Shown: one piece after another, positions 1-64,000 of the stretch
How positions within the stretch are numbered: position 1 is the first letter of the stretch
Layout of the letters: every line of letters begins with the position of its first letter
Source: Candidatus Woesebacteria bacterium
Lineage (GTDB): Bacteria; Patescibacteriota; Microgenomatia; UBA8517
Length of the DNA: 64,000 nucleotides
Reading direction: 5' to 3'
NCBI GenBank assembly: GCA_016432525.1
Contig: CP066693.1
Location: 416,815 to 480,814, forward strand
Notes under the pieces: generated by a model
Databases searched by the model: none
Seen by the model: the letters and a program-made list of their open reading frames with translations, nothing else
Told to the model about the DNA's origin: nothing
Translations under genes and position numbers: made by a program

Positions 1-2
1 AA

Positions 3-545
3 ATAAACACCCAAAATTGGCACAATTCCCTCGCCATACTCTTTCAAGAATTTGAAAAATACCCATTTAGTGCAAAAGAAACAATCGGCTATGGAGATAT
101 CGAAAGAATACATACAGATGAAGATATAAAAGAAGCAGCCAAAAAAACAAACATAGATGAGTTTATTGAAGATCTTGAACTAAAATACAAGAATCCTCTA
201 GATCCACAGTTTGAAAAAGGTGTAAGCCCTTCAGTTGGTCAATGGCAAAGACTTGGAATATCAAGGATGCTTTTTAGAAAAAACGCAAGAATAATTATTA
301 TGGATGAACCAACAAGTAATGTAGATCCAGAAGCCGAAGAAAAAATATTTAAAGAATTAACAAAAAAGACTAAAGACAAAATTTTAATTTTTGTTACCCA
401 AAGGTTTTCAACAGTGCGCCTTGCAGATAGAATATTTGTAGTAGACAAGGGGAGAATAATCGAAAATGGAACACATTCTGATCTTATGAAAAAAGCCGGC
501 ACTTATGCAAAACTTTTCAACCTTCAAGCCAAAGGCTACAAATAA
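3..545 (+). CDS. ABC transporter ATP-binding domain, C-terminal part of an exporter (5' end outside window)
   Basis: Frame 3 is open from position 3. The translation carries an ABC signature-like GVSPSVGQWQRLGISR, a Walker B IIIMDEPTS, and a D-loop/H-loop region. The 267..545 ORF is the tail of this frame. Confidence 0.8.
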   Translation: MNTQNWHNSLAILFQEFEKYPFSAKETIGYGDIERIHTDEDIKEAAKKTNIDEFIEDLELKYKNPLDPQFEKGVSPSVGQWQRLGISRMLFRKNARIIIMDEPTSNVDPEAEEKIFKELTKKTKDKILIFVTQRFSTVRLADRIFVVDKGRIIENGTHSDLMKKAGTYAKLFNLQAKGYK

Positions 546-599
546 TCTGCAATTTAATTGATCCTATAATTTGAATTTAAACTCAAAATATGATATATT

Positions 600-866
600 A
601 TCCATATCGCTCGTTTGACATACGGAGAAACCGACATGCTATCCCCAGAATTCTGCGAGGAAGTGTTATCGGTTATTCGCGATTTTGCGAAACTAGGCTG
701 GATGATCACCATAAGTGAGGCGTGTGCATTGGTTTGCTCCAGGCACATAGTTCGGCTCCAGCCGATAACTCCGAAATAAAGCGAATTTAAAATAAATTTA
801 TCACTGCTACATGCGCCCTCTTTTTAAGGTACAATAACCTTACAAAGCCAGGGCGCGTTCAATTTC
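600..866. ncRNA. Candidate structured RNA or cis-regulatory leader (GC-rich, nested stems); identity unknown
   Basis: Local GC is far above the about 33% background. Nested complementary segments are visible: GTTATCGG 665-672 with CCGATAAC 762-769, GGCTGGA 696-702 with TCCAGCC 757-763, and TGTGC 723-727 with GCACA 743-747. There is no convincing ORF with an RBS. Confidence 0.25.
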
Positions 867-1514
867 ATGAGTAAACTTCTAAATTTTCTTACTGGAACTA
901 AAATTCTTGACGAAAAAACTTCTATTCACAATGGAAAACTAACAGTAGTAAAAGATTTTACTTTTGGTACCTATATAAAAGGTGGAGGATTAACTCAATC
1001 AGGGGGCGTTGCAAAAGATGTATGGAGTTCGTCTCTTAAAAAAGTTAAAAGTAAAAACATTAAGATCAAAAAAGCCTTAATCCTAGGTTTGGGTGGAGGC
1101 TCAATTGCTCAAATCATTAAAAGGCTTTGGCCCTCTGCAAAAATTACAGGAATCGATATCGACCCAATTATTGTTGAATTTGGTAAAAAATATATGGGTC
1201 TTGATAAATTAAATGTCGAAATTCATATACAAGACGCTCTTTCTTTTATCGAAACTAAGTCACTTCCTGAATACGATTTAATTTGCGTTGACACATATCA
1301 AGGCGATATTTTTCCTGAAAAGTTCGAAAATTTAGATTTCTTAAAAAATATCACAAAAATTCTCTCAAAAAATGGGGTTATTGTTTTTAATAGGCTTTAT
1401 TATGGAGAAAAAAGGCCTCAAGCCATGAAATTTTTGATTTCCCTTGAAAAAGTTTTCCCAAAAGTTGAAGTCGTCCATCCAGAAGCAAACATCATGTTCA
1501 TATGCAAAGTTTAA
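867..1514 (+). CDS. Spermidine synthase-like SAM-dependent methyltransferase-fold protein
   Basis: A Gly-rich SAM-binding motif (LILGLGGGSIAQ) followed by ITGIDIDP and DLICVDTY, typical of the PABS/class I methyltransferase fold. Confidence 0.55.
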   Translation: MSKLLNFLTGTKILDEKTSIHNGKLTVVKDFTFGTYIKGGGLTQSGGVAKDVWSSSLKKVKSKNIKIKKALILGLGGGSIAQIIKRLWPSAKITGIDIDPIIVEFGKKYMGLDKLNVEIHIQDALSFIETKSLPEYDLICVDTYQGDIFPEKFENLDFLKNITKILSKNGVIVFNRLYYGEKRPQAMKFLISLEKVFPKVEVVHPEANIMFICKV

Positions 1515-2309
1515 TTATCTATTTCTCTCATTGCTAACAAAAGCAATAGTTCCAATTGAAATAAAAAGCAAAAACATAGCTCCAATTACAACCAAATCAA
1601 TTAATGTACTGAATAAAACTGTTTTTGAATACTCGGCCATACCTGTATAAAAAACAGATCTTACAAGATCAACTGCATAAGTCATTGGCGCAATTCTTGA
1701 AAGAACTAAAAGTGCTGGAGGCAGATTTTTAACTGGTCCAAAAACTCCAGCCAAGAAAAATTGTGGAAAAATCACAAATGGGAATATTTGATTAGCAGCT
1801 CTTTGAGATTTTAAATTTGATAAAACAAATACACCAAAAGCGCCTCCCAGTGCACAAACAATTAATGCAAATGGAGCAAGGCGTAAAAACTCAAAAACAG
1901 TTAAATGCACTCCCATTACAAACCCAAAAAGAAAAACCCCAATCCCTTGGGTTAAAGCAACCAAAGATTCTCCTAAAATTTTCCCAACAATTATTGAGTA
2001 ACGTGATATTGGAGACACAAAAATCTCCTGAGAAAAATCATTTTCTCTATCTTCAATTAATGAAATCACACCTGATGCAGTTGACTGGAAAAGCGTTTGT
2101 CCTAAAACTCCTATAAAAATAAACGTCAAAAAATTATATCCAGCATTTGCTCCCAAATTTGATTGCAAGCTTGATCCCAATATTCCCACAAAAACAAAAG
2201 GAAATATAAAAGTTGCGATAATGCGCCCGCGATCCCTCAAAAACTTTGAAAAATCCCTATAAGCTATAGTTAGTATTGCGTTTACTTCATGCATGGTTAT
2301 TATTCTCAA
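1515..2309 (-). CDS. ABC-2 type transporter permease
   Basis: 264 aa with six predicted TM helices. It overlaps the upstream ATPase gene by 23 nt, consistent with translational coupling. Confidence 0.75.
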   Translation of the reverse strand: MRIITMHEVNAILTIAYRDFSKFLRDRGRIIATFIFPFVFVGILGSSLQSNLGANAGYNFLTFIFIGVLGQTLFQSTASGVISLIEDRENDFSQEIFVSPISRYSIIVGKILGESLVALTQGIGVFLFGFVMGVHLTVFEFLRLAPFALIVCALGGAFGVFVLSNLKSQRAANQIFPFVIFPQFFLAGVFGPVKNLPPALLVLSRIAPMTYAVDLVRSVFYTGMAEYSKTVLFSTLIDLVVIGAMFLLFISIGTIAFVSNERNR

Positions 2310-3228
2310 TTATTTCCAAATAAGCATCTTCAAGTGTAGGATTATGAATATCCAAATAATTTAAAGGTGTCTTTATAGAAGAAATTACTTTTTGAGGATT
2401 TTTGCCTCTAAGATTAATCATAATATTTTCCTTTTCTTCAAAATTAAGTTTTAATTTTTTAAGCTCAGAAATAAGTTTCCTCTTACTTTTTGAATCCACC
2501 AATAAATAATTTTTGATTAATTCCTTTTTAATTTTAGAAGGAGTTCCGGAAGAAACAATTTTTCCTTTGTTAATTATAAACACATGATCAGCTCCTTCAG
2601 CCTCCTCCAAATAATGAGTTGTTAAAAAAATTGTAGTTTTTTCACTCTTTCGAACTTCATTTAAATATTGCCATAAATTTTTTCTTGAAAGTGGATCAAG
2701 CCCACTTGTTGGTTCATCTAAAAATAAAATTTTTGGTTTATGGATTAAACTCCTCATAATTTCAAGTTTTCTCTTCATTCCACCTGAAAAAGTTTTTATA
2801 GGTTTAAAAATATCTTTCTGGATTCCCAAAATCTCAGAAAGTTCATATACTTTCTTCTGATAAGCCTTACTCATAAATCCAAAAGTTGGTGCAAAAGGAT
2901 AAATTCCATACAAAATTGCATGAAATCTGACATTCTCCTCAGCTGTTAAATTCTGGTCTAAGCTTGGATTCTGAAAAATTATTCCAATCGATTTTCTAAC
3001 TTCCTTTTGATTCTTATCTAAATCATATCCAGCCAAGCTCACTTTTCCAGAAGTTTTAGACAGTGTTGTTGTAAGAATTGAAATAGTAGTTGTTTTCCCA
3101 GCTCCATTAGGACCCAAAAAAGAAAAAAACTCTCCCTCTGAAACATCAAATGTGATATCATCTACTGCATTTGTATTTGCTTTGTTGTATTTCTTAACTA
3201 ATCGAGAGACATCAATTATTTTGCCCAT
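2287..3228 (-). CDS. ABC transporter ATP-binding protein
   Basis: Walker A GPNGAGKTT, signature SGGMKRKLEIMRS, Walker B LFLDEPTSGLD, H-loop TTHYLEEA. Confidence 0.9.
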   Translation of the reverse strand: MGKIIDVSRLVKKYNKANTNAVDDITFDVSEGEFFSFLGPNGAGKTTTISILTTTLSKTSGKVSLAGYDLDKNQKEVRKSIGIIFQNPSLDQNLTAEENVRFHAILYGIYPFAPTFGFMSKAYQKKVYELSEILGIQKDIFKPIKTFSGGMKRKLEIMRSLIHKPKILFLDEPTSGLDPLSRKNLWQYLNEVRKSEKTTIFLTTHYLEEAEGADHVFIINKGKIVSSGTPSKIKKELIKNYLLVDSKSKRKLISELKKLKLNFEEKENIMINLRGKNPQKVISSIKTPLNYLDIHNPTLEDAYLEIIENNNHA

Positions 3229-3241
3229 ACAAGTATTTTAC

Positions 3242-3269
3242 ACTGGCACTAAGAAGATTCAATTGCTAA
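3242..3269. repeat. 28-bp direct repeat, copy 1 (ACTGGCACTAAGAAGATTCAATTGCTAA)
   Basis: Matches 5923-5950 with one mismatch. It sits between the HExxH gene stop and the ABC ATPase start. Confidence 0.6.
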
Positions 3270-4112
3270 TTATATAATAAAACCATTAAGAAGTTTGTCT
3301 GGCCATTCTTTTTTATATTTATCTACAATTATTCTTCCGAAAACTTTCGTAAAATTATGTGGATCGTCAACAATCACAGAGTCCTCTTTCTCAAGATTTT
3401 TATCTTTTTCTTTTTTTGCAAAAATACGAAGCGTGTTAATTTCTGAAACTTTTAAATCTTCCAAAAAATTAACCCAAAATATTTTTGATGCACTATATTC
3501 AACAGAGTATGCAAATAACTCTGACATAAATTGATGCAATTCTCCAAAATAAGGAAAACGAATTTGACCATTAAGAACACTGTCTTCGCCCATTAAATAA
3601 TTGATACTATTATTGATATATTTCAAATTTTCATCTTTATTTGCCAGAAACCATAATTTATGCCTGTTGTAATATATATGTGCATATTCATGAACAATTG
3701 TTGCTATATAACTTTCTTTTGATTTATAAGGAGATTCAACAATCTTTTCATGAATATTTTTAAAATCACTAAATAATGACCCAAACGGTGTTTCATCGTT
3801 TGGCAAAATTTTCTTAATAATCTCATTTATTTTATTTATATAAATTCCTGCGGACCATTTTTTGAAATCTCTAAAACCAAACTCAAAATTGTTTGATAAT
3901 TTATATACATTAATATCTTTTTTTGAAAAAATTTTATCTAATAATATTTTCCTTTCAGAAAAAATATATAAATTATTTTTATCAAAACTAATTGGAGAGA
4001 TGTTTTTTAGAAATTTCTTATCAAAAAAAATATAATCTAATTTAGGATCACGAACAACCAACATTCCTTCGATAATTGCTTCAAAATCAGAATCATTTGT
4101 CATAACTGTCAT
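3270..4112 (-). CDS. HExxH-motif protein, putative zinc metallopeptidase (candidate leader peptidase)
   Basis: 280 aa containing TIVHEYAHIYY (HExxH). It is divergent from the rSAM gene and shares a 74-nt AT-rich intergenic region with it. No signal peptide. Confidence 0.5.
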   Translation of the reverse strand: MTVMTNDSDFEAIIEGMLVVRDPKLDYIFFDKKFLKNISPISFDKNNLYIFSERKILLDKIFSKKDINVYKLSNNFEFGFRDFKKWSAGIYINKINEIIKKILPNDETPFGSLFSDFKNIHEKIVESPYKSKESYIATIVHEYAHIYYNRHKLWFLANKDENLKYINNSINYLMGEDSVLNGQIRFPYFGELHQFMSELFAYSVEYSASKIFWVNFLEDLKVSEINTLRIFAKKEKDKNLEKEDSVIVDDPHNFTKVFGRIIVDKYKKEWPDKLLNGFII

Positions 4113-4201
4113 TTTAGCTTAAATTTATATCAATATGATACAATATCGCTGGTAATAAAATACTATACTAGGTACCTTAACAAAGGTTGAAAGGTTGCAA
4201 A

Positions 4202-5581
4202 ATGAAGAGCTTTCGTCTGAAAGATGGTGTTTTTTTTGTAAAAGGAGCACTGAATGGTGCCCTTTTAGACACTACTACAGGTAATGTCTATTCAATAAAC
4301 CAAATTGCTGTTTCGATAATAACCAAGGAAAAAGAAAATCAAGAATATTGGGAAAAACTTATCCAAATGAAATTGGCTGAAGAATGCTCCGTCGCTAGTT
4401 CATTACCAGACATACCTCGAATGTCCTCAATAAGTTTAAAATTTGTCTGGTTTGAAATAATATCAAACGATTGCAACGAATCATGTATACACTGTTATGC
4501 AGAAAGTATGCCGCCGTCTCATAGAAAAGCACTTGGACTTGTTGATATCTCAGGAGAAAACAAAACAAAATTAAAGCTAACTTATGCGGATTGGGTAAAA
4601 TACATTCAAGAAGCATATGATCTGGGATGCCGAAGATGTCAATTTATCGGTGGCGAACCCTTTGTTTACAAAGAAGGAGACAAAACAGTTCTAGATCTAG
4701 CAAGTTTTGCTAAAGAAATTGGCTATGAGTTTGTTGAAATTTTCACCAATGCGACTTTGCTGACACATGAGAAAATCGACAGAATAAAAAGACTAAACCT
4801 AAACGTTGCAGTTTCATTATATTCTCATGATCCACAGATTCATGATTCAATTACACAAACACCAGGTAGTCATTCGAGGACGGTTCAAAATCTCAAGTCG
4901 TTAAAATTAGCAGGAGTTAAAACTCGTGTAGAAATTGTAATAATGAAACAAAACCAAAACACGATTGAAGAAACACAGATTCTAATTAAAGACATTGGTT
5001 TTAGTGGCAAACATCCTGATCCAATTCGACCAAAAGGAAGGGGAGATAATTTGAGCATTAGACCAGATCCTGAAAAAACAGTCGAATATGGTTACATGAC
5101 AAAGCCAAATTTTACAGCTAACAAAAACACAATTGCACACTATTCAAAAGGTCATAGTTGCTTGGCTGGAAAAATAACATTAACTGATTCTGGAGACATA
5201 CTACCATGCATATTCTCTCGTAATCACATAATCGGCAATGTATTAAAAGTGGCCTCATTGGAGTCGATATTGTTGAGCGAAGCTATGCAACAAGTATGGA
5301 ACACAACTAAAGACAGTGTCCTAGTTTGTCGCGACTGTGAATATCGCTACGTATGCTTTGATTGTAGGCCTCTTTCGGAAGCAGCAGCAAGCGGAAATTC
5401 TGATTATATGCATGCCCCATATCCACGTTGTACACATAATCCATATACAGGAGAATGGGCAAAGGGCACATGGAGAGTAAACGAAAAAGGAGAACCTTGG
5501 TATGATCGATCCATAGAACCCATTATAAATATGGTTATAGAAAAAAGAGGATTTAAATCAACTCAACCTTCTGGTCATTAA
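4202..5581 (+). CDS. Radical SAM/SPASM-domain peptide maturase with N-terminal PqqD-like RRE
   Basis: CNESCIHC (CX3CX2C) radical SAM cluster motif. C-terminal Cys cluster CRDCEYRYVCFDC...C typical of SPASM/twitch domains. The N-terminus GNVYSINQIAVSI resembles the PqqD-like RiPP recognition element. ATG at 4202 is preferred over TTG at 4187. Confidence 0.85.
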   Translation: MKSFRLKDGVFFVKGALNGALLDTTTGNVYSINQIAVSIITKEKENQEYWEKLIQMKLAEECSVASSLPDIPRMSSISLKFVWFEIISNDCNESCIHCYAESMPPSHRKALGLVDISGENKTKLKLTYADWVKYIQEAYDLGCRRCQFIGGEPFVYKEGDKTVLDLASFAKEIGYEFVEIFTNATLLTHEKIDRIKRLNLNVAVSLYSHDPQIHDSITQTPGSHSRTVQNLKSLKLAGVKTRVEIVIMKQNQNTIEETQILIKDIGFSGKHPDPIRPKGRGDNLSIRPDPEKTVEYGYMTKPNFTANKNTIAHYSKGHSCLAGKITLTDSGDILPCIFSRNHIIGNVLKVASLESILLSEAMQQVWNTTKDSVLVCRDCEYRYVCFDCRPLSEAAASGNSDYMHAPYPRCTHNPYTGEWAKGTWRVNEKGEPWYDRSIEPIINMVIEKRGFKSTQPSGH

Positions 5582-5605
5582 CCAACAACATATAAAGGAG
5601 AAAAA

Positions 5606-5866
5606 ATGTCAATAAAAATAATCGAAGAACCAACAATCATTCTAGTTTCACCTCGAATTGTAAACTACTGCGCGCCTGAACAAGGAGATTGTGGTCCAGA
5701 TCACACCTGTTCACCTGATCAAAATTGTTCACCAGATCAAGAAGAATATTACTGCGGACCAGAAACAACAACTTGTGGCCCAGATTTACGAACTCCAGAG
5801 CCTGAGTATACTTGTGGTCCTGAACAAGGAGATTGTGGTCCAGATCACACCTGTTCACCTGATTAG
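5606..5866 (+). CDS. Cys-rich repeat peptide, putative RiPP precursor (9 x C-[AGS]-P-[DE])
   Basis: Strong RBS AAAGGAG 7 nt upstream. An about 20-aa leader-like N-terminus is followed by a core with nine Cys, each followed by x-Pro-Asp/Glu. It lies immediately downstream of the rSAM/SPASM gene. A 42-bp internal DNA duplication occurs at 5683-5724 and 5822-5863. Confidence 0.7.
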   Translation: MSIKIIEEPTIILVSPRIVNYCAPEQGDCGPDHTCSPDQNCSPDQEEYYCGPETTTCGPDLRTPEPEYTCGPEQGDCGPDHTCSPD

Positions 5867-5881
5867 TCATGGACGCATAAC

Positions 5882-5918
5882 CGGTTAGATAATCAAAATC
5901 TAGCCGGTTTTTTATTTA
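5882..5918 (+). terminator. Rho-independent terminator after precursor gene
   Basis: Stem CCGGTTAGAT / ATCTAGCCGG followed by TTTTTTATTTATT. Confidence 0.6.
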
Positions 5919-5922
5919 TTGT

Positions 5923-5950
5923 ACTGGCACTAAGAAGATTCAACTGCTAA
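5923..5950. repeat. 28-bp direct repeat, copy 2 (ACTGGCACTAAGAAGATTCAACTGCTAA)
   Basis: 27/28 identity with 3242-3269. Located just after the precursor-gene terminator. Confidence 0.6.
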
Positions 5951-6020
5951 AATAAAGCTGTCTATTGCTATATTTAAATGATTTTAGGATAATATCATGC
6001 CTCTGCTAAAATAACTGTAT

Positions 6021-8729
6021 ATGATTAAAAACTTTTTAAAAGGAATAATAGATATTAACCAAAAAGAAGTTGCGCACCTTCAAAAGGTTGTGGATAAAGT
6101 TAATCTCCATGAAGCAAAATACAAAAAATTCAAATTAACTGACTTCCCAAAAGAAACTAAAAAATTCCAAAAAAGGATTGAAGAAGGGGAAATTCTGGAA
6201 AGTATCCTTCCTGAAGCCTTTGCACTCGTCAGAGAGGCATCAGATAGAGCCATAGGTCTAAGGCATTATGATGTCCAGCTGATGGCAGCTGTAGCACTTT
6301 TTGAAGGCAAAGTTGCTGAGCAAAAAACAGGGGAAGGAAAGACCTTATCAGCCGTCCCAGCTTTATATCTTCGTGCTATAACAGGTAAAGGAGTTCATCT
6401 TGTTACTGTCAATGATTATCTTGCTCGCCGTGATGCTGGTTGGAATGCTCCAATTTTTCATCTTTTGGGATTAACTGTTGGCTCAATTATTCAAGAAAAC
6501 AAATCTTTTGTCTACGATCCTAATTTTACCGACAATAGCCATGGCGACGAGCGTCTTTCCCATTTAAAGCCAACTGAAAGAAAAAAGGCTTATGAGGCAG
6601 ACATTACTTATGGAACTAATAATGAATTTGGTTTTGATTATTTAAGAGATAATATGGTTGGATCTCTCACAGAAATGGCTCAGCGTGGTCATTATTTTGC
6701 AATTGTTGACGAGGTCGATTCAGTGCTTATTGATGAGGCCCGTACTCCTCTTATTATCTCAGCTCCAGATATGGAGCCCACTGATAAATATTATAAATTC
6801 GCATCAATTATAGATAAATTAGTTCCAGATACTGATTATGAAATAGACGAAAAGATGAAAAGTGCAACTCTCACTGAAGACGGAATCGCAAAAATAGAAA
6901 AAATCCTAAAAGTTGATAATTTATACGAAAAAGATTTTGATGCAATTCACCACATTGAAAACGCTCTTCGAGCAAGATCACTGTATCTTCTTGATCGAGA
7001 TTATGTAGTAAAAGATGGCCAGGTAATAATAGTTGATGAATTTACAGGCCGTCTTATGTTTGGACGTCGTTGGAGCGATGGTCTTCACCAGGCAGTTGAA
7101 GCAAAAGAAGGAGTAACTATTCAACAGGAAAGTAAAACCTTAGCAACCATCTCTTTCCAGAATTACTTCAGAATGTATGAAGTTTTATCAGGAATGACAG
7201 GAACAGCTCTAACTGAGGCTGATGAGTTCAAAAAAATCTATGAAATAGAAGTTGTTGCAATTCCAACCAATATGCCAATGGTAAGAAAAGATAAATCAGA
7301 TGCAATTTATAAAACCATCAAGGCCAAATACGAAGCAGTTGCCAATCGAATTGCCGATCTTCACAAAAAAGGACAGCCTGTTCTTGTAGGTACTACATCA
7401 ATTGAGAAAAATGAAATCATTTCAGAATTTCTTAAAAGCAAAAAAATTCCCCACAACGTCTTAAACGCCAAAAACCACGAAAAAGAAGCTATGATTTTAG
7501 CCGAAGCAGGAAAGCCAGGAGGCGTGACTGTTGCAACCAATATGGCAGGCCGTGGAGTTGATATTATATTAGGAGGCGCCTCTCCAAGTAAAAAATCAAA
7601 GCAATATAAAACCTGGGAAAAAAATCATGAAAAAGTAGTAAAAGCAGGAGGGCTTTTTGTTTTGGGAACAGAGCGTCATGAGTCTCGCCGTATCGATAAC
7701 CAGCTTCGAGGTCGTTCTGGTCGTCAAGGCGATCCAGGCACTACTCAATTCTTTCTTTCCTTGGAAGATGATCTAATGAGAGTTTTTGGAGGAACCCAAA
7801 TTGCAAGTATTATGGATAGACTCAGACTTCCAGATAATGAGCCAATTGAAAATAGATTGGTTTCAAGAGCAATTGAATCAGCCCAAATAAAAGTTGAAGG
7901 ATTCCACTTTGACGCCAGGAAAAGAGTTGTCGAATATGATGATGTAGCCAATCAGCAAAGAGATATTGTTTACAAATTAAGACGAAGAATTCTTGAGTCA
8001 AACAATGTCAAAGACGAAGTTTTAGAAAAGCTCGATAATCAAGTTGATCGAATCCTCTTAAAATATGCTCCCTTAGAAAATCAACGGAAAGGTTTCAAAA
8101 AAGAAGTTAAAGATCTCCAAATATCAAAAGAAAATGCAGAAACAATTGCAGTTTCTCTAGCTGATACGATTCCTTTTGACGATGCCTCAGTTAAGGCAAT
8201 TGCAAAACAACTCGAAAAATTCAAAAGCCATTCAAAACTTCAAGAATTTCTTAAGAAATTAATTCTAGATACACATCAAAGTCGCGAATCCCAACTAAAA
8301 CCAGAAGGCATGAGGCTTGTTGAAAAATATGCATATCTAAACTCAATTGACCATTTGTGGATTGACCATCTTGACCAAATAGATGACCTACGAGAAGGAA
8401 TTAACTTAAGAGCTTATGGCCAAAGAGATCCATTAGTTGAGTTTAAAAACGAAGCGTATGACCTCTTTGAAACTTTGATAGATAAAATTGATGAAGAGTT
8501 AGCCCATAGAATTTTTAGGATGAATATAATGCCAAACCCCCAAACCGAAATTCCGGTTAATCTAGCTCAAACAAATGAAGATTTATCGGACAATATCGGA
8601 TTAGCAGATTCCCCTCAAAGGAAAAAAATTATCAAACGAACTGGCTCCAAAATGGGTCGAAACGACCCCTGTTGGTGTGGAAGCGGTAAAAAATGGAAAA
8701 AATGCCACTACCCTCAATTACCTTCTTGA
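6021..8729 (+). CDS. secA: Preprotein translocase ATPase SecA
   Basis: 902 aa. DEAD-like motor motifs (AEQKTGEGKT, VDEVDSVLIDEA), preprotein cross-linking and wing/scaffold regions, C-terminal zinc finger CWCGSGKKWKKCH. Confidence 0.95.
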   Translation: MIKNFLKGIIDINQKEVAHLQKVVDKVNLHEAKYKKFKLTDFPKETKKFQKRIEEGEILESILPEAFALVREASDRAIGLRHYDVQLMAAVALFEGKVAEQKTGEGKTLSAVPALYLRAITGKGVHLVTVNDYLARRDAGWNAPIFHLLGLTVGSIIQENKSFVYDPNFTDNSHGDERLSHLKPTERKKAYEADITYGTNNEFGFDYLRDNMVGSLTEMAQRGHYFAIVDEVDSVLIDEARTPLIISAPDMEPTDKYYKFASIIDKLVPDTDYEIDEKMKSATLTEDGIAKIEKILKVDNLYEKDFDAIHHIENALRARSLYLLDRDYVVKDGQVIIVDEFTGRLMFGRRWSDGLHQAVEAKEGVTIQQESKTLATISFQNYFRMYEVLSGMTGTALTEADEFKKIYEIEVVAIPTNMPMVRKDKSDAIYKTIKAKYEAVANRIADLHKKGQPVLVGTTSIEKNEIISEFLKSKKIPHNVLNAKNHEKEAMILAEAGKPGGVTVATNMAGRGVDIILGGASPSKKSKQYKTWEKNHEKVVKAGGLFVLGTERHESRRIDNQLRGRSGRQGDPGTTQFFLSLEDDLMRVFGGTQIASIMDRLRLPDNEPIENRLVSRAIESAQIKVEGFHFDARKRVVEYDDVANQQRDIVYKLRRRILESNNVKDEVLEKLDNQVDRILLKYAPLENQRKGFKKEVKDLQISKENAETIAVSLADTIPFDDASVKAIAKQLEKFKSHSKLQEFLKKLILDTHQSRESQLKPEGMRLVEKYAYLNSIDHLWIDHLDQIDDLREGINLRAYGQRDPLVEFKNEAYDLFETLIDKIDEELAHRIFRMNIMPNPQTEIPVNLAQTNEDLSDNIGLADSPQRKKIIKRTGSKMGRNDPCWCGSGKKWKKCHYPQLPS

Positions 8730-8809
8730 CAAATAATATCAGTAGGTTTTGCTTTTCAAACCGGGAAACATCGTTTCTTCTGCTAAACTCTTTATCACAA
8801 GCCCACAAA

Positions 8810-8850
8810 GGCACAAAGATTTCCAAAAGAAGTCAGTGTGCCTTTTTATT
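8810..8850. terminator. Bidirectional intrinsic terminator between convergent secA and the 8855..9973 gene
   Basis: Stem GGCACA / TGTGCC with T-run on + strand and A-run upstream, so U-run on - strand. Confidence 0.5.
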
Positions 8851-8854
8851 TTTC

Positions 8855-9973
8855 TTAAGCAGCGAGTCTATTTCTTAAATTAATAAGAAGCGGTTCAGGG
8901 TTAACAGTTGAAGTCTGATAACAATTCCAAATTTGACTTTCCCGTGTATTTGATCTTGTAAGTTTATCAACCACTTGATCTGTGTTGTAATCCAAATAAT
9001 CTATTCCAGCTCCACCAGTTCTACTACCGTATTGAGATATCCAGCCATTTTCTTTAGTTAACACATAACAAATTGCTGTTTGCTCAAATCTATCCTCATA
9101 TACTTGTTTTTCTTGATTAAAAACTTGCTTTTTTGGTTTTTCCAAAACCCAAACTTTCATAATTACTTCATCTGTTATCTTTTGGCCATTTTTGATAAAA
9201 GAATATTTTTCATTTTTTGTTTCTGTTCCATCTTTTCCTTGAATCTCAACTACAGCCCCATCCTTTGTGTATCCTCTAAATCTTTTGGCATACATTTTAT
9301 CTCGTGGATCCTCTCTTTTATTTGGATCAAAGTCAGCTCTGATTAATTTAAATTTCCCGGCCTCTCTAAACTCATCTTCTACATATCTAGTGTCATTCCA
9401 AGTTCTTGGTTTATATTCAGCTTTTTCACTTTCGCTTTTCTCGGTTGGTGTTTCTGTCTGTTTTTCCTCTTGTTTAGGAAGTTCTTCTTGCTTCGGTCCA
9501 CTCTTTCTAATTCTGTCAAAAACACCCTCTTTTACTGCTTTTTCATCTACTGATCTAATTGCTCCATCAGCTGTCCATAATTCCACACCATCTTCTGAAC
9601 TTTTATAACCTCGAAAACTCTGAAGATACCAATGTCCATCTCTATCCATCGTGTAGCACTGACTAGTTCCAGATCCTTTTCCATCTTTTTTGATAACCCA
9701 AAAATGAGCCGCGACCTCTCTTGTCTGACCATATATATCTACATGATCCTTTTCTATCGACCCCTTAGTACTTATTTGAATATGAAGTTCTGTTCCATCC
9801 TCTAAAGTCTTGACTCTACGATCATCGAACATTCTACTTGCTCTGTTTGTTGTATCTTGTTTTTTTTCAAATCCAGCCGATGTTGAACCCCAAGCTAAAT
9901 TTGCAATATATTTATCAGCCTTTATTTTTTCAGGTGCCAATTCCTGCATCTCTCTCACCAAATCTGACGCCAT
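8855..9973 (-). CDS. Hypothetical protein with internal duplication and acidic linker
   Basis: 372-aa ORF. Two related segments (YTMDRDGHWYLQSFRGY... and AKRFRGYTKDG...) are separated by a Lys/Glu-rich low-complexity stretch. No recognisable family. Confidence 0.45.
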   Translation of the reverse strand: MASDLVREMQELAPEKIKADKYIANLAWGSTSAGFEKKQDTTNRASRMFDDRRVKTLEDGTELHIQISTKGSIEKDHVDIYGQTREVAAHFWVIKKDGKGSGTSQCYTMDRDGHWYLQSFRGYKSSEDGVELWTADGAIRSVDEKAVKEGVFDRIRKSGPKQEELPKQEEKQTETPTEKSESEKAEYKPRTWNDTRYVEDEFREAGKFKLIRADFDPNKREDPRDKMYAKRFRGYTKDGAVVEIQGKDGTETKNEKYSFIKNGQKITDEVIMKVWVLEKPKKQVFNQEKQVYEDRFEQTAICYVLTKENGWISQYGSRTGGAGIDYLDYNTDQVVDKLTRSNTRESQIWNCYQTSTVNPEPLLINLRNRLAA

Positions 9974-9998
9974 AATTTAAATATACTATAATTTACAA

Positions 9999-10574
9999 AT
10001 GACAGGAAGAACCCATGACCTTATAGGTTTTGCATCCCTAATAACTGTTGCAGTTGCCACCCCATCATTGAGTTTAAATATTGAGACCTTGGTAGTCTCA
10101 ATAGTTGGAAATGTAGTAGGATCCCTAATTCCAGATATGGACCAAGGAACCAATAAACTTTGGGATCTTTTGCCAGCTGGGAATTTTGTTGCAAAATTCG
10201 GTCGAAAAATTTTTTATAAACACAGAACTATTACTCATTCAATTCTTGGAGGATATTTGCTTTTTATTTTTTTAAAATTTATTATTCCCAAAATTTTTAA
10301 TCCAAATTTTGTTGACCCTCAAATTGTAATTATAAGTATTATGATAGGTTTCGTTGCCCACTTAGTTGCCGATAGTCTAACTCGAGAGGGTTTACCTTTA
10401 TTTTTCCCATTCAAATTCAAAATCGGTTTTCCTCCAATTGAAACTTTAAGAATTCCAACAGGCGGAATAATCGAGCACTTTATAGTTCTACCAGGAACAG
10501 CCATTTACATAATTTGGCTTTTTATTAACAATAAAGACAAAATCCTCTCAATTGCCAAACTTCTGCACAAATGA
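9999..10574 (+). CDS. Membrane-bound metal-dependent hydrolase (DUF457/YdjM-like)
   Basis: 191 aa, polytopic. N-terminus MTGRTHDLIGF and His-rich TM pattern typical of the YdjM family. Confidence 0.5.
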   Translation: MTGRTHDLIGFASLITVAVATPSLSLNIETLVVSIVGNVVGSLIPDMDQGTNKLWDLLPAGNFVAKFGRKIFYKHRTITHSILGGYLLFIFLKFIIPKIFNPNFVDPQIVIISIMIGFVAHLVADSLTREGLPLFFPFKFKIGFPPIETLRIPTGGIIEHFIVLPGTAIYIIWLFINNKDKILSIAKLLHK

Positions 10575-11716
10575 AAAAATTTGGATTCAAAATAATCAAA
10601 AAAGATGAAAAAACAAAAGCTCGATCAGCTGTTATTCATACAGCCCATGGTGATATAAAAACTCCGGCTTTTTCTCCAGTTGCAACAAAAGCCTCAGTTA
10701 AATCTCTAGACCCAAATGATATAAAACTGACTAAATCTCAAGTTGTTTTGGGAAATACTTATCATTTGTATTTGCGTCCAGGCACAAAAATAATTGATGA
10801 TTTTGGTGGTTTTGCCCCATTTATGGGTTGGTCGGGTCCTACAATTACAGATAGTGGAGGATATCAGGTTTCTTTCTTAAGAGGAGTAAAGCCAAAAATA
10901 ACAGACAAAGGAGCCACTTTTAGATCTCACATCGATGGCTCAAAACACCTCATAACTCCAGAAAGCTCTATGGAAATTCAAAAATCTTTAAATGCAGATA
11001 TAATTATGGCATTTGATCAACCTCTTCCTTCAAATGCTCCAGAAAAAAAGAAAAAGGAAGCGTTTATAAGAACCTTAAAATGGGAAGAAAGATCTTTCCT
11101 CCATTGGAAAAAAATAAAATCAACCCAAGCGCTTTTCGGAATTGTTCAAGGTGATCTTGATAAAGATCTAAGGCGTGAGTCTCTTAAATTTATCCTAGAC
11201 TTTGACTTTCCCGGTATTGCGCTCGGCGGTGAATCAATAGGTGTTAGCCCCCAAATAACTTCCCAAACTCTTGATACAATTGTTGACCTTTTGCCCGACG
11301 ATAAACCAGTCCACGCATTGGGTCTTGGTGGGGGAGTTGAAGGAATTTTAGAAAGCATAGAAAGAGGAGTTGATATTTTTGACAATACTTCTGTTACTAG
11401 GATGGCCCGAACAGGACTACTTTTTATTTATCCTGAAGATGGTGGCACAAGGCAAAATAAATTTAGGTACGATTTAACAAAATCCAAATTTAAAGATAAC
11501 AAAAATCCAATCAGTAAAGTTTGTAATTGTTACACCTGTCAAAATTTTTCTTCAAGCTATATTCATCATTTGCTGGTTTCAAATGAAATATTGGGTGCTC
11601 GCCTCGCTACTATTCACAACATCACATTTATAAATAATCTTATGGATAAAATCAGAAATTCTATTGAAAATAGTGAGTTTCAAGTTTTAAAAAGCCATTG
11701 GTTAAATCGCTCTTGA
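10571..11716 (+). CDS. tgt: Queuine tRNA-ribosyltransferase (tRNA-guanine transglycosylase)
   Basis: LGNTYHLYLRPG, catalytic DSGGYQ, zinc site CNCYTCQNFSSSYIHHL. ATGA overlap with the upstream gene. Confidence 0.9.
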   Translation: MKKFGFKIIKKDEKTKARSAVIHTAHGDIKTPAFSPVATKASVKSLDPNDIKLTKSQVVLGNTYHLYLRPGTKIIDDFGGFAPFMGWSGPTITDSGGYQVSFLRGVKPKITDKGATFRSHIDGSKHLITPESSMEIQKSLNADIIMAFDQPLPSNAPEKKKKEAFIRTLKWEERSFLHWKKIKSTQALFGIVQGDLDKDLRRESLKFILDFDFPGIALGGESIGVSPQITSQTLDTIVDLLPDDKPVHALGLGGGVEGILESIERGVDIFDNTSVTRMARTGLLFIYPEDGGTRQNKFRYDLTKSKFKDNKNPISKVCNCYTCQNFSSSYIHHLLVSNEILGARLATIHNITFINNLMDKIRNSIENSEFQVLKSHWLNRS

Positions 11717-11743
11717 CTAGCTGACTATAATATAGTTATACTC

Positions 11744-12358
11744 GTGCGATATATGGAAACACAAAATCAAGCTCAATCCCAAGCTCCACAAGTTGGTTTT
11801 CCAACACCTCAACCAAGACAAAAAAAATCCATGAATCCAATTATAATTATAATTCCTGTTTTCCTGTTAATTTTAGGAGGACTTGCTTATTTCGTATTCA
11901 AAGGAAGCTCAACAGAAGAATCATCTAGCTCTCCAACTCCAGCATCTCGAGAATTATCAACAGTTGTAACTCCATCTCCTGTTCCATCTCCGTCGCCATC
12001 CACTTCACCAGCTGACAAGGGAAGTCTTTCCTTAAGAGTTCTTAATGGAACAGGAATTCCTGGTGAAGCAGGATATCTGCAAGGAATTTTAAAAAATCTT
12101 GGATATACCAAAATTGATACTGGAAATGCAGATACCTCTGACGCAACCTCAACTACAATCGTTTATCTATCTTCAGTTCCACAAAGTTTAATTGATGAGA
12201 TGGTTACAAAACTTAAAACAGTTTATAAATCCGTTAACAGTAGATTAGCTTCAGTAAAAGGAAGCTTTGATATAGAAATCACAACAGGACCAAGAACAGG
12301 TTCAGCTACTCAAACTTCTTCTCCAGCACCAACTTCAACCCCAACAGCAGGCCAATAA
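11744..12358 (+). CDS. Membrane-anchored LytR_C (cell-envelope related) domain protein with Pro/Ser/Thr-rich linker
   Basis: N-terminal TM, PS-rich linker, then LRVLNGTGIPGEAGYLQGILKNLGY typical of the LytR C-terminal domain. Confidence 0.5.
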   Translation: MRYMETQNQAQSQAPQVGFPTPQPRQKKSMNPIIIIIPVFLLILGGLAYFVFKGSSTEESSSSPTPASRELSTVVTPSPVPSPSPSTSPADKGSLSLRVLNGTGIPGEAGYLQGILKNLGYTKIDTGNADTSDATSTTIVYLSSVPQSLIDEMVTKLKTVYKSVNSRLASVKGSFDIEITTGPRTGSATQTSSPAPTSTPTAGQ

Positions 12359-12359
12359 A

Positions 12360-12791
12360 CTAAACTCTTAAAACAAAAGTTTTAACAATTCTTCTTCCGT
12401 CTTTCAGATTAATTGTTACAACAAGTCTCGCATTTGTAATTCCCGAGTCAAATCTACAAACTCCGTGCGAGCATGTTCCAAAAATTAAATCACGTTCAGT
12501 ATCAGTAGAAGTATCAAGGATCGTGCCATTTGCTCCTTGTGTTGTTCCTCGACTCACATAACTTAAAGCATAAGAGACAGAAGAAGCCTGCGAAAGATTC
12601 GAAAAGCTCATAATTATTCCAAGTCTGTCAGCTCTGAACCGTACTTTGGAAACAACACTACCGGTAGTAGAGGCTGTACTAGTACTGTTACTAGTTGATT
12701 TAAAATAAGGTAAAACTTTTTTAGCATAAGTTGGAGTTGTTGCCAAAACTAGGAATATAAAAATAAACAAAAATAAAATCTTAGTTTTCAT
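12360..12791 (-). CDS. Secreted hypothetical protein
   Basis: 143 aa with a signal peptide (MKTKILFLFIFIFLVLATTPTYA). Confidence 0.4.
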   Translation of the reverse strand: MKTKILFLFIFIFLVLATTPTYAKKVLPYFKSTSNSTSTASTTGSVVSKVRFRADRLGIIMSFSNLSQASSVSYALSYVSRGTTQGANGTILDTSTDTERDLIFGTCSHGVCRFDSGITNARLVVTINLKDGRRIVKTFVLRV

Positions 12792-12824
12792 AATTTAACA
12801 AATGATATACTTAAAATAAATGCC

Positions 12825-13412
12825 ATGTCAAAGATAAAACTCCTAAGTCTTGTCTTAGTTTTTTTAGCGATTTTAGCTCTTGTAACTGTTGTTGCTATTA
12901 ATTTCCTGAAAAATAAAAACCAAAATAATCCAGATAATTCAAGGCAGTCAAACTTGTCTGCTCCACAAGAGCCAACTAAGGCAGTAATTTCGACAGAAGT
13001 TTATCAAGATTCCTCCGGTTTTTCTTTTAAATATCCCAAAGAAGTTACAGTTTCCGATATAACCCCAAACGACAACACATATTATTCAAAACTTTCCCTC
13101 AAAAAAGATTCAAGTCAGTTAACATTCTCAGTATACGATTCGCAAGACAATCCTTATAAATCCGATACTTTAATTGGGGCAACAACTCTAGATACTATTG
13201 CTATAAACCAATATGAAATAAATGGTAAGTTAATTTCAGCTGGATTAGATAAACAAATTCTTTATGTCATCGAGGGTCCTAAGGATGGCGGATACTGGGA
13301 AGATATACAAAATAATTTAATTTCCTCATTCCAATTAGGCTTGTCAAGGCAACAACCACAAACGGCCGCTGATACAAATACAACTTACGAAACTGAAGAA
13401 GTAATTAACTAG
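12825..13412 (+). CDS. Membrane-anchored hypothetical protein
   Basis: 195 aa with an N-terminal TM. No known motifs. Confidence 0.4.
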   Translation: MSKIKLLSLVLVFLAILALVTVVAINFLKNKNQNNPDNSRQSNLSAPQEPTKAVISTEVYQDSSGFSFKYPKEVTVSDITPNDNTYYSKLSLKKDSSQLTFSVYDSQDNPYKSDTLIGATTLDTIAINQYEINGKLISAGLDKQILYVIEGPKDGGYWEDIQNNLISSFQLGLSRQQPQTAADTNTTYETEEVIN

Positions 13413-13448
13413 TTGACATCATAATCTTTATGTCTTTAAAATAATAAA

Positions 13449-14324
13449 ATGCAAACGCTAGCTGCCATTTTTGTATCAATTATTACTTTTGCAAATACTC
13501 TTGCTCCAACTGCAAACCTTCCAAAAGTTTTAGGAGTTCAAATTGCCGAAAAAGGTTCTGATAGCTCAGAGTCAACTTCAGGTTCATCAAATAGCGGCTC
13601 TACTAGTACAAATAACGACTCAAGAGGAGGCGATTCACATGAATCCAGCAACTCACAAGTAAACACACAACTTTTAAGAAAAGTTGAAGGTACAAAAGAA
13701 ATAAAAGATATAAGAGATGATTTTAAATCAAAAATGATGGAATTGGAACAAGAACATAAAGCTTCACAATCAGCATTTTTGGAAAAAAGAAAGGAAATCG
13801 AAACTGAATTTAAAAACAAACTTGAAACAATTAAAGACGAACACAAAAAAGAAGTAGTAACAACTATTGATCAAAACATTTCAAATCACAATCAAAACTG
13901 GGCTCAACATTGGGATGAAGTTCTTACAAGGCTTACAAATATCTTAGACAAAATAAAATCTCGCCGAGATAAAGCACAAGCAGCAGGAAATGATGTTACT
14001 TCTGTAAACGCAGCCATAGTAAATGCAGAATCAGCTATCGCAGCAGCTCAAGCATCTATTAATAATCAGTCAACCAAAACCTATTCGATAAACATAACAA
14101 CAGATGACAAATTAGGTCCAGCAGTAAGCTCGACTGTTCAAAGTTTTAAAACAGATGTAAAGTCAGTTATTGACGCAATAAATGCAGCCAGACGCGCAAT
14201 TCAGGACGCTATAAAAGCCCTCCAAACAATAAAGAGAGTAGATGAAGATGAGGGAGTTCCTACGCCATCAGCAATACCAACAACAAGTCCATCATCAAGC
14301 CCGTCAGCGTCGCCAGCTGTTTAA
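13449..14324 (+). CDS. Secreted coiled-coil hypothetical protein with Ser/Pro-rich tail
   Basis: 291 aa with a signal peptide, Ser-rich region, heptad-like charged segments, and C-terminal PSAIPTTSPSSSPSASP. Confidence 0.4.
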   Translation: MQTLAAIFVSIITFANTLAPTANLPKVLGVQIAEKGSDSSESTSGSSNSGSTSTNNDSRGGDSHESSNSQVNTQLLRKVEGTKEIKDIRDDFKSKMMELEQEHKASQSAFLEKRKEIETEFKNKLETIKDEHKKEVVTTIDQNISNHNQNWAQHWDEVLTRLTNILDKIKSRRDKAQAAGNDVTSVNAAIVNAESAIAAAQASINNQSTKTYSINITTDDKLGPAVSSTVQSFKTDVKSVIDAINAARRAIQDAIKALQTIKRVDEDEGVPTPSAIPTTSPSSSPSASPAV

Positions 14325-14330
14325 TAAATT

Positions 14331-14624
14331 ATGAAACAAAATAAAAACAACGAAGGAATAACCCATATAATAATTATGCTCTTACTGGGAGCAGTAGCAC
14401 TTATTATAGTTGCCTCAGCAGGGGCTTATTACTTCTTGAAATTGAGAGGTCAACAATACATTCCCACGCAACCAGTTCAAACTTATAATTACGCATCCCC
14501 AACTCCAGTTCCTATTTCAAAATCTGACATAACCACAGACATTCAAAAAGATCTAAACACAACAACAGTAAATCCAGTAGATAGTAGTCTAAATCAACTA
14601 GATGCCGCTTCAAAGTCTTTATGA
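14331..14624 (+). CDS. Small membrane protein
   Basis: 97 aa with a single TM. Confidence 0.35.
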   Translation: MKQNKNNEGITHIIIMLLLGAVALIIVASAGAYYFLKLRGQQYIPTQPVQTYNYASPTPVPISKSDITTDIQKDLNTTTVNPVDSSLNQLDAASKSL

Positions 14625-14636
14625 TAGGATAAAAGT

Positions 14637-15086
14637 GTGAATCCTGTCGATCTAATTACCAAGACTTTTCAGTTTAAAATTGGAAACACAACTTTTCAGC
14701 CCGCCTACTGGCACGCTATTTCAATCGTTTTTCTGCTTTTTCTTTTGATAATTACCATGGCACAAGTCAGGCGCCATTTTATGGACTACTCACTGCGTGG
14801 TGGAGTTGTCGGAGTACTTTTGGGTTTTGCACTAGCATTGGTAATCGAAGGGTTTATGATTCTTGGAGGTCACACAATTCTCACCAATGTTTTAGGTTGG
14901 AAAAACGCTCCAAAGCCTATTTCAAATGCCTTAGATGCAGGAAAATCAAAATTGGTAGATGTATTAGGTACACAAACATCACCTCAACCAAAAGAAAAAT
15001 TATCCCAGGATCAAATTATTGAAAGCTATCAATCTTTAAATCCAGATATTCAAAGAACCATCCGCTCAACCATCTGTTCCCCATAA
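14637..15086 (+). CDS. Membrane hypothetical protein
   Basis: 149 aa with two TM helices. Confidence 0.4.
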   Translation: MNPVDLITKTFQFKIGNTTFQPAYWHAISIVFLLFLLIITMAQVRRHFMDYSLRGGVVGVLLGFALALVIEGFMILGGHTILTNVLGWKNAPKPISNALDAGKSKLVDVLGTQTSPQPKEKLSQDQIIESYQSLNPDIQRTIRSTICSP

Positions 15087-15133
15087 AAAAAGCGCCAACT
15101 TTTTATTTGTTAGCGCTTCAGCCAGATCAATTT

Positions 15134-15706
15134 CTACATAGTCAAGGGTACTATTCCATATTTTCCTAGAATTTGATCTATATCTAAAAGAACCGATTCA
15201 ACACTCCCTTTGTTTTTAATCCGAAATTCAGATGCCTCAATGATGGTTTGCAAGCCAATCTCACTCAAGAATTTGTCTCGAAATGTTAGTTCTACTTCAG
15301 CTTCTTCAAGTGATGCTCCCATACGTCCCATCATTCGTTTAACTCTCTCCTCACTCTCTGCCGATATAGCAATGGTTATTATCCGAGCATTAGGAAGAGA
15401 TGAGTTGAGTATTGCGTGCATTCGTGGCCCGTAGCTGACATCAATGATTACTCCTTTGCTATTGGTTAATGCTTGTATCCGCCGAACTGTCTCAACTGTT
15501 GTTTCACTAACAAAAACTTCATTGCCAACATCCGCAAGCCAATAACGAGTACGTTTAAAACCTTTTGTCATAGCAATCTCACGATAAATCACATACTGTT
15601 CCATAAGATCAAATCCGTAACGATCAATCAACCTTTTAGAAACAGTTGATTTGCCTGAACAACTGTACCCAGCAAAAATTATTAATGGCAACATTTGAGC
15701 GACCAT
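15134..15706 (-). CDS. P-loop NTPase / nucleotide kinase-like protein
   Basis: Walker A GYSCSGKST near the N-terminus. 190 aa. GC visibly higher than surrounding genes. Confidence 0.5.
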   Translation of the reverse strand: MVAQMLPLIIFAGYSCSGKSTVSKRLIDRYGFDLMEQYVIYREIAMTKGFKRTRYWLADVGNEVFVSETTVETVRRIQALTNSKGVIIDVSYGPRMHAILNSSLPNARIITIAISAESEERVKRMMGRMGASLEEAEVELTFRDKFLSEIGLQTIIEASEFRIKNKGSVESVLLDIDQILGKYGIVPLTM

Positions 15707-15709
15707 TGA

Positions 15710-16654
15710 TTATCTATCCTTTCTGATTCGTACGTACTCAGTTATTCCTGGTAGTGTATGCAAAAATCCATCGTAGTATTTCGCGATTGCAGCCCAGCGC
15801 AAATAAGTTGCCCCGAAATTGTCATGCTTCTCATTCACCCTTGAACGCATCAGATTTGCTCTCAAGATTCTCACAGACAAACGAGTTTTGTCAGGGAACA
15901 AAACCATAGGATATCCTTCATAGGTTTCAGGCATATCCATACGGGATAAAGTCTCCACATAAGAAGCATTTCCGTATTTAACAAAACCTTCAACTCTTGA
16001 AGGAGAAACCTTGGCAAAACGTTGTATCTGAGAACCGTATTGCGTGTTTATTACAAAGTATATGATCGTTTCTTCCTTGTTACCAAAACTGCCCCATATC
16101 CAATCAGATACAAAATCTTGGATCGGAATATTTCCCCATTGATGATCATGATATACGCTCCCTTTGAGTATATGTTTTATGCCATTAGCTTCAAACAAAG
16201 CTTTAAACTTACCAAAAGGCACATCTACCACCCAAAGACTTTGTCTCTGAGTTAGGCTATCTTCATAGAGAATTCCATCGTTCAGTATTAAAGGCTGAGA
16301 CAACTTCTCAATTTCAACTTTAAAGATCTCTCCTGATGTGAAATTTAAGGAGATCGTTATTCCTTTCTCTGTTTCAAAAAATGATCGATCTGAGACCTTT
16401 AGATAATAAAAATTTCTACCTATAACAACCTGGTCCATATCCTTTCTGTAGTATTTAGGTTGACTATCAAGAAATTGAACTGCCATAGATACATAAGGAA
16501 TTTTCCTCAAACCAAAGATGTCTGTCTCATGCAAAATCAGGTTTGCAGCAAATCCATTATCAGCAACAAAATGGAAATACCACCACTCAAAATATCCAGA
16601 AATATCCGACCGATGTGAACCATTCACAAACGTACTCATGGAGTATCCTTTCAA
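15710..16654 (-). CDS. CrtC/AttH-like lipocalin-fold hydrolase/hydratase family protein (tentative)
   Basis: EWWYFHF motif near the N-terminus, reminiscent of the hydroxyneurosporene synthase/AttH family. Higher GC, like its neighbour. Confidence 0.35.
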   Translation of the reverse strand: MKGYSMSTFVNGSHRSDISGYFEWWYFHFVADNGFAANLILHETDIFGLRKIPYVSMAVQFLDSQPKYYRKDMDQVVIGRNFYYLKVSDRSFFETEKGITISLNFTSGEIFKVEIEKLSQPLILNDGILYEDSLTQRQSLWVVDVPFGKFKALFEANGIKHILKGSVYHDHQWGNIPIQDFVSDWIWGSFGNKEETIIYFVINTQYGSQIQRFAKVSPSRVEGFVKYGNASYVETLSRMDMPETYEGYPMVLFPDKTRLSVRILRANLMRSRVNEKHDNFGATYLRWAAIAKYYDGFLHTLPGITEYVRIRKDR

Positions 16655-16704
16655 AGAGCTATATGTTATACTTAATCAAACTATAAGCCATTATAACAAA
16701 GAAT

Positions 16705-17109
16705 ATGACTATTGACAAAATATTATTAATCGCAACATCAGTTATCCAAAACGATAAGAAGGCACTTTTACTTCAAAGAGGAGAAGAAAGCTCATATTCT
16801 AACCATTGGCAACTTCCTGAAGGAAAACTTGAAGAAGGAGAAACTCCAAACAAAGCTCTAAAAAGAGAGATCAAAGAAGAAATTGGAGGCGAAATAAGTA
16901 GTCTAAAATTTCAAACAGTATTTTATAATGATCTTGAAGCAAAAGGGCTCCAATATTTAGCAATAAGAGCAGTCTTCAAAGCAAAACTTAAATCAAACAA
17001 GATTATATTAAGTAAAGAACATAAAAATTATGGTTGGTATTCCAAAAAAGAAGCTCTAAATCTTCCTTTACTTCCTGGAACAAAAGAAATCTTGGTTAAA
17101 TTACTTTAA
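16705..17109 (+). CDS. NUDIX hydrolase
   Basis: Nudix box GKLEEGETPNKALKREIKEEIGGE. Confidence 0.8.
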   Translation: MTIDKILLIATSVIQNDKKALLLQRGEESSYSNHWQLPEGKLEEGETPNKALKREIKEEIGGEISSLKFQTVFYNDLEAKGLQYLAIRAVFKAKLKSNKIILSKEHKNYGWYSKKEALNLPLLPGTKEILVKLL

Positions 17110-17147
17110 AATTTCTTCTTTTAAATCCTTTCAGTTAAAATACCTAT

Positions 17148-18200
17148 ATGTACGAAACAAAAAAAAGAATTCAAGATTTACGACAAAAATTTGAATCTTT
17201 CAAAAAAACTATTGATTTAGAAGCAAAACAAACTGAGTTTAACTCTCTTCAGGCAAAGTCAGCTGATTCTGATCTTTGGGCCAATCCCGATAACGCCAAA
17301 AAATTAATGCAAAACTTATCTGATGTCAAAAACGAACTTGAAGAAATAAAATCTCTTAATGAAGACATTTCAATTCTTGAAGAGTTACCCCTAGATGAAA
17401 AGGAAATCAAAAAGCTCGAAGAAAGGCTCGAAAAACTAACTTTAAAAACTTATTTGAATTCTCCCTATGATAAAAAAAATGCAATTTTATCAGTTCACGC
17501 AGGCCAGGGTGGAACAGAGGCGATGGATTGGACCAGTATGCTTTTTAGGATGTATGTGAGATATTGTGAAAAAGTTGGCTACAAAACTGAAATCTTAGAT
17601 GAAACAAGAGGCGAAGAGGCAGGATTCAAAAGTATAACCATAAAAGTAGAGGATTCATATGCATATGGTTACTTAAAAGGCGAATCAGGAACACACAGGC
17701 TTGTTCGTCAATCTCCATTCAATGCTGATAATTTAAGACAAACCTCTTTTGCTTCCGTCGAAGTTCTCCCAGAGTTTGAAGAAGTTGATCTTCCTGATAT
17801 TCAAATAAAAGATGAAGATTTGGATTGGCAGTTTTTCAGAGCCGGCTCTCAAGGAGGCCAAAATGTCAATAAAGTTTCAACAGCAGTCAGGCTCACTCAT
17901 AAACCAACTGGAATAGTTGTAACGGCCCAAACCGAAAGATTTCAGGAGCAAAATAGAAAAATTGCCTTAAATTTACTTCGTTCAAAGCTTTGGTTGCGTT
18001 CGCAAGAATTGCAAAAACAAGAAAAGAAAAACATAAAAGGCGAATACAAACCGGCTTCATGGGGAACCCAAATCCGCTCATATGTCTTACATCCTTACAA
18101 AATGGTCAAAGATTTAAGAACTCAAGTTGAAACTTCAGATACAACTAAAGTCTTAGATGGCGATTTAACTGAATTTATAGAAGCCGAACTCAAAATCTGA
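17148..18200 (+). CDS. prfB: Peptide chain release factor 2
   Basis: SPF tripeptide (RQSPFNA) and GGQ motif (SQGGQNVNKVSTAVRLTH). Single uninterrupted ORF with no frameshift site. Confidence 0.85.
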   Translation: MYETKKRIQDLRQKFESFKKTIDLEAKQTEFNSLQAKSADSDLWANPDNAKKLMQNLSDVKNELEEIKSLNEDISILEELPLDEKEIKKLEERLEKLTLKTYLNSPYDKKNAILSVHAGQGGTEAMDWTSMLFRMYVRYCEKVGYKTEILDETRGEEAGFKSITIKVEDSYAYGYLKGESGTHRLVRQSPFNADNLRQTSFASVEVLPEFEEVDLPDIQIKDEDLDWQFFRAGSQGGQNVNKVSTAVRLTHKPTGIVVTAQTERFQEQNRKIALNLLRSKLWLRSQELQKQEKKNIKGEYKPASWGTQIRSYVLHPYKMVKDLRTQVETSDTTKVLDGDLTEFIEAELKI

Positions 18201-18891
18201 ATGAACTTGCCAGTTTTTCCCACTGTTTTGCTCTAATCTTCAAATCAGGGTTACTATCAATTATTTCTTTTGCTTTCTCTAAATGTTCTTTAGCCTTCTC
18301 AGGGTCATCAGTTTTTAAAATCTCAGCCAAACTCATGTGAGCACCAGATATCCAAACATCTTTGTTGTATTTTGGCTCATCTGATTGCTCCAAATCATTT
18401 AAAGCGGTTAAAATTCTCTCTAAAGCTGTTTTATCGCCATTTTTATAGCTACATACTTCCATATGAATTTTCATATCAGCCAAAACACCAGGCCTATTAT
18501 GAAGCTTTGGAGGATTTGAAATCATATTTTCAACTGTCTCTTTATAAAAAGATAAAGCCTCTGGCAACTCTCCCAAATCATCATAAACCTTAGAAAGATT
18601 ATATGTAGGCAGAGCAATCGCAGTTTTGTCTCCGCTTTGTTTGGCTATTTGAACTGCAGAAGTCGCAAAAGATTTTCCAAAGACTAACCAATTCCTATCT
18701 TCAGTTTCCTGCCAAAGATGTCTACAAGAAAGTGTTGCCGATCCCAGTGCCTCAGAAGCACCAAGTAAATCTTTATCTTCAAGATATATTTTAAATGCAT
18801 CAACGCAAAGCTTTATCGCACCAATTGGATCTCCATCTTCTCTTGCGTGCTCAGCCTTTCCGTGAACATCACGTCCCCCCTCACTTTGCAT
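18190..18891 (-). CDS. TPR-like helical repeat protein
   Basis: 233 aa with helical repeats bearing TPR-like A/Y/L positions. Confidence 0.4.
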   Translation of the reverse strand: MQSEGGRDVHGKAEHAREDGDPIGAIKLCVDAFKIYLEDKDLLGASEALGSATLSCRHLWQETEDRNWLVFGKSFATSAVQIAKQSGDKTAIALPTYNLSKVYDDLGELPEALSFYKETVENMISNPPKLHNRPGVLADMKIHMEVCSYKNGDKTALERILTALNDLEQSDEPKYNKDVWISGAHMSLAEILKTDDPEKAKEHLEKAKEIIDSNPDLKIRAKQWEKLASSFRF

Positions 18892-18934
18892 AAGCTATTT
18901 TACCACACCTTGCTTTTTATGTTATATTGTATTT

Positions 18935-19396
18935 ATGCAAAATCCAGTTCCAGCATCAGTTCCACAATCAATTCAAAATTCCCCGATTGTTCAAAAATTC
19001 TCTGATTCAAATAAAAAAAACCTTTATATTACAGTTTTTGCAATTCTTATAATTTTGGCCGGCATAGCCTCAGGATTTTTCCTTTCAAATCTCAAAAAAA
19101 GGCCATCATCAAAGCTAGCCGCTCCATCAGCTATTCAAACCAAAAACGAGGTTGGTATAACTGATGAGAAAACTTTTAAAGATTCAGCAGAAGGTGTCTT
19201 AAAAGAAGGTGGAATAGAAGGTGAAGGGATGTTTCACTTAGAGCGTCCAGGAGGAGATTCCCAAAATGTATATCTAACTTCAACTGCCGTAGATTTGGGA
19301 AGTTTTATTGACAAAAAAGTCCAAGTCTGGGGTCAAACAATTGCCGCACGTAAGGCCGGGTGGTTAATGGACGTAGGCAAAATAAAAATGCTTTAA
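18935..19396 (+). CDS. Membrane-anchored hypothetical protein
   Basis: 153 aa with an N-terminal TM. Its stop overlaps the ftsE start. Confidence 0.4.
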   Translation: MQNPVPASVPQSIQNSPIVQKFSDSNKKNLYITVFAILIILAGIASGFFLSNLKKRPSSKLAAPSAIQTKNEVGITDEKTFKDSAEGVLKEGGIEGEGMFHLERPGGDSQNVYLTSTAVDLGSFIDKKVQVWGQTIAARKAGWLMDVGKIKML

Positions 19397-20061
19397 TGAT
19401 TGAGTTTAAGGGCTTAACCAAAACTTTTGGCAAGATAGTAGCTCTCCAAGATGTAACATTTAAAGTTGACGATGGAGAGTTTATTTTCATTGTCGGTCCC
19501 TCAGGAGCCGGGAAAACAACTCTTTTGAAACTTCTTACAAGAGAATATAAGCCAACCCGAGGCGAAATTCTTATGGATGATGTTGACATAGTTAAATTAA
19601 AAAAGAAAGATATCCCTCTTTTAAGACAAAAAATAGGTGTAGTCTTTCAGGATTTTAAACTTCTTCCCGAAAGAACTTTAAGAGAAAATATAGAGATTGC
19701 TCTAGCGATCAAGGGAGTGGACAAAGGGCAGTGGATAGCTCGTGTTGACCAGGTTTTAAAGCTTGTCGGACTTTCTGATAGATCAGATCTTTTTCCAGCT
19801 CAACTATCAGGCGGAGAAATTCAAAAAGCTTCAATTGCCAGAGCACTAGTTATTAATCCTGTCTGTATTTTTGCAGATGAACCAACAGGTAATCTTGATT
19901 GGGGAACGGCAGATTTGATCATGGATTTACTTACAAAAATCAATAAAGAAGGAAAAACTATAATTGTCACCTCACACAATAAAGAATTAGTTGAAAAATT
20001 TGGCAAAAGAGTAATAGAAATGAAAAATGGTAAAGTTATAAAGGACAGAAATACAAAATGA
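19396..20061 (+). CDS. ftsE: Cell division ATP-binding protein FtsE
   Basis: Walker A GPSGAGKTT, signature LSGGEIQKASIARAL, Walker B IFADEPTGNLD. Followed by ftsX. Start set at MIEFKGL (ATG overlapping the upstream stop). Confidence 0.9.
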   Translation: MIEFKGLTKTFGKIVALQDVTFKVDDGEFIFIVGPSGAGKTTLLKLLTREYKPTRGEILMDDVDIVKLKKKDIPLLRQKIGVVFQDFKLLPERTLRENIEIALAIKGVDKGQWIARVDQVLKLVGLSDRSDLFPAQLSGGEIQKASIARALVINPVCIFADEPTGNLDWGTADLIMDLLTKINKEGKTIIVTSHNKELVEKFGKRVIEMKNGKVIKDRNTK

Positions 20062-20975
20062 AAAGAGATCTAAAAACCAGTTTTTCATCAATTAGAAGAG
20101 CACCTTTCCAAGCTTTGGGTGCGATTTTATCTTTAGCTCTTACTTTTTTTGTTACAACCTTTGTCTGTATCCTGGTTTACAGTAGTTCCAAAGCTTTAGA
20201 ATTTTTTGAAACCCGCCCTCAAATAATTGTGTTTTTAAAGCCAGATGCCAAGTCGGACGCAATCGCCACTCTTCAACAAAAATTAAAACAAGATTCAAGA
20301 ATAAAAGATTTAAATTTTATCTCCAAAGAAAAAGCACTCGAAATCTATAAAGGCTCAACAAAGGACAATCCTCTTTTAGGTGAACTTGTTTCTCCTCAAA
20401 CTCTTCCTTCAAGTTTAGAATTTTCAGTCAAAAGTCTTGATGATGCAACAAATGTAATAGATTCAATTAAAAATGAAGATATTGTAGATAGTATTGGCTT
20501 CACAGGAAGCCTTGGTGGTCAGTCAACTCTTTCAGATGTTATAAATCGGCTAAGGAGAATAGGTTTTTATATAAGAGTAGGCGGAATCATCTTTGTCTCA
20601 GTTCTTTTAATGACATCTCTTATGGTTTTAATGGTTGTCATTGGAATGAGAATTACAACCAAAAGAAATGAAATCGAAACGCTTGCTCTTCTCGGCGCAA
20701 AACCAGGCTTTATCCGAAGCCCGCTAATGTTTGAAGCAATAAATTATGGAATTTTCGGAAGTATCTTAGGCTGGCTTTTATCAGTTCTTATTATTCTTTA
20801 TTTAACTCCTACTCTTATTAATTTTTTTGGAAATATCCCCATTCTTCCTCAAAAATCCATTGAATTTTTTGAACTTTTAGCTCTTATTCTTTTAGGTGAA
20901 ATTTCGGTAGGAGTAATTATTGCAATGTTTGCAAGTTCGATTGCAATCTCCCGTGCTCTCTCAGTTAAAAAATAA
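20058..20975 (+). CDS. ftsX: Cell division permease FtsX
   Basis: N-terminal TM, large periplasmic loop, three C-terminal TMs. ATGA overlap with ftsE. Confidence 0.85.
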   Translation: MKRDLKTSFSSIRRAPFQALGAILSLALTFFVTTFVCILVYSSSKALEFFETRPQIIVFLKPDAKSDAIATLQQKLKQDSRIKDLNFISKEKALEIYKGSTKDNPLLGELVSPQTLPSSLEFSVKSLDDATNVIDSIKNEDIVDSIGFTGSLGGQSTLSDVINRLRRIGFYIRVGGIIFVSVLLMTSLMVLMVVIGMRITTKRNEIETLALLGAKPGFIRSPLMFEAINYGIFGSILGWLLSVLIILYLTPTLINFFGNIPILPQKSIEFFELLALILLGEISVGVIIAMFASSIAISRALSVKK

Positions 20976-22141
20976 TGAAATCGGGAAAACCATTTATCTT
21001 AATTGTTGTCGCTTTTTTATGTTTCTTCTTAGTCACTTTTAAAATTAAAGCCCAAAATTGTGATGCAAATTGCCAACTTCAGCAAATTCAGTCACAAATA
21101 AGTGAATACCAAAATAAACTAAATTCATTAAAAGCTCAATCAAATACTCTCTCAAATCAAATTGCCCAATTCGATGCTCAAATAAAATTGGCTGAGCTAA
21201 AAATTCAGGAAACCGAAAACCAAATCACGCTTTTAGCAAGTAGGATAGATCAGCTTCAAGGCTCGCTTGATTCACTTTCCAAAGCGTATGATGCCAGAGT
21301 TGTTGAAAGCTACAAAATGGATAGAGTAGGTGAGCCCTTACTTATTTTAGTAACAGCAAATAATTTAAGAGAGGGAGTTTCTCGATTCTTCTATCTTCAA
21401 AAAATACAACAAGCTGACCATAATCTTTTAGTCAAACTTTCAAATGCCCAAAATAATTACAAAAAAGATAAGGTAGACATGGAAGATTTAAAGAAAAATT
21501 TACAAGATCAAGAAGATAAACTTTCTTCGCAAAAGTCAGCAAAATCAAATCTCTTAGCAGTCACAAAAAACGATGAAGTAAGATATCAGCAACTTCTTGC
21601 ATCAGCCCAGGCTGAACTTGAAGCAATCCAGGCAATTATTGCAGGAAAGGGAACTGAGCAGGATGTTGGTCATGTCGGTGAAGGATCAAAAATTGCATCA
21701 GTTATTGATGGCCCATCTTGTAATTCCGGAGGAACCCATACACATTTCATCGTAAGCCAAAATGGGTCAACTCAAAATCCCTTCAATTATTTAAGAGGAG
21801 GAGTTGATTATGAAAACTGCTCAGGATCATCTTGTGGTTCATCAGATGGTGACCCATTCAATCCTTCAGGTTCTTGGAATTGGCCAGTTGATTCCAAAAT
21901 CAAATTCGCTCAAGGTTATGGATCAACTTGGGCTGTAAAAAACACATGGGTAGGACAAATCTATAATTTCCATAATGGAATTGATATTCAATCTGAATCA
22001 AATTCAGAGGTTCACGCAGTTAAAAGTGGGGAGTTGTACAGAGGAAGTTATTCAGGTCAAAATGGCTGCGCGTTGCGTTATGTTCGTGTTCACCATGATG
22101 AAGCTGGCCTCGACACCTTCTATCTTCATGTAAATTATTAA
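20975..22141 (+). CDS. Coiled-coil M23 peptidase domain protein (EnvC/PcsB-like, FtsEX partner)
   Basis: Long coiled coil followed by M23 motifs HTHFIV and FHNGIDI. Immediately downstream of ftsEX. Confidence 0.8.
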   Translation: MKSGKPFILIVVAFLCFFLVTFKIKAQNCDANCQLQQIQSQISEYQNKLNSLKAQSNTLSNQIAQFDAQIKLAELKIQETENQITLLASRIDQLQGSLDSLSKAYDARVVESYKMDRVGEPLLILVTANNLREGVSRFFYLQKIQQADHNLLVKLSNAQNNYKKDKVDMEDLKKNLQDQEDKLSSQKSAKSNLLAVTKNDEVRYQQLLASAQAELEAIQAIIAGKGTEQDVGHVGEGSKIASVIDGPSCNSGGTHTHFIVSQNGSTQNPFNYLRGGVDYENCSGSSCGSSDGDPFNPSGSWNWPVDSKIKFAQGYGSTWAVKNTWVGQIYNFHNGIDIQSESNSEVHAVKSGELYRGSYSGQNGCALRYVRVHHDEAGLDTFYLHVNY

Positions 22142-22192
22142 AGCACCGAATTTCATTGAAGTATCAATGGTTGACCATTCGGTGCTTTATCT
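22142..22192. terminator. Hairpin terminator between convergent genes
   Basis: 10-bp stem AGCACCGAAT / ATTCGGTGCT followed by TTTATCTTTC. Confidence 0.45.
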
Positions 22193-22193
22193 T

Positions 22194-22436
22194 TCATGCA
22201 GCTTTTATTCCCGAGCATCTATCACGATAATCAGCAAATGCACACATTACCTGATCAGATGCATTCATCGATAGAACTAGGTAAACGTTGGCCTTTACCG
22301 TAAAAAGCTTCGCCATTTCTTTCAATCCAGCGTCCAAGGCCCCTTCATAGGTTCGGACTAGTTTGATAAAATTCTCCAAATCCTCAGAATCCATCTTGTG
22401 ATCAGATATCACTTCAAAAAAAATCTTATTAGGCAT
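22194..22436 (-). CDS. Small hypothetical protein
   Basis: 80 aa. Higher GC than its neighbours. No motif recognised. Confidence 0.3.
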   Translation of the reverse strand: MPNKIFFEVISDHKMDSEDLENFIKLVRTYEGALDAGLKEMAKLFTVKANVYLVLSMNASDQVMCAFADYRDRCSGIKAA

Positions 22437-22498
22437 TTTACCCTCCCAAAGAGCTCAGTCTTTCGATCCGCAATAATTATATACTGATATACTTATAG

Positions 22499-23251
22499 AT
22501 GAAACTATTTTTTATTCTTCTTGTATTTTCTTTAATTTTCCCGAAGAAAATTTTTGCTGTTACCCTTACAATTTCAGATGCACCTTCCCAAATTTCAAAC
22601 GACCCATTTGAATTTAATGTTTTGATTGAAGGCGCTAGACCTGCTACAAATTACCTTGAAATTGCAATTTTCAAAGAGGGAACAACAGACTATTTTGGAC
22701 AAACTTGGAATGGCTCAGGTTGGTATTCTGGATCTGATGCTAAAAGCTATTTTCCAATTACAATTGCCTCTTCAGCCTCAACCTCGGCACGCCTGAAGGG
22801 TAGAGTAGAGGACGCAATATCAGGTAATTACAGATTAAAAGTTAGGCGTTACACACAATCTGGGAATCTTGCGTCAAACGATAAAATAACCCTAGTTGAC
22901 TTGATAATAAATATTAAAACTCCACCTCCTTCAGAATCTCCCACTCCCCTTGCAACTTCATTTGAAACCCCTCCCCAATCTCCAATTATCGAAACAGATC
23001 GTCAGACACCGATCCCAGAAGTTTTGTCAGAATTAGAAACACCACCGGCGGAAAATATTTTGGCTGTATCGTCACGATCGCAAAAACCAGAAGAAATGCA
23101 AGTTCAAGAAGAAAATAAAAATAATCAAATTGGAATAATATCGCTTCTAGGAGGTATAATTTTGATTGTTTCAGGAGGCACTTATGCTTTATTCATCAAA
23201 AAACGAACAGGAAACTCAACAGATAGCCAAAAATCTGAGCTCGAATCTTAA
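22499..23251 (+). CDS. Secreted, C-terminally membrane-anchored hypothetical protein
   Basis: Signal peptide, Pro-rich linker, C-terminal TM (IGIISLLGGIILIVSGGTYALFI). Confidence 0.45.
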   Translation: MKLFFILLVFSLIFPKKIFAVTLTISDAPSQISNDPFEFNVLIEGARPATNYLEIAIFKEGTTDYFGQTWNGSGWYSGSDAKSYFPITIASSASTSARLKGRVEDAISGNYRLKVRRYTQSGNLASNDKITLVDLIINIKTPPPSESPTPLATSFETPPQSPIIETDRQTPIPEVLSELETPPAENILAVSSRSQKPEEMQVQEENKNNQIGIISLLGGIILIVSGGTYALFIKKRTGNSTDSQKSELES

Positions 23252-23600
23252 AGGTGGAGAAATTCTTGCACTTGTAGGCAATTTGGGTGCAGGTAAAACC
23301 ACTTTTATTCAAGGCTTGGGCTTATCTCTGGGGATTGATAGAGTGATCTCCCCAACCTTTATATTAATGAGGAAATACAAAACTAAAAGATTTTCCTTCT
23401 ATCATATAGATTTGTATAGACTTGAGGTTAATTTAAAAGAAGAAATCAAAAATCTCGGAATTACCGATATCTGGGGAAAAAAAGAAAATGTCGTCGCAAT
23501 TGAGTGGGCAGATAAAATAAAAGATCTTTTGCCCAAAAATACAATTTGGATAAATTTCAAAAACATCAAAAACCAGGAAAGGCAAATTGAAATAATATGA
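23184..23600 (+). CDS. tsaE: tRNA t6A37 biosynthesis ATPase TsaE
   Basis: LVGNLGAGKTTFIQGL P-loop and ISPTF motif. The start is uncertain (23166 or 23184) and overlaps the upstream gene. Confidence 0.7.
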   Translation: MLYSSKNEQETQQIAKNLSSNLKGGEILALVGNLGAGKTTFIQGLGLSLGIDRVISPTFILMRKYKTKRFSFYHIDLYRLEVNLKEEIKNLGITDIWGKKENVVAIEWADKIKDLLPKNTIWINFKNIKNQERQIEII

Positions 23601-23902
23601 AATTATATATAGATACTTCTAATTCACAGAATATAAAAATAATACTTGACGAAGAAGTTTTTGAAACCCAATCCCACAAAAATTCATCCCAGTTTCTCCT
23701 TTCCTTTATCGATGAAAGTCTCAAAAAAAAGAAAAAGAAAATTCGAGACATAAAAAGCATAGAAGTCAATGTCGGCCCAGGATCATTTACCGGTCTAAGA
23801 GTTGGAGTATCAGTTGCCAATATCTTAGGTTACGAGTTAAATATCCCAGTCAATGGAGTTGACATAAAGACAAAAAAGTATCTTAATATAAAATACGAAT
23901 GA
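23597..23902 (+). CDS. tsaB: Short TsaB-like protein (N-terminal domain only)
   Basis: GPGSFTGLRVGVSVANILG matches the TsaB/YeaZ motif. Only 101 aa. Confidence 0.55.
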   Translation: MKLYIDTSNSQNIKIILDEEVFETQSHKNSSQFLLSFIDESLKKKKKKIRDIKSIEVNVGPGSFTGLRVGVSVANILGYELNIPVNGVDIKTKKYLNIKYE

Positions 23903-24396
23903 ATATAGTTTTGATTATAGCAACAATTATAATAATTGCGCTTGGTGTAATTCATAATCCAAGAACTTCTAAAGTCCTTTCAGAACAAACAAAACAGCCA
24001 GAGATAACAAAGACCCCAGCTCCAACAGCCAGCACAACACCAACTCCGTCGCCTATTTCGACTCTAGAGCCACAATCTCCTACTTTATCTCCCCAACCAA
24101 CCATTTATCTCGAATCAAATGATTTTCTAAAATCATTTATTTACCCGAATGGTCAAATTAACTCACAATCACAAAATTCCATATCCCAAGAAACAGATGA
24201 CCAACCAGGTACAGTTCAAAAATGGTACGAAGATAGAGTTAACGGAAAAGGATTTAGCAAAGTTTCATGGAACATCAAAAATCACAACTCCGATAGTGAT
24301 TACACTCTTGAATGTGTTCAAAATGGAAAATCAGCACATGTAAATATTAAAAGAAGTTCATCCAACTCCAAAACTTCTATATCTATAGGTTATTGA
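23899..24396 (+). CDS. Membrane-anchored hypothetical protein
   Basis: 165 aa with an N-terminal TM and a Thr/Pro-rich linker. Confidence 0.4.
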   Translation: MNIVLIIATIIIIALGVIHNPRTSKVLSEQTKQPEITKTPAPTASTTPTPSPISTLEPQSPTLSPQPTIYLESNDFLKSFIYPNGQINSQSQNSISQETDDQPGTVQKWYEDRVNGKGFSKVSWNIKNHNSDSDYTLECVQNGKSAHVNIKRSSSNSKTSISIGY

Positions 24397-24451
24397 CAAT
24401 ACTTGCTTGCTTTTGTAACATGCAAGGAATCTTAAGCCTAGCCCTTTTTAA

Positions 24452-24988
24452 ATGCCTAAAAAACTAATATTAATAATAATCATAATAGTAATAATTATCG
24501 GAGGTGTTTTTTTGGGATTAAAAGCTCTCAAAGCGAAACTTATTAAAACCTCTACTCAAACATTAGGGGTTAGTGTAAAGTCAACAGATGTCAACAAAGA
24601 GTTTGAATTTCCTGTAAAAGACTCAGAAAGCGACACCATAAAAATAAAATATATTATAGAAAAAGCAGAAATATCGCCCGAAATTGTAGTAAAAGGCCAA
24701 AAAGCAACAGCAGTTAATGGTAGAACATTCTTGATAGTAGATTTAAAAATTACAAACAACTTCGATAAGGCAATATCAATAAACACAAAAGATTATATAC
24801 GTCTTCAAGTTGACGGTAACGATAAAGAACTTTTAGCTCCTGATATTCACAACGACCCAGTTGAAGTTCAAGCAATCTCAACAAAATATACAAGAGTAGG
24901 TTTTCCTATAAATACTTCAGATCATGACTTTATTCTTCACATAGGAGAAATTCAAGGCGATAAAAAAAAGATCAATCTAAATCTTTGA
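24452..24988 (+). CDS. Membrane-anchored hypothetical protein
   Basis: 178 aa with an N-terminal TM. Confidence 0.4.
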   Translation: MPKKLILIIIIIVIIIGGVFLGLKALKAKLIKTSTQTLGVSVKSTDVNKEFEFPVKDSESDTIKIKYIIEKAEISPEIVVKGQKATAVNGRTFLIVDLKITNNFDKAISINTKDYIRLQVDGNDKELLAPDIHNDPVEVQAISTKYTRVGFPINTSDHDFILHIGEIQGDKKKINLNL

Positions 24989-24989
24989 T

Positions 24990-25181
24990 ATGCCTAATTT
25001 ATTAACAGAATATTCAACCAAGAAAATCTCAGAAACATTAGTTTTCGAAATCAAAAAAGCCCTTAAATCCGTCAAAAACTATGGTAGTGTAGAAATATAT
25101 ATCCAAGACGGTAACGTTACTCAAATTACAGTCAGAAATATCAAAAAAACCGGTAAAAAAAACAACTCTATTAAAAATTAA
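24990..25181 (+). CDS. YezD-like small protein (DUF2292-like)
   Basis: 63 aa. GSVEIYIQDGNVTQITVRNIKKTG resembles the YezD family core. Confidence 0.45.
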   Translation: MPNLLTEYSTKKISETLVFEIKKALKSVKNYGSVEIYIQDGNVTQITVRNIKKTGKKNNSIKN

Positions 25182-25226
25182 AAAAAGGATATTCTTCTTT
25201 TGCATGAAAACACTTATTTATGGGTA

Positions 25227-25257
25227 TTGACAACCATAAAATAAGTTGTGTATAAAT
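25227..25257 (+). promoter_or_regulatory. Sigma70-like promoter (TTGACA-18-TATAAAT)
   Basis: Consensus -35 and -10 hexamers with 18-nt spacing. Confidence 0.4.
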
Positions 25258-25269
25258 ATTTTGTAATTA

Positions 25270-25381
25270 ACCTATAAGCAAAGCATAGGGGCTAACCGCC
25301 AACGGAGGCTCTTCAATTTGACCAAAGCTTAGTTTTTAAACTAAGCCTGGGATATCGAATTGAAGCGCCTCCGTTTTTTTT
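25270..25381 (+). ncRNA. Candidate small RNA or leader/attenuator ending in an intrinsic terminator
   Basis: Hairpin CCTAT/ATAGG at 25271-25289. A 16-bp outer stem CGGAGGCTCTTCAATT / AATTGAAGCGCCTCCG (25303-25373) encloses hairpin GCTTAGTT/AACTAAGC, followed by T8. Confidence 0.35.
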
Positions 25382-25461
25382 ATTTTGCCTTAAGGCTAAA
25401 AAAAACGGAAAATCGAGAATGAAGTGTTCCGATTTAATCGGAATTCTCAATTAGAAAGGGG

Positions 25462-26763
25462 GTGAAAAGAACTAAAAAATATATGAACAAAAAATTGTTA
25501 AGTATAATGTCAGCATTTGTTCTTTTAGGTTCATCACTCACTCCAGCTTTTGCAGGAACTACAACTCTTGAAATAACAGGAAATGGTGCTGATACCCAAA
25601 ATAATACAAATGTAACTTCAACTTCTAATACAGTTGTCTCCCAGACCAATGATGCGAATATAAACAATAGTGTTGTATCCAATTCAAGTTCAGGTGGAAA
25701 TACTGCAGATAAAAACACAGGAGGATCAGTCTCTGTTGATACTGGTGATTCCAAAACTGTAGTAAACGTTCAAAACACAGCCAACAGCAATGTTGCTGAT
25801 GTTAAAAACTGCAACTGTAATTCAGATGTTAAAGTCTTAGAAAGCGGCAATGGAGCTGATTCAAAGAACAATGCAAAACTTAATTTGACCGACTCAACAG
25901 TTGTTGCTCAAACCAACAGCTCTGACGTCACAAATAAAGTTAATGCAAGTTCTGATACTGGCTCAAATCAGGCTAGCAAAAATACTGGTGGAGATGTAAA
26001 AGTCCAAACTGGTAGTGCAGTTACAGCCGTTGATCTTAAAACCGATGCTAACTCTAATTGGGCAAAAGTAGGAGGCTCTGATCCATTCGCAACCTCAGGT
26101 AGTGTTGACTTGAGAATTGTTGGAAATGGTGCAGATACCCACAACAAGATTGATCTTGCGCTCGATAGAGATATTCTTTTACAACAGCACAACAACGCAG
26201 ATGTTAATAACTGGGTAGATGCTAAAGCAAATACTGGTTATAACAAGGCCGATAAAAACACTGGTGGATCAGTTTCTGTAGACACTGGTAATGCTACATC
26301 TTTAGTTGCAGCAGATAATGCTGTTAACTTCAATTGGGCAAATATCGACTGTGATTGTTTAACTGATGTATTAGCTAAAGTAGCAGGAAATGGAGATCAA
26401 GCAAAAAGCGACATCAAGGCTAAATTGGTAGATGATAAAAACGTCTTCCAAAATAACTCTTGTGACTCGTTTGGTTATGGCTTCTTCTGGGATTGGAATA
26501 AAGGTGGTTGTGTAAACAACAATCTCAAATCCGATGCCGATACAGGCAATAACAAGGATAAATCAAACACAGGAAATCCTGGTGTTGATCCATCCATTTC
26601 AACCGGAGATGCATGGAGCCAAACCGATATTAAAAATAGCGGAAACTCCAATATCTTTGGTAAATCTGACACAACCGATTCAAATCCTTTTGAAGTAGGT
26701 GGCGTCAATATTAACATTTCCTTTAGTTTGCAGGATTTGTTAAACGCATTACACATAAGTTAA
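25462..26763 (+). CDS. Repetitive Asn/Thr/Gly-rich secreted surface protein
   Basis: Signal peptide. Tandem modules of the type ITGNGADTQNN...NTGGSVSVDTGD.... Confidence 0.6.
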   Translation: MKRTKKYMNKKLLSIMSAFVLLGSSLTPAFAGTTTLEITGNGADTQNNTNVTSTSNTVVSQTNDANINNSVVSNSSSGGNTADKNTGGSVSVDTGDSKTVVNVQNTANSNVADVKNCNCNSDVKVLESGNGADSKNNAKLNLTDSTVVAQTNSSDVTNKVNASSDTGSNQASKNTGGDVKVQTGSAVTAVDLKTDANSNWAKVGGSDPFATSGSVDLRIVGNGADTHNKIDLALDRDILLQQHNNADVNNWVDAKANTGYNKADKNTGGSVSVDTGNATSLVAADNAVNFNWANIDCDCLTDVLAKVAGNGDQAKSDIKAKLVDDKNVFQNNSCDSFGYGFFWDWNKGGCVNNNLKSDADTGNNKDKSNTGNPGVDPSISTGDAWSQTDIKNSGNSNIFGKSDTTDSNPFEVGGVNINISFSLQDLLNALHIS

Positions 26764-26851
26764 TGCGTAAGGGTTAAAAGTTGGTGAGATTCACTTTACA
26801 CTTCGGTGAATCCCCAACAAAAAGCCCGAATTATTTAGAAAGAATTAAAAA

Positions 26852-29068
26852 ATGAATAAAATAAGAAAATTTATAACAGCGTTATCTATAGTTTTAGTTC
26901 TATTTTTCCAAAGTTCAAATATTCTATTTGCTGAAGATTTAAATATTCCAACCCCCCCTCCTGTTCCAACAGCTCCACCAGCTCCTGTTAATAATACAGT
27001 AGTTCCAACTCCTCCCCCAACACCTACTACGCCACCGTTACCTTCATCTCCTACACCCATTCCAACGCCATCTCCTACTCCTTCTGCATCGCCAAATGCA
27101 TCTCCAGTTCCCTCCCAGTCTCCTTTAAATAGCCCAGATCCTACTGCTTCCCCTGTGCCTCTGGTAATCGGAAATACAGGCAATCAAACAGGTAACCAAA
27201 GCTCAAATGGAGAATCAGGCGCAATCATAAAAACAGGCGATGCAACAAACTCAGTAGGAATTGTCTCGAATGCTAATAGTAATTTAGCAAGTTCTCCAAG
27301 TGGGTCAGCAAGTGTAATCGATCCAATAAACACTGGCAATGGAGCATCCACTCAAAATAACAGTTCCGCCTCGATAGTTGATACTAACAACACAAACCAA
27401 CAAAACTCAGCAACAGTCGTTAATAATCTAACTCAAGGTACAGTTACAGGCATTAACACTGCCTCAAAAAATACAGGTGGGGACTCAACCATAAAAACAG
27501 GCGATGCCAACACATCGGGAAGTGTAATTACAGCAGTTAATACCAATGTCGATGGAGTTGCAGTTCACGAGTTTAATATAGCAGATGACCATATAGGCAA
27601 TATTGTAATAAATCCTACTAACGCGAATTGCACAGCAGGCTGCACTGGCAACCCGGGTACTGTTGCAAATACAGGCAACGGAGCAAATTCTCAAAACACA
27701 GCAAATCAAACAAACATAACTAATAACAATACTTTCCAAAAGAATGATGCAACCGTTGAAAATAACTTAACTCTTGCATCTGATTCAGGCCACAATCAAG
27801 CTAACAAAAACACAGACGGTAACTCAAGTATTACAACTGGAAATGCAAATACTGATGCCAATGTTTTAACTTTCGCAAACAATAATATAAGCGGCAACGT
27901 TGTCTACAATGTCGTAAATATCTTCGGAAAATTAACAGGTGATATTGTTCTTCCATCAGAAGCTTTTACTCAGGTGGCGTCAAATTCTTCAACTCCCTCC
28001 AATTCAGGTAATGGTGCAGGTTCACAAAATACAGTCAATCAAACAAACACTAATAACAATAATATTGCTCAAGTCAACAATGCAAATATAGATAACAATT
28101 TAATTTTTGATGCAACAACAGGCAGTAACGAATCAAGCAAAAACACTAATGGGGATTCCAATATTCAAACTGGAAATTCCTCAGTGACAGCTCAAGTGTT
28201 GAATGTTGCAAATTCAAATCTTTCAGGTGGTAATTGGTGGCTCGTAATAGTCAATGAAGCTGGTCATTGGGTTGGAAAAATTCTAGGCTCGCCTGACGGG
28301 GCAACATTTGCAGGATCTCAGGGAACGGAATTCACAGTTGGACCAAATGGAGAAGTAACCGCCACAAATTCAGGCAATGGTGCAGGTTCACAAAATACAG
28401 CTAATGTAACCAATACAACAAACAATAATACAACTCAAACAAATACAGCAAATGTTGTTAATAATATAAACTTGTCTGCTAATACAGGTAAAAATGAAGC
28501 AATCAAAAATACAGGTGGGGACTCAACCATAAAAACAGGCGATGCCAATATAATTGCCAACTTAGTTAATTTTGTAAATAATAATATTGTAGGCACTGGC
28601 AAACTTTTTGTAACAGTCGTAAATGTTTTTGGCTCCTGGATTGGAAACTTTGTAAGTCCAGATGCAGTTGCCAACGCAAACTCAACAAGCACTCAAACAA
28701 CAAATTCCACCAATACGAATAATGATTCTCGTCCAATCGGTGGTGCATCTAGTCAGTCTTCAAATTCAGATCCAAGTTCTTCAAATCCCATAAACAATAC
28801 GAACACGACAACACCAACAACAGCTTCAAATCCTCGAAACATTCAAAACTATATAGCCAGTATTAAAAACGATGCATCAAAAGTTAAACCAGAAGTTCCC
28901 CAGACGCCAACACAAGTTCTTGCCATGACCACAGAAAATCTAAATAATACTTTAATAAACGGTAAAAAATCCTTAAAAATTAATCTTGCCTGGCTCCTAT
29001 TACTAGCCCCAATTTTGTCATTAATTTTTATAGTCCTGCCAAAAATTAGAGGCAGATATGAGAAATAA
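26852..29068 (+). CDS. Large repetitive surface protein with Pro-rich N-terminal region and C-terminal TM anchor
   Basis: Signal peptide, PT-rich segment, many NTGNGA.../NTGGDSTIKTGDAN modules. Exact 42-bp DNA repeats at about 27470 and 28510. C-terminal hydrophobic helix plus KIRGRYEK. Confidence 0.6.
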   Translation: MNKIRKFITALSIVLVLFFQSSNILFAEDLNIPTPPPVPTAPPAPVNNTVVPTPPPTPTTPPLPSSPTPIPTPSPTPSASPNASPVPSQSPLNSPDPTASPVPLVIGNTGNQTGNQSSNGESGAIIKTGDATNSVGIVSNANSNLASSPSGSASVIDPINTGNGASTQNNSSASIVDTNNTNQQNSATVVNNLTQGTVTGINTASKNTGGDSTIKTGDANTSGSVITAVNTNVDGVAVHEFNIADDHIGNIVINPTNANCTAGCTGNPGTVANTGNGANSQNTANQTNITNNNTFQKNDATVENNLTLASDSGHNQANKNTDGNSSITTGNANTDANVLTFANNNISGNVVYNVVNIFGKLTGDIVLPSEAFTQVASNSSTPSNSGNGAGSQNTVNQTNTNNNNIAQVNNANIDNNLIFDATTGSNESSKNTNGDSNIQTGNSSVTAQVLNVANSNLSGGNWWLVIVNEAGHWVGKILGSPDGATFAGSQGTEFTVGPNGEVTATNSGNGAGSQNTANVTNTTNNNTTQTNTANVVNNINLSANTGKNEAIKNTGGDSTIKTGDANIIANLVNFVNNNIVGTGKLFVTVVNVFGSWIGNFVSPDAVANANSTSTQTTNSTNTNNDSRPIGGASSQSSNSDPSSSNPINNTNTTTPTTASNPRNIQNYIASIKNDASKVKPEVPQTPTQVLAMTTENLNNTLINGKKSLKINLAWLLLLAPILSLIFIVLPKIRGRYEK

Positions 29069-30140
29069 AATAACTATCTTCATTCTTCTGTTTTCTTTAG
29101 TTTTCCCGCTAAATTCAGTTAAAGCTGATGAAATAGTAATTACTGCAAATGGCGATTCCTCGAATAACCAAATAACAGTTAACTCAACTAGTGAGACGAA
29201 TGTTACTCAAACAAATGCAAATACAAGTGTTTCAAATAACGTAAATACTCAGGCAAATACTGGCTCAAATTCAGCAAGTCAGAACCAAGGAAATACTCAA
29301 ATCTCAACAGGAGATATTGTAAGTAAAACAGATGTTCAAAATAGCCTAAATACATCAGAAATAAAACCAACTGATTGTTGCAAAACTGGAGAAACAAAAG
29401 TAGAAATTACAAATAATAGCGCCAATTCTCAAAATACTGTGGATCAAAAAACAATAAACACAACAACTGTTTCAGTAACACAATCTGTAAACATTACAAC
29501 TAATATAACAGGAATTGCCAATACGGGTAATAATGTTTCAAATCAAAACGAGGGTAGTGTAAAAATAACAACAGGGGACATTAAAGTTAGCGAAAATCTC
29601 CAAAATGGCCCTGTTGCTTCCACCCAAATAAGTCTCTCTTCAAATCAAACAAAAACTGAAATAAAAATAGCCTCAAATAGCAACAATTCTCAAAATAAAA
29701 TTATAAATTCTAATACAAATAATACAAAAATTATTGATACCAAAAACGCAAATATCTTAAACAATTCAATCTGGATTCTAAATACTGGAGGGAATACGGG
29801 AAACAAAAATAATGGTGATGTAAAAATCACAACAGGCGATATAGATGCGCTTTTTAATATCAAAAATTATCAAATCAATTCCTCTGCGGTTAAAGAGGGC
29901 TGTTTGTGTAGTCAATCATACCCACCACCTGTAGATCCAGGAACCGGAGGAGTGTCTGATCCTTCAGATCCAGGATCAACTGCTAATAGTAGCTCACAAA
30001 ATTCAAGCTCAAACTCGAGCTCTGCTTCAAGCTCATCAGGCTCAGGTCCACAAATTTTGGGTTTAGCGTATACAAATGATATAATTCCCTCTCAAGTTGT
30101 ATGCGACGAGCCAAAATCCTATTACCAGCGTTTTTCTTGA
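29058..30140 (+). CDS. Repetitive surface protein (paralog of the two upstream)
   Basis: Signal peptide. ITANGDSSNNQ / NTGSNSASQNQGNTQISTGD modules. Ser-rich tail. Confidence 0.55.
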   Translation: MRNKITIFILLFSLVFPLNSVKADEIVITANGDSSNNQITVNSTSETNVTQTNANTSVSNNVNTQANTGSNSASQNQGNTQISTGDIVSKTDVQNSLNTSEIKPTDCCKTGETKVEITNNSANSQNTVDQKTINTTTVSVTQSVNITTNITGIANTGNNVSNQNEGSVKITTGDIKVSENLQNGPVASTQISLSSNQTKTEIKIASNSNNSQNKIINSNTNNTKIIDTKNANILNNSIWILNTGGNTGNKNNGDVKITTGDIDALFNIKNYQINSSAVKEGCLCSQSYPPPVDPGTGGVSDPSDPGSTANSSSQNSSSNSSSASSSSGSGPQILGLAYTNDIIPSQVVCDEPKSYYQRFS

Positions 30141-30622
30141 TTTTAGCCGCAACTCTCCTTTGCATAAAATTCAAAACTGAAAAAATTGAGGCAGCTCCAT
30201 CGGTTAGCGATCAAGTTATTGTCTCAAACGAAAAATATGAACCCGACCATATACGAATAAAAGATTTAAATATAAACATTGCAGTTCAGAAAGCCAAAAT
30301 TATAAGAGGTTATTGGGAAGTTTTTGACGACCGTGCAGGTTGGGGAGAAGGCTCATCTCTTCCAGGAAGCATAGGAAATGCAGTCATTTTTGCACATAAA
30401 AGAGCAGGCCTTTTTATAAATCTTGGTGAACTCTCTCCAGATATGCTTATCGAAATCCATTCAGGTCCAAATATTTACAGTTACAAAATGGTTAAAAAAT
30501 ATGAAGTTTCACCATCTGACACAAGTGTCGTCAAACCCACTCAAGATGAAACTCTCACACTCTTCACCTGCGCAGGCCCATTCGATACAAAACGCTTAGT
30601 TGTAGTCGCAAAAAGAGTTTAA
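30101..30622 (+). CDS. Sortase family transpeptidase
   Basis: N-terminal signal anchor, His in AVIFAHK, and catalytic TLFTC (TLxTC) motif. Confidence 0.75.
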   Translation: MRRAKILLPAFFLILAATLLCIKFKTEKIEAAPSVSDQVIVSNEKYEPDHIRIKDLNINIAVQKAKIIRGYWEVFDDRAGWGEGSSLPGSIGNAVIFAHKRAGLFINLGELSPDMLIEIHSGPNIYSYKMVKKYEVSPSDTSVVKPTQDETLTLFTCAGPFDTKRLVVVAKRV

Positions 30623-30655
30623 ACCTCATATAATAATATAAGGATCAATCTGCCC

Positions 30656-32335
30656 ATGAAGATAGCACCCGACCTTCTTAAAAAAATATTAGTTAGCTCT
30701 CACTATGTATCTGAAAAAGATTTTGACGATGCCTATGCCTCAGCTCAAGATTTAGGCCGCGACATAGACGATGTTCTAATTTTTAGAAATATCATTACAG
30801 AAGAAGCTCTCGGAAAGCTTATTGCAGATCATTTAAAAGTTCCCTATGTTCCAATTAGCCACGAAGTTATAAAAGATGAAATCTTAACTCTTGTCCCCGA
30901 AAAAATTGCCCGTTCTTATCGTATTGTTCCATTTGGACGCGAAGGAAACAAGCTGAAACTTGCGATGGAGGATCCAACCAATTTTGAAGCTTTAGAGTTT
31001 ACTCGTCGTCATACAAACTTAGAAGTTGAGCCTTACTATGCAACCCCAGATGAAATAAGAAAAGCTCTCGGTCAATACAAGAAAAATATTAAAGAAGAGT
31101 TCACAAAAGTAATCGAAGAAAGTATCAAAAAAGTTCCAACTCTCACTGATGATTTATCAAAAGCAGCCGAAAATTTACCAATCATAAAAATTCTAGATAC
31201 AGTTTTAGAATTTGCAGTTGCCGAACGTGCATCGGACGTCCATATAGAAAGCCAACTCGATTCAGTCATTATCCGTTATAGAATTGATGGAGTTTTAAGA
31301 GATATTATAAAACTTCCAAGAGGAATTGAAGCTGGCCTAGTTGCCCGTATAAAAATTCTTTCAAACTTAAAAATTGATGAACACAGAATCCCTCAGGATG
31401 GAAGATACAAGTTTGATATAGACGAAGACGTCATAGCCTTAAGAATTTCAATTATTCCGGGCTTTTATGGAGAAAATGTGGTCATGCGTCTACTTCCTGA
31501 GTCAGCCCGTCCTCTCTCTCTTAATGAATTAGGTCTAACTGGAATTAATCTTGATGTTGTTAAAGCAAATATGTATAGGCCCCACGGAATGTTACTTGTA
31601 ACAGGTCCAACAGGCTCTGGAAAAACTTCAACTCTTTATTCAATTTTAAATATTTTAAATACAGTAAAAGTCAAAATTTGCACAATTGAGGATCCAATTG
31701 AATATGGTATTCCGCGCGTTAATCAAATTCAAGTTAATCCAAAAGCAGGAATGGAATTTGCAACAGGCCTTAGAGCCCTGCTTCGTCACGATCCTAACAT
31801 AATAATGGTAGGAGAAATTAGAGACAAAGAAACAGCACAGATTGCAGTCAATGCAGCACTCACTGGGCACTTAGTTCTTTCAACTCTCCACACTAACGAT
31901 GCAGCCGGTGCAATACCAAGACTTTTAGATATGGGAGTCGAAGGATATCTTGTTGCCTCTACAACAAATGCCATAATTGCCCAAAGATTGGTTCGAAAAA
32001 TTTGTTCCGCCTGCATTACTGAGTATAGTCCGCCAATTGCAATTTGGGAAAAACTCGCAGCTGATGGTATCAAGCTAACCAATCAAAAATTTTTCAAAGG
32101 TAAAGGTTGTGCTGAGTGTAATTTTACAGGTTTTATGGGTCGCATTGGAATTTTCGAAGTCTTAAGTGTAAGTGAGACAATCCAAAAGCTTCTAACCCAA
32201 AAAATTGTAAGCGATCAAATTAGAGATGTAGCAGTAAAAGAAGGTATGGTTACAATAATGCAAGATGGTCTTGATAAAGTAGCATCAGGGCTGACAACCA
32301 TTGAAGAAGTTCTAAAAGCAGTTACAGAAAACTAA
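30656..32335 (+). CDS. pilB: Type IV pilus assembly ATPase PilB/GspE family
   Basis: Walker A GPTGSGKTST, Asp box, Walker B IIMVGEIRD, His box, tetracysteine CSAC...CAEC. Confidence 0.9.
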   Translation: MKIAPDLLKKILVSSHYVSEKDFDDAYASAQDLGRDIDDVLIFRNIITEEALGKLIADHLKVPYVPISHEVIKDEILTLVPEKIARSYRIVPFGREGNKLKLAMEDPTNFEALEFTRRHTNLEVEPYYATPDEIRKALGQYKKNIKEEFTKVIEESIKKVPTLTDDLSKAAENLPIIKILDTVLEFAVAERASDVHIESQLDSVIIRYRIDGVLRDIIKLPRGIEAGLVARIKILSNLKIDEHRIPQDGRYKFDIDEDVIALRISIIPGFYGENVVMRLLPESARPLSLNELGLTGINLDVVKANMYRPHGMLLVTGPTGSGKTSTLYSILNILNTVKVKICTIEDPIEYGIPRVNQIQVNPKAGMEFATGLRALLRHDPNIIMVGEIRDKETAQIAVNAALTGHLVLSTLHTNDAAGAIPRLLDMGVEGYLVASTTNAIIAQRLVRKICSACITEYSPPIAIWEKLAADGIKLTNQKFFKGKGCAECNFTGFMGRIGIFEVLSVSETIQKLLTQKIVSDQIRDVAVKEGMVTIMQDGLDKVASGLTTIEEVLKAVTEN

Positions 32336-32336
32336 A

Positions 32337-33566
32337 ATGCCGATTTTTTCGTACAAAGCCCAAGATCAAAAAGGAAAAATTGTTGAAGATACGATACAAG
32401 CTTCAGGAAGAGATGATGCCCTATCAGCACTCAAAGGAGCTCATCTTCAAGTTCTAACTCTAAAAGGCATAGATACAGGGGGAATTGTCATTGGAGGGAG
32501 AGGTTCGGTTTCAGTAGAAGAAAAAGCTGTTTTTTGTAGGTTTATGGCTACAATGCTTAGAGCTGGACTTTCAATTCCGGAGGCGATTGAAATATTACGC
32601 GCAGAAACAAAAAAACCCAAAATGAAAAAGATTCTTTCAGATCTCTCTTTTCAAACTCAAAAAGGAAAAAACTTGACATCGGTTCTTTCCGAATACAAAG
32701 AAGATTTTGATCCAGTTTTTCTTACAATGGTTCGTGTTGGAGAAGAATCAGGAACTCTAGAAAAATCATTTGAATATCTGGCAAAACAGTTAGCTGCCTC
32801 TCATGATTTAAACCAAAAAATAAAAGGGTCTTTAATGTATCCCGCAATAATAGTAGTAGCGATGATTGGAAATGGTGTTGTTATGACTTTTTTTGTTCTT
32901 CCAAAAATCGCAACAGCATTTTTAAAATTAGACGTTTCCCTGCCTCTTCCAACAAAAATAGTCCTTAATTTTGGTGCTTTTGTTGGGAGCCACATTCTTA
33001 TGTCAGCTATCGCAATGCTTGTTGCCTCAGCTCTCACTTTCCTTTTTTTCTATTTAAAACCAACCAGAAATTTAGTATTTAAAGTTATCAAAAGATTTCC
33101 AGTGCTTAAAAAAATCATCAATCAAATCGATATTGCCCGCTTTGCACGAACTCTTTCAACTCTACTTAAAAGTGGAGTTTTGATAACTGACGCCCTAGAT
33201 GTTACAGCTGATGCTTTAACCAACCCAGATTTCAAAAGAGAAGTAAAAGGTTTTAGTCTTGGAATTGAAAAAGGCGAAAGTCTTTCAAAAGTCCTCTCAA
33301 AAGTGGGTGATCTTTTTCCTCCAGTCATGCTTCAAACAATAAGAGCTGGGGAAAAGACAGGTACTTTGGATCAGACTTTAGATGAAATGGCAGTTTTTTA
33401 TGAAAGCGAAGTTGATTACGCTCTTAAAAGAGCAACCTCGCTTCTAGAGCCACTTTTGATGCTTTTTATAGGAATAGTAGTAGGAGTCATGGTTATCATT
33501 ATGATTGCACCAATTTACGGAGTTATCGGAAGTTTACAACAACAGGTAGGTAACCAAGGAAGATAA
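32337..33566 (+). CDS. pilC: Type IV pilus platform protein PilC/GspF family
   Basis: Two GspF repeats (LSIPEAIEIL.. / ..ITDALDV..) and three TM segments. Confidence 0.85.
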   Translation: MPIFSYKAQDQKGKIVEDTIQASGRDDALSALKGAHLQVLTLKGIDTGGIVIGGRGSVSVEEKAVFCRFMATMLRAGLSIPEAIEILRAETKKPKMKKILSDLSFQTQKGKNLTSVLSEYKEDFDPVFLTMVRVGEESGTLEKSFEYLAKQLAASHDLNQKIKGSLMYPAIIVVAMIGNGVVMTFFVLPKIATAFLKLDVSLPLPTKIVLNFGAFVGSHILMSAIAMLVASALTFLFFYLKPTRNLVFKVIKRFPVLKKIINQIDIARFARTLSTLLKSGVLITDALDVTADALTNPDFKREVKGFSLGIEKGESLSKVLSKVGDLFPPVMLQTIRAGEKTGTLDQTLDEMAVFYESEVDYALKRATSLLEPLLMLFIGIVVGVMVIIMIAPIYGVIGSLQQQVGNQGR

Positions 33567-33568
33567 AT

Positions 33569-34249
33569 ATGAAAAAATTTCTACCTTTATTAGTTCCAGT
33601 TTTGGCAGTTTTAAGTTTAATTCTTGTTCTTTTAGTTTTACCCAAAAACGAAACCTCTAAAAATCAAACCCAAGTTGATTCAATACAAATAACCGACCAA
33701 AAAACTGGTACAAAAATGACTTTCACAAGAGACGGCTTTGTCGAGTATCAAAATGGAAGTATCACAAAAACTCAGATTTGGGATCCAGCAAAAATTGCAA
33801 GTTTTTTTGAATATATTCAGAAAAACTTAAATAGCGCCACAGGGGAAAATGTTTTATTAACCATAAATGGCCAAACTTCATCTGGGAGTTTGGGCTCAAA
33901 TGATGAACTAATAAATACAGTTATAAACCAAATTTCAGGAGGAGGAGGCAATGGAGGGGGAAACCAGTCTTTCTTTTCAACCTCAACTCCAGTTCCCGCG
34001 GGATCGGGAAGTGGATCATCTAATCAAACCCCATCTCCAGGAGCTCCATCGTGGTGTATTCATTGGAGACTAAGTTATTGTGCGGACCAAATGGCTCCTC
34101 CTCCAACCTCAACTCCAGTTCCCGGTGGTGCAATTAACGCTACAGATTGTAGCCAGTGGAATAGCCAAAGCTCCTCTCAAACAACCTTAAGCGACTCAAA
34201 TTGCAATAAAACTACCCCAACACCTAACTCTAATCCTTATGGGTACTAG
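33569..34249 (+). CDS. Secreted hypothetical protein with Gly/Ser/Pro-rich regions
   Basis: N-terminal TM/signal. No prepilin motif. Confidence 0.4.
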   Translation: MKKFLPLLVPVLAVLSLILVLLVLPKNETSKNQTQVDSIQITDQKTGTKMTFTRDGFVEYQNGSITKTQIWDPAKIASFFEYIQKNLNSATGENVLLTINGQTSSGSLGSNDELINTVINQISGGGGNGGGNQSFFSTSTPVPAGSGSGSSNQTPSPGAPSWCIHWRLSYCADQMAPPPTSTPVPGGAINATDCSQWNSQSSSQTTLSDSNCNKTTPTPNSNPYGY

Positions 34250-34251
34250 TT

Positions 34252-35646
34252 TTACTGTTCACTCCAGCTAATAAATTGATAACTTGATGAAGTAGGAAAG
34301 TATGGGGGAGGAGCATACAAAATATTTGGATCATAATTTATAGTTCGTGTAGTGAATCCAGATTCGGGTGGACTATTAAAATTCCAATAAGATTTATTGT
34401 AAGAAATCAAAGCCCCGTTTATAGTCAAAGAATTCTTAACTGCCCCGGTACTAGTTCCCTGGCACCATGCTGCATAATCTCCTCTTATTACTTGTCCTCC
34501 TTGAGCCATCAAAACAGCATCAATTATAAAATTAGTGGGGATATTTCTCGTATATATAATATCGTTTTGTGCTATAAGTCCCAAAACACTAGTTCCATCC
34601 AGTGCTGGATATGTAATGTTATTAGGAATCCAAATATCAATATGGCTAGTCTGAACTGGAAATCCAGCTGCAACCACCTCAGTTCTTCCATTTACAACCC
34701 CTTCAACCCACAAATAGTCTTCAGAAAAAATAATTGGTTTATCAGATACATTATAAGTTCCAATTGTCTGCTCAGTAGAAATTGTTTCATTTCTTCTTCT
34801 ACATCCTCCTAAGTCATTTGCTCCCACGCCTCCATTTGGTAAATAACTATAAATAGAGCTCGTTGCAGTTACTTTTTTTACAGTGAAAGTTCCATTCGCA
34901 GCAAAAATTAAATGATAACCCAAGGCTCCCGATGGCCCTAAATAAAGACCTGATGATTGGGCAGCTGTCTTCATGTTCGCAAAATCAACAGAAACAGAAT
35001 TAAAATCTACCGAAGTTACCGGAAATTGCCACAAATTTGAATTTGGCCCTGATCCCCAAACTCCTGGCATTGTTTTCGAAGGCGAGCACCCAGTTTCAGT
35101 TCCACATGTATAAGTGGCAACAGCACTTTCAACAATACTATTATTCACTCCATCCATTCTTATTCCGTTATTCGAGTGCACTGCCCCATTGACTGTAATC
35201 CCGGATCCATACCAACTTGATGCATTCGATAAAAATAAATACTTTGCAAACGAAGGTTTTCCATATTGTGCGACAATAGTTCGCTTTATTGTAGGGTATC
35301 GATCGCTCCAACCTGTAGATTTTATTTTTACAATCGAAGAACCATTAACAGGAGCAGTTATATCAAGACTATATTTTCCAATTTCAGCTCCCTCAGGGTC
35401 TTTATAGGAATGAACATATGGGCCAGGATTGCCTGTTCCATCTTTAAAATCCGCTGGAGCATGTGCTAAATGCCATCTGTAATAATTTGCCCCAGCCTCA
35501 GCTATATCTATTGCCATTTCAGATCCAACTTGCCTATGAGAAAAATCAAGCTGGGTTGTCAACACATAAATAAGTCCATAAATGACTACGATAAAAGCTC
35601 CAGTTACAATCAACAATGCTGGTGTTATTGTTCCTTTATTTTTCAT
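34252..35646 (-). CDS. Pilus-associated large protein (possible minor pilin/adhesin), N-terminal TM
   Basis: 464 aa with an N-terminal hydrophobic helix. In an operon with pilin-like genes on the minus strand. Confidence 0.35.
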   Translation of the reverse strand: MKNKGTITPALLIVTGAFIVVIYGLIYVLTTQLDFSHRQVGSEMAIDIAEAGANYYRWHLAHAPADFKDGTGNPGPYVHSYKDPEGAEIGKYSLDITAPVNGSSIVKIKSTGWSDRYPTIKRTIVAQYGKPSFAKYLFLSNASSWYGSGITVNGAVHSNNGIRMDGVNNSIVESAVATYTCGTETGCSPSKTMPGVWGSGPNSNLWQFPVTSVDFNSVSVDFANMKTAAQSSGLYLGPSGALGYHLIFAANGTFTVKKVTATSSIYSYLPNGGVGANDLGGCRRRNETISTEQTIGTYNVSDKPIIFSEDYLWVEGVVNGRTEVVAAGFPVQTSHIDIWIPNNITYPALDGTSVLGLIAQNDIIYTRNIPTNFIIDAVLMAQGGQVIRGDYAAWCQGTSTGAVKNSLTINGALISYNKSYWNFNSPPESGFTTRTINYDPNILYAPPPYFPTSSSYQFISWSEQ

Positions 35647-36260
35647 AAATTATCTTTAAGGGTTCGAATCATTGCAGCAGAGTCCATTACATAATCATGA
35701 ATCGAATCGTTTGTAATTGTATTCACTCTTAAATATATTTTAACCATACGAATTGCAGATAAGTTAACAGGTGAACTCATTGGGTTATTAATAGCATCAG
35801 TTGGCCAATTTTTATTGTAATAAGAAAAAACAGGCGTTGCTCCATTTTGTATAGAATCAGCAACAGATCTTAACTGTTCATTAGCAGGTGGGTAAGTTAT
35901 CGGGTTACCTGATGGCTTTATTACTCCTTTCATTAAACTTGTTCCATTCATAAAATATCTAACTCTTTCGGTTTTCCCATCAGCATCAATGTCCGAATAA
36001 AAAGTAAGCGATGTATTGGTTGCAGATTCAATAACATAAGCTCCATTATCCCCATTTCTAGAAGTTCTAATTTCGCGAACCAGAGCGCTCACGTTACTAT
36101 TTGCATATTCGACTTTCAAAGACCCGTTATAAACTGCCACCTGGCTTTTACTTATAATATATTGAAGCCCAGCAATAGCTACCCCGATAACCACCATAAC
36201 AGTTAACCCAATAGAGAGCTCAATTAATGTAAATCCAGAATTTTTGTATTTCTTTTTCAT
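35643..36260 (-). CDS. Type IV pilin-like protein (prepilin N-terminal cleavage/methylation domain)
   Basis: KNSG|FTLIELSIGLTVMVVIGV class III signal. Confidence 0.7.
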   Translation of the reverse strand: MKKKYKNSGFTLIELSIGLTVMVVIGVAIAGLQYIISKSQVAVYNGSLKVEYANSNVSALVREIRTSRNGDNGAYVIESATNTSLTFYSDIDADGKTERVRYFMNGTSLMKGVIKPSGNPITYPPANEQLRSVADSIQNGATPVFSYYNKNWPTDAINNPMSSPVNLSAIRMVKIYLRVNTITNDSIHDYVMDSAAMIRTLKDNL

Positions 36261-37585
36261 TGTGGTGTCATTATTACTTTTTCAACACTGGATCCTATTA
36301 CATTTACGGTTCCTGAATAGTTTAAATATCCAGAAACAGTTGCTAAAAGCTGGTAAGTTACATTTTGCAAAGATGAGAAAAACGCTTGTCCAAAGTCAGG
36401 ATTCGTAGAAAGGCCAGATGAAGCAGTTGCTGTTAAAGCTCCAGTCGATATACTCGCAGAAACTGAAGAAATTGGGTTATTAGCTGGATCGGTAAATATC
36501 GTAAGTAAACTGTTTGAAGAGCTAGAAGTCAAAGAGAAAGAAAAAGGCAAAGTTGTATTTGCATTCAAAACTACTGGCAAAAGAGGATATGAACCTGAAA
36601 GATTATAAGAAGAATTAAGCGATGTAAATTGATAAGTATCCCACTCCATATTATTAAGTGTAAGGTTTCCGGATCCATCGGTCGTAAGTGTTTGATCATA
36701 TTTATAAACAGGTAACCCTTGAGAGTCAGTTCCAATTGTTTTACTTCCGCGAAGTCTGAATTGCTGTGAAGCTAAAGGAGAAAAACCACTTGCCCGGTCA
36801 TTTGTTGATTTCATCTGAAGAGTTGAAACACTATCAATTGCAAAACTTACTTGTGTAAGCTGAGATTGTAAAACACTTTGCCATGGTTTCGCAGGATTTA
36901 TTACTTCGGCAGTTGAGTATGTTCGATCAGTACTATAATTAGTTTTAGTAACAGTAATCTGATAACACGAATTGCAAGGCAGAGCACCAGGTAAAATCAC
37001 AAGACCGTTAATGTCAGTTGTAATAGTTAAATTAACCGGCGGATTAACAGAAGTTGCCACAATATTTACATTTGCCTGAGGCACAGCTTTCCCAGAAGAA
37101 TCAAACACAAGTATCATCAAAGTTCCCCCTCCATTTGTAGTTTCGACTCCATTTGGCGCAACATCAGTAATCAAGGTTATGGTATCTCCCCTTGATGCCC
37201 CGATTCCTCCCCAGCTCACATCAACTCTCACCCTTTTATAGTCAGTTGGTAATAAATCGTTAGGAGCAGTCCCATCAAAAGGATCATCAATATAAATAAT
37301 CGTAATTTTAACAGTGTAATTTAATCCATTTCTTGAAACAGTTAGGTTTTGAGGAAGAGTTCCACTTGGAATTCCACCCACAGTCCCAACACTGTTATAA
37401 GGAAGGTTTCGAATAGTTTCCATCTGCTCAGTTGCTATTTGTTTAGCGTTGGCCCGCGCATCAGTATAGGTAAGAGTTTCATACGAAGTAAGAACTAAAG
37501 ATATTATAGTCTGGGAAAGTATAGTCAAAAGTCCCATCGAAATAATAAGTCCAATATAAACCTGTCCCCTCAAGACTCTAGGCAT
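36257..37585 (-). CDS. Minor pilin-like protein (PilV-like N-terminus, degenerate)
   Basis: N-terminal hydrophobic helix similar to pilin N-termini but lacking the canonical G-F. Operonic with pilins. Confidence 0.35.
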   Translation of the reverse strand: MPRVLRGQVYIGLIISMGLLTILSQTIISLVLTSYETLTYTDARANAKQIATEQMETIRNLPYNSVGTVGGIPSGTLPQNLTVSRNGLNYTVKITIIYIDDPFDGTAPNDLLPTDYKRVRVDVSWGGIGASRGDTITLITDVAPNGVETTNGGGTLMILVFDSSGKAVPQANVNIVATSVNPPVNLTITTDINGLVILPGALPCNSCYQITVTKTNYSTDRTYSTAEVINPAKPWQSVLQSQLTQVSFAIDSVSTLQMKSTNDRASGFSPLASQQFRLRGSKTIGTDSQGLPVYKYDQTLTTDGSGNLTLNNMEWDTYQFTSLNSSYNLSGSYPLLPVVLNANTTLPFSFSLTSSSSNSLLTIFTDPANNPISSVSASISTGALTATASSGLSTNPDFGQAFFSSLQNVTYQLLATVSGYLNYSGTVNVIGSSVEKVIMTPQ

Positions 37586-37621
37586 TAATTAAGTATACTG
37601 TATAATGTAATTATCTGCCCT

Positions 37622-39046
37622 ATGTACAAAAAAAATTTTGTCTCAATTTCATTTTTCGATAAAGATATTCAAGTAGCAGAACTTGATTCAAGCAAGAAAA
37701 AAGTTTTAAAAGAAGGCTCGATCTTGCTTCCCGAGGGAATAATTCAGAACTCAAAAATTATAAATGAAGAATCCCTTGCCAAAGTTGTCTCACTAGGGCT
37801 TAAAAAACTAGACATTAAAGAAAAATCGGTTGGTATTGTTATTCACGAACTTACAACTTTCAATAAACTTCTCAAAATTCCAAAACTCTCAGATAAAGAA
37901 CTCGACGAAGCAGTCAGGTTTCGTTTTCAGGAATTTTATCCAGACACAAACCAAGAAATGGTTCTTGATTGGAAAATAGTGGGGGATTTAGGTTCACAAT
38001 ATGAAATTCTTGCACTTGCAGTTCCTTTAGACATACTAAAAAGCTTTATTGATCCACTAGAAAGTATTGGTCTTTTACCATTGGTAGTTGAAACTCCTTC
38101 AGTCTCAGTTTTAAGACTTTGCGATAAACAGACTGTGAAATTAATAATTTACAAAGGTTCTGAAAAAACTTTGCTTACATTTGCAGAAGGTCCAAAAATA
38201 GTTGCAACTTCAGTTGTGTCTTCTGATTCTCCCGATGGCTTTATAGTAAATACTTGTGATCAAATAATTAAACACTACTCAAATCTTTCTCTAGAAAAAA
38301 TCTATATTGCAGGAGTTGGTATCACTCAAAATTTTATAAGCCTGCTCTCAGAAACCTTCAAAAAACCAATCGAGGCTATAAAAATTCACGATATTAAAAA
38401 CAAATCAGAATCTGATTTACAAAAATATATGATTCCTTTCTCTTTGGCTCTTCATGATCCAACTGAGCCAAAAGATGAGTTCTCTATTAATCTTCTTCCT
38501 CCAAATTGGGTCAAAAAATATGAGGATATTCGATCATCGAATGAAATTTGGACTTTAACTCTTATTTCATCGGTCGTAATTTGGGCATGTTTTTTTGCAA
38601 GCGTAATTGCATTTGCTCTTCTCGCTTCAGAACAAGTAAATCTCCAAAAAGAAAAAGAGAAAACAGTTTCAAGCCTTCTGCCTCAAGACATAGTAGCTCA
38701 AATTCAGGAAATAAATTTTCTCTCAGAAAAAGTTATAAAAATTAAATCGGCAAGCGACGATCCAAACTCAGTAGTCAATAAAATTAATAAATTAAAACCC
38801 GACGACGTTCAAATTTCAGGCTATCATATAGACTTTGATGAAGCAAAAATTAATCTCACTGGAAAATCAACTAACTTAGCTTCCCTTATCAAATTTAAAC
38901 ACGATCTGGAATCAGACCCAGATTTTTCAGGAGTCGATGTTCCACTTTCAAGTTTAGGTTCTCAAACAAATCTCAATTTCAATATGAGTTTTAAATACAA
39001 AACAGGCGCTCAGATTCAAACACCAGGTAAAATAAATATACAATGA
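37622..39046 (+). CDS. pilM: PilM-like actin-fold protein fused to a PilN-like TM/periplasmic domain
   Basis: N-terminal PilM-like segment, internal TM (WTLTLISSVVIWACFFASVIAFALL), coiled coil after it. Confidence 0.55.
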   Translation: MYKKNFVSISFFDKDIQVAELDSSKKKVLKEGSILLPEGIIQNSKIINEESLAKVVSLGLKKLDIKEKSVGIVIHELTTFNKLLKIPKLSDKELDEAVRFRFQEFYPDTNQEMVLDWKIVGDLGSQYEILALAVPLDILKSFIDPLESIGLLPLVVETPSVSVLRLCDKQTVKLIIYKGSEKTLLTFAEGPKIVATSVVSSDSPDGFIVNTCDQIIKHYSNLSLEKIYIAGVGITQNFISLLSETFKKPIEAIKIHDIKNKSESDLQKYMIPFSLALHDPTEPKDEFSINLLPPNWVKKYEDIRSSNEIWTLTLISSVVIWACFFASVIAFALLASEQVNLQKEKEKTVSSLLPQDIVAQIQEINFLSEKVIKIKSASDDPNSVVNKINKLKPDDVQISGYHIDFDEAKINLTGKSTNLASLIKFKHDLESDPDFSGVDVPLSSLGSQTNLNFNMSFKYKTGAQIQTPGKINIQ

Positions 39047-39567
39047 AAATAAATTTCTTGAAAAAAACACCTCTTCTTTTGATAGGCGACATTTTGGCAA
39101 TCATAGCTTTAATAGTAATTTTTGTTAAGTTAGAGGGTATTGCTAATCAAATTCAAAAAACGAGAACAGAGCTTTTAAGATATACTCCTGTAAATACAGA
39201 AGCAGTCAAAACTGAACTTGAAAAAATCAAAGACCAAGAAAACATTTTAAAATCAACTTTTCCCAAAGAAATAGCTCTCGCTGATTTTATAAATAATGTC
39301 TCAAACCTTAAAAGTGATAATATTCTTAAAAATTTCTCTTTCCCTTCAGATGATGTAGTCAAAGACAAAACCGGTTTTTCAATCCTTCCAGTTATTTTCA
39401 ATTTTCAAGGAAGCATGGCTGATATTAATGCATCCCTCAAAAAATTAAACGGTTTGCCGTATTTAATAAGATCAGTTGATTACAAATTAACAATAAATGA
39501 AGCCTCAAATTCAGCCACTCTTGATTATGGAGGTTTCCTATACGCAGATGAAAACTTTAAAAATTGA
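39043..39567 (+). CDS. PilO-like pilus assembly protein
   Basis: 174 aa with an N-terminal TM then coiled coil. Position after pilM-N. Confidence 0.4.
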   Translation: MKINFLKKTPLLLIGDILAIIALIVIFVKLEGIANQIQKTRTELLRYTPVNTEAVKTELEKIKDQENILKSTFPKEIALADFINNVSNLKSDNILKNFSFPSDDVVKDKTGFSILPVIFNFQGSMADINASLKKLNGLPYLIRSVDYKLTINEASNSATLDYGGFLYADENFKN

Positions 39568-39778
39568 CCGATTTTATATTGTGTTAGTTTCGATGCTAGT
39601 TGTTCTGGCAGTTATTACTTTCTTTACTTTAAGAACAGTCTTTGGATCAATTAATAAATCCCACGAAGTCGATACAACAATTCCCCAAGATAACAACTTA
39701 AGCATAAATGCAAATTCGTTAAACGAAGCCTTAAAATACGTTTCTCAAAAGAATTTCACTCCACTTGACTTAAAGTAA
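39548..39778 (+). CDS. Small membrane protein
   Basis: Start MKTLKIDRF at 39548 overlaps the upstream stop. Single TM. Confidence 0.3.
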   Translation: MKTLKIDRFYIVLVSMLVVLAVITFFTLRTVFGSINKSHEVDTTIPQDNNLSINANSLNEALKYVSQKNFTPLDLK

Positions 39779-39823
39779 GCAAAGTGTGTAACCTTAAATA
39801 ATAAGAAAAGGGGGTGAGTAAAC

Positions 39824-40303
39824 TTGAACACGAAAACAAATAAGGGTTTTACATTAATTGAGTTGTTGGTAGTTATCGGTATTATTGGAATCTTAACCGC
39901 AATCGTTTTGATTGCCGTGAATCCTGGTCGTCAGTTTGCTCAAGCCCGAGATGCTCAAAGAAGAACAGATCTTTTGGCTATAACAAATGCTGTATATCAA
40001 TTTGCAGCAGAGCATAATGGCAATTTGCCAGACACCAATGCTGATCCAAATATAAATAGCTTTCCTAGCACTGCAACATGTATTGGTTCAGGACCAACAT
40101 GTTTTAATTTAGGTGCAGCAGGAGTTGCAGAATCAACACCAGTTGGCACACCGATTGTTCCAACCTATATTGCTGGAATGCCGAAGGATCCATCAACTGG
40201 TTCTGATGCAAACACTATGTATACGATCTATAGAGATGCAAATGGTAGATTGCAAGCATCAGCAAGCGGAGAATTAACTCCATCAATTAGTGTAGTTAGG
40301 TAA
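39824..40303 (+). CDS. pilA: Type IV major pilin (PilA-like), TTG start
   Basis: RBS AAAGGGGGTGAG. NTKTNKG|FTLIELLVVIGIIGILTAIV prepilin signal. Confidence 0.75.
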   Translation: MNTKTNKGFTLIELLVVIGIIGILTAIVLIAVNPGRQFAQARDAQRRTDLLAITNAVYQFAAEHNGNLPDTNADPNINSFPSTATCIGSGPTCFNLGAAGVAESTPVGTPIVPTYIAGMPKDPSTGSDANTMYTIYRDANGRLQASASGELTPSISVVR

Positions 40304-40365
40304 AGAAAAAGAGAGAAGTAAAGCTTTAGTGCCCTTCTCTCTTTTTTGTGAAAAAAGCAGTTTTT

Positions 40366-40983
40366 CTACCTTTTACTTTTCCTATCCTTTTTTCCATCTT
40401 CTAGCATTTGCTGCACTTTTTTGGGCAAATTTCTGATTACTTGATCCAAGAATTTCATCTCAAAGGCTTGCTGGGCTGTAAAAGATCGTTCGTATAAAGC
40501 AAACTCCTTAAGCTTTTCGACCGAAAGACCAGTCCGTCTTGAAACTTGTTCAGCAGTCATCAGCTCTATAGCTAACGCATGTTCAACAGGCCAAGTTTCA
40601 CCTGCAATTAATGCCGCAAGTTCTTGATTGCCAAGTCTTGAGTTTCCCCAATGAAACATCAAACTTGCATCTTCAACAGCTGATCTAGTATCACATTGCT
40701 GTAATAGGTTAAAAGCGTTTGAGAATGCCCTCCCCATCACAAGACCATTAAACTCCAATCCTGATTCGATCATTGCAGCCTTTATTGCTGCATAAGTCAA
40801 ATTCCATCCTCCTGTGCTGTTTATTAACAAAGTCATAGATTTCTTCCCCGTGTTTTTCGAAACAAAAATGCATTCAATCACCACCTCTTCAAGCTGTTCG
40901 TTCATCTCTCCAAAAATTGGAATGTACCCGCCATCAATGAGTTTTAATGCCATCTTACGAAATTCAGGCCACTCGATAATCAT
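40366..40983 (-). CDS. ClpP-family (S14) serine peptidase-like protein, divergent
   Basis: INSTGG (compare INSPGG), GRAFSNAF (GxAxS catalytic Ser context), MFHWG (His), ClpP-like C-terminus. GC higher than the flanks. Confidence 0.55.
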   Translation of the reverse strand: MIIEWPEFRKMALKLIDGGYIPIFGEMNEQLEEVVIECIFVSKNTGKKSMTLLINSTGGWNLTYAAIKAAMIESGLEFNGLVMGRAFSNAFNLLQQCDTRSAVEDASLMFHWGNSRLGNQELAALIAGETWPVEHALAIELMTAEQVSRRTGLSVEKLKEFALYERSFTAQQAFEMKFLDQVIRNLPKKVQQMLEDGKKDRKSKR

Positions 40984-41059
40984 GATCTGTCTCCTTAAAT
41001 GTGCAATACTGAATTTAAAGAAGTATATTCCACTATAGGAATTTTCTCAACTTTAAAAG

Positions 41060-41485
41060 TTATTTTGGAGTAATTTTATTCCTCATCATTTCTTCAATTT
41101 CTTTTTTGAATTTAATCAAATATCGTCTTAAAATTGGAGTTAGTTTTAGTTTTAACGTTTCATCCATTGAGAAAAAACCAATTTCTTGCCCCTCACCTGG
41201 TCCATGTTTAAAAAATTTTGCCTCACCATCTTCTACAAAAGATAAATAAACATACGAAGAATTATGAGCCTTATTTTTAATCTCTATCAAAAATTTTATA
41301 TTCTTAGGACAATAAGAAACTTCTTCCATCAGCTCTCGCTTAACAGCTTGAAGGGGAGTCTCATCTTTTTCTATTCCTCCTCCAGGAAGTGACCAACAAT
41401 CTGGATTTGGAATTAAAGGGGTATCATCTCGATGAAATAGAAGAATTTTCTCTCCCCAAATAATTAGTGTACTACTTCCACTCAT
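41060..41485 (-). CDS. NUDIX hydrolase
   Basis: Nudix box GGGIEKDETPLQAVKRELMEEV. Confidence 0.75.
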   Translation of the reverse strand: MSGSSTLIIWGEKILLFHRDDTPLIPNPDCWSLPGGGIEKDETPLQAVKRELMEEVSYCPKNIKFLIEIKNKAHNSSYVYLSFVEDGEAKFFKHGPGEGQEIGFFSMDETLKLKLTPILRRYLIKFKKEIEEMMRNKITPK

Positions 41486-41658
41486 GTTAATTCTTTATGC
41501 TATAAGATTATACTACAAATTCATTTAAGCCCATAGCACTCCATTAAATTTTCCTTTATAATATATTCTCAAGGAAAGAAATATATGAGTTTAATATGCT
41601 AAACTCGAACACATTGTTTACGCAAATAAGGGTTTTTGAATAAAGCCCCAAAAATTTG

Positions 41659-41681
41659 CCCCGCAAAAGCGGGGTTTTTTC
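41659..41681 (+). terminator. Intrinsic terminator hairpin immediately upstream of polyprenyl synthase start
   Basis: CCCCGCAAAAGCGGGG followed by TTTTTT. No + strand CDS upstream, which suggests the end of a small RNA or an attenuator. Confidence 0.45.
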
Positions 41682-41691
41682 TTGACCAAAA

Positions 41692-42762
41692 ATGCCAGAT
41701 ACACACGAACTATTAATAAACATAGATCTAACAATAGAAAAATTTTTTCCAAAAAAATGGAAAGAGAAAAATTTTTCTTTTTTCATTGGAGAACCAAAGT
41801 TCGAAATTGATTCAAAAACATTAAACAAAAATCTAAACGATCCAATTAGAGATTTCGTACTTCGCGGAGGTAAAAGAATTAGACCTCTTATCTTTTTAAC
41901 TTGCATTGATTTTTTTGGTTTAAATTACAAAAATTATTTAGATTTTGCAGCAATTATTGAACTTTTGCATAATGGCACATTAGTTTTAGATGATATCGAG
42001 GACAACGCAGCTTTAAGGCGTGGAAAACCAACTTGTCATAAAAAATTTGGACTTGATACAGCCACAAATACTGGCGTAAGCCTTCACTTGCTCCCCCTAA
42101 AAATTTTACTTTCAAAAAGAAAAACTCTTCCTCCGGCAAAAGAGCTTGCAATTTGGCAAATAATAATGGAAGAATTAATAAATGTCAGTTTCGGCCAAGC
42201 CTTAGATATTTATTGGCACAAAAATAAATCAGCCGACGAAGTAAATCTCAAAAGATATCTAGAAATGGTAAGGCTTAAAACCGGCTCCTTGATGAGAATG
42301 AGCACGCGCTTAGCTTGTGTTATCGCAGGAGAAGGCGAGAAAATCCAGAAAATTTTTAAAGATTTTGGAGAGTCTATTGGAGTTGCTTTTCAAATCATTG
42401 ACGATTGTTTAGATCTAGCCCCACCTGATGAAAAATTTGGAAAGAGCGTTGGAAATGACATCACAGAAGGAAAGTTAAGCCTTCCAGTAATTTATGCTTT
42501 AAGAATTTTAAAAAATCAAAATGAATTTAAAAAAAGAGAGAGACTAATTCAAATTCTTTCAAAACACACAAGAGATAGAAAATTAATTCACGAAGCAATA
42601 GATTTAATTAAAGGAAGTGGAGCAATTAGAAAATCAGTGAAATTTGCAAATAAGCTAATCGATAAAACATGGCTAAAATTAGAGGAAAAATTAGATCGTA
42701 AAAATGGAAAATTAGATAGCTTGCAAGAACTTTCTTATTTTTTAGTCAAAAGAAATTTTTAA
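41692..42762 (+). CDS. Polyprenyl diphosphate synthase (trans-isoprenyl diphosphate synthase family)
   Basis: First Asp-rich motif LVLDDIEDNAALRRGKP and second motif FQIIDDCLD. Confidence 0.85.
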   Translation: MPDTHELLINIDLTIEKFFPKKWKEKNFSFFIGEPKFEIDSKTLNKNLNDPIRDFVLRGGKRIRPLIFLTCIDFFGLNYKNYLDFAAIIELLHNGTLVLDDIEDNAALRRGKPTCHKKFGLDTATNTGVSLHLLPLKILLSKRKTLPPAKELAIWQIIMEELINVSFGQALDIYWHKNKSADEVNLKRYLEMVRLKTGSLMRMSTRLACVIAGEGEKIQKIFKDFGESIGVAFQIIDDCLDLAPPDEKFGKSVGNDITEGKLSLPVIYALRILKNQNEFKKRERLIQILSKHTRDRKLIHEAIDLIKGSGAIRKSVKFANKLIDKTWLKLEEKLDRKNGKLDSLQELSYFLVKRNF

Positions 42763-42763
42763 A

Positions 42764-43618
42764 ATGCTCAAAAAAATAACTAACTTTTTACTTACTGAAA
42801 TAATCTACAACGGACACCTCCAAGCTCTTGGTGCAGTTGGAATCGTTTATGTATCAACTGTCATAGCTTTTGGAAAAAATCCAAGTTTTATTTCTCTTTT
42901 TATTATCTATCTAGTTTTCCAATTTATTTACTTTTTCGATCGATTTAGAGATATAAGAAAAGACAAACTAACCAATAAAGAAAGATCGGCACACATTGAA
43001 AAATATCTCAAGAAAATCCCCTTCATAATGGGAATTATTTTATTTTTAGTGATTACATTAACTCTTTCAGTTTCAAATGTTTATTCTCTAGTAAGCGAGA
43101 TAACAGTAATGTTTCTAGGAGCAATGTATCCAATTTACTTTAAAGGTTTAACCAAAAAAATTCCCATGTTCAAAAATTTTTATGTGGGATCAGTTCACGC
43201 ACTTTTAGTATTTTTCCCTATTGTTTTCTATAACATAACTCCAATAAAAACTTTATTTTTATTTATTTTATTTTTATATGTCCTTTCTGAGGCAATAATT
43301 TTTCAAATTGCCCTAGATATGAAAGACATTGAAGGTGATAAAAAAGACAAACTTTTAACTCTTCCAGTCTTAATAGGTTTTAAATCCTCTTTAAATACAA
43401 TAAACATATTAAATATAGCCTCTTTCATAATGTTTTTAGCTGTTCAATTCATTTTTAAACTAAATCCAATCCTATATCTTCTAATTTTTTCAAATTTAGT
43501 AATTAATTTCCAAATCTCAAATTTAATCAGAAACAAGAAAAAATCAGGCTATATTTTAAGTGCTTCCAAATTTTTCCTCTGGCTTTGTCTGAGTGTAGTA
43601 GCTAACATTATTGTATGA
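42764..43618 (+). CDS. UbiA-family prenyltransferase
   Basis: Polytopic membrane protein with DxxxDxxxD-like FDRFRDIRKD and second Asp-rich motif DMKDIEGD. Confidence 0.65.
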   Translation: MLKKITNFLLTEIIYNGHLQALGAVGIVYVSTVIAFGKNPSFISLFIIYLVFQFIYFFDRFRDIRKDKLTNKERSAHIEKYLKKIPFIMGIILFLVITLTLSVSNVYSLVSEITVMFLGAMYPIYFKGLTKKIPMFKNFYVGSVHALLVFFPIVFYNITPIKTLFLFILFLYVLSEAIIFQIALDMKDIEGDKKDKLLTLPVLIGFKSSLNTINILNIASFIMFLAVQFIFKLNPILYLLIFSNLVINFQISNLIRNKKKSGYILSASKFFLWLCLSVVANIIV

Positions 43619-45225
43619 ATGTCATACTTCAAAGCCTGGGCAATTTAAGAGATCTTCCAATGCCCACATTCAATAAAATAGCTATCATAGTTATAAATTT
43701 TGTGGCTGTTTCTTTGGTTTTAACAGTTTTAAACCACAACAAACTCAAAGACAGAAAAAGTCAAATATTCGTTCTTATGGGTATTTCCATGCTTGGCTGG
43801 GTAGATTTTGCCTATCTTGCTCGAATCTTTGGAAGGATGCCTGAAATATCCATCATTTTCCTGAAAATTGCTTGGTTATCAACCCCGTTTGTTTTTTTCT
43901 TCACTTACATGACATCAACTCTTCTTGCAAGAGAAGGAAAGCAAAACAAAATTATAACTATTTCTCTTTTAGTCGTAGCAATTATCTTAGGCATAGCAAC
44001 AGCCTTCACCAATTTAACAATTGCTGGAATAAAGTATACAAATGGAATTCTAGATATTGTTTACGGGAACGGTTTTTTCCCTTATTTGGGAGGAGTTTTT
44101 ATTATGATGTTTTTTACCCTTGCTCCTCTTGTTAGAACAAAAATTCAATCAAAATCTAAATTCTTTTTAATTGGAGTAATTATTTTTTATATCATGAATT
44201 TGGCCTTTAACATCACACTTCCAGTTTTTTTTCATATAACAAATCTCTATTTTCTAGGTGATTATTCAACAATTTTCCTACTTGGTTTTACAATGTATGC
44301 AATCCTAAGACATGAACTTTTTGAGATAAAAGTTTTCGCAACAGAAGCGTTAACTCTTATTCTCTGGTCAATTCTTTTTATAAAAATATTTTTCTCTCAA
44401 AATTTAACACAAATAAGTATTGATTCTTTTGTCTTTGCTCTAACAATTGTATTTGGAATTCTCTTAATAAGAAGTGTTAGAAACGAAATTAAACAGAGAG
44501 AAAAATTAGAGGAACTTAACAAAAAAATCGAAGAATTAGACAAACGAAAAGATGAGTTTCTTAATGTTGCAGCTCATGAACTTCGTGCTCCAATGACAGC
44601 AATAAAAGGCTATCTTTCCATGCTTTCAGAAGGGGATGCTGGAAAACTGACTCCAACTCAAACAGATTTTTTAAACGAAGCAACCAATGGAAACGATCGT
44701 CTTATTCGTTTGGTTAATAACATGCTTAATATCTCTCGAATTGAGGAAGGCCGTATGACCTACGAAATGGGGGATATAAATTTAAGTGAAATTGTCAAAA
44801 TCGTCCACGATGACTACCTTCATGAAGCTAAAGAGAAAAATCTTGTGCTTAATCTTGAAGTGCCCCGCGACGTAAAAGATAAAGTCTATGTTGATAAAGA
44901 TAGAATTTTTGAAGTGGTCTCAAATCTCTTAAGTAACGCTATTAAATATACAGATAAAGGAAGTATAAACATAAAACTCAGAAATCAGGATCAAAAAATT
45001 ATTGTTGAAGTAGAAGACACAGGTCCAGGCATAAGTGAAAGTGACCAACAAAAACTTTTCCAGAAATTCTACAGAACAGAGTCCGCTGTAGGGAAAGCAA
45101 AAGGGACAGGCTTAGGTCTTTATGTAAGCCGACTTTTAGTTGAAAAATTTAGAGGCGAAATAGGAGTTAAATCACAAACAGGGCAGGGGAGTACTTTCTG
45201 GTTTAAGCTTCCGCTCAAAAGCTAA
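43615..45225 (+). CDS. Sensor histidine kinase with polytopic membrane sensor domain
   Basis: At least 7 TM N-terminal region, coiled-coil linker, HisKA AAHELRAPMT, HATPase N/G boxes (LLSNAIKYT, GTGLGL). Confidence 0.85.
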   Translation: MNVILQSLGNLRDLPMPTFNKIAIIVINFVAVSLVLTVLNHNKLKDRKSQIFVLMGISMLGWVDFAYLARIFGRMPEISIIFLKIAWLSTPFVFFFTYMTSTLLAREGKQNKIITISLLVVAIILGIATAFTNLTIAGIKYTNGILDIVYGNGFFPYLGGVFIMMFFTLAPLVRTKIQSKSKFFLIGVIIFYIMNLAFNITLPVFFHITNLYFLGDYSTIFLLGFTMYAILRHELFEIKVFATEALTLILWSILFIKIFFSQNLTQISIDSFVFALTIVFGILLIRSVRNEIKQREKLEELNKKIEELDKRKDEFLNVAAHELRAPMTAIKGYLSMLSEGDAGKLTPTQTDFLNEATNGNDRLIRLVNNMLNISRIEEGRMTYEMGDINLSEIVKIVHDDYLHEAKEKNLVLNLEVPRDVKDKVYVDKDRIFEVVSNLLSNAIKYTDKGSINIKLRNQDQKIIVEVEDTGPGISESDQQKLFQKFYRTESAVGKAKGTGLGLYVSRLLVEKFRGEIGVKSQTGQGSTFWFKLPLKS

Positions 45226-45228
45226 AAC

Positions 45229-45795
45229 TTAGTTATCGCAATCTTCTTTATCCCAATTCCACCCGCATCCATGTGGAGGTTTTTGTGGGATAGATATTGC
45301 CGAAAAGCTAAGATCAAATTTTGTTTTTCTTTTCTGGTATAAATTTCCCGCATTTTTATCAAAGCATATTTTAAATAAATAATTTGTTGACTTCCCTGCT
45401 TTCACAATAGATAGGGGAGTGGCCACAAAATGGCTTTTATTAAAAAAGATATTAAGGTGTGTTGGCCCATATAAATTACTTGATCCTTCAGAAATCATTA
45501 GTTTAAGTTTTAGAGGAAAAATAAAATCTCCACCTTCATGTTCTGATTTAACCCCAATAAATTGGCTATTTTTGCTTCCATTTTCTACATTTATAGTTCT
45601 TGTTTCACAATCCCCTGGCATCATATTTTTAACTTCAAATATTGGCCCAGATAAGGGAACACCCAAATAGGTAATAGTAAGTTTTCCAGCAGCTTCCACT
45701 CGCCTGCCGAGGGTTAAATCGCTTCTTACATATTTTGCCCACAAAAATACACAGACAATCAGTAAACTAAAAATAATAATTATTTTCTTTTTCAT
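45229..45795 (-). CDS. Secreted small protein, possibly TasA/camelysin-related
   Basis: Signal peptide. EVKNMMPGDCETRTINVEN resembles the NLSDIKPGDEGENTISF segment of the upstream TasA-like gene. Confidence 0.35.
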   Translation of the reverse strand: MKKKIIIIFSLLIVCVFLWAKYVRSDLTLGRRVEAAGKLTITYLGVPLSGPIFEVKNMMPGDCETRTINVENGSKNSQFIGVKSEHEGGDFIFPLKLKLMISEGSSNLYGPTHLNIFFNKSHFVATPLSIVKAGKSTNYLFKICFDKNAGNLYQKRKTKFDLSFSAISIPQKPPHGCGWNWDKEDCDN

Positions 45796-46919
45796 ATTGA
45801 TCCTACCATTGTCGGCATAACAAAATTAACAATTGCCTTTGACGAAATAAACGGAACGACTTGAGTATTTAAATCAACTATCTGCACTCCACTATCAATA
45901 ATAATAATGTCAGTTGGCGCCCCTCCATTAATTTCTGTTATATCAAAATTGGCAATCTCAAAATTATTTGCTGAAGCATTTGCCACATCCTCTGGTTTAA
46001 TTCCCAAAATAATAATTATCCTTCCTGAATTATTTGCGTCATTCATGCTAGTTTTAAGAATAACATTTCCCAAAAAATTCGTGGTATTTACCTCTGTTGC
46101 CAAATTGACCTTAGTCTTATCAAAATTAATTTCAACTCTTACAAATCCAATTTTATATCCTTTTGGATCGAGCATGAGCTTAAGATTAACATTTGGAGGG
46201 AGGCTGGAAGATGAAGGGTCAAAGTATAAAGAGGCAGGATTTTCAGATCCCGCTTCTTTAGTTATCCAAGATGTTGCTGCTCCAAGCACATTTCCAAGAC
46301 TATTGACCTTGTCCATAAAATATGAATTAGTTGTTGCAATAATTATCAAAAGTGTACCAGTCAGGGGAATGATAATACTGAGTTTGGGAATAGGTGACGA
46401 AAATTTTACCCTAGCTAAAATCTCTCTTTTAATAACTTTCAACTCTTCATAAACAATTATTGTTGCAGGAATTACTACTAAAATAAGAAATCCCTTTGGC
46501 TCCTTTGAAAAATTAGCAGCATAACCTGCGTAGGGAAGACTAAAAATAACTTTCCCAATGATATTATTTTGTGTTATATCAGCGGGATCGTTTGTTTTAT
46601 TGGCATCCCCTTTAACAGTGAAATGTGGGTCATTCAGATGCCCAGTAGGGTAGGAAAAGGAGACTATTCTGTGAGTAACAGGGTTTTTAAAGTCCCCGTT
46701 TTGAGCATAAGAAACAACATCTCCAACTTTGTAATATTTTTGGCTTGCAACAAGAGAAATACTTCCAGTTTTTATTTCAGGTTCCATTGAACCAGAAAGA
46801 ACAATATAAGCAGAATATCTGTGATTAAAAAGTCCTAAATTTAAGGCAATTAAAAATATCAGAAGCCCCAATAAAGCCCCAATAATATAAGCTATGGTTT
46901 TGTGTTTATTACCCTTCAA
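45792..46919 (-). CDS. Signal peptidase I, SipW/archaeal-type, with large C-terminal extension
   Basis: N-terminal TM followed by VLSGSMEP catalytic Ser box. 375 aa. ATGA overlap with the downstream gene. Confidence 0.65.
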   Translation of the reverse strand: MKGNKHKTIAYIIGALLGLLIFLIALNLGLFNHRYSAYIVLSGSMEPEIKTGSISLVASQKYYKVGDVVSYAQNGDFKNPVTHRIVSFSYPTGHLNDPHFTVKGDANKTNDPADITQNNIIGKVIFSLPYAGYAANFSKEPKGFLILVVIPATIIVYEELKVIKREILARVKFSSPIPKLSIIIPLTGTLLIIIATTNSYFMDKVNSLGNVLGAATSWITKEAGSENPASLYFDPSSSSLPPNVNLKLMLDPKGYKIGFVRVEINFDKTKVNLATEVNTTNFLGNVILKTSMNDANNSGRIIIILGIKPEDVANASANNFEIANFDITEINGGAPTDIIIIDSGVQIVDLNTQVVPFISSKAIVNFVMPTMVGSI

Positions 46920-47006
46920 AGCCCGGAATCAACTAACTTTAAATTAATTAACTCCAGGCTTTCCCTGTCCTACTAAGCGGGACAGGGAAAAAGCACTAAA
47001 CTATCA

Positions 47007-48284
47007 TCACTCCAATTTGGCATTTGAAAATGCCACCTGTCCCCAATCTGCACACCAACCTGCTACAGGCTGAGTTGCAAGTAATTCAACATGCACAGTT
47101 CCTGTTTTACCTGGAAATGTGAATGTAGTTGTTTTCCATACTTCAGCACCACCTGTGGAAGTTGCAATATATGAACCGATTTTCGTACCTTCAACATATA
47201 CATCAAAACTATCATTGACTGCTCCGTCAAGATGTTCCAAAGTTAATTTTGTTGCGGTACCAACTCCTGCATTCATAGTAAAAAATGCCGGTCTAGCTGC
47301 CGGATCAGCACACCCGTTGATATCACCCTTTCCCATTAAAAGCCTGAGTGTGCTATCACTGCTTCCTCCTCCGTAATTACCACCCCATCCCGGTTTAACC
47401 CAAGGGTTGCTCCATTCGGTAAGATTATGTCCTACTTCGCTTGCCACATCTCCTATATTCAAATAGTCAGAAACAGGTACAACACAACGGAAATTGGGAT
47501 TATTTCTGGATTGAACTACGTCAAAAGTGATATCTGCTTGTACTGAATCACCTTGAGCTTCATTACCTAAAGTTGATCCATCACAGATAATAGTGTGATC
47601 TGTTTCATTAACAGTCATAGTACCAGCACACCATCTTAAACCAATACAAGTTTTTTGATTTAGATCAGGATTACCTTTCAGTGGACCAAGTCCTGTGGTT
47701 GAATCAGCGAGTGCATAAGTCTTTCCATTCAAAACATCGCTTGCTGGTCCCACTTTGTTTGAAAACAAAAGCGTTTCTTTGTCATCAAACTTATTATTAC
47801 AGTCAGGATCGCTCCATGCTGTAAAATACAAACCCTTTGCAAGATCTTGAGTTTGGTGACCTGTGGTCATATTATTAATTTTTGCACAAGCCCATGCATC
47901 GTTAGTAACATGAAAGCTAATGGTATTTTCTCCTTCATCGCCTGGTTTAATATCTGAAAGATTGAAAAATCTCTCATTTACTAAACTTTTCAGCGGCCAT
48001 GTTCCATCACAAGGTTTGCCTATCAAATCCTCGCGTTGAGAAGGAATTTCAGAATTTTCTCTTTGCCACACAGAAGGCCCTCCTGTAAGCGGAATAGTAC
48101 ATACTAAACCATCATAATGGGCTTCACTGTCAATTGTTAAATCAAGTGTTCCAGCTTGTATGATATTTCCCTTTGATACTTCCTTATCACTAAAGAAAGC
48201 TCTAGAGGCACCAACTCCGGCAACCCCAACTACTCCAATTGTTAACAAACTTAAAAATATTCTTTTCAATTTTCTCACCCCCAA
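47007..48284 (-). CDS. TasA/camelysin (SipW-cognate) family secreted protein with C-terminal extra domain
   Basis: Signal peptide ending in SRAFFSDKE, plus AGTLDL and NLSDIKPGD family motifs. GC clearly higher than background. Confidence 0.7.
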   Translation of the reverse strand: MGVRKLKRIFLSLLTIGVVGVAGVGASRAFFSDKEVSKGNIIQAGTLDLTIDSEAHYDGLVCTIPLTGGPSVWQRENSEIPSQREDLIGKPCDGTWPLKSLVNERFFNLSDIKPGDEGENTISFHVTNDAWACAKINNMTTGHQTQDLAKGLYFTAWSDPDCNNKFDDKETLLFSNKVGPASDVLNGKTYALADSTTGLGPLKGNPDLNQKTCIGLRWCAGTMTVNETDHTIICDGSTLGNEAQGDSVQADITFDVVQSRNNPNFRCVVPVSDYLNIGDVASEVGHNLTEWSNPWVKPGWGGNYGGGSSDSTLRLLMGKGDINGCADPAARPAFFTMNAGVGTATKLTLEHLDGAVNDSFDVYVEGTKIGSYIATSTGGAEVWKTTTFTFPGKTGTVHVELLATQPVAGWCADWGQVAFSNAKLE

Positions 48285-48456
48285 TCTATTTTTATTCTCG
48301 AAGTATTAAAATTTAATGATAGGATTCTATTCAACTTAGCCCAACTTATCACACACTATCTACTACCTGTCAACTATATCTTAGTATATAGTTTTATATT
48401 ATATTCTGAAAAATCAAGCTGGATTAGACAATTATCTAAATGTTATTATTTAAGTC

Positions 48457-49350
48457 ATGGAACTTGCAGCCACTCTTTCTCATTTTTTTATTCCAAGAGA
48501 ATCAAATAATCAAAAAGCTCGTCTTCTTCATCCAAGTTTTCTGACAGTCTTTTTAATAGGAATAATTATTTATCAATATGCAATTAATCTTATCTCTTTT
48601 CCTCCGTTAAGAATTTTAGGATATGCCTCAAATATTTCGACTCAAGAAGTAATTAAGCTTACAAACGTAAAAAGAGAAGAAGCAGGACTTTCAGATGTTT
48701 CAGAAAACCCGTTGCTTGATCAGGCAGCTCAGGAAAAAGCCAAAGATATGGTCACAAAAGGATATTGGGCACATGTTGCTCCAGATGGCACACAGCCTTG
48801 GAAATTTTTTGCTGATGTTGATTATAAATACAGATATGCAGGCGAAAATCTGGCTCGAGATTTTAAAGACCCAGCCTCGGCTGTTGATGCTTGGATGGCC
48901 TCTCCATCCCATAGAGATAACATGCTTTCAGGCCATTACAAAGATATTGGTGTTGCTGTAATTGACGGCCAAATTGACGGAAGAGATACAACTATAATAG
49001 TTCAACTTTTTGGAACTACGCTCTCAGAATATGCACAGGCAACGCCAGTTAAAGCAGCAGAAACCAAAAAACCAGAAGTTGCAACGGCTCCAACACCAAC
49101 CTTACCCCCTCTTCCACAAATTGCAAATACCAAAGCGATTACCCAGAGCTATCAAATCTCCCCATTTGATGCAACGCGAGCTGCAGCAATTGGGTTATCA
49201 GCTCTATTTATAACACTTTTTATTCTAGATCTTATAATTGTGAAAAGAAGAAATATAGTTCGTCTGTCAGGCCGCACTTTTGCTCATTTAAGCTTTTTTG
49301 GAATGATAATAGCAATCCTATTAGTTGCAAAAGCTGGAAACATTCTATAA
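48457..49350 (+). CDS. CAP (SCP/PR-1-like) domain protein, membrane anchored at both ends
   Basis: KGYWAHV, GENLAR, MASPSHRDNMLSGHYKDIGVAV CAP motifs. N-terminal and C-terminal TM segments. Confidence 0.75.
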   Translation: MELAATLSHFFIPRESNNQKARLLHPSFLTVFLIGIIIYQYAINLISFPPLRILGYASNISTQEVIKLTNVKREEAGLSDVSENPLLDQAAQEKAKDMVTKGYWAHVAPDGTQPWKFFADVDYKYRYAGENLARDFKDPASAVDAWMASPSHRDNMLSGHYKDIGVAVIDGQIDGRDTTIIVQLFGTTLSEYAQATPVKAAETKKPEVATAPTPTLPPLPQIANTKAITQSYQISPFDATRAAAIGLSALFITLFILDLIIVKRRNIVRLSGRTFAHLSFFGMIIAILLVAKAGNIL

Positions 49351-49356
49351 TTTATT

Positions 49357-49617
49357 ATGCAAAAAATAACCAAACATCTTCAACATTATTCACCTTTAAT
49401 AGGAATATTTATTGTCGGAATCGTAGGCTTTTGGGTTTTTTCCTACAGCAAAAATTTTCAGATAGCCCTAAGTCTATCAATGTGTGTAGGTTATATCTCT
49501 TGGGGAATAGTTCATCACGCTCTACACAAAAATTTAAGCATAGAAGTAGTAGTCGAGTACATTTTTTTTGCAACTCTCGGATTTCTTTTGATGTACTCCA
49601 TAATTTCTAGATCTTAA
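49357..49617 (+). CDS. Small membrane protein
   Basis: 86 aa with two TM helices. Confidence 0.35.
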   Translation: MQKITKHLQHYSPLIGIFIVGIVGFWVFSYSKNFQIALSLSMCVGYISWGIVHHALHKNLSIEVVVEYIFFATLGFLLMYSIISRS

Positions 49618-49625
49618 GATCTTCA

Positions 49626-50147
49626 GTGTATAATACTAAGCATATGTCTAAAAATCACAAAAACGGATATTACAACCAAAGAATTGGGGCCATGACTGTT
49701 GATATGGTTCTTTCAGAAATCGGCAAATTTGTACATGAAGATTCAAATAGTTTCTACAGGCTCGTTATAGGATCAGATTCGCAAATCAAGTTTTCAAATG
49801 GTCTAAGAGAAACTGATTTTGTAACAGCTATAGTAATCCACAGAGTAGGTTTTGGGGCTCGTTACTTCTGGAGTAAAGAAAAAATAAAAAGAGCACCATC
49901 TCTAAAAGAAAAAATCTACACAGAAACAACAAGATCCTTAAATGCAGCTCAAGAACTTTTCCCAAAGCTAGAAAGACTCTTAGCAAAAAATAAATACGAT
50001 TTAGAAATTCATATTGATGTAGGTCAGAATGGACCAACCAGAGATATGATAAAAGAAGTAGTTGGAATGGTTTCGGGTAATGGATTCAAAGCTAAAACCA
50101 AACCAGAAAGTTGGGCTGCCTCGTCTGTTGCTGATAAACACACTTAA
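49626..50147 (+). CDS. DUF458-like (YkuK RNase H-like fold) protein
   Basis: 173 aa. The LVIGSDSQ and AIVIHRVGFGARYF segments resemble the YkuK family. Confidence 0.45.
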   Translation: MYNTKHMSKNHKNGYYNQRIGAMTVDMVLSEIGKFVHEDSNSFYRLVIGSDSQIKFSNGLRETDFVTAIVIHRVGFGARYFWSKEKIKRAPSLKEKIYTETTRSLNAAQELFPKLERLLAKNKYDLEIHIDVGQNGPTRDMIKEVVGMVSGNGFKAKTKPESWAASSVADKHT

Positions 50148-50169
50148 AGTGATAAACACACCTGAAGAT

Positions 50170-50535
50170 TTATTTTCCTCCGCCAAACAATCTACCAATT
50201 AAAGGTAAACTAGCCAATCCGCTTGATTTTTGTTGTTCTGTAGATGCCGGTGCCTGTTCAGGGGTTACTACAGAATCTGCTGTTGGAGTAGGACTATCAA
50301 TTGTTGATGAAAGAATTGGCTCAACTGGCTTAGTATCCTCTTCTCCTGTAAGCGGCTCTTTCATAAGTGGTGGAGTTGGCTTCGTGTCTTCTTCTCCTCT
50401 AGCCGGCTCACTAATAACTGGAGTTACTGTTTGCTCACCTTTTGTTTCCACATCTGTCATAAGATTAACAATAATAAAAATTACTATGTATGTCAATAAT
50501 AGAAAAATTTGCACATTCTGGTATAATGGCTCCAC
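50170..50535 (-). CDS. Secreted Pro/Thr/Glu-rich repeat protein
   Basis: N-terminal TM, then repeats GEEDTKPTPP / GEEDTKPVEP. Confidence 0.4.
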   Translation of the reverse strand: MEPLYQNVQIFLLLTYIVIFIIVNLMTDVETKGEQTVTPVISEPARGEEDTKPTPPLMKEPLTGEEDTKPVEPILSSTIDSPTPTADSVVTPEQAPASTEQQKSSGLASLPLIGRLFGGGK

Positions 50536-50538
50536 TGA

Positions 50539-50781
50539 ATGGAAAGAGTAGAAATTAAAGTAAATCCAGGTGAACTAGCAAAATTTTTAAGCAGTAAAAC
50601 ATGCACACCAACTGAAGAATGTAATGGCCAAAAAGGAACTTATCAAGTTCTGACTGATTACAGAGGTAGGGTTACTAAATTAACTTGCACTGGTTGCTCA
50701 AGAGCAATTAAACCTGAAAATTTAAAATTTTTTGAAGTAATGGAAATAGAAGAAGTAAAAGATGATCGAAAAAGTAAGTGA
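50539..50781 (+). CDS. Small Cys4 zinc-ribbon-like protein
   Basis: 80 aa with Cys pairs CTPTEEC and CTGC. Confidence 0.35.
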   Translation: MERVEIKVNPGELAKFLSSKTCTPTEECNGQKGTYQVLTDYRGRVTKLTCTGCSRAIKPENLKFFEVMEIEEVKDDRKSK

Positions 50782-51766
50782 ATTTACTCCACCCAAAGAA
50801 TGGCTTCCCACCCGAGCTTCTTATCTAATCATCGGCTCAACTGGTCTTATTGGAAGCTCTATAGCTGGATCAATCTCAGGAAAGGACGAAGCTTACGGTC
50901 TTTCAAGAGGAAATCTTGATCACAAAAATGAGCCTATTCCAAGCTTTAGAGCTGACGCGGGAGACAAAGATGCTCTCAAAGAAATTCTTTCGAAAGTTCA
51001 CCCAAACATAATTATAGATTTGGCAGGCAACACAAATCTTGAAGAGTGCCAAGGTAATCCTCAAAAAGCTTATGATCAAAATGTAGGTAGAGTAATTTCT
51101 CTTGTAAGCACAGTATTTCAATTAGACTATAATCCAAAACCAGTAATCCTTTTAGGTTCAACAGATTATGTTTATGGAAGCTGGGGACCTTTTACAGAAG
51201 AAAGTCCAAGAAAAAAAATCCAAAATATACATGACAAAGTCTGTGACTATGCTCAAACAAAGGCAATGGCTGAAAGAGAACTTGTGACGCTTGCAACAAG
51301 ACACAAAATTCCATATGTAATTTTAAGATTTGCCTTTCCCTATAATCAAAAATACAGACAAAAGCCAGGTACTCCAATTTTTATGTTTGAAGCTCTCTCG
51401 CAAGGTAAAAAAATAACAGCTCTGACAGATCTTAAAATGACCATCACTCCAACTCAATACATTCCACCAGCAATTAATACTTTGGTAAGAAGAAGAGCAT
51501 GGGAAGATCCATATCCTATCTTTAATATTGCAGGACCTTCAATTTATAACGGTTTTCAAATCGCTCAAATCTGTAAAGCTGAATTAGAACGTAGAGGTGT
51601 GAGTGTTAAAGATGACCAAACAAGAGCAGATTTAGTAGATCATTTTTTTGAAGGCAAGGCTCCTCGTCCCATAAATGGTGGAGTGCTTACCTCTAAAATT
51701 CAAAAACTGGGAATAGTAATACCTGATTTAAAAGATGATATCAAAACTTTTACTCTACCTTCTTAA
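50762..51766 (+). CDS. NAD-dependent epimerase/dehydratase family protein
   Basis: Rossmann IIGSTGLIGSSI near the N-terminus. 334 aa. Confidence 0.65.
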   Translation: MIEKVSEFTPPKEWLPTRASYLIIGSTGLIGSSIAGSISGKDEAYGLSRGNLDHKNEPIPSFRADAGDKDALKEILSKVHPNIIIDLAGNTNLEECQGNPQKAYDQNVGRVISLVSTVFQLDYNPKPVILLGSTDYVYGSWGPFTEESPRKKIQNIHDKVCDYAQTKAMAERELVTLATRHKIPYVILRFAFPYNQKYRQKPGTPIFMFEALSQGKKITALTDLKMTITPTQYIPPAINTLVRRRAWEDPYPIFNIAGPSIYNGFQIAQICKAELERRGVSVKDDQTRADLVDHFFEGKAPRPINGGVLTSKIQKLGIVIPDLKDDIKTFTLPS

Positions 51767-52427
51767 TTAAATCAGGTCTGTTCTTTTTGGTTTTGACAAT
51801 TGCCTTAATCTCTTTCCACTTTTCAATTTCACTATGATTTCCAGAAAGTAAAACCCCAGGAACCTTTAACCCTTCAAATTCTTCAGGACGCGTATATTGA
51901 GGATACTCAACCAAATCTCTTTTAGTAAAAGACTCAAATTTGGTTGCATCTTCTTTTGGAATAGCACCTGGAATTAATCTAACAACCGCATCAGTTATAA
52001 CCATGGAAGGAATCTCTCCGCCAGTTAAAACATAATCTCCAACTGTAATTTCTTCGTCAACATATTCTAAAATCCTCTCATCAAAACCTTCATAATGCCC
52101 ACAAATTAAAATTAAATTTTCAAGTTTTGAATATTCACTTGCCTTTTGCTGAGTAAACTTTTTTCCACCCGCGGAAAGCAAAATTACTTTTGAATTTTTA
52201 CTTTTAATCTCATTTATTGCTTTGACAACCACATCCACCCTTAATATCATCCCAACTCCTCCGCTATAAGGCCTATCGTCAACTGTCCGACGCTCTCCAA
52301 TTCCATATTTTCTCAAATCATGAATTTCAATCTTTGCTAAATTATTTTTAATTGCCCGATCCATTATGGAGTAATCAAAAGGCCCCTTAAACATTTCCGG
52401 GAAAAGTGTCACTATGTCAATTTTCAT
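51750..52427 (-). CDS. trmD: tRNA (guanine37-N1)-methyltransferase TrmD
   Basis: MKIDIVTLFPEMF N-terminus, SPOUT knot region. Convergent 17-nt overlap with the upstream gene. Confidence 0.9.
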   Translation of the reverse strand: MKIDIVTLFPEMFKGPFDYSIMDRAIKNNLAKIEIHDLRKYGIGERRTVDDRPYSGGVGMILRVDVVVKAINEIKSKNSKVILLSAGGKKFTQQKASEYSKLENLILICGHYEGFDERILEYVDEEITVGDYVLTGGEIPSMVITDAVVRLIPGAIPKEDATKFESFTKRDLVEYPQYTRPEEFEGLKVPGVLLSGNHSEIEKWKEIKAIVKTKKNRPDLIKKVE

Positions 52428-52449
52428 AAGTGTATTATATAATTAAAAT

Positions 52450-53010
52450 ATGCTTAAAGATATAATTGCCAAAGCAAAGAAAATTATTCTCACTCCTAAA
52501 GAGTTTTTCCAAAGTGCCAAAAAAGAAACAGGAATAAAGACAGCTCTCTCATTTTTTGCCATACTTTCACTTTTTAACGCAATTCTCTCAGTAGTAATTT
52601 TTTTTATAACAAATTCAAGCAGTCTTTCAAAAACTTCCATGTCCTCCTCCTTTTTTGGCCCGTCACTCGTAATCGGATACCTTATAAATTTAGGTATAAG
52701 TTTTGTTTATGCAGGGCTCCTTCACCTCTGGATCAAATTATTTAAAGGATCGGGAAAGTTTGAAAAAACATATCAACTTTATGTTTACTCTCAAACTCTA
52801 AAACTTTTAATTGGCTGGATTCCAGTTGCAAGTATCTTGGGTTGGTTTTATAGTTTTTATCTTTTAATTATTGGAACTCAAGAGTTTCACAAAATTTCAA
52901 AGAAAAAGACAATTATCATGTATATAATTCCAGCTGTTTTACTAACTATTTTAGGATTTGTAGTAGCTTTCCTGGTATCTCAGTATTTAGTCACCAACCC
53001 TAAACTTTAA
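52450..53010 (+). CDS. Yip1-domain membrane protein
   Basis: 186 aa with five TM segments in a Yip1-like arrangement. Confidence 0.45.
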   Translation: MLKDIIAKAKKIILTPKEFFQSAKKETGIKTALSFFAILSLFNAILSVVIFFITNSSSLSKTSMSSSFFGPSLVIGYLINLGISFVYAGLLHLWIKLFKGSGKFEKTYQLYVYSQTLKLLIGWIPVASILGWFYSFYLLIIGTQEFHKISKKKTIIMYIIPAVLLTILGFVVAFLVSQYLVTNPKL

Positions 53011-54170
53011 TGAAAAAAAGAGTAGTTATTATCATTCCCACTTATAACGAAAAAGAAAACATAAAAAAGATGATTGATGAACTTGTCGGTCACGAGTTTC
53101 CTAAAATTGATGCAGACATGCAGCTTCTTGTAGTTGATGATTATTCTCCTGACGGAACAGGTGATATCGTTAAAGATGCTATGAAAAAGCACAAAAATAT
53201 TCATCTCTTACAAAAACAAAAGGAAGGACTAGGGGCAGCTTATATTGCTGGAATGAAATATGCCCAAAAGGATCTTAAAGCCGATGCAGTCATGGAAATG
53301 GATGCTGATTTTCAACACCCTCCACGTTTTGTAAAGCCAATGGTTGAAGCCTTTCTAAATGGAGCAGATTACGCAATTGGTTCCCGCTATATTAAAGGCG
53401 GCTCGGTACCCAAAGAGTGGGCATTGAGTCGAAAGGCAGTAAGTTTTTTTGGAAATTTATTTATCCGCATTGTTCTTCTAAAGCCAAAACTTCACGACCT
53501 AACAACTGGCTTTAGGCTCACAAGAGTAAAAGGAGTGCTTGATAAAATCGATTTAGATAATTTGATGGAAAAAAAGCGTTTTGCTTACAAAGTTGATCTT
53601 TTATACCAAAGCGTCAAAAATTCCCAAAAAGTAGTTGAAGTCCCTCTTGAATTTGCAGCCCGCACAAAAGAAAAATCAAAATTCAACTCAAAAGAAATGA
53701 TTTCAACTTTTAAAGTAGCCATAATATTGGGGATAAAAGATAAAATCCACTTCATAAAATTTGCGATAGTCGGCTTTACTGGTTTTGTTATTAACTTCGT
53801 TTCTCTTAGAATTTTTAGAGACCTGGGTTTTGCTGAAGTTTTATCTTGGCTTTTTTCAACAGAACTCGCAATTATTTCAAATTTCACTTTCAATAACATT
53901 TGGACATTTAAAGAATCTAAAATTTCAGGAATTTCTAAAACTATCTCTAAATTTATTCAGTTTAATTTAACTTCAACAGGGGCTTTAATAATTCAATCAA
54001 TTGCAGGCCCAATTGGAGTAGGAATAGTAGGAGCGAAATATGATTTCATAGTCCTATTTTTTGTAGTTGCTTTCTTAGTTCTTCCTTATAACTATGCAAT
54101 GTACAATATAGTAATCTGGAAACGTTGGAAAATCCCCGGCCTTTCTAAACTTCAGAAGATGGTTGGATAA
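53010..54170 (+). CDS. GT2 glycosyltransferase (dolichyl/polyprenyl-phosphate sugar synthase-like) fused to GtrA-like membrane domain
   Basis: IIIPTYNEKENI, VVDDYSPDGT and DADFQHPP motifs, then a 4-TM C-terminal domain. Confidence 0.8.
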   Translation: MKKRVVIIIPTYNEKENIKKMIDELVGHEFPKIDADMQLLVVDDYSPDGTGDIVKDAMKKHKNIHLLQKQKEGLGAAYIAGMKYAQKDLKADAVMEMDADFQHPPRFVKPMVEAFLNGADYAIGSRYIKGGSVPKEWALSRKAVSFFGNLFIRIVLLKPKLHDLTTGFRLTRVKGVLDKIDLDNLMEKKRFAYKVDLLYQSVKNSQKVVEVPLEFAARTKEKSKFNSKEMISTFKVAIILGIKDKIHFIKFAIVGFTGFVINFVSLRIFRDLGFAEVLSWLFSTELAIISNFTFNNIWTFKESKISGISKTISKFIQFNLTSTGALIIQSIAGPIGVGIVGAKYDFIVLFFVVAFLVLPYNYAMYNIVIWKRWKIPGLSKLQKMVG

Positions 54171-54227
54171 GTGTTATAATTCAGACGTACTTTACCAATT
54201 AATGATACTTCAGGGGAGATCTGGAAA

Positions 54228-54998
54228 ATGAAAAACACGATAGTAATTGAAACTAGTTCCTATCCGGCAAGCAGAACATACAGCCCAACAATTAAGGGAC
54301 AACTTTCAAAAGGAGGCGGGTTGTTCGGCAATGAAACGTACATTCACAAACCTTTTCCTCCAACCGATAAAGACGGCAAAGCTAACATAAAATCACTCAC
54401 ACCTATCGGAATTAAAGTGGCCAAAAATCTTCTGGCAATTGAAGGAGTTGATTATTTAAAAATAAAAATCTATGAATTTGAAGTCAATATCCGCAAAGGG
54501 TTTAAATGGGAAGAGGTTCATCCACTAATTCTAGAAGGCCTAACTTTAGCATTGGAGTGGACAGAATACGAACTAGTTGATAGCAGTAAATGGTTAAAGG
54601 AAAGAGACGAAGAAAGTGCCAAATTTTCAAAACAACTAAGAAACGAACCTGATCCTATTCCTGAGGAAGAAAAAAGCTATGTGTCTCCAGAAAATATCAC
54701 TGTTAAGATAGAACAAAGAGAATCAGGAGTAATCTCTTTAACATTTATGCCTCCAAAAGCAATCTCTGAAGAAGATTTGTCTTTTTCACACCCTCTTTCT
54801 GCAAGAGAAAAAAGAAAAATCCAGAAACTGGATACTCAAAGGAAAACTCTTGTAGAGAGGATACTTTCAATCGAAGGAGTAATTAGTTTAAGTTTTTGGG
54901 GAGTTTATCTGATCAATATAGCATCAAGTCCTGCGTTTGATAAGATTCATATAAGAGATGAAGTGGTAAAGATCATCAAAGAGGTGTATCTGTCATAA
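54228..54998 (+). CDS. Hypothetical protein
   Basis: 256-aa soluble ORF with no recognised motif. Confidence 0.4.
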   Translation: MKNTIVIETSSYPASRTYSPTIKGQLSKGGGLFGNETYIHKPFPPTDKDGKANIKSLTPIGIKVAKNLLAIEGVDYLKIKIYEFEVNIRKGFKWEEVHPLILEGLTLALEWTEYELVDSSKWLKERDEESAKFSKQLRNEPDPIPEEEKSYVSPENITVKIEQRESGVISLTFMPPKAISEEDLSFSHPLSAREKRKIQKLDTQRKTLVERILSIEGVISLSFWGVYLINIASSPAFDKIHIRDEVVKIIKEVYLS

Positions 54999-55037
54999 AA
55001 ATTAGCCTGATTAGTACAAAAAATAGTACTGGTCAGG

Positions 55038-55493
55038 CTACTTTACTTCAGAAGATGCTGAAGTAGTAGAAGTTATAAGGTATTCAGGCTTAAAATCATT
55101 CACATTTGGTCTTTTTGCAAACACATTTACCTTCATCCCAACCGTAAAATTATTTTCGACCCCATGATAGTTTATATCCACTTTCAATCCTTCTGAAAAT
55201 TTAACTCCAATTTCAATTTTTCTTCCACCTCCATTTTTAGAAAAATTATGATCAGCCGAAATTGAACAAATCTCTCCAATTCCTATAAAAACTTTCCCCA
55301 AATCTTGGTGACAGTTAGGACAGGCTCCTTTTTCTCCAAAAATTTTTGTATCACAGCAAGGACAAGCCTGCCCCTCAAATCTCAAAAACTTATCTTTTAA
55401 TCTCCAAAATATTGGATTATTCTCTACTGACATAACTACTTTATTATATACCCCTTCGGCTAATTTTCCTGAAAATTTCTTTTTTGAAACCAA
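55038..55493 (-). CDS. Zinc-ribbon/OB-fold protein (DUF35-like, tentative)
   Basis: CPCC...CPNC zinc ribbon followed by a beta-rich C-terminal domain. Confidence 0.35.
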   Translation of the reverse strand: MVSKKKFSGKLAEGVYNKVVMSVENNPIFWRLKDKFLRFEGQACPCCDTKIFGEKGACPNCHQDLGKVFIGIGEICSISADHNFSKNGGGRKIEIGVKFSEGLKVDINYHGVENNFTVGMKVNVFAKRPNVNDFKPEYLITSTTSASSEVK

Positions 55494-55578
55494 CTATACC
55501 GGAATATATTAAATTATATAATGTAATAAATTGGGAATTGCGATTTATAATCCAAGGTAATATATTTGTATCTAAGAA

Positions 55579-56112
55579 ATGAGAGAGTTAATTTTTGCAA
55601 CTACAAACGAAGGAAAGCTAAGAGAAGCAAGAGATATATTAGGTATTGAAATAAAATCACTTGATTTAAAAGTTGGAGAAATTCAAACTCTTGATCCCAT
55701 CGAATGTGTAGAAAAAAAAGCAGAAGCAGCTTACGCTATCGCAAGAACTCCAATATTAGTTGAAGATACTTCTTTGTCTTTTGAGGCTTGGAATGGACTA
55801 CCAGGTGTTTTTATAGATTATTTTATGAAGACACTTGATAACAGTGGTTTGACCAAACTTCTAAAAGGAAAAGACAGAAGAGCGAAAGCTCAAACTAGCC
55901 TATGTTTCTATGATGGCAAAGAAAAAATAACTGTTTTTGGTGCTATTAACGGTAAAATAGCTATTAAACCAAGAGGAGGCAATGGCTTTGGCTGGGACTC
56001 TATCTTCATTCCAAAAGGATACAACCAAACCTTTGCAGAACTTTCAAATGAATCAAAAAACAAAATTTCCATGCGTAAAATTGCTTTGGGAAAGTTGAAG
56101 TCTAAGATCTAA
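55579..56112 (+). CDS. rdgB: Non-canonical purine NTP pyrophosphatase (RdgB/HAM1 family)
   Basis: FATTNEGKLRE N-terminus. GFGWDSIF motif. Confidence 0.8.
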   Translation: MRELIFATTNEGKLREARDILGIEIKSLDLKVGEIQTLDPIECVEKKAEAAYAIARTPILVEDTSLSFEAWNGLPGVFIDYFMKTLDNSGLTKLLKGKDRRAKAQTSLCFYDGKEKITVFGAINGKIAIKPRGGNGFGWDSIFIPKGYNQTFAELSNESKNKISMRKIALGKLKSKI

Positions 56113-56260
56113 TCTCCAAATCCTTTACTTTTTTCCAATTTGTATTATAATTTATTTTTATAGGATATAGCATAAATAAATGGAGTATTCTATGAATCAA
56201 TAGCTCTTTCAAATTACTAAAGTAAGAATCGAAAAACAAAGTTTCCCTAAAGGAGGAGAC

Positions 56261-56551
56261 ATGTCTGAAATTCAACAAACATTACGCGGTTTCGTGTCGT
56301 TGGAAGGGATTGATTTCACTTGGAAAACCCCTTTCTCTCAATGGTTACGTCGCGATCTTACTGCACAAGGCAATAGAGTGGTAATCACTCGTGATCCACC
56401 ATATTACATTTCACCTTGGACTGAGTTTCATGAATCTTTTGAAAGAGGAGAGAATCTTGCCAAGATATCAGAGGCATTTCTTCTCCTAACGCCAATCTTC
56501 TCTACAAAAATGGAGCCCAATCTGATATCGGCATTACATTATTTGAGATAA
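56261..56551 (+). CDS. Small hypothetical protein
   Basis: Strong RBS AAAGGAGGAGAC before the ATG. Its 3' end overlaps the convergent membrane protein gene by 50 nt. Confidence 0.35.
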   Translation: MSEIQQTLRGFVSLEGIDFTWKTPFSQWLRRDLTAQGNRVVITRDPPYYISPWTEFHESFERGENLAKISEAFLLLTPIFSTKMEPNLISALHYLR

Positions 56552-57653
56552 AAGCAAGCGAAAACAAATATATTGGAACTAATAAAAACAAAATCGCGAG
56601 CTTAAATTCACGTTTAACTAGATATTTTGAAAATGCTGCATATAAAAAAGGGACTATCGGTAGGCTGTATCTAATTAAATCTCTATGGGAAACAAAAATC
56701 GTCGAGAAGAAAAATACCGCAACAAACCAAAATAACGTTTTATCTTTCTCTTTCCAGAGAGTAGCTATTCCCAAAAATCCCAACAAATAAACAAAAATAA
56801 TTTCCTCAAGCCAATGGGTGTTAACCCAAGGTTGAGCGTAGTTAAATATTTCAAAAGGAGGGAAAAATAAATGAATATTATCACCTGAGTGAAAATAAGA
56901 AAAGAAGTCTCCAAGGCTGAATTTATAAAGAAAAAATACTCCGACTAAAGAAAGAGGTATTAAGAGAACTAAAATAAATAAAAAGTTAAGTCTGCTAACA
57001 GTTTTGCCAAAATTAGAAATTATTAATCTTTTTCCAGCCGGAAGTCCAATTGCTAAAAGGTAAGAAACAAACAATAAAATAGCAGGAGATTTGGTAATTT
57101 GTGCAACAACTCCCCAAATAGAGGCAAGTAAATAATTTTTTCTCTTAAAGTAATAAATAGATGCAATTATAGCCCCAACAAAAAGTGGCTCAGGTGAACC
57201 TACTGATCGAACAATCAAAAATCTTGCAGGAAAGACACTAAAAGCAAAAGTTAAAAAAAGAGCATCTTGGTTCGATACATAATCTCGAATAAATTTATAA
57301 AAGAAAAATAAGCAAATAAAAGAAGAGAGAAGGCTTACAACAAGCATTGCATAAGGCATAACTAATATAAGAGAAAAAATCCTTATCAAAAAGGGGAAAA
57401 AAGGAAAATGTGCAGCGTAATATATTACAGGTAAATTAAAAGAAAACGAATGTTCTATTTGTGACGCATTATAAAAAGTTTTCGCAACCACCATATAAAG
57501 AGGCCCATCATAATTTGCAACAATAGTAGCCATCCCATTTTGAGGAAGAGGTATTCCCCAAATGCTTTGAGCCCTTACGATAAAAGGAAACCAGATTAAT
57601 AGCGTCGGAATAAAAGTTATTGCAAAAATCGCCAAGACCGTTCTTAATTTCAT
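56502..57653 (-). CDS. Polytopic membrane protein, likely glycosylation-related
   Basis: 383 aa with at least 10 TM helices. It lies inside the glycosyltransferase island. Confidence 0.45.
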   Translation of the reverse strand: MKLRTVLAIFAITFIPTLLIWFPFIVRAQSIWGIPLPQNGMATIVANYDGPLYMVVAKTFYNASQIEHSFSFNLPVIYYAAHFPFFPFLIRIFSLILVMPYAMLVVSLLSSFICLFFFYKFIRDYVSNQDALFLTFAFSVFPARFLIVRSVGSPEPLFVGAIIASIYYFKRKNYLLASIWGVVAQITKSPAILLFVSYLLAIGLPAGKRLIISNFGKTVSRLNFLFILVLLIPLSLVGVFFLYKFSLGDFFSYFHSGDNIHLFFPPFEIFNYAQPWVNTHWLEEIIFVYLLGFLGIATLWKEKDKTLFWFVAVFFFSTIFVSHRDLIRYSLPIVPFLYAAFSKYLVKREFKLAILFLLVPIYLFSLAFISNNVMPISDWAPFL

Positions 57654-57702
57654 CTAGTTAAAATTATACACTTAAGTACGTTTCTGATAAACTAAATCTA
57701 CA

Positions 57703-58410
57703 ATGAAAATGATCTCAAATCTTTCTGTCTTCTTTCCAGCCTATAATGAAGAAGAAAACATAAAAAATACTGTAGAAAAAGCAAAGAAACTTCTTCAAAA
57801 AATATCAGATAACTGGGAAATAATCATTATAAATGATGGATCATCTGATAAAACCGAAAAGATCTCCAAAAAATTAGTAAACGAAGATAAAAAAATAAAA
57901 TTAATCACTCACAGCCCAAATCGAGGATATGGTGCAGCCGTAAAATCAGGTTTATATAATTCCAAATATGATTGGATTGCTTTTACTGATTCAGATGGCC
58001 AATTTGATTTTTCAGAAATTACAAATTTTATTGAAAAACAGCGTGAATCTAACGCCGATCTGGTAGTAGGCTACTACAAAAAAAGACAGGTCTCAAAATT
58101 TAAAATCATAACCAGCAAGATGTGGGAACTGGCAGTATTTCTTCTATTCGGATTAAAAGTCCATGATATCGATTGTGGTTTTAAATTAATTTCTAAAAAT
58201 GTCATTGATAAAATCCCAAAACTTGAAAGCGAGCGAGGTGCTTTTATCTCAAGTGAATTTTTAATTAAAGCAAAAAAATCAGGTTTTAAAATTGTTGAAA
58301 TTCCAGTGACCCACTTCCCTCGAACAAAAGGGACTGGTACTGGTAGAAATATTGATGTAATCATAAAAAGTTTTCTAGATCTTTTTCACCTATGGCAAAA
58401 ACTTCACTAA
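57703..58410 (+). CDS. GT2 glycosyltransferase (polyprenyl-phosphate sugar transferase-like)
   Basis: FFPAYNEEENI, IIINDGSSDKT and DSDGQ motifs. Confidence 0.8.
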   Translation: MKMISNLSVFFPAYNEEENIKNTVEKAKKLLQKISDNWEIIIINDGSSDKTEKISKKLVNEDKKIKLITHSPNRGYGAAVKSGLYNSKYDWIAFTDSDGQFDFSEITNFIEKQRESNADLVVGYYKKRQVSKFKIITSKMWELAVFLLFGLKVHDIDCGFKLISKNVIDKIPKLESERGAFISSEFLIKAKKSGFKIVEIPVTHFPRTKGTGTGRNIDVIIKSFLDLFHLWQKLH

Positions 58411-59945
58411 TAAACTGGATAAAAAACCACAAACTAGAATTTATTATCCTTTTTTTAATTCTCGCTGTAGCTAGTTTTCTTCGTCTTTATAAAATTTCAG
58501 GTTACATGACTTTTTTAGGGGATGAGGGAAGAGATGCAATAATTGTTAGACGGCTTTTAGTTGAACATCACCCACCTTTGATTGGCCCAGGTACTTCAAT
58601 TGGAAATATGTATTTAGGTCCTCTTTATTACTACATGATGGCTCCGGCTCTTTTGCTTGCTAATTTCAATCCAGTGGGTCCAGCTATTCAAATTGCCGTT
58701 TTAGGAGTCATAACGGTTTATTTTATTTATTATGTAGCGAGAAAATGGTTTGGGCCAAGGGGTGCTCTCGTTGCCTCGTTTCTTTATGCAATTTCTCCAG
58801 TAATTATTATTTACAGCAAATCTTCCTGGAATCCAAACATTATGCCTTTTTTCTCGTTACTTTGTATTTATAGCATCTGGCAAATTTGGCAAAACCATAA
58901 ATTTAAATGGCTGATTATTCTTGGTATCAGTTTTGCATCAGTCTTGCAATCTCATTATCTAGGCCTTCTGCTAGTTCCAACCCTCTTAATTTTTTGGTTT
59001 TTAACATTTCTAAAAGTCAGATTGACCAAAACAGAAACCAAACCATTCATCGTCTATTCACTGATTAGTCTCTTTTTATTTTTAGCTTTAATGTCTCCAC
59101 TTGTAATTTTTGACTCTCGCCATGGTTGGAGAAACTTCGAAGCATTGAAGCAATTCTTTACAAATCGCCAAGCAACAGTCTCAGTTAAACCATGGAGTAA
59201 TATTCCAAAAATCTTTCCTCAGTTCGAAAAAATCATAACCCGTTTAGTTTCGGCAACCGACTCAAAAGTGGGTCAGTGGGCATCTTTAATTCTCTTGATG
59301 AGTGTCGTCTGGGTAGCAGCTCGACTTAGAAATAACCTTGAAAAAAAAGAAAAACTTGCATACATTTTGCTAATCAGCTGGATCGGTTTTGGGCTAATTG
59401 GCCTCTCCTTGTATAAACAAGAAATTTACGATCATTACTACGGTTTTTTATTTTCCGCTCCTTTTCTTTTACTTGCCGGCATTTGTGAACATGTGATCCG
59501 TAAACACAAAATTAGAGGTACTTGGATTTGTTTAACAGGGGTAAGCATATTAGCTATTTTTAATTTCAACGCCTCCCCTCTCAAATATCCTCCAAATTAT
59601 CAATTAGATAGATCAATAAAAGTTGCAAAAATAATTCTTGACGAAGCAAAAGGACAACCTCTAAATTTTGCTGTTATTGCCGAAAGAAACTACGAGGGAG
59701 CATACAGATATTTTCTTGATGTAAGAGGAGGAAAAGTTGTAGATATTGACCCTCAAAATCCAAAAGGTAGCATAACAGAGCTTCTTTTTGTAGTTTGTGA
59801 AAAAGAAGAAAAAAAGTGTGACCCAACTCATGGTTTAAAGCCAGAAGTAGCCAATTTTGGTTGGACCAAGATCGATAAAGAGTGGCATGACTATGGTGTA
59901 ATAATCTACAAACTTGTCCACAGCCTACCGCCTCAAAAGAAATGA
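58392..59945 (+). CDS. GT-C fold membrane glycosyltransferase (ArnT/PMT-like), paralog 1
   Basis: About 12 TM in the N-terminal region with DE motif in the first loop (FLGDEGRDAIIV). Soluble C-terminal domain. Confidence 0.6.
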   Translation: MAKTSLINWIKNHKLEFIILFLILAVASFLRLYKISGYMTFLGDEGRDAIIVRRLLVEHHPPLIGPGTSIGNMYLGPLYYYMMAPALLLANFNPVGPAIQIAVLGVITVYFIYYVARKWFGPRGALVASFLYAISPVIIIYSKSSWNPNIMPFFSLLCIYSIWQIWQNHKFKWLIILGISFASVLQSHYLGLLLVPTLLIFWFLTFLKVRLTKTETKPFIVYSLISLFLFLALMSPLVIFDSRHGWRNFEALKQFFTNRQATVSVKPWSNIPKIFPQFEKIITRLVSATDSKVGQWASLILLMSVVWVAARLRNNLEKKEKLAYILLISWIGFGLIGLSLYKQEIYDHYYGFLFSAPFLLLAGICEHVIRKHKIRGTWICLTGVSILAIFNFNASPLKYPPNYQLDRSIKVAKIILDEAKGQPLNFAVIAERNYEGAYRYFLDVRGGKVVDIDPQNPKGSITELLFVVCEKEEKKCDPTHGLKPEVANFGWTKIDKEWHDYGVIIYKLVHSLPPQKK

Positions 59946-61444
59946 AAAAAATAAAGAAGGAAATTAAATCTCACAAATTAGTTTATATTCTTCTTTTTCT
60001 AACTTTGGCATTTGCCTTATTTTTAAGAGTTTGGAGAGTTGATAAAGTTCTGGGTTTTTATTTTGATCAAGGGAGGGATGCCCTTGTTGTCTGGGATTTT
60101 TGGCATCAAGGCAAATTATTTTTAATTGGCCCAACAACAGGAATTGCAGGAATTTTTAGAGGTCCTTATTACTACTATTTAATTGCTCCATTTTATCTAA
60201 TCGGCAATGGAAATCCTGTTTTTCCCTCCGTCTTTTTGGCAATAACAACAGTTTTATCTATCTACATTCTTTATGTTTTAGGTAAACTTGCCGGAAGTAG
60301 AGCATCTGGCCTAATTGCAGCAATTTTAGCAGCCTGCTCTTTCTATATAGTATTAGCTGGCCGCTGGCTTTCAAATCCCACTCCAATGCTTTTTTTGAGT
60401 ATGGCTCTCGTTTTCGCTCTTTTTAAAATCTTGGATGGTAAAAAAAATTACTGGATGGTTGTTTCTTTAGTTTCAGGTCTTTCCCTTTCTTCTTTTGGTT
60501 CAGCTGGTGAAGTATTTTATTTTCCGGCAATTTTAATTTTCGCAATTTGGCAGCGTAAAAATCTACCCACTAAAAAAATATTTTTAATATCAAGTTTTCT
60601 TTTCTTTTTAACTGTCGCCCCACAACTTCTTTTTGATTTAAAACATCACGGGATTCTGTCAGAAAATGTCAAAAAATTTTTAGTTGACGACAAAAGTTTT
60701 AAAGTTAACTTTTGGGATGTAGCAAATCAAAGACTAAATTTTTATTACGATGTGTTTACAAGTAAGATTTTTCATTGGAGAAGAGTAAGAGAAATTACTC
60801 TTTTAAGAATTGTTGGGCTAGCTTTTCTAATCTTTTTGCCGCAATTCTTAAAAAATAAAAAAATTAAAACTCTTCTTATTTTGCTAATTACCCCAATGGT
60901 AGGTCTCCTTTTTTTTCAAGGAAACTTTGGAAATATTTATGATTATTATTTAACAGGTTATTACCAAATTTTCATCCTACTTTTTGCAATCATTTTAGGT
61001 CGTGTCTGGCAATATAAAATTGGAAAAATATTTATAATTTATTTTTTCTATGTTTTTCTAACAGTCAGCCTTGATGTTTTAAGGTATAAATTATCAGACA
61101 ATTTAGATGGTCCAGAAACAATTGAGTTTGGAAACGAACGTGAGGCAGTTGATTGGGTTTATAAAGATGCAAAAGGAATTCCTTTCAGCACAGATGTATA
61201 TGTTCCTCCGGTAATTCCTTATGCCTACACCTATTTGTTTGCCTGGATGGGAAATTCAGTCTATGGATATGTTCCTTCCAATGATCAAATCGATCCTTTA
61301 TATACCATTTACGAAGTCGATCCACCAAGCCCCGACAGATTAGAAGCTTGGCTCAAGAGACAAAAAGGCATAGGAAAAGTCGAAAAAGAAGTTCACTTTG
61401 GTGGCATCACAGTCCAAAAAAGAACTCGCATTCAAGCCAAATGA
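59942..61444 (+). CDS. GT-C fold membrane glycosyltransferase, paralog 2
   Basis: Same architecture. First-loop motif YFDQGRDALVV. Confidence 0.6.
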   Translation: MKKIKKEIKSHKLVYILLFLTLAFALFLRVWRVDKVLGFYFDQGRDALVVWDFWHQGKLFLIGPTTGIAGIFRGPYYYYLIAPFYLIGNGNPVFPSVFLAITTVLSIYILYVLGKLAGSRASGLIAAILAACSFYIVLAGRWLSNPTPMLFLSMALVFALFKILDGKKNYWMVVSLVSGLSLSSFGSAGEVFYFPAILIFAIWQRKNLPTKKIFLISSFLFFLTVAPQLLFDLKHHGILSENVKKFLVDDKSFKVNFWDVANQRLNFYYDVFTSKIFHWRRVREITLLRIVGLAFLIFLPQFLKNKKIKTLLILLITPMVGLLFFQGNFGNIYDYYLTGYYQIFILLFAIILGRVWQYKIGKIFIIYFFYVFLTVSLDVLRYKLSDNLDGPETIEFGNEREAVDWVYKDAKGIPFSTDVYVPPVIPYAYTYLFAWMGNSVYGYVPSNDQIDPLYTIYEVDPPSPDRLEAWLKRQKGIGKVEKEVHFGGITVQKRTRIQAK

Positions 61445-62916
61445 AATATTTAAAAATAATCACTCCTATTACTTTCATTCTTCTAATCTCCTTTTTTTTT
61501 CGCCTTTACAAGGCTCCAACATTTTTTTTATACGGTCACGATCAGGATCTGATTGGGTGGTTTGTAAGAGATGTTTGGGCAAACCACCACATCCGCCTTA
61601 TTGGCCAGGAAACATCAACCCAAGGGATTTTTATAGGCCCCTATTTTTATTATTTTTTAATTCCTTTCTATCTTTTGACTAAACTTGACGTTGTTGGTGG
61701 GACTTTGGCAGTCGCAGTCATATCAGTATTTGAAACTGCAAGTTTGTACTATATTTTTTCAAAAATTTGGGGCAAGAACGCAGGTTTTCTGGCAGCTTTT
61801 TTCCATGCCACCAGCTTTTTTCTTATTCTCATAGAAAGAGAAGTCGTACCCACTCAACCCATAATGTTATGGACAGCTTGGTTTATATTTTTTCTATATC
61901 AAATCTTAAAAGGAAATCAAAAATATTTTTTACTAGGAGGATTACTTCTAAGCTTAATTTGGAATATAAACATGAGTCTAATTCTTCTAGCACCTTTAAT
62001 CTCTCTTGCTTTAATTCTGTCTAACAAAAAACTAAATATAAAATACACTTTTTTAGGACTAATTATTTTAATCACCTTATCTACTCCACTTATTTTTTTT
62101 GAAGTTCGTCATAATTTTTTGCAAACTAAATCATTTGTTCTATCTTTAACTACCAATCAAAAAGATGTAGTGAGTGGGGCGGATAAAGTTGCTCGCACCT
62201 TTCATTTAACTGCCAAAAATATCGCTAATCTTTTTACAGGAACTGATTTTCCAATTCGATTTTGGCATGTTGCACTTTTCATTGGAATTTCCTTTTTGTT
62301 CTTGGTTCTCAAAAAAGTAATAGATAAAAAATTAGCTATTATTTTAGTTTGTTGGTTTGCCTTGATTTTTGGTTTTTTTTCAGTTTATTCCAAAGTTCTT
62401 TCAGAATATTATTTAAATGGCTTAAATATAATCTTTTTTCTAATTTTTACCTTACTTACCGATTTCTTTCTTAAACAAAAAAACAAAGTTTATAAATTAT
62501 TTGGAATCTTTCTTGTAGGAATATTTTCTTTAATAAATATTTATAGATTTAGTGTTTTTCCCATTAATCAAAGCAGTTATATTCAAAAAAAACAATTAAT
62601 TGACGATATTAAAATCGATGCCGAAAAACATGGGTACAGCTGTATCTCGATTTCATATATTACCGATCCGGGGTATAATCTAGGATACAGATATTTTTTC
62701 TGGAGAGAGTCTATGCATGTTAATAATCCAATAAGCGCAAGCCCTGTCTATTCAATAGTTTTTCCGTTATCAAGAGTTGATCGCGTTGATAAATCTTTCG
62801 GAGCTCTTGGCCTTATTTTTCCCGATTATAAAAAATACACTAAAGAGGCAGTCAAGGAAAGTTGTAGTGGACTTAACAGTAACGATACAGATCCAATGTT
62901 TGGTTTCGCAAATTAA
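61441..62916 (+). CDS. GT-C fold membrane glycosyltransferase, paralog 3
   Basis: Start chosen at MKYLKII (61441) rather than the 61348 ORF start, which would overlap the upstream gene by about 100 nt. Motif YGHDQDLIGWFV. Confidence 0.55.
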   Translation: MKYLKIITPITFILLISFFFRLYKAPTFFLYGHDQDLIGWFVRDVWANHHIRLIGQETSTQGIFIGPYFYYFLIPFYLLTKLDVVGGTLAVAVISVFETASLYYIFSKIWGKNAGFLAAFFHATSFFLILIEREVVPTQPIMLWTAWFIFFLYQILKGNQKYFLLGGLLLSLIWNINMSLILLAPLISLALILSNKKLNIKYTFLGLIILITLSTPLIFFEVRHNFLQTKSFVLSLTTNQKDVVSGADKVARTFHLTAKNIANLFTGTDFPIRFWHVALFIGISFLFLVLKKVIDKKLAIILVCWFALIFGFFSVYSKVLSEYYLNGLNIIFFLIFTLLTDFFLKQKNKVYKLFGIFLVGIFSLINIYRFSVFPINQSSYIQKKQLIDDIKIDAEKHGYSCISISYITDPGYNLGYRYFFWRESMHVNNPISASPVYSIVFPLSRVDRVDKSFGALGLIFPDYKKYTKEAVKESCSGLNSNDTDPMFGFAN

Positions 62917-62919
62917 ATA

Positions 62920-63681
62920 ATGAAAAAAATATTTCTTTCAGTTGTGATTCCAGCATATAACGAGGTAAAAAATATTAATGCTGGGGTGCTCTTCCAAGTT
63001 TATGAATATCTCAAAAAACAAAAATATACCTGGGAAGTATTACTCGTAGATGATGGATCAACAGATAATACTGTAAATCTACTCACCAAGTTTCAAAAAA
63101 ACCGCAAGAATTTTAAAGTTTTAAAAGAACCTCACAGAGGAAAAGCAGGTACAGTGATTGCAGGCATGCTAAATACAAAAGGTGAAATAGTTTTGTTTAC
63201 AGATATGGACCAAGCCACACCTCTAAATCAGATTGAAAATTTTTTCCCAGAATTTGAAAAAGGAAAAGATTTAGTAATCGGTTCCAGGCTAGGGAGAGAA
63301 GGCTATTCGACAATTAGAAAAATCATGGCTTTGGGCTTTGTCAGTCTCAGAAAAATTATTTTAGGTTTACCTTTTAAAGATACACAATGTGGTTTTAAAG
63401 CTTTCAAAAATTCAAAAGCTCGGGAAATTTTCAAAAGGATGAAAGTTTTTAATGACAAGGCAAGATCAAAAGGCGCTGCAGTAACAGCTGGTTTTGATTT
63501 AGAAATCTTGTATATTGCACGAAAACTAAATCTCAAAGTCTCAGAAGTAACAGTAGATTGGCACGAAAAAGGCTTAAGAAAAGAAGTTAGTCCAATAAAA
63601 GACTCTTACGAAGGATTAAGAGATTTAATAAAGGTAAGGTTAAACGCTTTAACTGGCCAGTATAAAACTAGAAATATATGA
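62920..63681 (+). CDS. GT2 glycosyltransferase
   Basis: VVIPAYNEVKNI, LVDDGSTDNT and DMDQATP motifs. Confidence 0.8.
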   Translation: MKKIFLSVVIPAYNEVKNINAGVLFQVYEYLKKQKYTWEVLLVDDGSTDNTVNLLTKFQKNRKNFKVLKEPHRGKAGTVIAGMLNTKGEIVLFTDMDQATPLNQIENFFPEFEKGKDLVIGSRLGREGYSTIRKIMALGFVSLRKIILGLPFKDTQCGFKAFKNSKAREIFKRMKVFNDKARSKGAAVTAGFDLEILYIARKLNLKVSEVTVDWHEKGLRKEVSPIKDSYEGLRDLIKVRLNALTGQYKTRNI

Positions 63682-64000
63682 TTCAATTTCTTAAAAATAA
63701 TAAATTTGTATTAATTTTTTTACCTCTAATTTTGCTTTTGGCAATCTTTTTAAGAATTTATCACCTAAATTCTCTACCAGTTTTTGCAGACGAAGCAATT
63801 TATGTCCGTTGGTCTCAAATAATGTCTGTTGAACCAACTTTGAGATTTTTGCCTCTTTCTGACGGAAAACAGCCTCTTTATATGTGGATTTTGATGTTGT
63901 TCGTAAGAAAAATCTCAGATCCTTTAATTACTGGCCGTCTTCTTTCGATGCTTTCAGGGATTACTACTTTAGTTGGATTATTTTTCCTAACGCTCACGCT
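63678..64000 (+). CDS. GT-C fold membrane glycosyltransferase, paralog 4 (3' end outside window)
   Basis: ATGA overlap with the upstream GT2 gene. N-terminus MIQFLKNNKFVLIFLPLILLLAIFLRIYHL with the DE-type first loop FADEAIYVRW. Confidence 0.5.
   Translation, partial: MIQFLKNNKFVLIFLPLILLLAIFLRIYHLNSLPVFADEAIYVRWSQIMSVEPTLRFLPLSDGKQPLYMWILMLFVRKISDPLITGRLLSMLSGITTLVGLFFLTLT

Follow-up and report, generated by a model that had tools for sequence, protein, structure and literature searches.

The conserved part of the locus analyzed here is probably a three-gene RiPP-type module encoding a precursor peptide, a radical SAM (rSAM)/SPASM maturase, and a zinc metallopeptidase; one thioether would be formed in each C-x-P unit of the precursor, and the leader would then be removed. 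The original prediction, that of a RiPP-type cassette in which the maturase acts on the adjacent Cys-repeat peptide, is supported by the comparison of related loci reported below.

Organization of the locus and properties of the encoded proteins

The window, i.e. the whole stretch of 64,000 nucleotides that was analyzed (contig CP066693.1, positions 416,815 to 480,814), originates from Candidatus Woesebacteria, a tiny-genome (CPR) bacterium. This source bears out the predicted Patescibacteria-type host, and verification of the open reading frames recovered the permease, the ATPase, the HExxH protein, the rSAM enzyme, and the 86-aa peptide at the predicted positions (Table 1). The window contains no second CxP ORF, no rSAM paralog, and no gene of the second HExxH family described below. 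The HExxH and rSAM genes are divergent, as predicted, and the intervening region presumably holds the promoters of both. Promoter-like matches in this region were at chance level (21 found versus 20.6 expected), so that the predicted sharing of a promoter is deduced from the divergent gap alone.

Table 1. Coordinates of the features of the locus, numbered from the first nucleotide of the window.
Feature	Position	Strand	Evidence or comment
ABC-2 permease, DrrB-like	1515..2309	-	ABC2_membrane E 1e-27; overlaps ATPase gene by 23 nt
ABC ATPase, DrrA-like	2287..3228	-	ABC_tran E 3e-33; starts 41 nt past HExxH stop codon
HExxH protein, family 1 (277-280 aa), predicted gluzincin-fold metallopeptidase	3270..4112	-	
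Candidate third zinc ligand E195 of HExxH protein	3519-3521	-	
HEYAH motif of HExxH protein (in VHEYAH)	3678-3692	-	
Divergent intergenic region, HExxH gene/rSAM gene	4113..4201	.	89 nt; read from sequence
rSAM/SPASM peptide maturase (459 aa)	4202..5581	+	Pfam/NCBIfam matches and Cys motifs
N-terminal beta/alpha domain of rSAM (about 80 aa), residues 1-83	4202-4450	+	
CX3CX2C of rSAM, C91/C95/C98	4472-4495	+	
7-Cys SPASM motif of rSAM, C320, C336, C376, C379, C385, C388, C410	5159-5431	+	
Shine-Dalgarno AAGGAG, 5 nt 5' of peptide ATG	5595..5600	+	read from sequence
Precursor peptide (86 aa), HYS03_01725 in NCBI	5606..5866	+	ORF, ribosome binding site, comparative loci
Peptide leader, residues 1-21	motif at 5624-5650	+	family motif EEPTIILVS
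Peptide core, residues 22-86	5669-5863	+	nine C-x-P-[D/E] units
Exact 45-nt direct repeat, copy 1	5675..5719	+	encodes PEQGDCGPDHTCSPD; repeat search, 100% identity
Exact 45-nt direct repeat, copy 2	5819..5863	+	at ORF end; repeat search, 100% identity
Terminator-like hairpin (12 bp), then T-run	5879..5919	+	closes rSAM-peptide transcription unit

The peptide gene has a ribosome binding site (AAGGAG), as had been predicted. All nine Cys residues of the peptide are located in C-x-P, as compared to 6 of the 194 Cys residues (3%) in the long ORFs of the window. The 45-nt direct repeat suggests that units of the core were duplicated internally in the recent past. Tandem Repeats Finder detected nothing in the peptide gene, the repeat being dispersed rather than tandem. 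The peptide had no Pfam or NCBIfam match at E ≤ 0.1, and none of 30 peptides of its family matched the peptide families of NCBIfam, including the SCIFF precursor (TIGR03973), at E ≤ 1.

The radical SAM and SPASM assignments of the original prediction were both confirmed by HMM searches. The protein scored 73.5 bits with Radical_SAM (PF04055; cut-off 29.5, E 2.9e-20), and CX3CX2C (CNESCIHC, residues 91 to 98) is invariant in 120 homologs. SPASM domains are defined by a C-terminal 7-Cys motif (CX9-15GX4C ... CX2CX5CX3C ... C), which is represented in the enzyme by C320-X15-C336 (with GX4C), C376-X2-C379-X5-C385-X2-C388, and C410, all invariant. The last spacing of the central part is X2 in the enzyme of the window, not X3. 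The C-terminal part of TIGR04193 matched the SPASM region (E 5e-23), and the Pfam SPASM model matched 100 of 102 family members (best E 9e-10), the protein of the window not being among them. With seven conserved Cys residues, the SPASM region may offer an open coordination site to a substrate Cys. Judged by HMM scores, the enzyme falls short of the curated cut-offs of all characterized maturase families: it scored far below those of AlbA and StsB (65.4 bits versus 850 for NF012164 and 63.6 versus 625 for NF045574, respectively), and PapB (NF047865), the SCIFF maturase, and the anaerobic sulfatase-maturating enzyme anSME (TIGR03942) were absent among its best 25 NCBIfam matches, all of which scored at most 82 bits.

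A PqqD-like RRE had been predicted at the N-terminus of the enzyme. The RRE is a leader-binding N-terminal winged helix of three strands and three helices that is detectable by PqqD or RRE models. A small N-terminal domain is present, and residues 3 to 55 were modeled as four short strands and two helices. Significant support for the PqqD assignment was not obtained, since one of the 102 full-length members was matched by the Pfam model (E 0.14), as were two of 13 N-terminal domains searched in isolation (E 0.053), and a profile of the domain matched no PDB sequence. In distant actinobacterial homologs of the enzyme, absence of the N-terminal domain goes together with absence of a leader and with a CxP region in cis, which lends indirect support to the RRE assignment. 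Based on the predicted fold pattern and on this co-occurrence, a role of the domain as an RRE is plausible.

Conservation of the module in related genomes

The enzyme family comprises more than 400 protein clusters, mostly from Patescibacteria and some from Chloroflexota. Relatives of the peptide and of the HExxH protein were located by genomic context and by an exhaustive HMMER search. The enzyme gene was adjoined by a small ORF encoding a leader motif and a CxP core in all 33 complete loci, which span Woese-, Roizman-, Ames-, Curtiss-, Levyi-, and Dojkabacteria, WWE3, and Chloroflexota. Conservation of the peptide frame wherever the rSAM gene is present, a test set by the original prediction itself, was therefore observed throughout these 33 loci. 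The 30 aligned peptides are all encoded on the strand of the enzyme and preceded by a Shine-Dalgarno-like motif, and most of them begin at most about 100 nt past the stop codon of the enzyme gene.

The family peptides share the leader motif E-P-x-[IL]-x-L-V-[TS], and their cores vary from 2 to 13 units with variable sequence and spacing. As far as the sequences go, a variable core combined with a conserved leader is the usual RiPP pattern. C-x-P accounts for 184 of the 196 Cys residues (94%) of the cores, and no core positions other than the Cys and the Pro at +2 are invariant. Asp, Asn, or Glu is found at position +3 in only 77 of 181 units (about 43%), Ala, Thr, Ser, and Arg also being common at this position. 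Thus, Asp/Glu cannot be the universal acceptor.

Natural fusions connect the two partners. In P0007, P0013, and P0032, a single ORF encodes the enzyme, the leader (PEITLVT), and the CxP core. The distant actinobacterial homologs carry 11 to 12 CxP repeats as a tail within the enzyme ORF. This tail sets in at the precise point where the SPASM motif would be expected to continue with its second half, and the Pfam SPASM model reaches into its first Cys residues.

The identity between enzymes is 50 to 67% across deep CPR lineages. This conservation is unusually high and counts against the explanation by a RiPP module. Histidine kinase genes were present in 6 loci. The kinase was rejected as a conserved neighbor because the sensor domains differ, indicating that the similarity is generic. 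Among the 34 loci analyzed, no ATP-grasp enzyme, exporter, or second tailoring enzyme recurred.

The HExxH accessory protein of the original prediction proved to be a conserved partner, since its family (family 1) adjoins the enzyme in 18 loci. A second HExxH family occupies this place in 10 others, and the two families replace each other even next to enzymes sharing 82% identity. They cannot be regarded as one family, as hhalign returned a probability of 0.7% and aligned the motif alone. No HExxH partner was detected in the Chloroflexota loci or in locus L028, which counts against the explanation by a three-gene module. Searches with the HExxH protein of the window against Pfam and NCBIfam, with family 1 against Pfam, and with family 2 against both databases gave no match, and a word-indexed search with the protein of the window retrieved this protein alone. 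An exhaustive HMMER search of 1.84 billion representatives retrieved 84 clusters of family 1, which is a small, closed group. Comparison of family 1 with Pfam and PDB by sequence provided only faint zincin-type hints, so that structure was needed to place it. The structural model (pLDDT 93) has the gluzincin metallopeptidase fold (clan MA(E)). Gluzincins are defined by a thermolysin-like fold in which HExxH is carried by a helix and a Glu further downstream serves as the third zinc ligand. Family 1 does not belong to the M1 aminopeptidases, as deduced from the absence of the GxMEN motif and of a match to Pfam Peptidase_M1; its conserved Glu is located 52 residues after HExxH, as compared to HExxH-X18-E in M1 enzymes. 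The family 1 protein is a candidate leader peptidase.

The ABC ATPase and permease genes had been predicted to belong to a canonical cassette. They are present and on the same strand as the HExxH gene, but none of the 32 related loci has a homolog within 5 kb of the rSAM gene, the flanks being complete in at least 15 of them. Since it accompanies no other family member, the ABC pair is outside the conserved core. It is a lineage-specific neighbor whose membership in the system is uncertain, and possibly a lineage-specific exporter or immunity add-on. The pair is of the generic ABC-2 type, as judged from DrrAB NCBIfam scores that remained below the cut-offs (272 bits versus 312 for TIGR01188 and 117 versus 223 for TIGR01247). 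If the ABC pair were a dedicated pump that exports a secreted antimicrobial peptide or protects its producer, the five genes would form one unit. This possibility would fit the single operon suggested by the co-directional and mutually overlapping genes that follow the HExxH gene at a short distance. It would also fit weak, sub-threshold similarities to pumps associated with RiPPs, namely lantibiotic protection ABC (E 3e-40), PmtA (E 2e-34), and SagH-type permease (E 7e-16) proteins. The five-gene unit is nonetheless unlikely in view of its absence from the related loci and of best matches to generic DrrA/DrrB models, themselves below cut-off.

Proposed pathway and alternative explanations

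In the proposed pathway, the peptide would be the substrate of the enzyme, and its leader motif would dock as a beta-strand on the small N-terminal domain. The enzyme would then act on the Cys of each C-x-P unit by 5'-deoxyadenosyl-radical chemistry, assisted by two SPASM auxiliary Fe-S clusters. The likeliest outcome would be one intramolecular thioether per unit. In the peptide of the window, by analogy with the repeated C-x3-D rings formed by PapB in freyrasin, the Cys sulfur would be joined to a carbon of the Asp or Glu three residues further on, giving up to nine C-x-P-[D/E] rings with a loss of 2 Da each. After modification, the cytoplasmic HExxH protein of gluzincin fold would remove the leader. 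Export of the product, or protection from it, may be the task of the adjacent DrrAB-like ABC-2 transporter, but in this genome alone. The module has no conserved exporter, an unusual situation for a secreted RiPP that counts against the proposed explanation.

Several other readings of the enzyme-peptide pair were considered. The same architecture might support another Cys chemistry, either oxidation of several Cys residues to formylglycine after abstraction of a Cys-beta hydrogen, as in anaerobic sulfatase-maturating enzymes (about -18 Da for each residue), or a cross-link between the Cys and the Pro at +2. The invariance of these two residues and the variability of position +3, which is too large for a single type of acceptor, speak for this possibility. 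Formylglycine formation by anSME/AtsB also involves an rSAM/SPASM enzyme and a substrate Cys located in C-x-P-x-R, the general motif being C/S-x-P/A-x-R, but the sulfatase-defining Arg at +4 is found in only 6 of 181 units of the family, and TIGR03942 is missing among the best 25 NCBIfam matches of the enzyme. In addition, anSME acts on folded sulfatases devoid of a leader peptide, is not known to have an N-terminal leader-binding domain, and contains eight cluster-ligating Cys residues, as opposed to the seven conserved in the SPASM region of the enzyme of the window. For the Cys-Pro thioether or cross-link, we know of no precedent, including in sactipeptides and ranthipeptides. Such alternative chemistries therefore appear rather improbable, slightly more so than the five-gene unit.

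Rather than being a substrate, the CxP peptide might also be a small, Cys-rich protein that binds metal or Fe-S and assists the enzyme as a scaffold, as an electron donor, or in a metallothionein-like manner. The position of the actinobacterial tail within the SPASM region and the extension of the Pfam model into this tail would be accounted for by such a role. The CPR enzymes already possess a complete 7-Cys SPASM motif, however, the number and spacing of the units vary too freely to fit a defined cluster site, and the peptides have a conserved leader-like motif and are accompanied by a peptidase. These features make metal binding very improbable, well behind the alternative chemistries. A chance juxtaposition, in which the small ORF would not be a real gene, could be invoked because a word-indexed protein search with the peptide retrieved the peptide itself alone. 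This was ruled out, its probability being practically nil in view of the leader and CxP ORFs present in all complete loci, the Shine-Dalgarno-like motifs, the enrichment of C-x-P over the background of the window, and the natural enzyme-peptide fusions. The module of precursor, maturase, and metallopeptidase forming thioethers thus remains the preferred reading.

Relationship to known systems and significance

Maturases of the rSAM/SPASM type acting on Cys-rich peptides are already well known. The structures of CteB (SCIFF/thermocellin), SkfB, and AlbA combine an N-terminal leader-binding domain, an rSAM barrel, and a SPASM or twitch domain, a layout to which that of the enzyme of the window, with its putative leader-binding domain, corresponds. 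The precursor has no similarity to SCIFF or to any other NCBIfam peptide model, and its small in-line units contrast with the rings of sactipeptides, which form nested hairpins. In sactipeptides, the Cys sulfur is bonded to the alpha carbon of an acceptor residue, and in ranthipeptides to a beta or gamma carbon. For the metallopeptidase, the removal of the leader would parallel the role of AplP of class III lanthipeptides, which is reportedly an M1-type leader peptidase. The HExxH protein resembles M1 and thermolysin-like gluzincins by HExxH on a helix and a conserved Glu on a later helix. Unlike these peptidases, it stands alone as a protein of 277 aa, lacks GxMEN, and has no Pfam or NCBIfam peptidase match.

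A close parallel is provided by freyrasin (PapA/PapB), a ranthipeptide of Paenibacillus polymyxa, which also combines an rSAM/SPASM enzyme, a leader-bearing precursor, and repeated short Cys units. PapB forms thioethers between Cys and Asp/Glu in six repeated C-x3-D/E motifs, and it tolerates spacings of n = 0 to 6 in Cys-Xn-Asp (PMC9413430). The peptide of the window contains nine C-x2-[D/E] units in place of these six motifs. In its family, the spacing differs, an invariant Pro is present within the unit, and the residue at +3 is often non-acidic. The system is further distinguished from freyrasin by its occurrence in another phylum, by its gluzincin partner, and by the absence of the PapB model among the best 25 matches of the enzyme. 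The CPR ATP-grasp 'branch 2' loci may represent the same SPASM-plus-zincin module, although no ATP-grasp gene recurs among our 34 loci, and CxP precursors were not described there (Makarova et al., 2022; PMC8939145).

Full-text literature searches revealed no description of the system formed by the enzyme and the CxP peptide. As originally predicted, the system therefore appears to be undescribed, there being no Pfam or NCBIfam model for the peptides or the HExxH families and no paper found. The cassette looks like a RiPP module of the rSAM type whose precursor family we found described nowhere. Since this family matches no curated model, rule-based genome-mining tools are expected to miss the module, which has persisted in WWE3 and in many lineages of the Microgenomates type.

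We also considered, as a tentative view that we hold to be unlikely, that the systems form a widespread CPR-centered RiPP class of their own, in which the invariant Cys-x-Pro would be modified by a chemistry differing from that of known sacti- and ranthipeptides. Candidates are a Cys-to-Pro cross-link and a serial, anSME-like oxidation of Cys, and the pairing would also exist as leaderless enzyme-substrate fusions in Actinobacteria. If so, the product would be among the few specialized metabolites of episymbiotic ultra-small bacteria and would possibly act on their hosts.

Confirmation of the chemistry would enlarge the RiPP repertoire by a precursor family, defined by C-x-P repeats and an E-P-x-I-x-L-V-T leader, and by two families of leader peptidases. 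It would make available a short, modular, and naturally duplicating scaffold for the enzymatic macrocyclization of peptides. It would also offer a handle on the chemical interaction of episymbiotic bacteria with their hosts or competitors.

Gene layout and the radical SAM enzyme

Each of the five ORFs of the original prediction was recovered in the window (see the table), which derives from a 916-kb contig of Candidatus Woesebacteria, in agreement with the Patescibacteria-type (CPR) host that had been proposed. The divergent genes for the HExxH protein and the radical SAM enzyme are separated by 89 nt. The peptide ORF lies 24 nt downstream of the stop codon of the enzyme gene, with AAGGAG ahead of its start. 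Between the peptide terminator and secA, a 150-nt gap contains an imperfect 25-nt direct repeat (5931-5955 and 5990-6014; 76% identity; core CTGCTAAAATAA), which may be a regulatory element of secA. At the other end of the locus, positions 267-545 of the plus strand encode the C-terminus of a further ABC ATPase domain, in a gene extending past the window start, followed by a spermidine-synthase-like methyltransferase (867-1514). Together with the DrrAB-like pair, this ATPase places two ABC systems less than 4 kb from the module.

Features of the locus in the window and of its distant actinobacterial form
Feature	Position	Strand	Annotation
ABC-2 permease, DrrAB-like	1515-2309	-	ORF
ABC ATPase, DrrAB-like	2287-3228	-	ORF
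HExxH protein, 277-280 aa, with VHEYAH	3270-4112	-	ORF; NCBI hypothetical HYS03_01735
Radical SAM protein, 459 aa	4202-5581	+	ORF
Cys-rich peptide, 86 aa	5606-5866	+	ORF; NCBI hypothetical HYS03_01725
12-bp hairpin and T-run after the peptide ORF	5879-5909		
Tailed actinobacterial radical SAM proteins (loci L036-L043 and L046)	about 4950-5960 in each locus (L036: 4953-5942)		

The enzyme matched the Pfam Radical_SAM model with 73.5 bits, well over the threshold. The predicted CX3CX2C motif (C91, C95, and C98) was invariant in alignments of 18 and 120 family members, as were C320, C336, C376, C379, C385, C388, and C410. These seven C-terminal cysteines follow the SPASM pattern (CX15C with GX4C, then CX2CX5CX2C, then C), which bears out the proposed SPASM-type cluster. 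The Pfam SPASM model matched 100 of 102 members, the window protein itself being without a match. No NCBIfam equivalog was reached. The best NCBIfam match was the C-terminal (SPASM) part of TIGR04193 (E 5e-23), followed by the generic SPASM relatives AhbD, NirJ2, AlbA, and StsB. The enzyme and peptide did not score as family-level members of the PapB, AlbA, StsB, SCIFF, or anSME systems. These sequence searches firmly assign the enzyme to the SPASM/twitch peptide-maturase neighbourhood, an assignment that does not specify the type of chemistry. A search of public proteins returned 443 related clusters (50-67% identity over the full length), with Woesebacteria, Roizmanbacteria, Amesbacteria, WWE3, 'Patescibacteria group', and one Chloroflexota as named sources. 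In most members, the last residue is a histidine following a variable tail (...xxxH; window 5579-5581 and family alignments A1, A5, and A6). A second, different radical SAM/SPASM gene lies just past the module in loci L025 (7536-8906) and L031 (6700-7806), with GeoRSP_rSAM and AhbD as best matches, both sub-threshold; L031 also encodes a separate HELLH protein (8029-8661).

The original prediction had assigned a PqqD-like recognition element (RRE) to the N-terminus of the enzyme. Residues 1-80 are kept across the family (G9, G15, G19, A20, D23, S31, and N33) and are predicted to form four short strands followed by two helices. Within this domain, GALLDTxTGxVYSINxxAxxIL resembles the strand-turn-strand-helix part of a PqqD-like RRE. 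Formal model searches gave no support for an RRE: the PqqD Pfam model matched one of 102 full-length members (E 0.14) and two of 13 isolated domains (E 0.053), and a search of PDB sequences with a profile of the domain returned nothing relevant. The assignment was thus reduced to a plausible one.

The Cys-x-Pro peptide family

A genome scan of species representatives returned 47 loci, of which L001-L032 and L034 encode close relatives (38-66% identity). A small ORF adjoined the enzyme gene in every complete locus examined, indicating that the peptide frame is kept wherever the enzyme is, a test set beforehand as a possible refutation. All 30 aligned peptides are encoded on the strand of the enzyme gene, with a Shine-Dalgarno-like motif 4-19 nt upstream. 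Twenty-six begin between -11 and +209 nt relative to the enzyme stop codon and four lie upstream of the enzyme; the gene order is peptide, HExxH, enzyme in L016, L017, and L021.

The peptides share the N-terminal motif E-[EK]-P-[TE]-[IL]-x-L-V-[TS] (EEPTIILVS in the window). The core begins 7-25 residues beyond this motif and comprises 2-13 C-x-P units. In the window peptide, all nine cysteines occur in C-x-P-[D/E], to be compared with a C-x-P background of 6 out of 194 cysteines in the long ORFs of the window. Among 31 peptide sequences, 184 of 196 cysteines were in C-x-P units, in which position +1 is free and position +4 is often the next cysteine. The residues at +3 were mainly D (40), N (28), A (19), T (15), S (14), R (12), Q (10), and E (9). 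In the window peptide gene, a 45-nt stretch encoding PEQGDCGPDHTCSPD occurs twice in direct orientation without a mismatch (5675-5719 and 5819-5863), and its second copy ends the ORF. This exact repeat points to core units that were duplicated very recently, and to cores that grow in a modular way. In a subgroup of precursors (L005, L006, L009, L010, L012, L025, and L032), the C-x-P units are followed by the proline-rich sequence PP(G/K)PP(K)P(G)P[NH] at the C-terminus, possibly another conserved element. Three database relatives of the enzyme (P0007, P0013, and P0032; 514-539 aa) combine the enzyme, the leader motif (PEITLVT or PELTLVT), and a C-x-P core in single ORFs, and are candidate enzyme-precursor fusions. 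Since a conserved leader is combined with a hypervariable repeat core, strict adjacency, and these fusions, a maturase-substrate relation is the only economical reading.

Partner proteins and neighbouring genes

A homolog of the window HExxH protein (family 1, of predicted gluzincin fold) adjoins the enzyme in 17 other loci, as established by tblastn and clustering. Its gene is usually convergent and directly after the peptide gene; L027 and L029 have it on the same strand. H138, E139, and H142 are invariant and Y144, E195, C200, and Y203 nearly so. Sequence searches with family 1 returned nothing significant, and an exhaustive HMMER search delineated a closed family of small size, whose 84 clusters are all 260-300 aa long. 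Ten CPR loci lacking family 1 encode a different protein of about 250 aa (family 2; VYLVHEYLH ... EHAVIEL..DNELR.RLN), which matched nothing in Pfam or NCBIfam. Homology between the two families was rejected (hhalign probability 0.7%; nothing detectable beyond HExxH). Family 1 is the partner in the window locus, whereas family 2 takes this place in its nearest relatives (L001-L003). Between L007 and L008, the HExxH partners are of different families although the enzymes are 82% identical and the leaders nearly identical. Judged from these comparisons, the two families replace each other over short evolutionary distances, and such interchangeable, unrelated zinc-peptidase-like partners would suit a general accessory function, leader removal for instance. 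No HExxH partner was found within reach in L028 or in the Chloroflexota loci L004, L019, and L020, indicating that the minimal unit is the enzyme and the peptide.

The predicted ABC exporter fared differently. The gene pair is present after the HExxH gene on the same strand, and its spacing indicates that it could be co-transcribed with that gene. However, its products are ordinary DrrAB-like ABC-2 components, none of the related loci has an ATPase or permease homolog within 5 kb of the enzyme, and no exporter was conserved with the module. The pair is therefore outside the conserved system, as judged from gene neighbourhoods, although it may serve export or immunity in the lineage of the window. 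Sensor histidine kinases are encoded a few kb from the module in six loci (L008, 2134-3756; L017, 2321-3748; L022, 8727-10133; L024; L027, 7340-9568; L029, 2666-4924), with response regulators in L017 and L022. This recurrence may be generic since the sensor domains differ (PAS, GAF, multi-TM); it could conceivably reflect a link to peptide signalling.

Candidate chemistry and distant actinobacterial forms

We consider it probable that the locus is a maturase-precursor-peptidase module. By analogy, the system would work like a ranthipeptide or sactipeptide pathway: the leader would dock on the N-terminal domain of the enzyme, the enzyme would modify each C-x-P cysteine, and the peptidase would take the leader off. 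The maturase, precursor, and HExxH components of the proposed RiPP cassette are supported, the ABC pair falls outside its core, and the RRE and the thioether chemistry are putative.

The structurally nearest RiPP maturases, SkfB and CteB, act on Cys-rich cores. PapB joins Cys to Asp/Glu within six C-x3-D/E repeats and tolerates spacings of n = 0-6 (PMC9413430). The nine units of the window peptide all carry D or E at +3. On these grounds, thioether formation is the best-supported guess, and we rate the chances that the product contains thioethers at slightly under even. Across the family, no more than about 43% of the residues at +3 are D, N, or E, and Cys and Pro(+2) are the only invariant partners, which argues against a universal Cys-to-acid link. 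Other possibilities are a sactionine-type link to the alpha carbon of whichever residue is at +3, a Cys-to-Pro link, and an anSME-like oxidation of Cys. The last of these is hinted at by the C-x-P in the sulfatase motif, but the arginine of that motif is missing (Arg at +4 in 6 of 181 units) and the anSME model was not matched.

Fourteen further loci, all actinobacterial, encode radical SAM proteins of about 325 aa. These share 26-32% identity with the enzyme core and have no counterpart of the N-terminal domain. In nine of the loci (Kribbella, Nonomuraea, Spongiactinospora, Sinosporangium, and Sphaerimonospora), the ORF ends with a tail composed of 11-12 C-x-P units, such as NCAPNMCNPKCGPSCSPACRPQ...CNPARNCAPNKCRPTT. 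A 283-aa protein of no assigned function and an AAA_21-type ATPase are conserved downstream in 11 loci. The tail can be read as a leaderless substrate fused in cis, in which case the joint loss of leader and N-terminal domain would support a role of this domain as an RRE. It can also be read as a divergent Fe-S-binding region: it starts at the position that the second SPASM half occupies in the CPR enzymes, and the match to the Pfam SPASM model reaches its first cysteines. The Fe-S-binding reading keeps alive, as a minor alternative to the maturase-substrate relation, the possibility that C-x-P peptides are metal-binding partners of the enzyme. The most novel of the readings, a new Cys-x-Pro chemistry extending to actinobacterial enzyme-substrate fusions, has a fair but minor probability.

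None of the 30 peptides matched an NCBIfam peptide family model and no description of the system was found in the full-text literature available without subscription, in agreement with the original claim of novelty; an earlier bioinformatic listing may exist in subscription-only papers. In CPR, biosynthetic gene clusters have rarely been reported, YcaO/LAP clusters and a lanthipeptide having been described (PMC7298704). The nearest mention found is that some CPR ATP-grasp loci encode two distinct zincin peptidases alongside a SPASM maturase, most of these loci being without an identified precursor (PMC8939145). The enzyme class and the logic of the system are already familiar; the precursor family and both partner peptidase families are new, as is, possibly, the cross-link. 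The module holds no conceptual surprise and constitutes a solid, testable lead in an under-explored phylum.

Follow-up and report, generated by a model that had tools for sequence, protein, structure and literature searches.

A 28-bp direct repeat around a three-gene cassette in a Woesebacteria genome: probable duplication of a shared ABC/secA promoter segment

Target duplications generated by transposases usually measure 2–14 bp, and their length is fixed for a given transposase. Casposon duplications are 14–15 bp long. Integrative elements commonly, though not obligatorily, insert into the end of a tRNA or tmRNA gene, and their att cores typically span tens of base pairs, a range into which 28 bp would fit. 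Xer/dif sites are laid out as 11-6-11, their arms being partly palindromic, and dif modules are bounded by inversely oriented sites. The locus presented here, from a Candidatus Woesebacteria bacterium, carries two 28-bp repeats in the same orientation around three genes. We consider it most likely, with a probability of roughly two-thirds, that the repeats represent one shared ABC/secA promoter stretch duplicated by insertion of the three-gene cassette, i.e. a 28-bp target duplication. The features of the locus within the window, by which we mean the whole 64-kb stretch of DNA that was analysed, are as follows.

1515–2297, minus strand: ABC-2 permease gene, the second gene of the flanking operon
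2287–3228, minus strand: ABC-2 (DrrA-like) ATPase gene, flanking the insertion and serving as the anchor for finding relatives
3242–3269: 28-mer copy 1, ACTGGCACTAAGAAGATTCAATTGCTAA, between the HExxH stop codon and the ABC -10 box
3270–5922: inserted segment of 2,653 nt, comprising the HExxH gene, an internal divergent promoter region, the rSAM/SPASM gene, the precursor gene and a terminator
3270–4112, minus strand: gene of a zincin-like HExxH protein of 280 aa (277 aa from the ATG at 4103)
4202–5581, plus strand: gene of a radical SAM/SPASM-type peptide maturase of 459 aa, whose CxxxCxxC motif reads CNESCIHC in the translation
5606–5866, plus strand: precursor-like ORF of 86 aa containing nine C-x-P-[D/E] motifs; a 45-nt stretch is repeated exactly within it
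5879–5919, plus strand: intrinsic-terminator-like hairpin (5879–5909) and T tract, at the cassette end 3 nt before copy 2
5923–5950: 28-mer copy 2, ACTGGCACTAAGAAGATTCAACTGCTAA, contiguous with the ancestral secA-side flank
6021–8729, plus strand: secA, at the opposite border of the insertion

An earlier note on this DNA had described imperfect 28-bp direct repeats at 3242–3269 and 5923–5950, and both coordinates and orientation proved exact. The consensus is ACTGGCACTAAGAAGATTCAA[T/C]TGCTAA, and the two copies are identical at 27/28 positions, the sole difference being T versus C at position 22. Their placement, one right after the HExxH stop and the other after the precursor terminator, was described correctly as well: copy 1 directly adjoins the HExxH stop codon (3270–3272, minus strand), with 13 nt separating it from the ABC ATPase ATG (3228), while copy 2 begins 13 nt past the terminator stem, at a distance of 70 nt from the secA ATG (6021). 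The direct repeat ends at 28 nt without extension on either side and is the only near-exact non-coding direct repeat of at least 20 nt in the window. No further copies with up to 3 mismatches were found on either strand of the window; in all, about 72 kb of the roughly 916-kb genome was scanned. None of 100 dinucleotide-preserving shuffles contained any 28-mer match, and the score of the local alignment between the two intergenic regions was reached by none of 2000 shuffles. The two copies recur in another assembly of this organism, deposited separately (GCA_016178105.1, contig JACOTY010000014.1) and 100% identical over 7.4 kb, which makes an artefact of a single assembly unlikely.

The cassette between the repeats appears to encode peptide modification. 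The maturase carries a radical SAM domain (PF04055, E = 2.8e-20); its best match in NCBIfam is TIGR04193 with 82 bits against a cut-off of 175, all other NCBIfam matches also fall below cut-off, and none of the curated families reaches its cut-off for any of the three cassette proteins. An SD-like AAGGAG precedes the precursor ORF. The HExxH protein, with invariant H141, E142, H145 and E198, is a member of a rare family, its closest homologue having 40% identity; a word-indexed homology search with this protein matched only itself, and an exhaustive HMMER search delivered a small family of 85 clusters, among whose members is MBI4036645.1 on a 283-kb Daviesbacteria contig. Its gene has the lowest G+C content (24.9%, z = -3.2) among the 58 long ORFs. 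As the G+C contents of the rSAM and precursor genes are ordinary, foreign origin is not apparent from composition for the cassette as a whole. A literature search on cassettes of this type returned nothing directly relevant.

In related Microgenomates, the ABC-2 operon and secA are divergent neighbours, and the insertion is polymorphic among these relatives. Three of them lack the segment 3270–5922 altogether, the ABC ATPase gene and secA being directly adjacent with 85 nt between them in L023 (SecA 73% identical), 144 nt in L033 (ABC 72%) and 63 nt in L036 (ABC 71%). This bears out the earlier claim that the module is separable from the ABC genes. The proposed comparison with empty sites came out positive: a single homologue of the 28-mer resides in the ABC/secA intergenic region of two of the three cassette-less relatives (L033 and L036), and no recognisable homologue was found at the empty site of L023. 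In L033, the best 28-mer match of the whole 5.3-kb locus is intergenic and in the same orientation (20/28, equalled by 2 of 200 shuffles). Moreover, positions 5941–5971 of the window match L033 at 31/32 nt (E = 5e-8), a stretch that starts within copy 2 and crosses its right edge into the flank on the secA side, with which copy 2 is continuous. In L036, the locus-best match is likewise intergenic (18/28), with the conserved blocks TTAGCAnTTGA and TGCCAG, and is directly followed by a TAAAAT box as is copy 1. These homologues are 64–71% identical to the 28-mer, in organisms that are themselves only 71–73% identical in ABC or SecA protein. An extension of the L033 homology into the insert through the adjacent TTTATYGT was rejected as not significant (324 of 1000 shuffles as high). 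The closer relative L016 (ABC 91%) has a different upstream gene and has kept only a few ABC-proximal bases and the -10 box. Apart from non-syntenic loci, a search with the ABC ATPase in GTDB genomes and JGI metagenomes returned only relatives of at most 79% identity.

Hexamer scans located candidate promoter boxes in and next to both copies of the repeat.

3235–3262, minus strand: predicted ABC-operon promoter, with -35 TTGAAT (3262–3257, in copy 1), a 16-nt spacer and -10 TAAAAT (3240–3235, outside the repeat)
5924–5953, plus strand: predicted distal secA promoter P1, with CTGGCA, 18 nt and TGcTAAAAT, the -10 box (5948–5953) straddling the right edge of copy 2
5965–5993, plus strand: conserved predicted secA promoter P2, TTGCTA-17-GATAAT, outside the repeat

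At both copies the predicted -35 and -10 hexamers are of the sigma-70 type with a spacing of 16–18 nt. Read on the minus strand, copy 1 corresponds to positions -41 to -14 of the predicted ABC promoter. The architecture of P1 is also found in L033 and L036, P2 is common to L022, L023 and L033, and the boxes are kept at orthologous positions in L036, L033 and L020 while the spacers diverge. From this arrangement, two divergent promoters, one serving the ABC operon and one secA, appear to overlap, with the 28-mer as their shared core. The ABC ATG is located 6 nt past the -10 TAAAAT and therefore a leaderless ABC mRNA is predicted. Of the 58 long ORFs, 13 have a TAnAAT box 5–10 nt before the start codon, as compared with 1.9% of all ATG triplets. 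Promoter function and leaderless starts are what we infer from such predictions; a search of the literature on leaderless mRNAs in the Candidate Phyla Radiation (CPR) returned nothing directly relevant. A sigma-54 promoter was considered and rejected: TGGCAC and TTGC are present, but direct reading gives a GG-to-GC spacing of 20 nt instead of 12.

Taken together, the duplicated-promoter reading would imply the following course of events. In the ancestor, the ABC-2 exporter operon on the minus strand and secA on the plus strand would have been divergent, approximately 110 nt apart, with a single 28-mer in the spacer. The 2,653-nt cassette would then have inserted into the promoter core, and the 28 bp between the two breakpoints would have been duplicated, either by fill-in after staggered breaks or by a crossover at 28 bp of identical sequence; breakage and fill-in are steps that we infer. 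Copy 1 joined to the old ABC-side flank would keep the ABC promoter intact, and copy 2 joined to the old secA-side flank would do the same for the secA promoter. Each copy indeed appears to have retained one intact predicted promoter after the duplication, that of the ABC operon at copy 1 and that of secA at copy 2.

The responsible insertion enzyme is not encoded in the cassette. No transposase, recombinase or integrase was found in 3270–5922, whose three ORFs code for the zincin-like HExxH protein, the rSAM/SPASM enzyme and the precursor, and no integrase lies next to the segment, where the neighbours are the ABC-2 operon and secA. Terminal inverted repeats were not detected either, the left end matching the reverse-complemented right end no better than did 243 of 1000 shuffles. 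The earlier proposal of an att-like site or target duplication stands as far as native target sequence has been duplicated, whereas the site-specific recombination or transposition machinery implied by it was not found; the proposed shared regulatory element was also partly right, in that the duplicated segment looks like the divergent ABC/secA promoter core. That the module is a mobile unit was not borne out: no other genomic site with the cassette came to light, and neither cassette nor 28-mer was found in collections of viral contigs, phages and plasmids.

Among the competing explanations, the one that survives best regards the two copies as attL and attR, produced when a circular cassette with the same 28-bp core recombined through a trans-acting site-specific enzyme or RecA. 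Same-orientation repeats exactly at the cassette edges (27/28) and a single homologous site at empty loci are what such a process would leave, 28 bp is a typical length for an att core, and the single mismatch would suit hybrid att sites, with copy 2 carrying the L033-like base at the variable position. The unrelated cargo of L020, bracketed by a homologous segment with its secA-side edge at the same position after TGnTAA, fits as well. Nevertheless, we regard this explanation as unlikely. All three ORFs of the 2.65-kb segment are accounted for and none is an integrase, the cassette has neither a second genomic location nor, like the 28-mer, a counterpart in the viral, phage and plasmid collections, and the repeat length is unequal between the two lineages (28 versus 14–16 nt). 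No att-type structure was found at the insertion. A tRNA-derived att site was rejected as no tRNA or tmRNA target occurs in 1–12000, and Rfam families gave no match. An integron attC or other hairpin site was rejected for want of folding: with 10-nt flanks included, neither copy gave, on either strand, a structure more stable than those of shuffled sequences (minimum free energy 0 to -1.8 kcal/mol). As for a 28-bp site of the Xer/dif type, direct reading shows that the arms ACTGGCACTAA and TCAATTGCTAA are asymmetric, and the copies are in direct orientation.

Less probable still is that the 28-mer is a regulatory site, an operator or promoter module, two copies of which are maintained by selection and regulate ABC operon, cassette and secA jointly, their position around the cassette being incidental. 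The overlap of the 28-mer with predicted promoter boxes on both strands, its end blocks conserved in relatives and the perfect, operator-like inverted repeat TTATCACT-N11-AGTGATAA in the homologous region of L020 speak in its favour. However, the two copies are oppositely oriented relative to the genes that they precede, direct reading reveals no dyad symmetry in the 28-mer, which also lacks a fold, and at each copy one of the two promoters is without its -10 partner. Furthermore, an identity of 27/28 within the genome compared with 64–71% to the orthologous sites points to recent duplication rather than independent maintenance, and the empty sites have one copy only.

The locus is a recurrent cargo slot, or hot spot, next to the essential secA. 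Unrelated cargo occupies the same slot in other lineages, for instance a 627-aa orphan in L020, DUF8173 in L021 and L022, and a 126-aa membrane ORF in L016. In L020, a direct repeat of the homologous promoter segment, matching at 13/14 nt, lies on either side of the insert (score reached by 7 of 2000 shuffles). The repeat length differs between the lineages, being 28 nt here and 14–16 nt in L020, and the secA-side edge of both duplications falls after TGnTAA. It could be argued that the ABC/secA divergent promoter of Microgenomates is a dedicated capture site, served by an undescribed integration activity that is not encoded by the cargo and makes widely staggered breaks leading to duplications of 14–28 bp. 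We rate this as a very long shot, prompted by three observations: duplications of homologous promoter segments occur in two lineages whose cargo is unrelated, the edge at TGnTAA is shared, and no fewer than four different cargos are found in the slot.

A chance match or assembly artefact, an idea nourished by the abundance of short imperfect repeats in AT-rich genomes (dozens at 70–80% identity were found here), is already refuted by the shuffles (0/100 and 0/2000) and the second assembly with both copies, and relatives have a homologous single copy.

The repeats are an ordinary insertion footprint, and current understanding is not overturned by this result. Duplication of native promoter sequence remains the explanation we favour, and it has several implications. 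It suggests that overlapping divergent promoters can tolerate an insertion, as duplication of the shared core would give each flanking operon a complete promoter. The flanking 28-bp repeats would also be a substrate for precise loss of the cassette. Finally, the comparison dates and delimits the gain of an uncharacterised peptide-modification cassette by a CPR genome of reduced size (about 0.9 Mb).

How does the locus relate to described systems? As in target-site duplications of IS elements and transposons, the native target is duplicated in the same orientation at both edges of the insert and is present as a single copy at the empty sites of relatives. In contrast to these elements, the insert has neither a transposase nor terminal inverted repeats, the duplication of 28 bp is far above the usual size, and the apparent parallel event in L020 is 14–16 nt long, whereas a transposase would produce a constant length. 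With the attL/attR borders of genomic islands and integrative elements mobilised by tyrosine or serine recombinases, the locus shares a repeat of tens of base pairs at the boundaries of a small accessory cluster and a conserved hot spot with different cargo in each lineage. It differs in that the target is a promoter and not a tRNA or tmRNA gene, in that no integrase lies in or next to the segment, and in that there is no sign of the cassette at any other site. The resemblance to Cas1-type integrases, known from CRISPR spacer acquisition and casposons, concerns size only, namely a long duplication and widely staggered cuts; no Cas1, casposase, array or terminal inverted repeats were seen in the vicinity, and what was inserted is a gene cassette of 2.65 kb. 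The cargo itself resembles rSAM/SPASM RiPP clusters with Cys-rich precursors of the sactipeptide or ranthipeptide type. It combines an rSAM enzyme with CxxxCxxC motif and SPASM-like C-terminus with an adjacent short precursor in which Cys motifs recur; a putative metallopeptidase is also encoded, and an ABC exporter is a neighbour. Unlike in those clusters, neither the C-x-P-[D/E] repeat nor the HExxH family has been characterised, and the ABC exporter at this locus is older than the cassette.

The window has a single near-exact direct repeat of at least 20 nt in non-coding sequence, a pair of 28-bp sequences (the 28-mer) that brackets a cassette of 2,653 nt (3270-5922) between a divergent ABC-2 operon and secA:

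867-1514, plus strand: spermine-synthase-like methyltransferase gene
1515-2297, minus strand: ABC-2 permease gene
2287-3228, minus strand: DrrA-like ABC ATPase gene, separated from copy 1 by 13 nt
3242-3269, plus strand: copy 1 of the 28-mer, ACTGGCACTAAGAAGATTCAATTGCTAA
3270-4112, minus strand: HExxH protein gene
4113-4201: divergent promoter region, 89 nt
4202-5581, plus strand: rSAM/SPASM enzyme gene
5606-5866, plus strand: gene for an 86-aa Cys-rich precursor
5879-5909, plus strand: terminator hairpin
5923-5950, plus strand: copy 2 of the 28-mer, ACTGGCACTAAGAAGATTCAACTGCTAA
6021-8729, plus strand: secA, 70 nt past copy 2

The copies differ by one base, are spaced by 2,681 nt, and lose identity abruptly on the left and on the right. 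A third copy is absent from the 64 kb (up to three mismatches, both strands), a 28-mer match occurred in none of 100 dinucleotide-preserving shuffles, and the local alignment score of the two intergenic regions was equalled in none of 2,000 shuffles. Repeats and cassette structure are 100% identical in the separately deposited assembly GCA_016178105.1. The repeats stand as the earlier note had described them. The remaining near-exact direct repeats of at least 20 nt in the window lie within repetitive coding sequence. A 738-aa ORF (26852-29068) contains tandem coding repeats at 27203-28548 with periods of about 333-366 nt; the 190-nt units are 65-71% identical and 44-nt cores up to 100%.

Copy 1 directly adjoins the stop codon of the HExxH gene, which is co-oriented with the ABC operon and not separated from it by a terminator. 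The host, a Candidatus Woesebacteria bacterium, belongs to the Microgenomates (CPR), and these proteins are recorded on contigs of up to 916 kb. No gene was called in the 320 nt (546-866) that separate the end of an ABC gene from the methyltransferase gene; this stretch has a higher G+C content (about 0.39), a single 54-aa ORF as sole content and no Rfam match.

Subtraction of the insert and one repeat from the window leaves a 111-nt ABC-secA spacer, which aligns colinearly, from the start codon of secA up to and including the 28-mer, with L033, an empty site in a relative. By BLAST, window positions 5941-5971 (CAACTGCTAAAATAA-AGCTGTCTATTGCTAT) match L033 2606-2575 at 31/32 nt (E = 5e-8). Since this match starts within copy 2, crosses its right edge and enters the secA-side flank, the edge is ancestral sequence and not an insertion junction. 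The full 28-mer matches L033 at 20/28 positions in the same orientation, the top match of the 5.3-kb locus (equalled in 2 of 200 shuffles), and has the base of copy 2 where the two copies differ; the L033 sequence that follows this match has no homology to the insert ends. At a second empty site, L036, the top match of the locus (TTAGCACTTGATCATATAAACTGCCAGG, 18/28) lies within the spacer and directly precedes GTTAAAAT and then the ABC start, comparable to the arrangement of copy 1 and the GTAAAAT after it. Relatives therefore display the two junctions of the reconstructed empty site, each one separately. The spacer of a third empty site, L023, has diverged beyond recognition of any 28-mer homologue.

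The backbone order MgsA-like AAA gene, methyltransferase, (ABC-2 operon) and secA is common to relatives with 70-73% SecA/ABC identity, in a comparison set of identical strains and distant relatives only. ABC ATPase and secA are divergent and adjacent in L023 (spacing 85 nt), and the spacing is 144 nt in L033 and 63 nt in L036, where translation confirmed the upstream genes as secA. Other relatives carry genes unrelated to the cassette in this slot: a 627-aa orphan gene (6633-8516) plus a MacB-type system in L020, DUF8173 in L021/L022, and a 126-aa membrane ORF in L016, the relative with a 91% identical ABC protein. In L024 and L025 even the ABC pair is absent. Across all these loci, the methyltransferase-secA interval is empty, holds the ABC-2 pair alone or the pair plus varying genes. 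Among Microgenomates, the region preceding secA is a hot spot for cargo, and unrelated genes in the same slot, together with ABC genes lacking the cassette, identify the cassette as one of several alternative cargos. Two GTDB records, L004 (CAYNLS010000001.1) and L005 (CAYSAM010000008.1), are titled Gammaproteobacteria and Pseudomonadales MAGs; their ABC ATPases are 68-69% identical to the Woesebacteria protein, the level of named Microgenomates, and the titles may be mislabelled.

From consensus and conservation, we infer a promoter function of the 28-mer region. On the minus strand, copy 1 reads TTAGCAATTGAATCTTCTTAGTGCCAGT, followed by GTAAAATACTTGT and ATG, and the predicted ABC promoter is TTGAAT-16-TAAAAT; 6 nt separate its -10 box from the ABC start. 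The predicted secA promoter on the plus strand of copy 2 is CTGGCA-18-TAAAAT, with TG before a -10 box that spans the right edge of the copy. The end blocks kept in L036 and L033 coincide exactly with these promoter boxes, TTAGCAnTTGA (TCAAnTGCTAA on the other strand) and TGCCAG (CTGGCA). After duplication, each copy appears to retain one complete predicted promoter: in the plus-strand direction, copy 1 runs into TAATTA at the former TAAAAT position, and in the minus-strand direction no -10 box follows copy 2 at a spacing of 16-18 nt. A second predicted secA promoter further downstream (TTGCnA-17-GATAAT) is common to the window, L022, L023 and L033. Upstream of secA, the 12-mer CTGCTAAAATAA is present at two positions, at the edge of copy 2 (5944-5955) and 6 nt before the ATG (6003-6014), the latter within about 25 nt of sequence that are missing from L033; this resembles a further small duplication of a promoter box.

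Of 58 long ORFs, 13 have a TAnAAT box 5-10 nt ahead of the start codon, compared with 1.9% of all ATG triplets, and the pattern is shared by secA and by the genes for the ABC ATPase and the HExxH protein. TAAAAT or TATAAT precedes many first genes at this distance (e.g. 3228, 4103, 6021, 9999, 13449 and 17148), and only 8 of the 58 ORFs have an SD-like tetramer. This suggests that leaderless mRNAs are widespread in this genome.

At 24.9% (z = -3.2), the G+C content of the HExxH gene is the lowest among the 58 long ORFs; the rSAM gene has an ordinary composition. The HExxH protein comes from a rare, unnamed family (85 representative clusters, closest homologue 40% identical), whose sole named member is from Daviesbacteria. 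Residues H141, E142, H145 and E198 are invariant. Pfam returned only sub-threshold matches to zincin-like families (WLM, SprT-like, M78), and a confident AlphaFold model (pLDDT 89, pTM 0.87) gave no significant PDB match with Foldseek. The precursor ORF, without a matching family in Pfam or NCBIfam, contains nine C-x-P-[D/E] motifs and an exact internal 45-nt duplication (15 aa, PEQGDCGPDHTCSPD; 5675-5719 = 5819-5863). The Logan contig L002 stops at window position 5704, within the first copy of this duplication.

The cassette would have entered at two breakpoints spaced by 28 bp, and the target between them would have been duplicated, either by staggered breaks with fill-in or by a crossover on 28-bp identity. 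Of the interpretation in the earlier note, insertion with target duplication and modularity find support, and a specific mobility mechanism does not. L020 is a possible parallel case of promoter-segment duplication around an unrelated insert: its insert lies between TTTTCAAGTGATAA and TTTACAAGTGATAA (in the regions 6545-6579 and 8531-8546; 13/14 nt, a score reached in 7 of 2,000 shuffles), which are homologous to the half of the 28-mer nearer to secA and end at the same position. This could reflect a preferred site of breakage, or else only insertions that duplicate the shared promoter core could survive beside an essential gene. A perfect inverted repeat, TTATCACT-N11-AGTGATAA, is also present in the L020 ABC promoter and resembles an operator.

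Besides duplication of the target upon insertion, an origin of the repeats as attL/attR through a recombinase acting in trans is possible; neither cassette nor 28-mer was found in viral contigs, phages and plasmids or elsewhere in the fetched DNA. Assignments to known element classes failed for an IS or transposon (no transposase, insert ends not inverted repeats), an integrase-borne island (no recombinase in the insert, no tRNA or known RNA near the repeats), an integron cassette (the 28-mer does not fold) and a Xer/dif module. The repeats resemble a target-site duplication or an att-core repeat around a small genomic islet, which is unusual in its 28-bp repeat length, in the lack of a recombinase or transposase in the insert and in the recurrent occupation of one promoter by cargo, in a reduced CPR genome.

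Follow-up and report, generated by a model that had tools for sequence, protein, structure and literature searches.

A Cys-x-Pro repeat peptide beside a radical-SAM/SPASM maturase in Candidatus Woesebacteria: a probable RiPP precursor with a family-wide Cys-x-Pro motif

The window analysed here is a 64,000-nt stretch of a Candidatus Woesebacteria genome (contig CP066693.1, positions 416,815 to 480,814). Its forward strand carries a small gene (5606..5866, +; NCBI locus tag HYS03_01725, 'hypothetical protein') encoding a peptide of 86 aa, MSIKIIEEPTIILVSPRIVNYCAPEQGDCGPDHTCSPDQNCSPDQEEYYCGPETTTCGPDLRTPEPEYTCGPEQGDCGPDHTCSPD, followed by the stop codon. The peptide is identical to an NCBI protein of Candidatus Woesebacteria and consists of a leader (residues 1-16, 5606..5653, +; MSIKIIEEPTIILVSP), which carries the family motif E-E-P-T-I-x-L-V-S-P, and a core of 70 aa (5654..5863, +) that harbors nine C-x-P-[D/E] units. 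The initial annotation had described nine Cys residues, each followed by [A/G/S]-P-[D/E], and the translation confirmed them exactly as listed. Nine C-x-P units were reached in none of 200,000 composition-preserving shuffles of the core, and C-x-P-[DE] occurred in the same shuffles 0.30 times on average and four times at most. The core is strongly acidic (15 Asp or Glu vs two Lys or Arg residues). Since only 6 of the 34 residues outside the motifs are acidic, the Asp or Glu found at the third position after Cys (+3) is not explained by composition alone.

A Shine-Dalgarno sequence (AAAGGAG, 5594..5600, +) stands 5 nt before the ATG of the precursor gene, and a radical-SAM (rSAM) maturase gene ends 24 nt upstream of the precursor ORF on the same strand. 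The rSAM-precursor operon is closed by an intrinsic terminator (5879..5919, +) with a 12-bp stem, a 7-nt loop and a T-run, the hairpin of which (5879-5909) starts 13 nt past the precursor stop codon. No second C-x-P ORF was found across the 64-kb window. Within the core, a 45-nt exact direct repeat encodes PEQGDCGPDHTCSPD twice, once at 5675..5719 (+) and once at 5819..5863 (+), where it runs up to the stop codon. The two copies are in frame with an offset of 144 nt, and three of the nine motifs owe their presence to this recent copying; together with an older 36-nt module that occurs three times at 72-83% identity, the copies indicate that the core grew by module duplication. The repeat expansion proposed in the initial annotation is therefore real, although the 42-bp duplication described there (5683-5724 and 5822-5863) has to be redrawn to the extent given above.

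The upstream gene (4187..5581, +) encodes an RRE/radical-SAM/SPASM maturase, as assigned by matches to Pfam PF04055, NCBIfam matches in the SPASM region and AF2/Foldseek. Its ORF opens with TTG at 4187, and the ATG at 4202 is the likely start according to the 459-aa NCBI protein and its homologues, so that the gene encodes 459-464 aa depending on the start. In an alignment of 17 sequences, the intact CX3CX2C motif (C96/C100/C103) and seven SPASM Cys residues (C325, C341, C381, C384, C390, C393 and C415) are invariant, and the SPASM motif closes with an invariant C393-R-P395. None of the NCBIfam models scored above its cut-off or equivalog cut-off: the best of them, the 'grasp-with-spasm' maturase, reached 82 bits vs a cut-off of 175 and matched the SPASM region only. 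The top-scoring models (grasp-with-spasm, AhbD, NirJ2, AlbA and StsB), all below cut-off, include none that is PapB- or QhpD-like, and the SCIFF maturase model was absent from the top NCBIfam matches. The AF2 model of the maturase (pLDDT 74.7) has an RRE-like N-terminal domain of beta-beta-beta-alpha-alpha topology (residues 8-67) and aligns over its full length to the RRE-containing SuiB and CteB. Foldseek placed the RiPP maturases SkfB, SuiB and CteB closest, with 400-470 aligned columns, followed by MoaA, BlsE, anSME (ranks 11-23), PqqE and TigE. At the sequence level, a PDB search retrieved BlsE and a profile search retrieved TigE, SkfB and MoaA; TigE, a cyclopropylglycine synthase, was the best profile match and aligned in the rSAM core only. 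These PDB matches reflect generic rSAM-core similarity and do not tell chemistries apart.

A gene for an HExxH protein and two ABC-2 transporter genes run divergently from the operon. The HExxH protein (type A; 3270..4112, -; 280 aa, HYS03_01735) is annotated with 277 aa rather than 280. Its HExxH motif is joined by a helical Glu further downstream and by a catalytic fold of the thermolysin/M1 type; it is thus predicted to be a gluzincin-fold zinc peptidase, the obvious candidate for leader removal. Neither type A nor a second, type B protein (~250 aa, without BLAST similarity to type A) was matched by any Pfam or NCBIfam model, and type A had no sequence match in the PDB. Homologues of type A adjoin the maturase in 57 related loci, and type B replaces it in 20 loci, including those of the closest relatives of the window (L003, 5659-6429, -; L048, 1976-2710, +; and 18 other loci), with the motif YLxHExLH...EHAVIELAxDNELRIRLNGKGEYF. 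Of the 112 loci, 77 have one of the two types, and many of those left over are truncated contigs. The AplP-like M1 leader peptidases of class III lanthipeptides are comparable, but the partner described here has only 280 aa (the catalytic domain only), lacks a Pfam or NCBIfam match, and is swapped for an unrelated protein in the 20 type B loci. Downstream of the HExxH gene and on the same strand lies a DrrA-like ATP-binding subunit gene of an ABC transporter (2287..3228, -; NCBIfam TIGR01188, 272 bits vs a cut-off of 312), which overlaps a gene for a DrrB-like ABC-2 type permease (1515..2309, -; NCBIfam TIGR01247, 117 bits, also below cut-off). The transporter was rejected as a part of the conserved cassette because it has no counterpart in the related loci. 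On the other side, secA lies downstream of the precursor region; a 372-aa ORF downstream of secA (8855-9973, -) showed no NCBIfam match and only a sub-threshold match to Pfam DUF7711, and the related loci have no equivalent of it.

As a query, the 86-aa peptide itself was uninformative: a word-indexed search retrieved only the peptide, and an exhaustive phmmer search of 1.8 billion representatives retrieved only spurious repeat proteins. Neither NCBIfam nor Pfam had a match for the window precursor, and NCBIfam, with the SCIFF model included, had none for 10 of its relatives. Relatives were therefore found through the neighbourhood of the enzyme. The enzyme search gave 445 proteins at E <= 0.001, with 51-67% identity among the 120 matches listed; among these listed matches, the homologues with a named organism were almost all from Patescibacteria, and the family includes a few Chloroflexota. 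A total of 112 loci were examined, of which 32 were from genomes (chosen via the 17-sequence alignment), 79 from metagenomes and one from the closest homologue. The genome loci represent Woese-, Roizman-, Ames-, Curtiss-, Levyi- and Dojkabacteria, WWE3, Saccharibacteria-labelled bins and three Chloroflexota. The metagenome-assembled genomes of loci L001-L003, L012, L013, L025 and L032 are titled 'uncultured Gammaproteobacteria' or 'Pseudomonadales', and their cassette loci have a GC content of 38-44%; these titles may stem from mislabelled bins or from horizontal transfer. Our literature search, which covered C-x-P or Cys-Pro crosslinks with radical SAM, RiPPs of Patescibacteria and proline ranthipeptides of the CPR, turned up no work describing the family. 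A graspetide survey that mentions CPR SPASM enzymes was set aside, as it deals with ATP-grasp loci and the window locus lacks an ATP-grasp gene.

Nearly all loci with enough flanking DNA carry a small ORF beside the enzyme, and a neighbouring C-x-P precursor is present in about 95 of the 112, usually directly downstream. The leaders of 70 precursors share the consensus E-E-P-[T/E]-I-x-L-V-[T/S]-P, which lies at a median distance of 9 residues from the first Cys, and IIEEPTIILVSP of the window peptide fits it exactly. Because the same leader and C-x-P core recur in small ORFs beside the enzyme, comparison among loci settles that the window ORF is translated and is the substrate of the enzyme. 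The locus and the conserved leader likewise support the initial proposal of a precursor peptide, with a leader and a Cys-rich core, for a radical-SAM/SPASM maturase. The possibility that the ORF arose by chance, or is repeat DNA that is never translated, has nothing in its favor except the overlapping ORFs in other frames, and these alternative frames translate into low-complexity nonsense. It is effectively refuted by the ribosome-binding site and terminator in the window and by the retention of frame, leader and C-x-P across about 95 loci despite extensive DNA divergence. In some loci a single maturase is accompanied by several different C-x-P precursors, two or three in number, of which one is sometimes divergent and upstream (L019, 3364-3573, 5333-5554 and 5536-5721; L048, 2744-2908, -, and 4380-4565, +; L088, 2620-2802, -, and 2822-3064, -). 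A large precursor sub-family has a conserved proline-rich tail past the last C-x-P (…PRPPxPPGPN or …PPKPPGPN), as in L006 (3236-3463), L010 (5435-5647), L049 (1589-1822) and L062 (3902-4153).

Comparison of 80 distinct precursors showed that Pro occupies +2 in 482 of 499 core Cys positions, vs 116 +/- 8.5 in shuffles; the resulting 97% is somewhat inflated, since the precursor set required at least three C-x-P units. Some precursors were found to have only one or two. The +1 residue of the units is free, and none of the other flanking positions is conserved in the 80 precursors. At +3, the 482 units carry D (88), N (70), A (49), T (47), S (42), G (20), Q (20), R (19), E (18), C (16) and others. 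An acidic +3 residue is thus present in 106 units (22%) and is missing altogether from 24 of the 80 precursors. The number of units per precursor varies from 1 to 12, and successive units are 3-26 residues apart, with 11 abutting C-x-P-C-x-P pairs and three peptides that end at C-R-P followed by the stop codon. The near-invariance of C-x-P, together with the lack of it for an acidic +3 residue, identifies the self-contained Cys-x-Pro unit as the family determinant among the precursors compared. Besides the window peptide, only L002 and L003/L106 have Asp or Glu at +3 of every unit; their rSAM enzymes are 65-73% identical to that of the window. The fraction is 0.67 in L001 and L048 (rSAM 65-67% identical), and also in one of the two peptides of L088, whose rSAM is 46% identical. 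By this distribution, acidity at +3 is an overlay specific to a clade, added to the deeper C-x-P motif and concentrated in the closest relatives of the window. The initial annotation had expected conservation of both elements in homologues; this was borne out for Cys and for Pro at +2, but the acidic position was not kept. Inside a sub-family, each successive unit tends to keep its own +3 residue, e.g., N, N, N/F/Y, A and D/E along the peptides of one group. Such a pattern implies that the residue matters, though not in the role of one uniform type of acceptor. The +3 bias towards D, N, S, T and G is the one that a beta-turn led by Pro would favor.

The initial annotation had proposed a Cys-x2-Asp/Glu crosslink, and in a ranthipeptide of this kind each Cys sulfur would be bonded at +3 to Asp, through its beta-carbon, or to Glu, through its gamma-carbon, giving nine small in-line rings in a contracted version of freyrasin. 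Freyrasin (PapA/PapB), the SCIFF CteA-CteB/thermocellin, NxxC and QhpC/QhpD likewise combine a leader and a Cys-rich precursor with an adjacent RRE/rSAM/SPASM maturase. Ranthipeptides also share the short repeated Cys motif, and in the clade of the window the acidic residue stands at a fixed spacing. Acidic +3 residues in 9/9 units of the window peptide and in 6/6 of L002 and of L003, their scarcity elsewhere in the window peptide and the position of Asp as the single commonest +3 residue of the family are in line with this chemistry, and the seven-Cys SPASM domain would be compatible with binding of a substrate thiolate. PapB, moreover, accepts Cys-Xn-Asp with n = 0-6 in vitro and makes Asp as well as Glu thioethers (PMC9413430), a tolerance by which a Cys-to-Asp/Glu link is still chemically possible in the clade of the window, by analogy. 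The spacing nevertheless differs, Cys-x3-D in freyrasin (PMC9413430) vs Cys-x2-D/E here, and the Pro that is invariant at +2 here is not a ranthipeptide feature. Above all, the acceptor is not conserved: 22% of units have it, 24 precursors do without it, and its place is often taken by A, G, T, S or R, or even by the next Cys, or is lost where a peptide ends at C-R-P. None of the curated models scores the enzyme as PapB- or QhpD-like; the ranthipeptide and SCIFF maturase models leave it below cut-off and the locus falls outside the SCIFF definition. A Pro followed by D, N, S or G would also be predicted by beta-turn propensity alone. As the acidic +3 residue is not conserved, and as units abut or end the peptide, the proposed Cys-to-Asp/Glu crosslink is unsupported as the family chemistry and, judging from the precursors compared, cannot be what the enzyme family requires. 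For the window peptide itself we regard the ranthipeptide structure as unlikely.

Two other groups of rSAM/SPASM substrates offer partial parallels. Sactipeptide maturases (AlbA, SkfB and those of the CteB type) are represented by SkfB and CteB among the closest structural matches of the enzyme, and a link from sulfur to C-alpha tolerates any acceptor, which would fit the variable +3 residue. However, sactipeptides have N-terminal donor Cys residues and C-terminal acceptors that form a hairpin; here the Cys residues occur throughout the core and reach its last three positions, which argues against such a topology. Triceptide maturases (XyeB, GrrM and FxsB) are rSAM/SPASM enzymes that form three-residue cyclophanes through a C-C bond, with an aromatic residue at position 1. 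The C-x-P units resemble these by analogy only, being repeated, self-contained modules of three residues with an invariant position 1, a variable middle and a constrained position 3, but with Cys at position 1.

To our knowledge, the anaerobic sulfatase-maturing enzymes (anSMEs) are the only characterised rSAM/SPASM enzymes with a Cys-x-Pro substrate determinant, the motif being C/S-x-P/A-x-R. Acting on Cys within C-x-P and needing no partner residue, anSME and AtsB set a precedent for a self-contained unit, and anSME is among the Foldseek matches of the enzyme. An anSME-like enzyme would abstract a beta-hydrogen of the Cys at each C-x-P and generate a thioaldehyde or a C-alpha-formylglycine, which would result in a poly-aldehyde peptide or its condensation products. 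The substrates of anSMEs are folded sulfatases with one site per protein; here, in contrast, the sites are repeated in a leader-guided peptide, and Arg is seldom found at +4 (11 of about 460 units family-wide) and never at this position in the window peptide. We also know of no RRE or leader system in anSMEs, the auxiliary clusters of which are fully ligated by eight Cys residues, whereas the enzyme described here has an RRE-like domain and seven invariant SPASM Cys residues. anSME was, furthermore, absent from the profile-vs-PDB matches of the maturase at E <= 0.01 and from its top 25 NCBIfam matches. With these differences, oxidation of the anSME type (reviewed in PMC10114670) appears improbable.

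More distant relatives of the enzyme bear on the role of C-x-P from another side. Actinomycete rSAM proteins that are 26-32% identical to the maturase and contain no RRE have C-terminal tails rich in C-x-P, e.g., ...NCAPNMCNPKCGPSCSPACRPQGTRNPCGPRSGCSPNYGSCNPDKTLCNPARNCAPNKCRPTT. Such tails, with 5 to about 13 C-x-P units, were observed in L036-L043 and L046 (e.g., L036, 3860-4945), with L033 and L039 among the bearers; L044 and L045 have no C-x-P tail in the reading frame. The tails often terminate in KCRPT, which recalls the CRP-stop endings of precursors from Chloroflexota. In BLASTP alignments the start of the tail corresponds to the CX2CX5CX2C SPASM segment of the window enzyme. The Streptomyces versions (L033 and L039) have exactly five tail Cys residues, the number that a SPASM domain needs, and about a dozen are present in each of the nine Nonomuraea-type versions whose tails are complete. 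The tails may be fused substrates, in a borosin-like self-modification, variant Fe-S-binding segments, or both. Because they take the place expected for the second half of the SPASM cluster-binding motif, C-x-P may ligate Fe-S, and the C393-R-P395 of the enzyme's own SPASM domain points the same way. On this basis the Cys residues of the precursor could be left uncrosslinked in a Cys/Pro-rich peptide that binds a metal or an Fe-S cluster, with the rSAM enzyme carrying out, e.g., epimerisation, or with the peptide serving as a cluster-bearing partner. This is quite improbable: the conserved leader, RRE domain and adjoining peptidase represent the standard arrangement for a RiPP substrate, and 1 to 12 units at variable spacing are a poor fit to a defined metal site.

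The locus is most readily explained as that of a genuine RiPP precursor whose C-x-P units are modified by the co-transcribed maturase, most likely into thioethers at each unit, a reading that we consider moderately probable. The preference for a thioether as the most likely modification is drawn by analogy, because the rSAM/SPASM RiPP maturases shown to cross-link substrate Cys residues form S-C bonds (PMC10114670; PapB, PMC9413430). Against the thioether stand the sequence of the maturase, which shows no specific closeness to a thioether synthase, and the fact that C-x-P is the core of the anSME substrate motif, in which Cys is oxidised and not crosslinked. In the proposed mechanism, the leader strand EEPTIILVSP would dock on the RRE and the enzyme would work along the core, with the three-residue Cys-x-Pro as its unit of recognition and modification; family-wide conservation points to this unit, and modification of each one is presumed. 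The Pro at +2 would impose a turn that presents the Cys, and a 5'-deoxyadenosyl radical would take a hydrogen atom from a carbon near it. As in CteB, a SPASM domain with seven Cys residues leaves an iron site open for a substrate thiolate. The Cys thiolate, probably held at this auxiliary cluster, would then capture the carbon radical and generate up to nine small rings. The acceptor carbon need not belong to an acidic +3 side chain: since units abut or end the peptide, it would lie within the unit or immediately next to it, and may be part of the Pro ring or a backbone alpha-carbon inside the unit. In the clade of the window, the Asp or Glu at +3 appears to be under selection, be it as an acceptor particular to this clade or as a residue that determines turn and charge. 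The gluzincin-fold HExxH protein probably removes the leader, and the ABC-2 transporter probably exports the acidic product in this genome.

The cassette belongs to an uncurated and uncharacterised family of rSAM/SPASM RiPP systems with a new substrate code, which works like a sactipeptide or ranthipeptide system. A further reading, which we put forward as possible but rather doubtful, is that C-x-P is the three-residue module of a new RiPP class widespread in the CPR, with the Cys tied to the Pro ring or to the backbone within the unit, or converted to formylglycine. If true, either chemistry would be one not described for RiPPs. A Cys sulfur tied within the unit would be a thia-analogue of the three-residue cyclophanes of triceptides, and the actinomycete relatives with C-x-P tails would be self-modifying enzyme-substrate fusions, as in borosins. 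The near-absolute C-x-P rule provides a simple and testable substrate code for an rSAM/SPASM enzyme and, whatever the chemistry, would add a recognisable motif for genome mining and, possibly, a compact tool for peptide stapling. CPR bacteria (Patescibacteria) have tiny genomes and are not regarded as producers of natural products, yet the three-gene cassette of maturase, C-x-P precursor and HExxH protein occurs in Woese-, Roizman-, Ames-, Curtiss-, Levyi- and Dojkabacteria, in WWE3 and in some Chloroflexota. This breadth suggests a function that is important for the episymbiotic lifestyle.

Follow-up and report, generated by a model that had tools for sequence, protein, structure and literature searches.

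Candidate three-anchor surface assembly encoded by a conserved envelope operon of Microgenomates

Introduction

CPR bacteria account for a large share of bacterial diversity and are mostly uncultivated, ultra-small cells attached to other cells, and to our knowledge their envelope proteins are almost unknown. A 64,000-nucleotide stretch of a Candidatus Woesebacteria genome (contig CP066693.1, positions 416,815 to 480,814; here called the window) encodes three repetitive proteins directly upstream of a sortase, which raises the question of what such proteins build at the cell surface and which of them the sortase processes. A first-pass annotation had described them as three paralogous, repeat-rich secreted proteins followed by a sortase, and blastp comparisons, N-terminal signal peptides, and a PF04203 match bore this out.

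The explanation we favor, at a probability of roughly 0.55, is that this conserved Microgenomates envelope operon specifies a three-anchor surface assembly of Sec-exported, all-beta repeat paralogs. The presence of the operon across Microgenomates provides concrete candidates for their main surface structure, and its proteins, signals, and leader RNA can be tested with recombinant proteins, synthetic peptides, and in vitro transcription, without cultivation. A search for literature on sortases or S-layer proteins in Microgenomates, or on DUF2292, returned nothing relevant.

Gene content and conservation of the cluster

Open reading frames for proteins A, B, and C and for the sortase were found where the first-pass annotation had placed them, and the cluster begins with two additional genes upstream (Table 1). 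The genes for C and the sortase share 40 nt of overlap. Across 24 homologous loci in Microgenomates, located from a 9-sequence alignment, cluster order is conserved: a transmembrane (TM) protein, a DUF2292 protein, a leader RNA, A, B, and optionally C plus a sortase. Each locus carries one A and one B, with gene order and copy number strictly conserved, and A and B retain 40 to 60% identity and constant lengths across classes. Homologs of A, B, and C are restricted to Microgenomates and are all annotated as hypothetical. At least six loci encode A and B without C or a sortase, so that, judged by gene content, sortase anchoring is an accessory feature of the cluster.

Table 1. Features of the cluster, numbered from the first nucleotide of the window
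Feature	Position	Strand	Description or evidence
TM protein, 178 aa, first cluster gene	24452-24988	+	N-terminal TM segment, extracytoplasmic beta domain
DUF2292 (YezD-like) protein, 63 aa, second cluster gene	24990-25181	+	PF10055 match
Promoter candidate	25227-25256	+	TTGACA, 18 nt, TATAAA; sigma-70-like
Leader RNA	25291-25381	+	Fold, covariance model, conservation
Protein A, 433 aa	25462-26763	+	ORF, repeat HMM, AlphaFold2
Intercistronic hairpin A-B	26771-26827	+	Fold z = -4.1
Protein B, 738 aa	26852-29068	+	ORF, repeat HMM, AlphaFold2, homologs
Exact 44-nt repeat, copy 1 (repeat unit 1 of B)	27467-27510	+	Encodes KNTGGDSTIKTGDA
Exact 44-nt repeat, copy 2 (repeat unit 4 of B)	28505-28548	+	DNA repeat comparison
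Protein C, 360 aa	29058-30140	+	ORF, repeat HMM, alignments
LAYTN, aa 336-340 of C	30063-30077	+	Aligns at the sortase recognition motif position of homologs
Sortase, 173 aa	30101-30622	+	PF04203, TLFTC

The first gene product had weak matches to DUF5067/DUF4352 (E values of 0.003 to 0.006, below cut-off), and a homolog occupies the same position wherever homologous loci extend far enough. The DUF2292 protein scored 36.2 bits against PF10055 (E = 4.5e-9; Pfam gathering cut-off, 22). It lacks a signal peptide, no relative of known structure was found for it, and its gene lies directly 5' of A in nearly all homologous loci. Type IV pilus genes adjoin the cluster in the window and in three other loci (L004, L005, and L008).

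A shared repeat unit of about 85 to 90 residues

Proteins A, B, and C are mutually paralogous (blastp E values of 1e-43 to 1e-29), and each begins with a Sec-type signal peptide, read off the sequence. All contain 15 to 18% Asn and are also rich in Ser, Thr, and Gly, and the mature proteins are acidic (pI 4.3 to 4.65). The repeat unit spans about 85 to 90 aa, with a DNA period of 264 to 366 nt; a repeat HMM assigned four units to A, a half unit and four full ones to B, and three to C, with identical Asn, Gln, and Gly positions invariant across all units. The separate modules of 25 to 35 aa proposed by the first-pass annotation were not recovered as such, the two motif types it listed being halves of this one larger unit. 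No Pfam or NCBIfam family matched A, B, or C, and a profile search of PDB sequences with all three found nothing. By these sequence comparisons, they constitute a protein family so far undescribed.

AlphaFold2 produced confident all-beta repeats for both A (pLDDT 76.9, pTM 0.71) and B (pLDDT above 90 in the repeat cores). Foldseek searches with the A and B models against the PDB, and with the A model against BFVD, returned no significant neighbor (best E = 0.011, TM-score of at most 0.1). The top nonsignificant neighbors were beta-solenoids and functional amyloids, including FapC (9u4u, E = 0.011) and CsgA (8c50; E = 0.28 with the A model and 3.7 with the B model, TM-score of about 0.05). A beta-solenoid, which the first-pass annotation had named as a fold to look for, would be compatible with these confident all-beta models, but the solenoid neighbors were nonsignificant; the predicted architecture could be one of parallel stacking or of long hairpins. 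Homology to curli was considered and set aside: hhalign against Escherichia coli CsgA (an approximate query sequence) gave an E value of 0.24 and a probability of 0.2, and the Curlin repeat PF07012 had no Pfam match in A, B, or C at an E value of 0.1 or below.

Asn/Thr-rich beta-repeat proteins are common adhesins, and the composition of A, B, and C is of this kind. The three could therefore be independent surface or secreted binding proteins, for example for host attachment, with the sortase simply anchoring C. Small secreted paralogs with one or two repeats also exist, and the type IV pilus genes adjoining the cluster in the window, L004, L005, and L008 would suit such a role. However, adhesins as a rule differ in copy number and length, whereas the A/B genes keep the order, copy number, lengths, and cross-class identity described above, and pilus genes are not adjacent in most loci. 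We consider independent adhesins unlikely.

A covarying leader RNA and expression signals around A

The region between the DUF2292 gene and A contains a structured RNA. From 5' to 3' it comprises single-stranded GCUAACCGCC, a long hairpin whose base is invariant (ACGGAGGC...GCCUCCG), and U8, and its fold has a z score of -5.4. In 22 of the 24 loci a covariance model located a single copy, invariably in the interval from DUF2292 to A. Of the alignment cells, 93% are paired, and double changes occur in 14 pairs; none of 500 shuffles reached these values. Rfam had no match at gathering scores anywhere in the window, and a local E-value scan returned only subthreshold miRNA hairpin matches, leaving a compact, strongly covarying RNA without an Rfam family. 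This leader looks like an attenuator or terminator ahead of A, judged by its sequence and fold. A common genomic terminator was rejected as an explanation because the motif occurs once in the 64-kb window.

Between the DUF2292 stop codon and the RNA motif, at least 12 loci contain TTGACA-N17/18-TATAxT. The corresponding candidate in the window was omitted by a generic promoter scan because position 6 of its -10 hexamer is A; scans for consensus promoters and terminators gave no excess over chance. Downstream of A, a stable hairpin with a CACUUCGG-type loop is followed by an A-run instead of a U-run, and a strong hairpin is also present in the majority of homologous A-B gaps, in many with an identical loop word. 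That A is preceded by a promoter and leader RNA of its own and followed by a stabilizing 3' hairpin suggests that it is an abundant or major subunit.

Protein A as a free subunit

The four repeat units of A (aa 34 to 122, 124 to 206, 216 to 301, and 305 to 398) lead into a conserved C-terminal tail with the pattern NxNxSFxLxDLLxAL. Translation probably begins at the ATG at 25483, and the mature protein is 41.5 kDa. No membrane or wall anchor or sorting signal was detected in A or in any A homolog, and its size is constant among homologs. A family profile built from A collected 3,131 representative clusters at an E value of 1e-3 or below, a number that includes B- and C-type relatives.

Protein B and its membrane anchor

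In protein B, the signal peptide is followed by a Pro-rich linker (aa 28 to 105) and by the half unit and four repeat units, each trailed by a hydrophobic beta insertion. The C-terminal part consists of a disordered Ser/Thr/Asn stalk (aa 611 to 703), the word INLAW, a TM helix (aa 712 to 737), and a cationic tail. This agrees with the first-pass annotation, which had noted a stalk and a TM-plus-cationic tail without LPxTG; the stalk proved Ser/Thr/Asn-rich, and the Pro-rich segment lies at the N terminus. A protein of 1,088 aa (P0234) that appeared to be a B-C fusion was set aside as a read-through, since the TM helix of B is followed in it by the signal peptide of C.

The same annotation had gone further and likened the tail of B to a sorting signal, which would make B the sortase substrate through a noncanonical motif within or before the TM and cationic tail. 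A hydrophobic segment followed by a basic tail, with a conserved motif at its edge, is what such a substrate would carry, and window B also has the word VLAMTT, similar to LAYTN in C. The homologs speak against it. At least 564 B homologs were found; among 120 of them, N(L/F/I)A(W/Y/F) (INLAW in the window) plus the TM segment is kept in 111, and LPxTG occurs in none. The tail looks alike whichever sortase clade a locus carries, and it is unchanged where a sortase gene is missing. Other type-ii loci do not conserve the LAMTT-like word, which sits some 25 aa ahead of the TM segment; directly before that segment there is no recognition pentapeptide, the conserved word there being INLAW. With the canonical signal carried instead by homologs of C, a sortase substrate role for B is very unlikely.

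Protein C and co-variation of its motif with the sortase

The window C product is 100% identical to NCBI HYS03_01475 (Candidatus Woesebacteria). Its signal peptide is followed by three units (aa 25 to 107, 113 to 183, and 200 to 285), a Pro/Ser-rich linker, and the remnant motif QILG-LAYTN. Aligning the C termini of homologs for a sortase motif, as the first-pass annotation had recommended, did reveal one, on C: homolog tails are tripartite, with LPxTG or GL(S/A)xT(S/G/N), a TM or hydrophobic segment, and a basic tail. At the LAYTN position, the closest relatives of window C have LS[DFANP]T[SGAN] and other homologs have LPxTG.

In window C, no hydrophobic segment and no basic or charged tail follow LAYTN. 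The best 15-residue window in its tail (DIIPSQVVCDEPKSYYQRFS) has a mean Kyte-Doolittle hydropathy of 0.8, compared to 1.6 to 3.0 for the other C homologs, save one with a long basic tail. By this comparison window C has lost its hydrophobic membrane-retention tail, and its wall anchoring may be impaired in this genome as a result. The possibility that programmed frameshifting fuses C to the TM segment of the sortase was rejected, as no canonical slippery site exists and the N terminus of the enzyme aligns with those of its homologs.

The adjacent enzyme is a sortase by PF04203 (E = 1.2e-20, 73.9 bits; gathering cut-off, 26.6), and it has the TLFTC that the first-pass annotation had pointed out directly downstream of the three proteins. 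It has an N-terminal TM anchor, with His in FAH, Cys in TLFTC, and Arg in KRL, all of which align with other cluster sortases and with chain 4d70_A, the nearest solved structure by sequence (E = 6.5e-7). Cluster-associated sortases form two clades with at most 32% identity between them, the window enzyme belonging to clade ii. Neither clade reached a curated cut-off of the NCBIfam sortase classes A to F and GN: the top class for the window sortase was SrtD (43.7 bits; cut-off, 140), and that for clade-i enzymes was class C (64 to 66 bits; cut-off, 160).

A sortase gene adjoins C in 11 of 15 C-bearing loci and is present in none of the six loci without C. In all 11, clade i lies beside LPxTG and clade ii beside L(S/A)xT(S/G/N), as a raw count. 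The pairing does not follow the A and B trees (both unbootstrapped neighbor-joining trees), in which L008, of type i, nests among type-ii loci. The likely sortase substrate, based on linkage and motif, is thus C rather than B. The sortase-linked surface system with a noncanonical motif envisaged by the first-pass annotation stands in both respects; what changes is the carrier of the motif, which is C and not the middle protein.

Much of this arrangement is shared with known sortase-substrate pairs. As in classes A to F, the enzyme has catalytic His, Cys (TLxTC), and Arg, and C homologs have a tripartite signal; as in classes B, D, and E, a dedicated sortase is encoded beside a single substrate. 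Unlike the LPxTG, LPNTA, and LAxTG of class A to F pairs, the clade-ii motif has Ser or Ala for Pro and often Ser for Gly, and window C is without the hydrophobic and basic parts. Two sortase clades, each beside a different signal, amount to a natural experiment in sortase specificity.

A set of secreted paralogs with a sortase gene behind it is also the operon shape of Gram-positive-type pili, in which a pilin-specific sortase would covalently join A, B, and C as three pilins, and the class C model is the one that clade-i sortases score best against. Yet scores of all cluster sortases against that model (35 to 66 bits) fall well short of the 160-bit cut-off, B and all A homologs lack a sorting signal, and neither an invariant Lys nor a pilin motif occurs in the C alignment. 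The models do not show an Ig-like or CnaB-like fold, and no Ig-like (CnaA/CnaB) neighbor appeared in Foldseek. A sortase-polymerized pilus is highly improbable.

A three-anchor surface assembly

In the three-anchor assembly that we prefer, A, having no anchor, would be the abundant subunit. B, with its long Pro-rich and Ser/Thr/Asn-rich spacers, would be held in the membrane by its C-terminal INLAW TM anchor, and C would normally be joined covalently to the wall by the adjacent dedicated sortase, using a predicted sorting signal, LPxTG for most lineages but GL(S/A)xT(S/G/N) for that of the window. The shared repeat could supply beta-edge or stacking contacts, with free A retained on anchored B and C and extending from them, a dependence like that of CsgA on CsgB or of short chaplins on their sortase-anchored long forms. 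From these analogies we infer that A, B, and C co-assemble, and we likewise infer a polymer with fiber or S-layer geometry in which A is the major subunit. A surface layer or fiber is probably what the three proteins build.

Streptomyces long chaplins ChpA to ChpC carry LAxTG and are handled by class E sortases, short chaplins ChpD to ChpH are secreted, and the anchored long forms are thought to hold a polymer of free short chaplins on the cell. As in the Microgenomates cluster, these are monoderm paralogs with a common beta-forming domain, some sortase anchored and others free, and the variant motif L-A-x-T-G resembles the L-S/A-x-T-S/G of C homologs. The differences are considerable. The chaplin domain (DUF320) was not matched in A, B, or C by Pfam, the repeat is a polar Asn/Thr/Ser-rich unit of about 88 aa rather than a hydrophobic domain of 40 aa, cluster sortases fall below the class E cut-off (34 to 50 bits against 160), and the A/B/C set includes a third, membrane-anchored paralog, B.

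Curli and Pseudomonas FapC offer a second comparison. In curli, CsgA depends on CsgB, and these systems pair a paralogous major subunit with a cell-associated nucleator. A further likeness is that the repeats are imperfect and keep Gln, Asn, and Gly at conserved positions, a GNGA word among them. The Woesebacteria unit, however, is about four times the length of a curlin repeat, and A, B, and C are predicted to be exported by Sec in a monoderm, without a CsgG- or FapF-type outer-membrane pore.

The Sulfolobales S-layer consists of a free outer subunit, SlaA, and a stalked partner with a C-terminal TM anchor, SlaB. A two-component S-layer of this type, with an A lattice forming a canopy held off the membrane by stalked B and with C as an extra wall tether, would match the division between free A and stalked, C-terminally TM-anchored B. 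A, B, and C are unrelated to SlaA and SlaB; the Woesebacteria partners are paralogous and include a third, sortase-anchored member. The constant size and acidity of A, the spacers and TM anchor of B, and the expression signals around A, expected for a major structural gene, all fit a lattice. Groundwater CPR cells imaged by cryo-EM lack an outer membrane and have an S-layer with periodicities of 3.8 and 10 nm (bioRxiv 10.1101/2020.05.14.094862). Also in favor, the Patescibacteria S-layer candidates in the available part of a survey supplement come from lineages other than Microgenomates, namely Parcubacteria-type and Kazan lineages, and no Microgenomates or Woesebacteria entries were found by name in that part (bioRxiv 10.1101/2024.05.28.596244). 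Against it, SLH, CWB2, or other known S-layer or anchor domains had no Pfam or NCBIfam match in A, B, or C, the mature form of A is small by the standard of S-layer proteins, and solved S-layer proteins were missing among the Foldseek neighbors of the A and B models. A two-component S-layer is a tentative alternative to the three-anchor assembly.

A bolder version of the surface layer has also been considered. A, B, and C would form a Microgenomates surface layer or sheath with a new cross-beta repeat fold of about 88 aa per rung, tethered by an unclassified GLSxT(S/G) sortase clade and switched on by a new attenuator RNA. The leader would perhaps be read by the co-encoded DUF2292 protein, and B could bear an additional, unrecognized sorting signal in its INLAW tail. 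Taken as a whole, this version is doubtful.

An exact repeat in B and the constancy of its length

The first-pass annotation had reported exact 42-bp repeats in B near 27470 and 28510 and had seen in them a potential for phase or size variation. The repeats are real and exact but measure 44 nt, and the two copies are in frame because they lie 1,038 nt apart. The variation drew no support: B homolog lengths are tight (interquartile range, 733 to 760 aa), repeat number is constant, and no tandem or simple-sequence arrays were found. Compared with 21 other B genes, whose longest exact repeats within the repeat domains are 12 to 23 nt, the 44-nt repeat is found in the window genome alone, and the sequence flanking its copies is merely 36 to 52% identical. 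Divergent flanks and the short repeats of the other B genes point to a recent micro gene-conversion, private to the window genome, as the event that made the 44-nt repeat.

Genomic organization and distribution of the cluster

Four open reading frames running in one direction make up the cluster in the window, encoding three paralogous secreted proteins, A, B, and C (blastp E values among them of 1e-43 to 1e-29), and a sortase. All three paralogs are rich in Asn, Ser, Thr, and Gly, are acidic (pI 4.3 to 4.65), and begin with a Sec-type signal peptide, and none matched a Pfam or NCBIfam family or any PDB sequence. Word-indexed searches returned more than 340 homologs of A (about 410 to 440 amino acids [aa]) and at least 564 of B (median of 745 aa; interquartile range, 733 to 760). 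An exhaustive search of 1.84 billion proteins with an A-family profile found 3,131 representative clusters at E ≤ 1e-3, 1,012 of them at E ≤ 1e-30. Every homolog is annotated as hypothetical, including HYS03_01475 of Candidatus Woesebacteria bacterium, which is 100% identical to C, and all named sources are Microgenomates/Patescibacteria bins or bins that appear mislabeled. Several of the operon-bearing public MAGs (homologous loci L005, L008, L009, L014 to L016, L019, and L022) are titled "uncultured Gammaproteobacteria," "Pseudomonadales," or "Nanoarchaeia archaeon," which are probably taxonomic mislabels.

Comparison of 24 homologous loci (19 from a genome scan and 5 distinct loci from contig look-ups) identified a core order of a transmembrane protein with a beta domain, DUF2292, A, and B. 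C comes after B in 15 of these loci; 11 of the 15 have a sortase after C, compared with none of 6 loci lacking C. The type IV pilus genes PilB and PilC adjoin the operon only in the window, L004, L005, and L008, which places the pilus neighborhood outside the conserved unit. FtsE/FtsX/PcsB-like envelope-remodeling genes precede the operon in the window as well as in L001 and L023; the FtsE/FtsX call in the window is a sequence reading, and Pfam gives ABC_tran and FtsX at the equivalent place in L001. Extra small secreted paralogs with one or two repeat units and no anchor occur in five other loci, several just past the sortase on the opposite strand, and the two-repeat forms carry a CCC linker.

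Features of the cluster, its surroundings, and homologous loci (window coordinates unless a locus is named)
Feature	Position	Strand	Remarks
Radical SAM enzyme	4187-5581	+	
Cys-rich peptide	5606-5866	+	86 aa; repeated C(G/S)P(D/E) words; after radical SAM enzyme
Two FtsE/FtsX-looking genes	19360-20975		Upstream of PcsB-like gene
PcsB-like protein	20975-22141		Coiled coil plus M23 peptidase
DUF2292	24990-25181		True DUF2292, E = 4.5e-9
Promoter candidate	25227-25256	+	TTGACA-18-TATAAA, near consensus; between DUF2292 and A
Leader RNA	25291-25381	+	Between DUF2292 and A, 3' of promoter
A	25462-26763	+	433 aa
Intercistronic hairpin	26771-26827	+	After A stop codon; CACUUCGG-type loop; then A-run, no U-run
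B	26852-29068	+	738 aa
C	29058-30140	+	360 aa
Sortase	30101-30622	+	173 aa; PF04203, E = 1.2e-20; TLFTC motif
Type IV pilus cluster	30656-40303		Immediately 3' of sortase; PilB, PilC, PilM-PilN fusion, two pilin-like genes with N-methylation motifs
Neighbor of M73-like gene	45792-46919	-	Weak signal-peptidase S24/S26 hits
M73-like protein	47007-48284	-	425 aa; SipW-dependent-type signal peptide, AFFSD
x[VI]L[GA] word in B	aa 692-695		VLAM
x[VI]L[GA] word in C	aa 333-335		ILG
Small secreted paralog	L011 15125-15724	-	
Small secreted paralog	L022 14500-15093	-	
Small secreted paralog	L023 8728-9324	-	
Small secreted paralog	L017 2408-2761		
Small secreted paralog	L019 7856-8206		

Repeat unit and predicted structure

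The first-pass annotation described modules of 25 to 35 aa in two motif types. That size was wrong: the DNA period is 264 to 366 nucleotides (nt), and an HMM trained on the units assigns four to A, a half plus four to B, and three to C. Both motif types exist as the two ends of a single unit, with the consensus V-x-I-S-GNGAdSxN ... T-x-V-x-Q-x-N-x-A-x-I-x-N-x-V-x-A-x-A-x-TGxNxAxxNTGGxVxIxTGDAxTxVxVxNxANSN. Gln, Asn, and Gly occupy fixed positions that do not vary between units, the pattern expected for Asn/Gln ladders.

AlphaFold2 models of A and B, run with alignments of 110 to 120 sequences, were all-beta (A, mean pLDDT of 76.9 and pTM of 0.71; B, repeat cores with pLDDT of >90). In B, the Pro-rich N-terminal linker and a Ser/Thr/Asn stalk were modeled as disordered, with a transmembrane helix at the end. 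Each modeled unit holds an unusually long continuous strand of 31 to 33 residues, along which the chain returns as strands of 4 and 11 to 18 residues (in A, also one of 3 residues), with interruptions at the Gly-rich words TGxN, NTGG, and TGDA. Foldseek found no significant match in PDB or BFVD; its best neighbors, all nonsignificant, were FapC, CsgA, and right-handed beta-helices, and a parallel stacked architecture of the repeats would fit these neighbors. No sequence homology to curlin was found for A, B, or C.

An exact repeat noted earlier within B was confirmed, with a length of 44 nt (27467 to 27510 and 28505 to 28548). Recombination between the two copies would hypothetically delete 346 codons in frame. 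The phase or size variation proposed from this repeat found no support, as length and repeat number stay constant among at least 120 B homologs, always with four full units, and tandem arrays are absent. The 44-nt identity is private to the genome of the window and its flanks have diverged, which fits a small gene conversion tract.

The sortase substrate

The earlier proposal from the window was a sortase-linked surface system whose variant sorting motif lay on the middle protein. The system and its variant motif stand, and the C termini of homologs move the signal from B to C. In 111 of 120 homologs, the C terminus of B comprises (K/R)xxINLAW followed by a transmembrane segment and basic tail; LPxTG was found in none of the 120, and the tail is identical in kind with or without a nearby sortase. 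C homologs instead carry a classical tripartite sorting signal of two motif kinds, LPxTG in about 37 (LPATG, LPVTG, LPITG, LPSTG, and others) and [IV][LI]GLSxT[SGNA] in 10, plus LAYTN in the C of the window. Locus L025 has two C-type genes, both with LPSTG. The word x[VI]L[GA] recurs 20 to 30 aa before the transmembrane segment of B (61 of 120 homologs) and 0 to 10 aa before the LPxTG of C.

Adjacent sortases form two clades with 20 to 32% identity between them. Clade i enzymes are marked by ILQTC and an insertion of 9 aa following FAHSS and sit beside LPxTG in 6 of 6 loci; clade ii enzymes, including that of the window, have TL(F/Y)TC and no insertion and sit beside L(S/A)xT(S/G/N) in 5 of 5. 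From this covariation, we infer that C is the cognate sortase substrate and that a noncanonical sorting motif exists on C rather than on B. Rough neighbor-joining trees of A and B place L008, which has LPATG and a clade i sortase, among the type ii loci of the window and L005, so the C-sortase pair seems to move as one block and not simply to track host phylogeny. Neither clade reaches the cutoff of any NCBIfam sortase class, and the solved structure nearest in sequence to the sortase of the window is chain 4d70_A (E = 6.5e-7), which we take to be a class D sortase.

The C protein of the window keeps the motif position (QILG-LAYTN), followed by 20 nonhydrophobic residues and a stop codon that lies within the sortase gene; all other C homologs possess both a hydrophobic segment and basic tail. 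The transmembrane-like peptide encoded there in the other frame belongs to the sortase as its own N-terminal anchor, because it aligns with the N termini of homologous sortases. The same 360-aa product is found in both the NCBI and Logan assemblies. C may thus be set free instead of being anchored in this genome, or it may be decaying.

A conserved leader RNA upstream of A

The leader RNA consists of a single-stranded GCUGACCGC(A), a long hairpin, and a U-run, with the lowest 9 bp of the hairpin (AAACGGAGG/CCUCCGUUU) invariant and the upper stem variable. Across a 12-locus alignment, 93% of cells pair and 14 of the 23 pairs carry double changes, values reached by 0 of 500 shuffles, while slid controls pair at 40 to 55%. 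A covariance model found exactly one full copy per locus, at this position only, in 22 of 24 loci and none elsewhere in the 467 kb scanned; the homologous position is occupied in L001, L003 to L012, L014 to L019, and L021 to L024. In a metagenome scan, all copies that had a terminator and sufficient space were followed by an A-like gene 40 to 410 nt downstream. No Rfam family matched. Given a promoter upstream of the leader terminator in at least 12 loci, together with the conserved position and covariation, the leader looks like an attenuator gating A and specific to that gene. A role for DUF2292 as its trans-acting factor is speculative.

A stable hairpin with a CACUUCGG-type loop is kept in the A-B gap of most loci and may act in mRNA stabilization or processing to set the ratio of A to B. 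Such hairpins are often found after the gene for an abundant subunit in polycistronic operons. Both the leader and this hairpin support, without proving, A as the major product.

Proposed surface assembly and related systems

This cluster is of a known kind, sortase-anchored surface proteins, with an undescribed domain family and an undescribed leader RNA. In the arrangement we propose, A, B, and C would all be exported via Sec; B would be held in the membrane by its INLAW anchor, projecting its repeat domain on long spacers; the dedicated sortase would normally join C covalently to the wall; and A, which has no anchor, would be retained by contacts between repeat domains. The closest functional analogs would be Streptomyces chaplins with class E sortases and curli CsgA/CsgB. 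The main rival geometry is a two-component S-layer of the SlaA/SlaB type. In its favor, CPR cells display S-layers (bioRxiv 10.1101/2020.05.14.094862), and the Patescibacteria S-layer candidates retrieved from a survey supplement come from outside Microgenomates (bioRxiv 10.1101/2024.05.28.596244). Tests for membership in known S-layer families, as in the curlin, chaplin, and pilin families, were negative.

Other clusters in the window

The M73-like protein has a marginal match to the N terminus of Peptidase_M73 (TasA/camelysin family) and a subthreshold CBM6 match. With its neighbor it resembles a TasA/SipW-like pair, possibly a second fiber system, and a similar gene immediately follows C in L024. 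The radical SAM enzyme and the Cys-rich peptide may be a RiPP maturase and its precursor.
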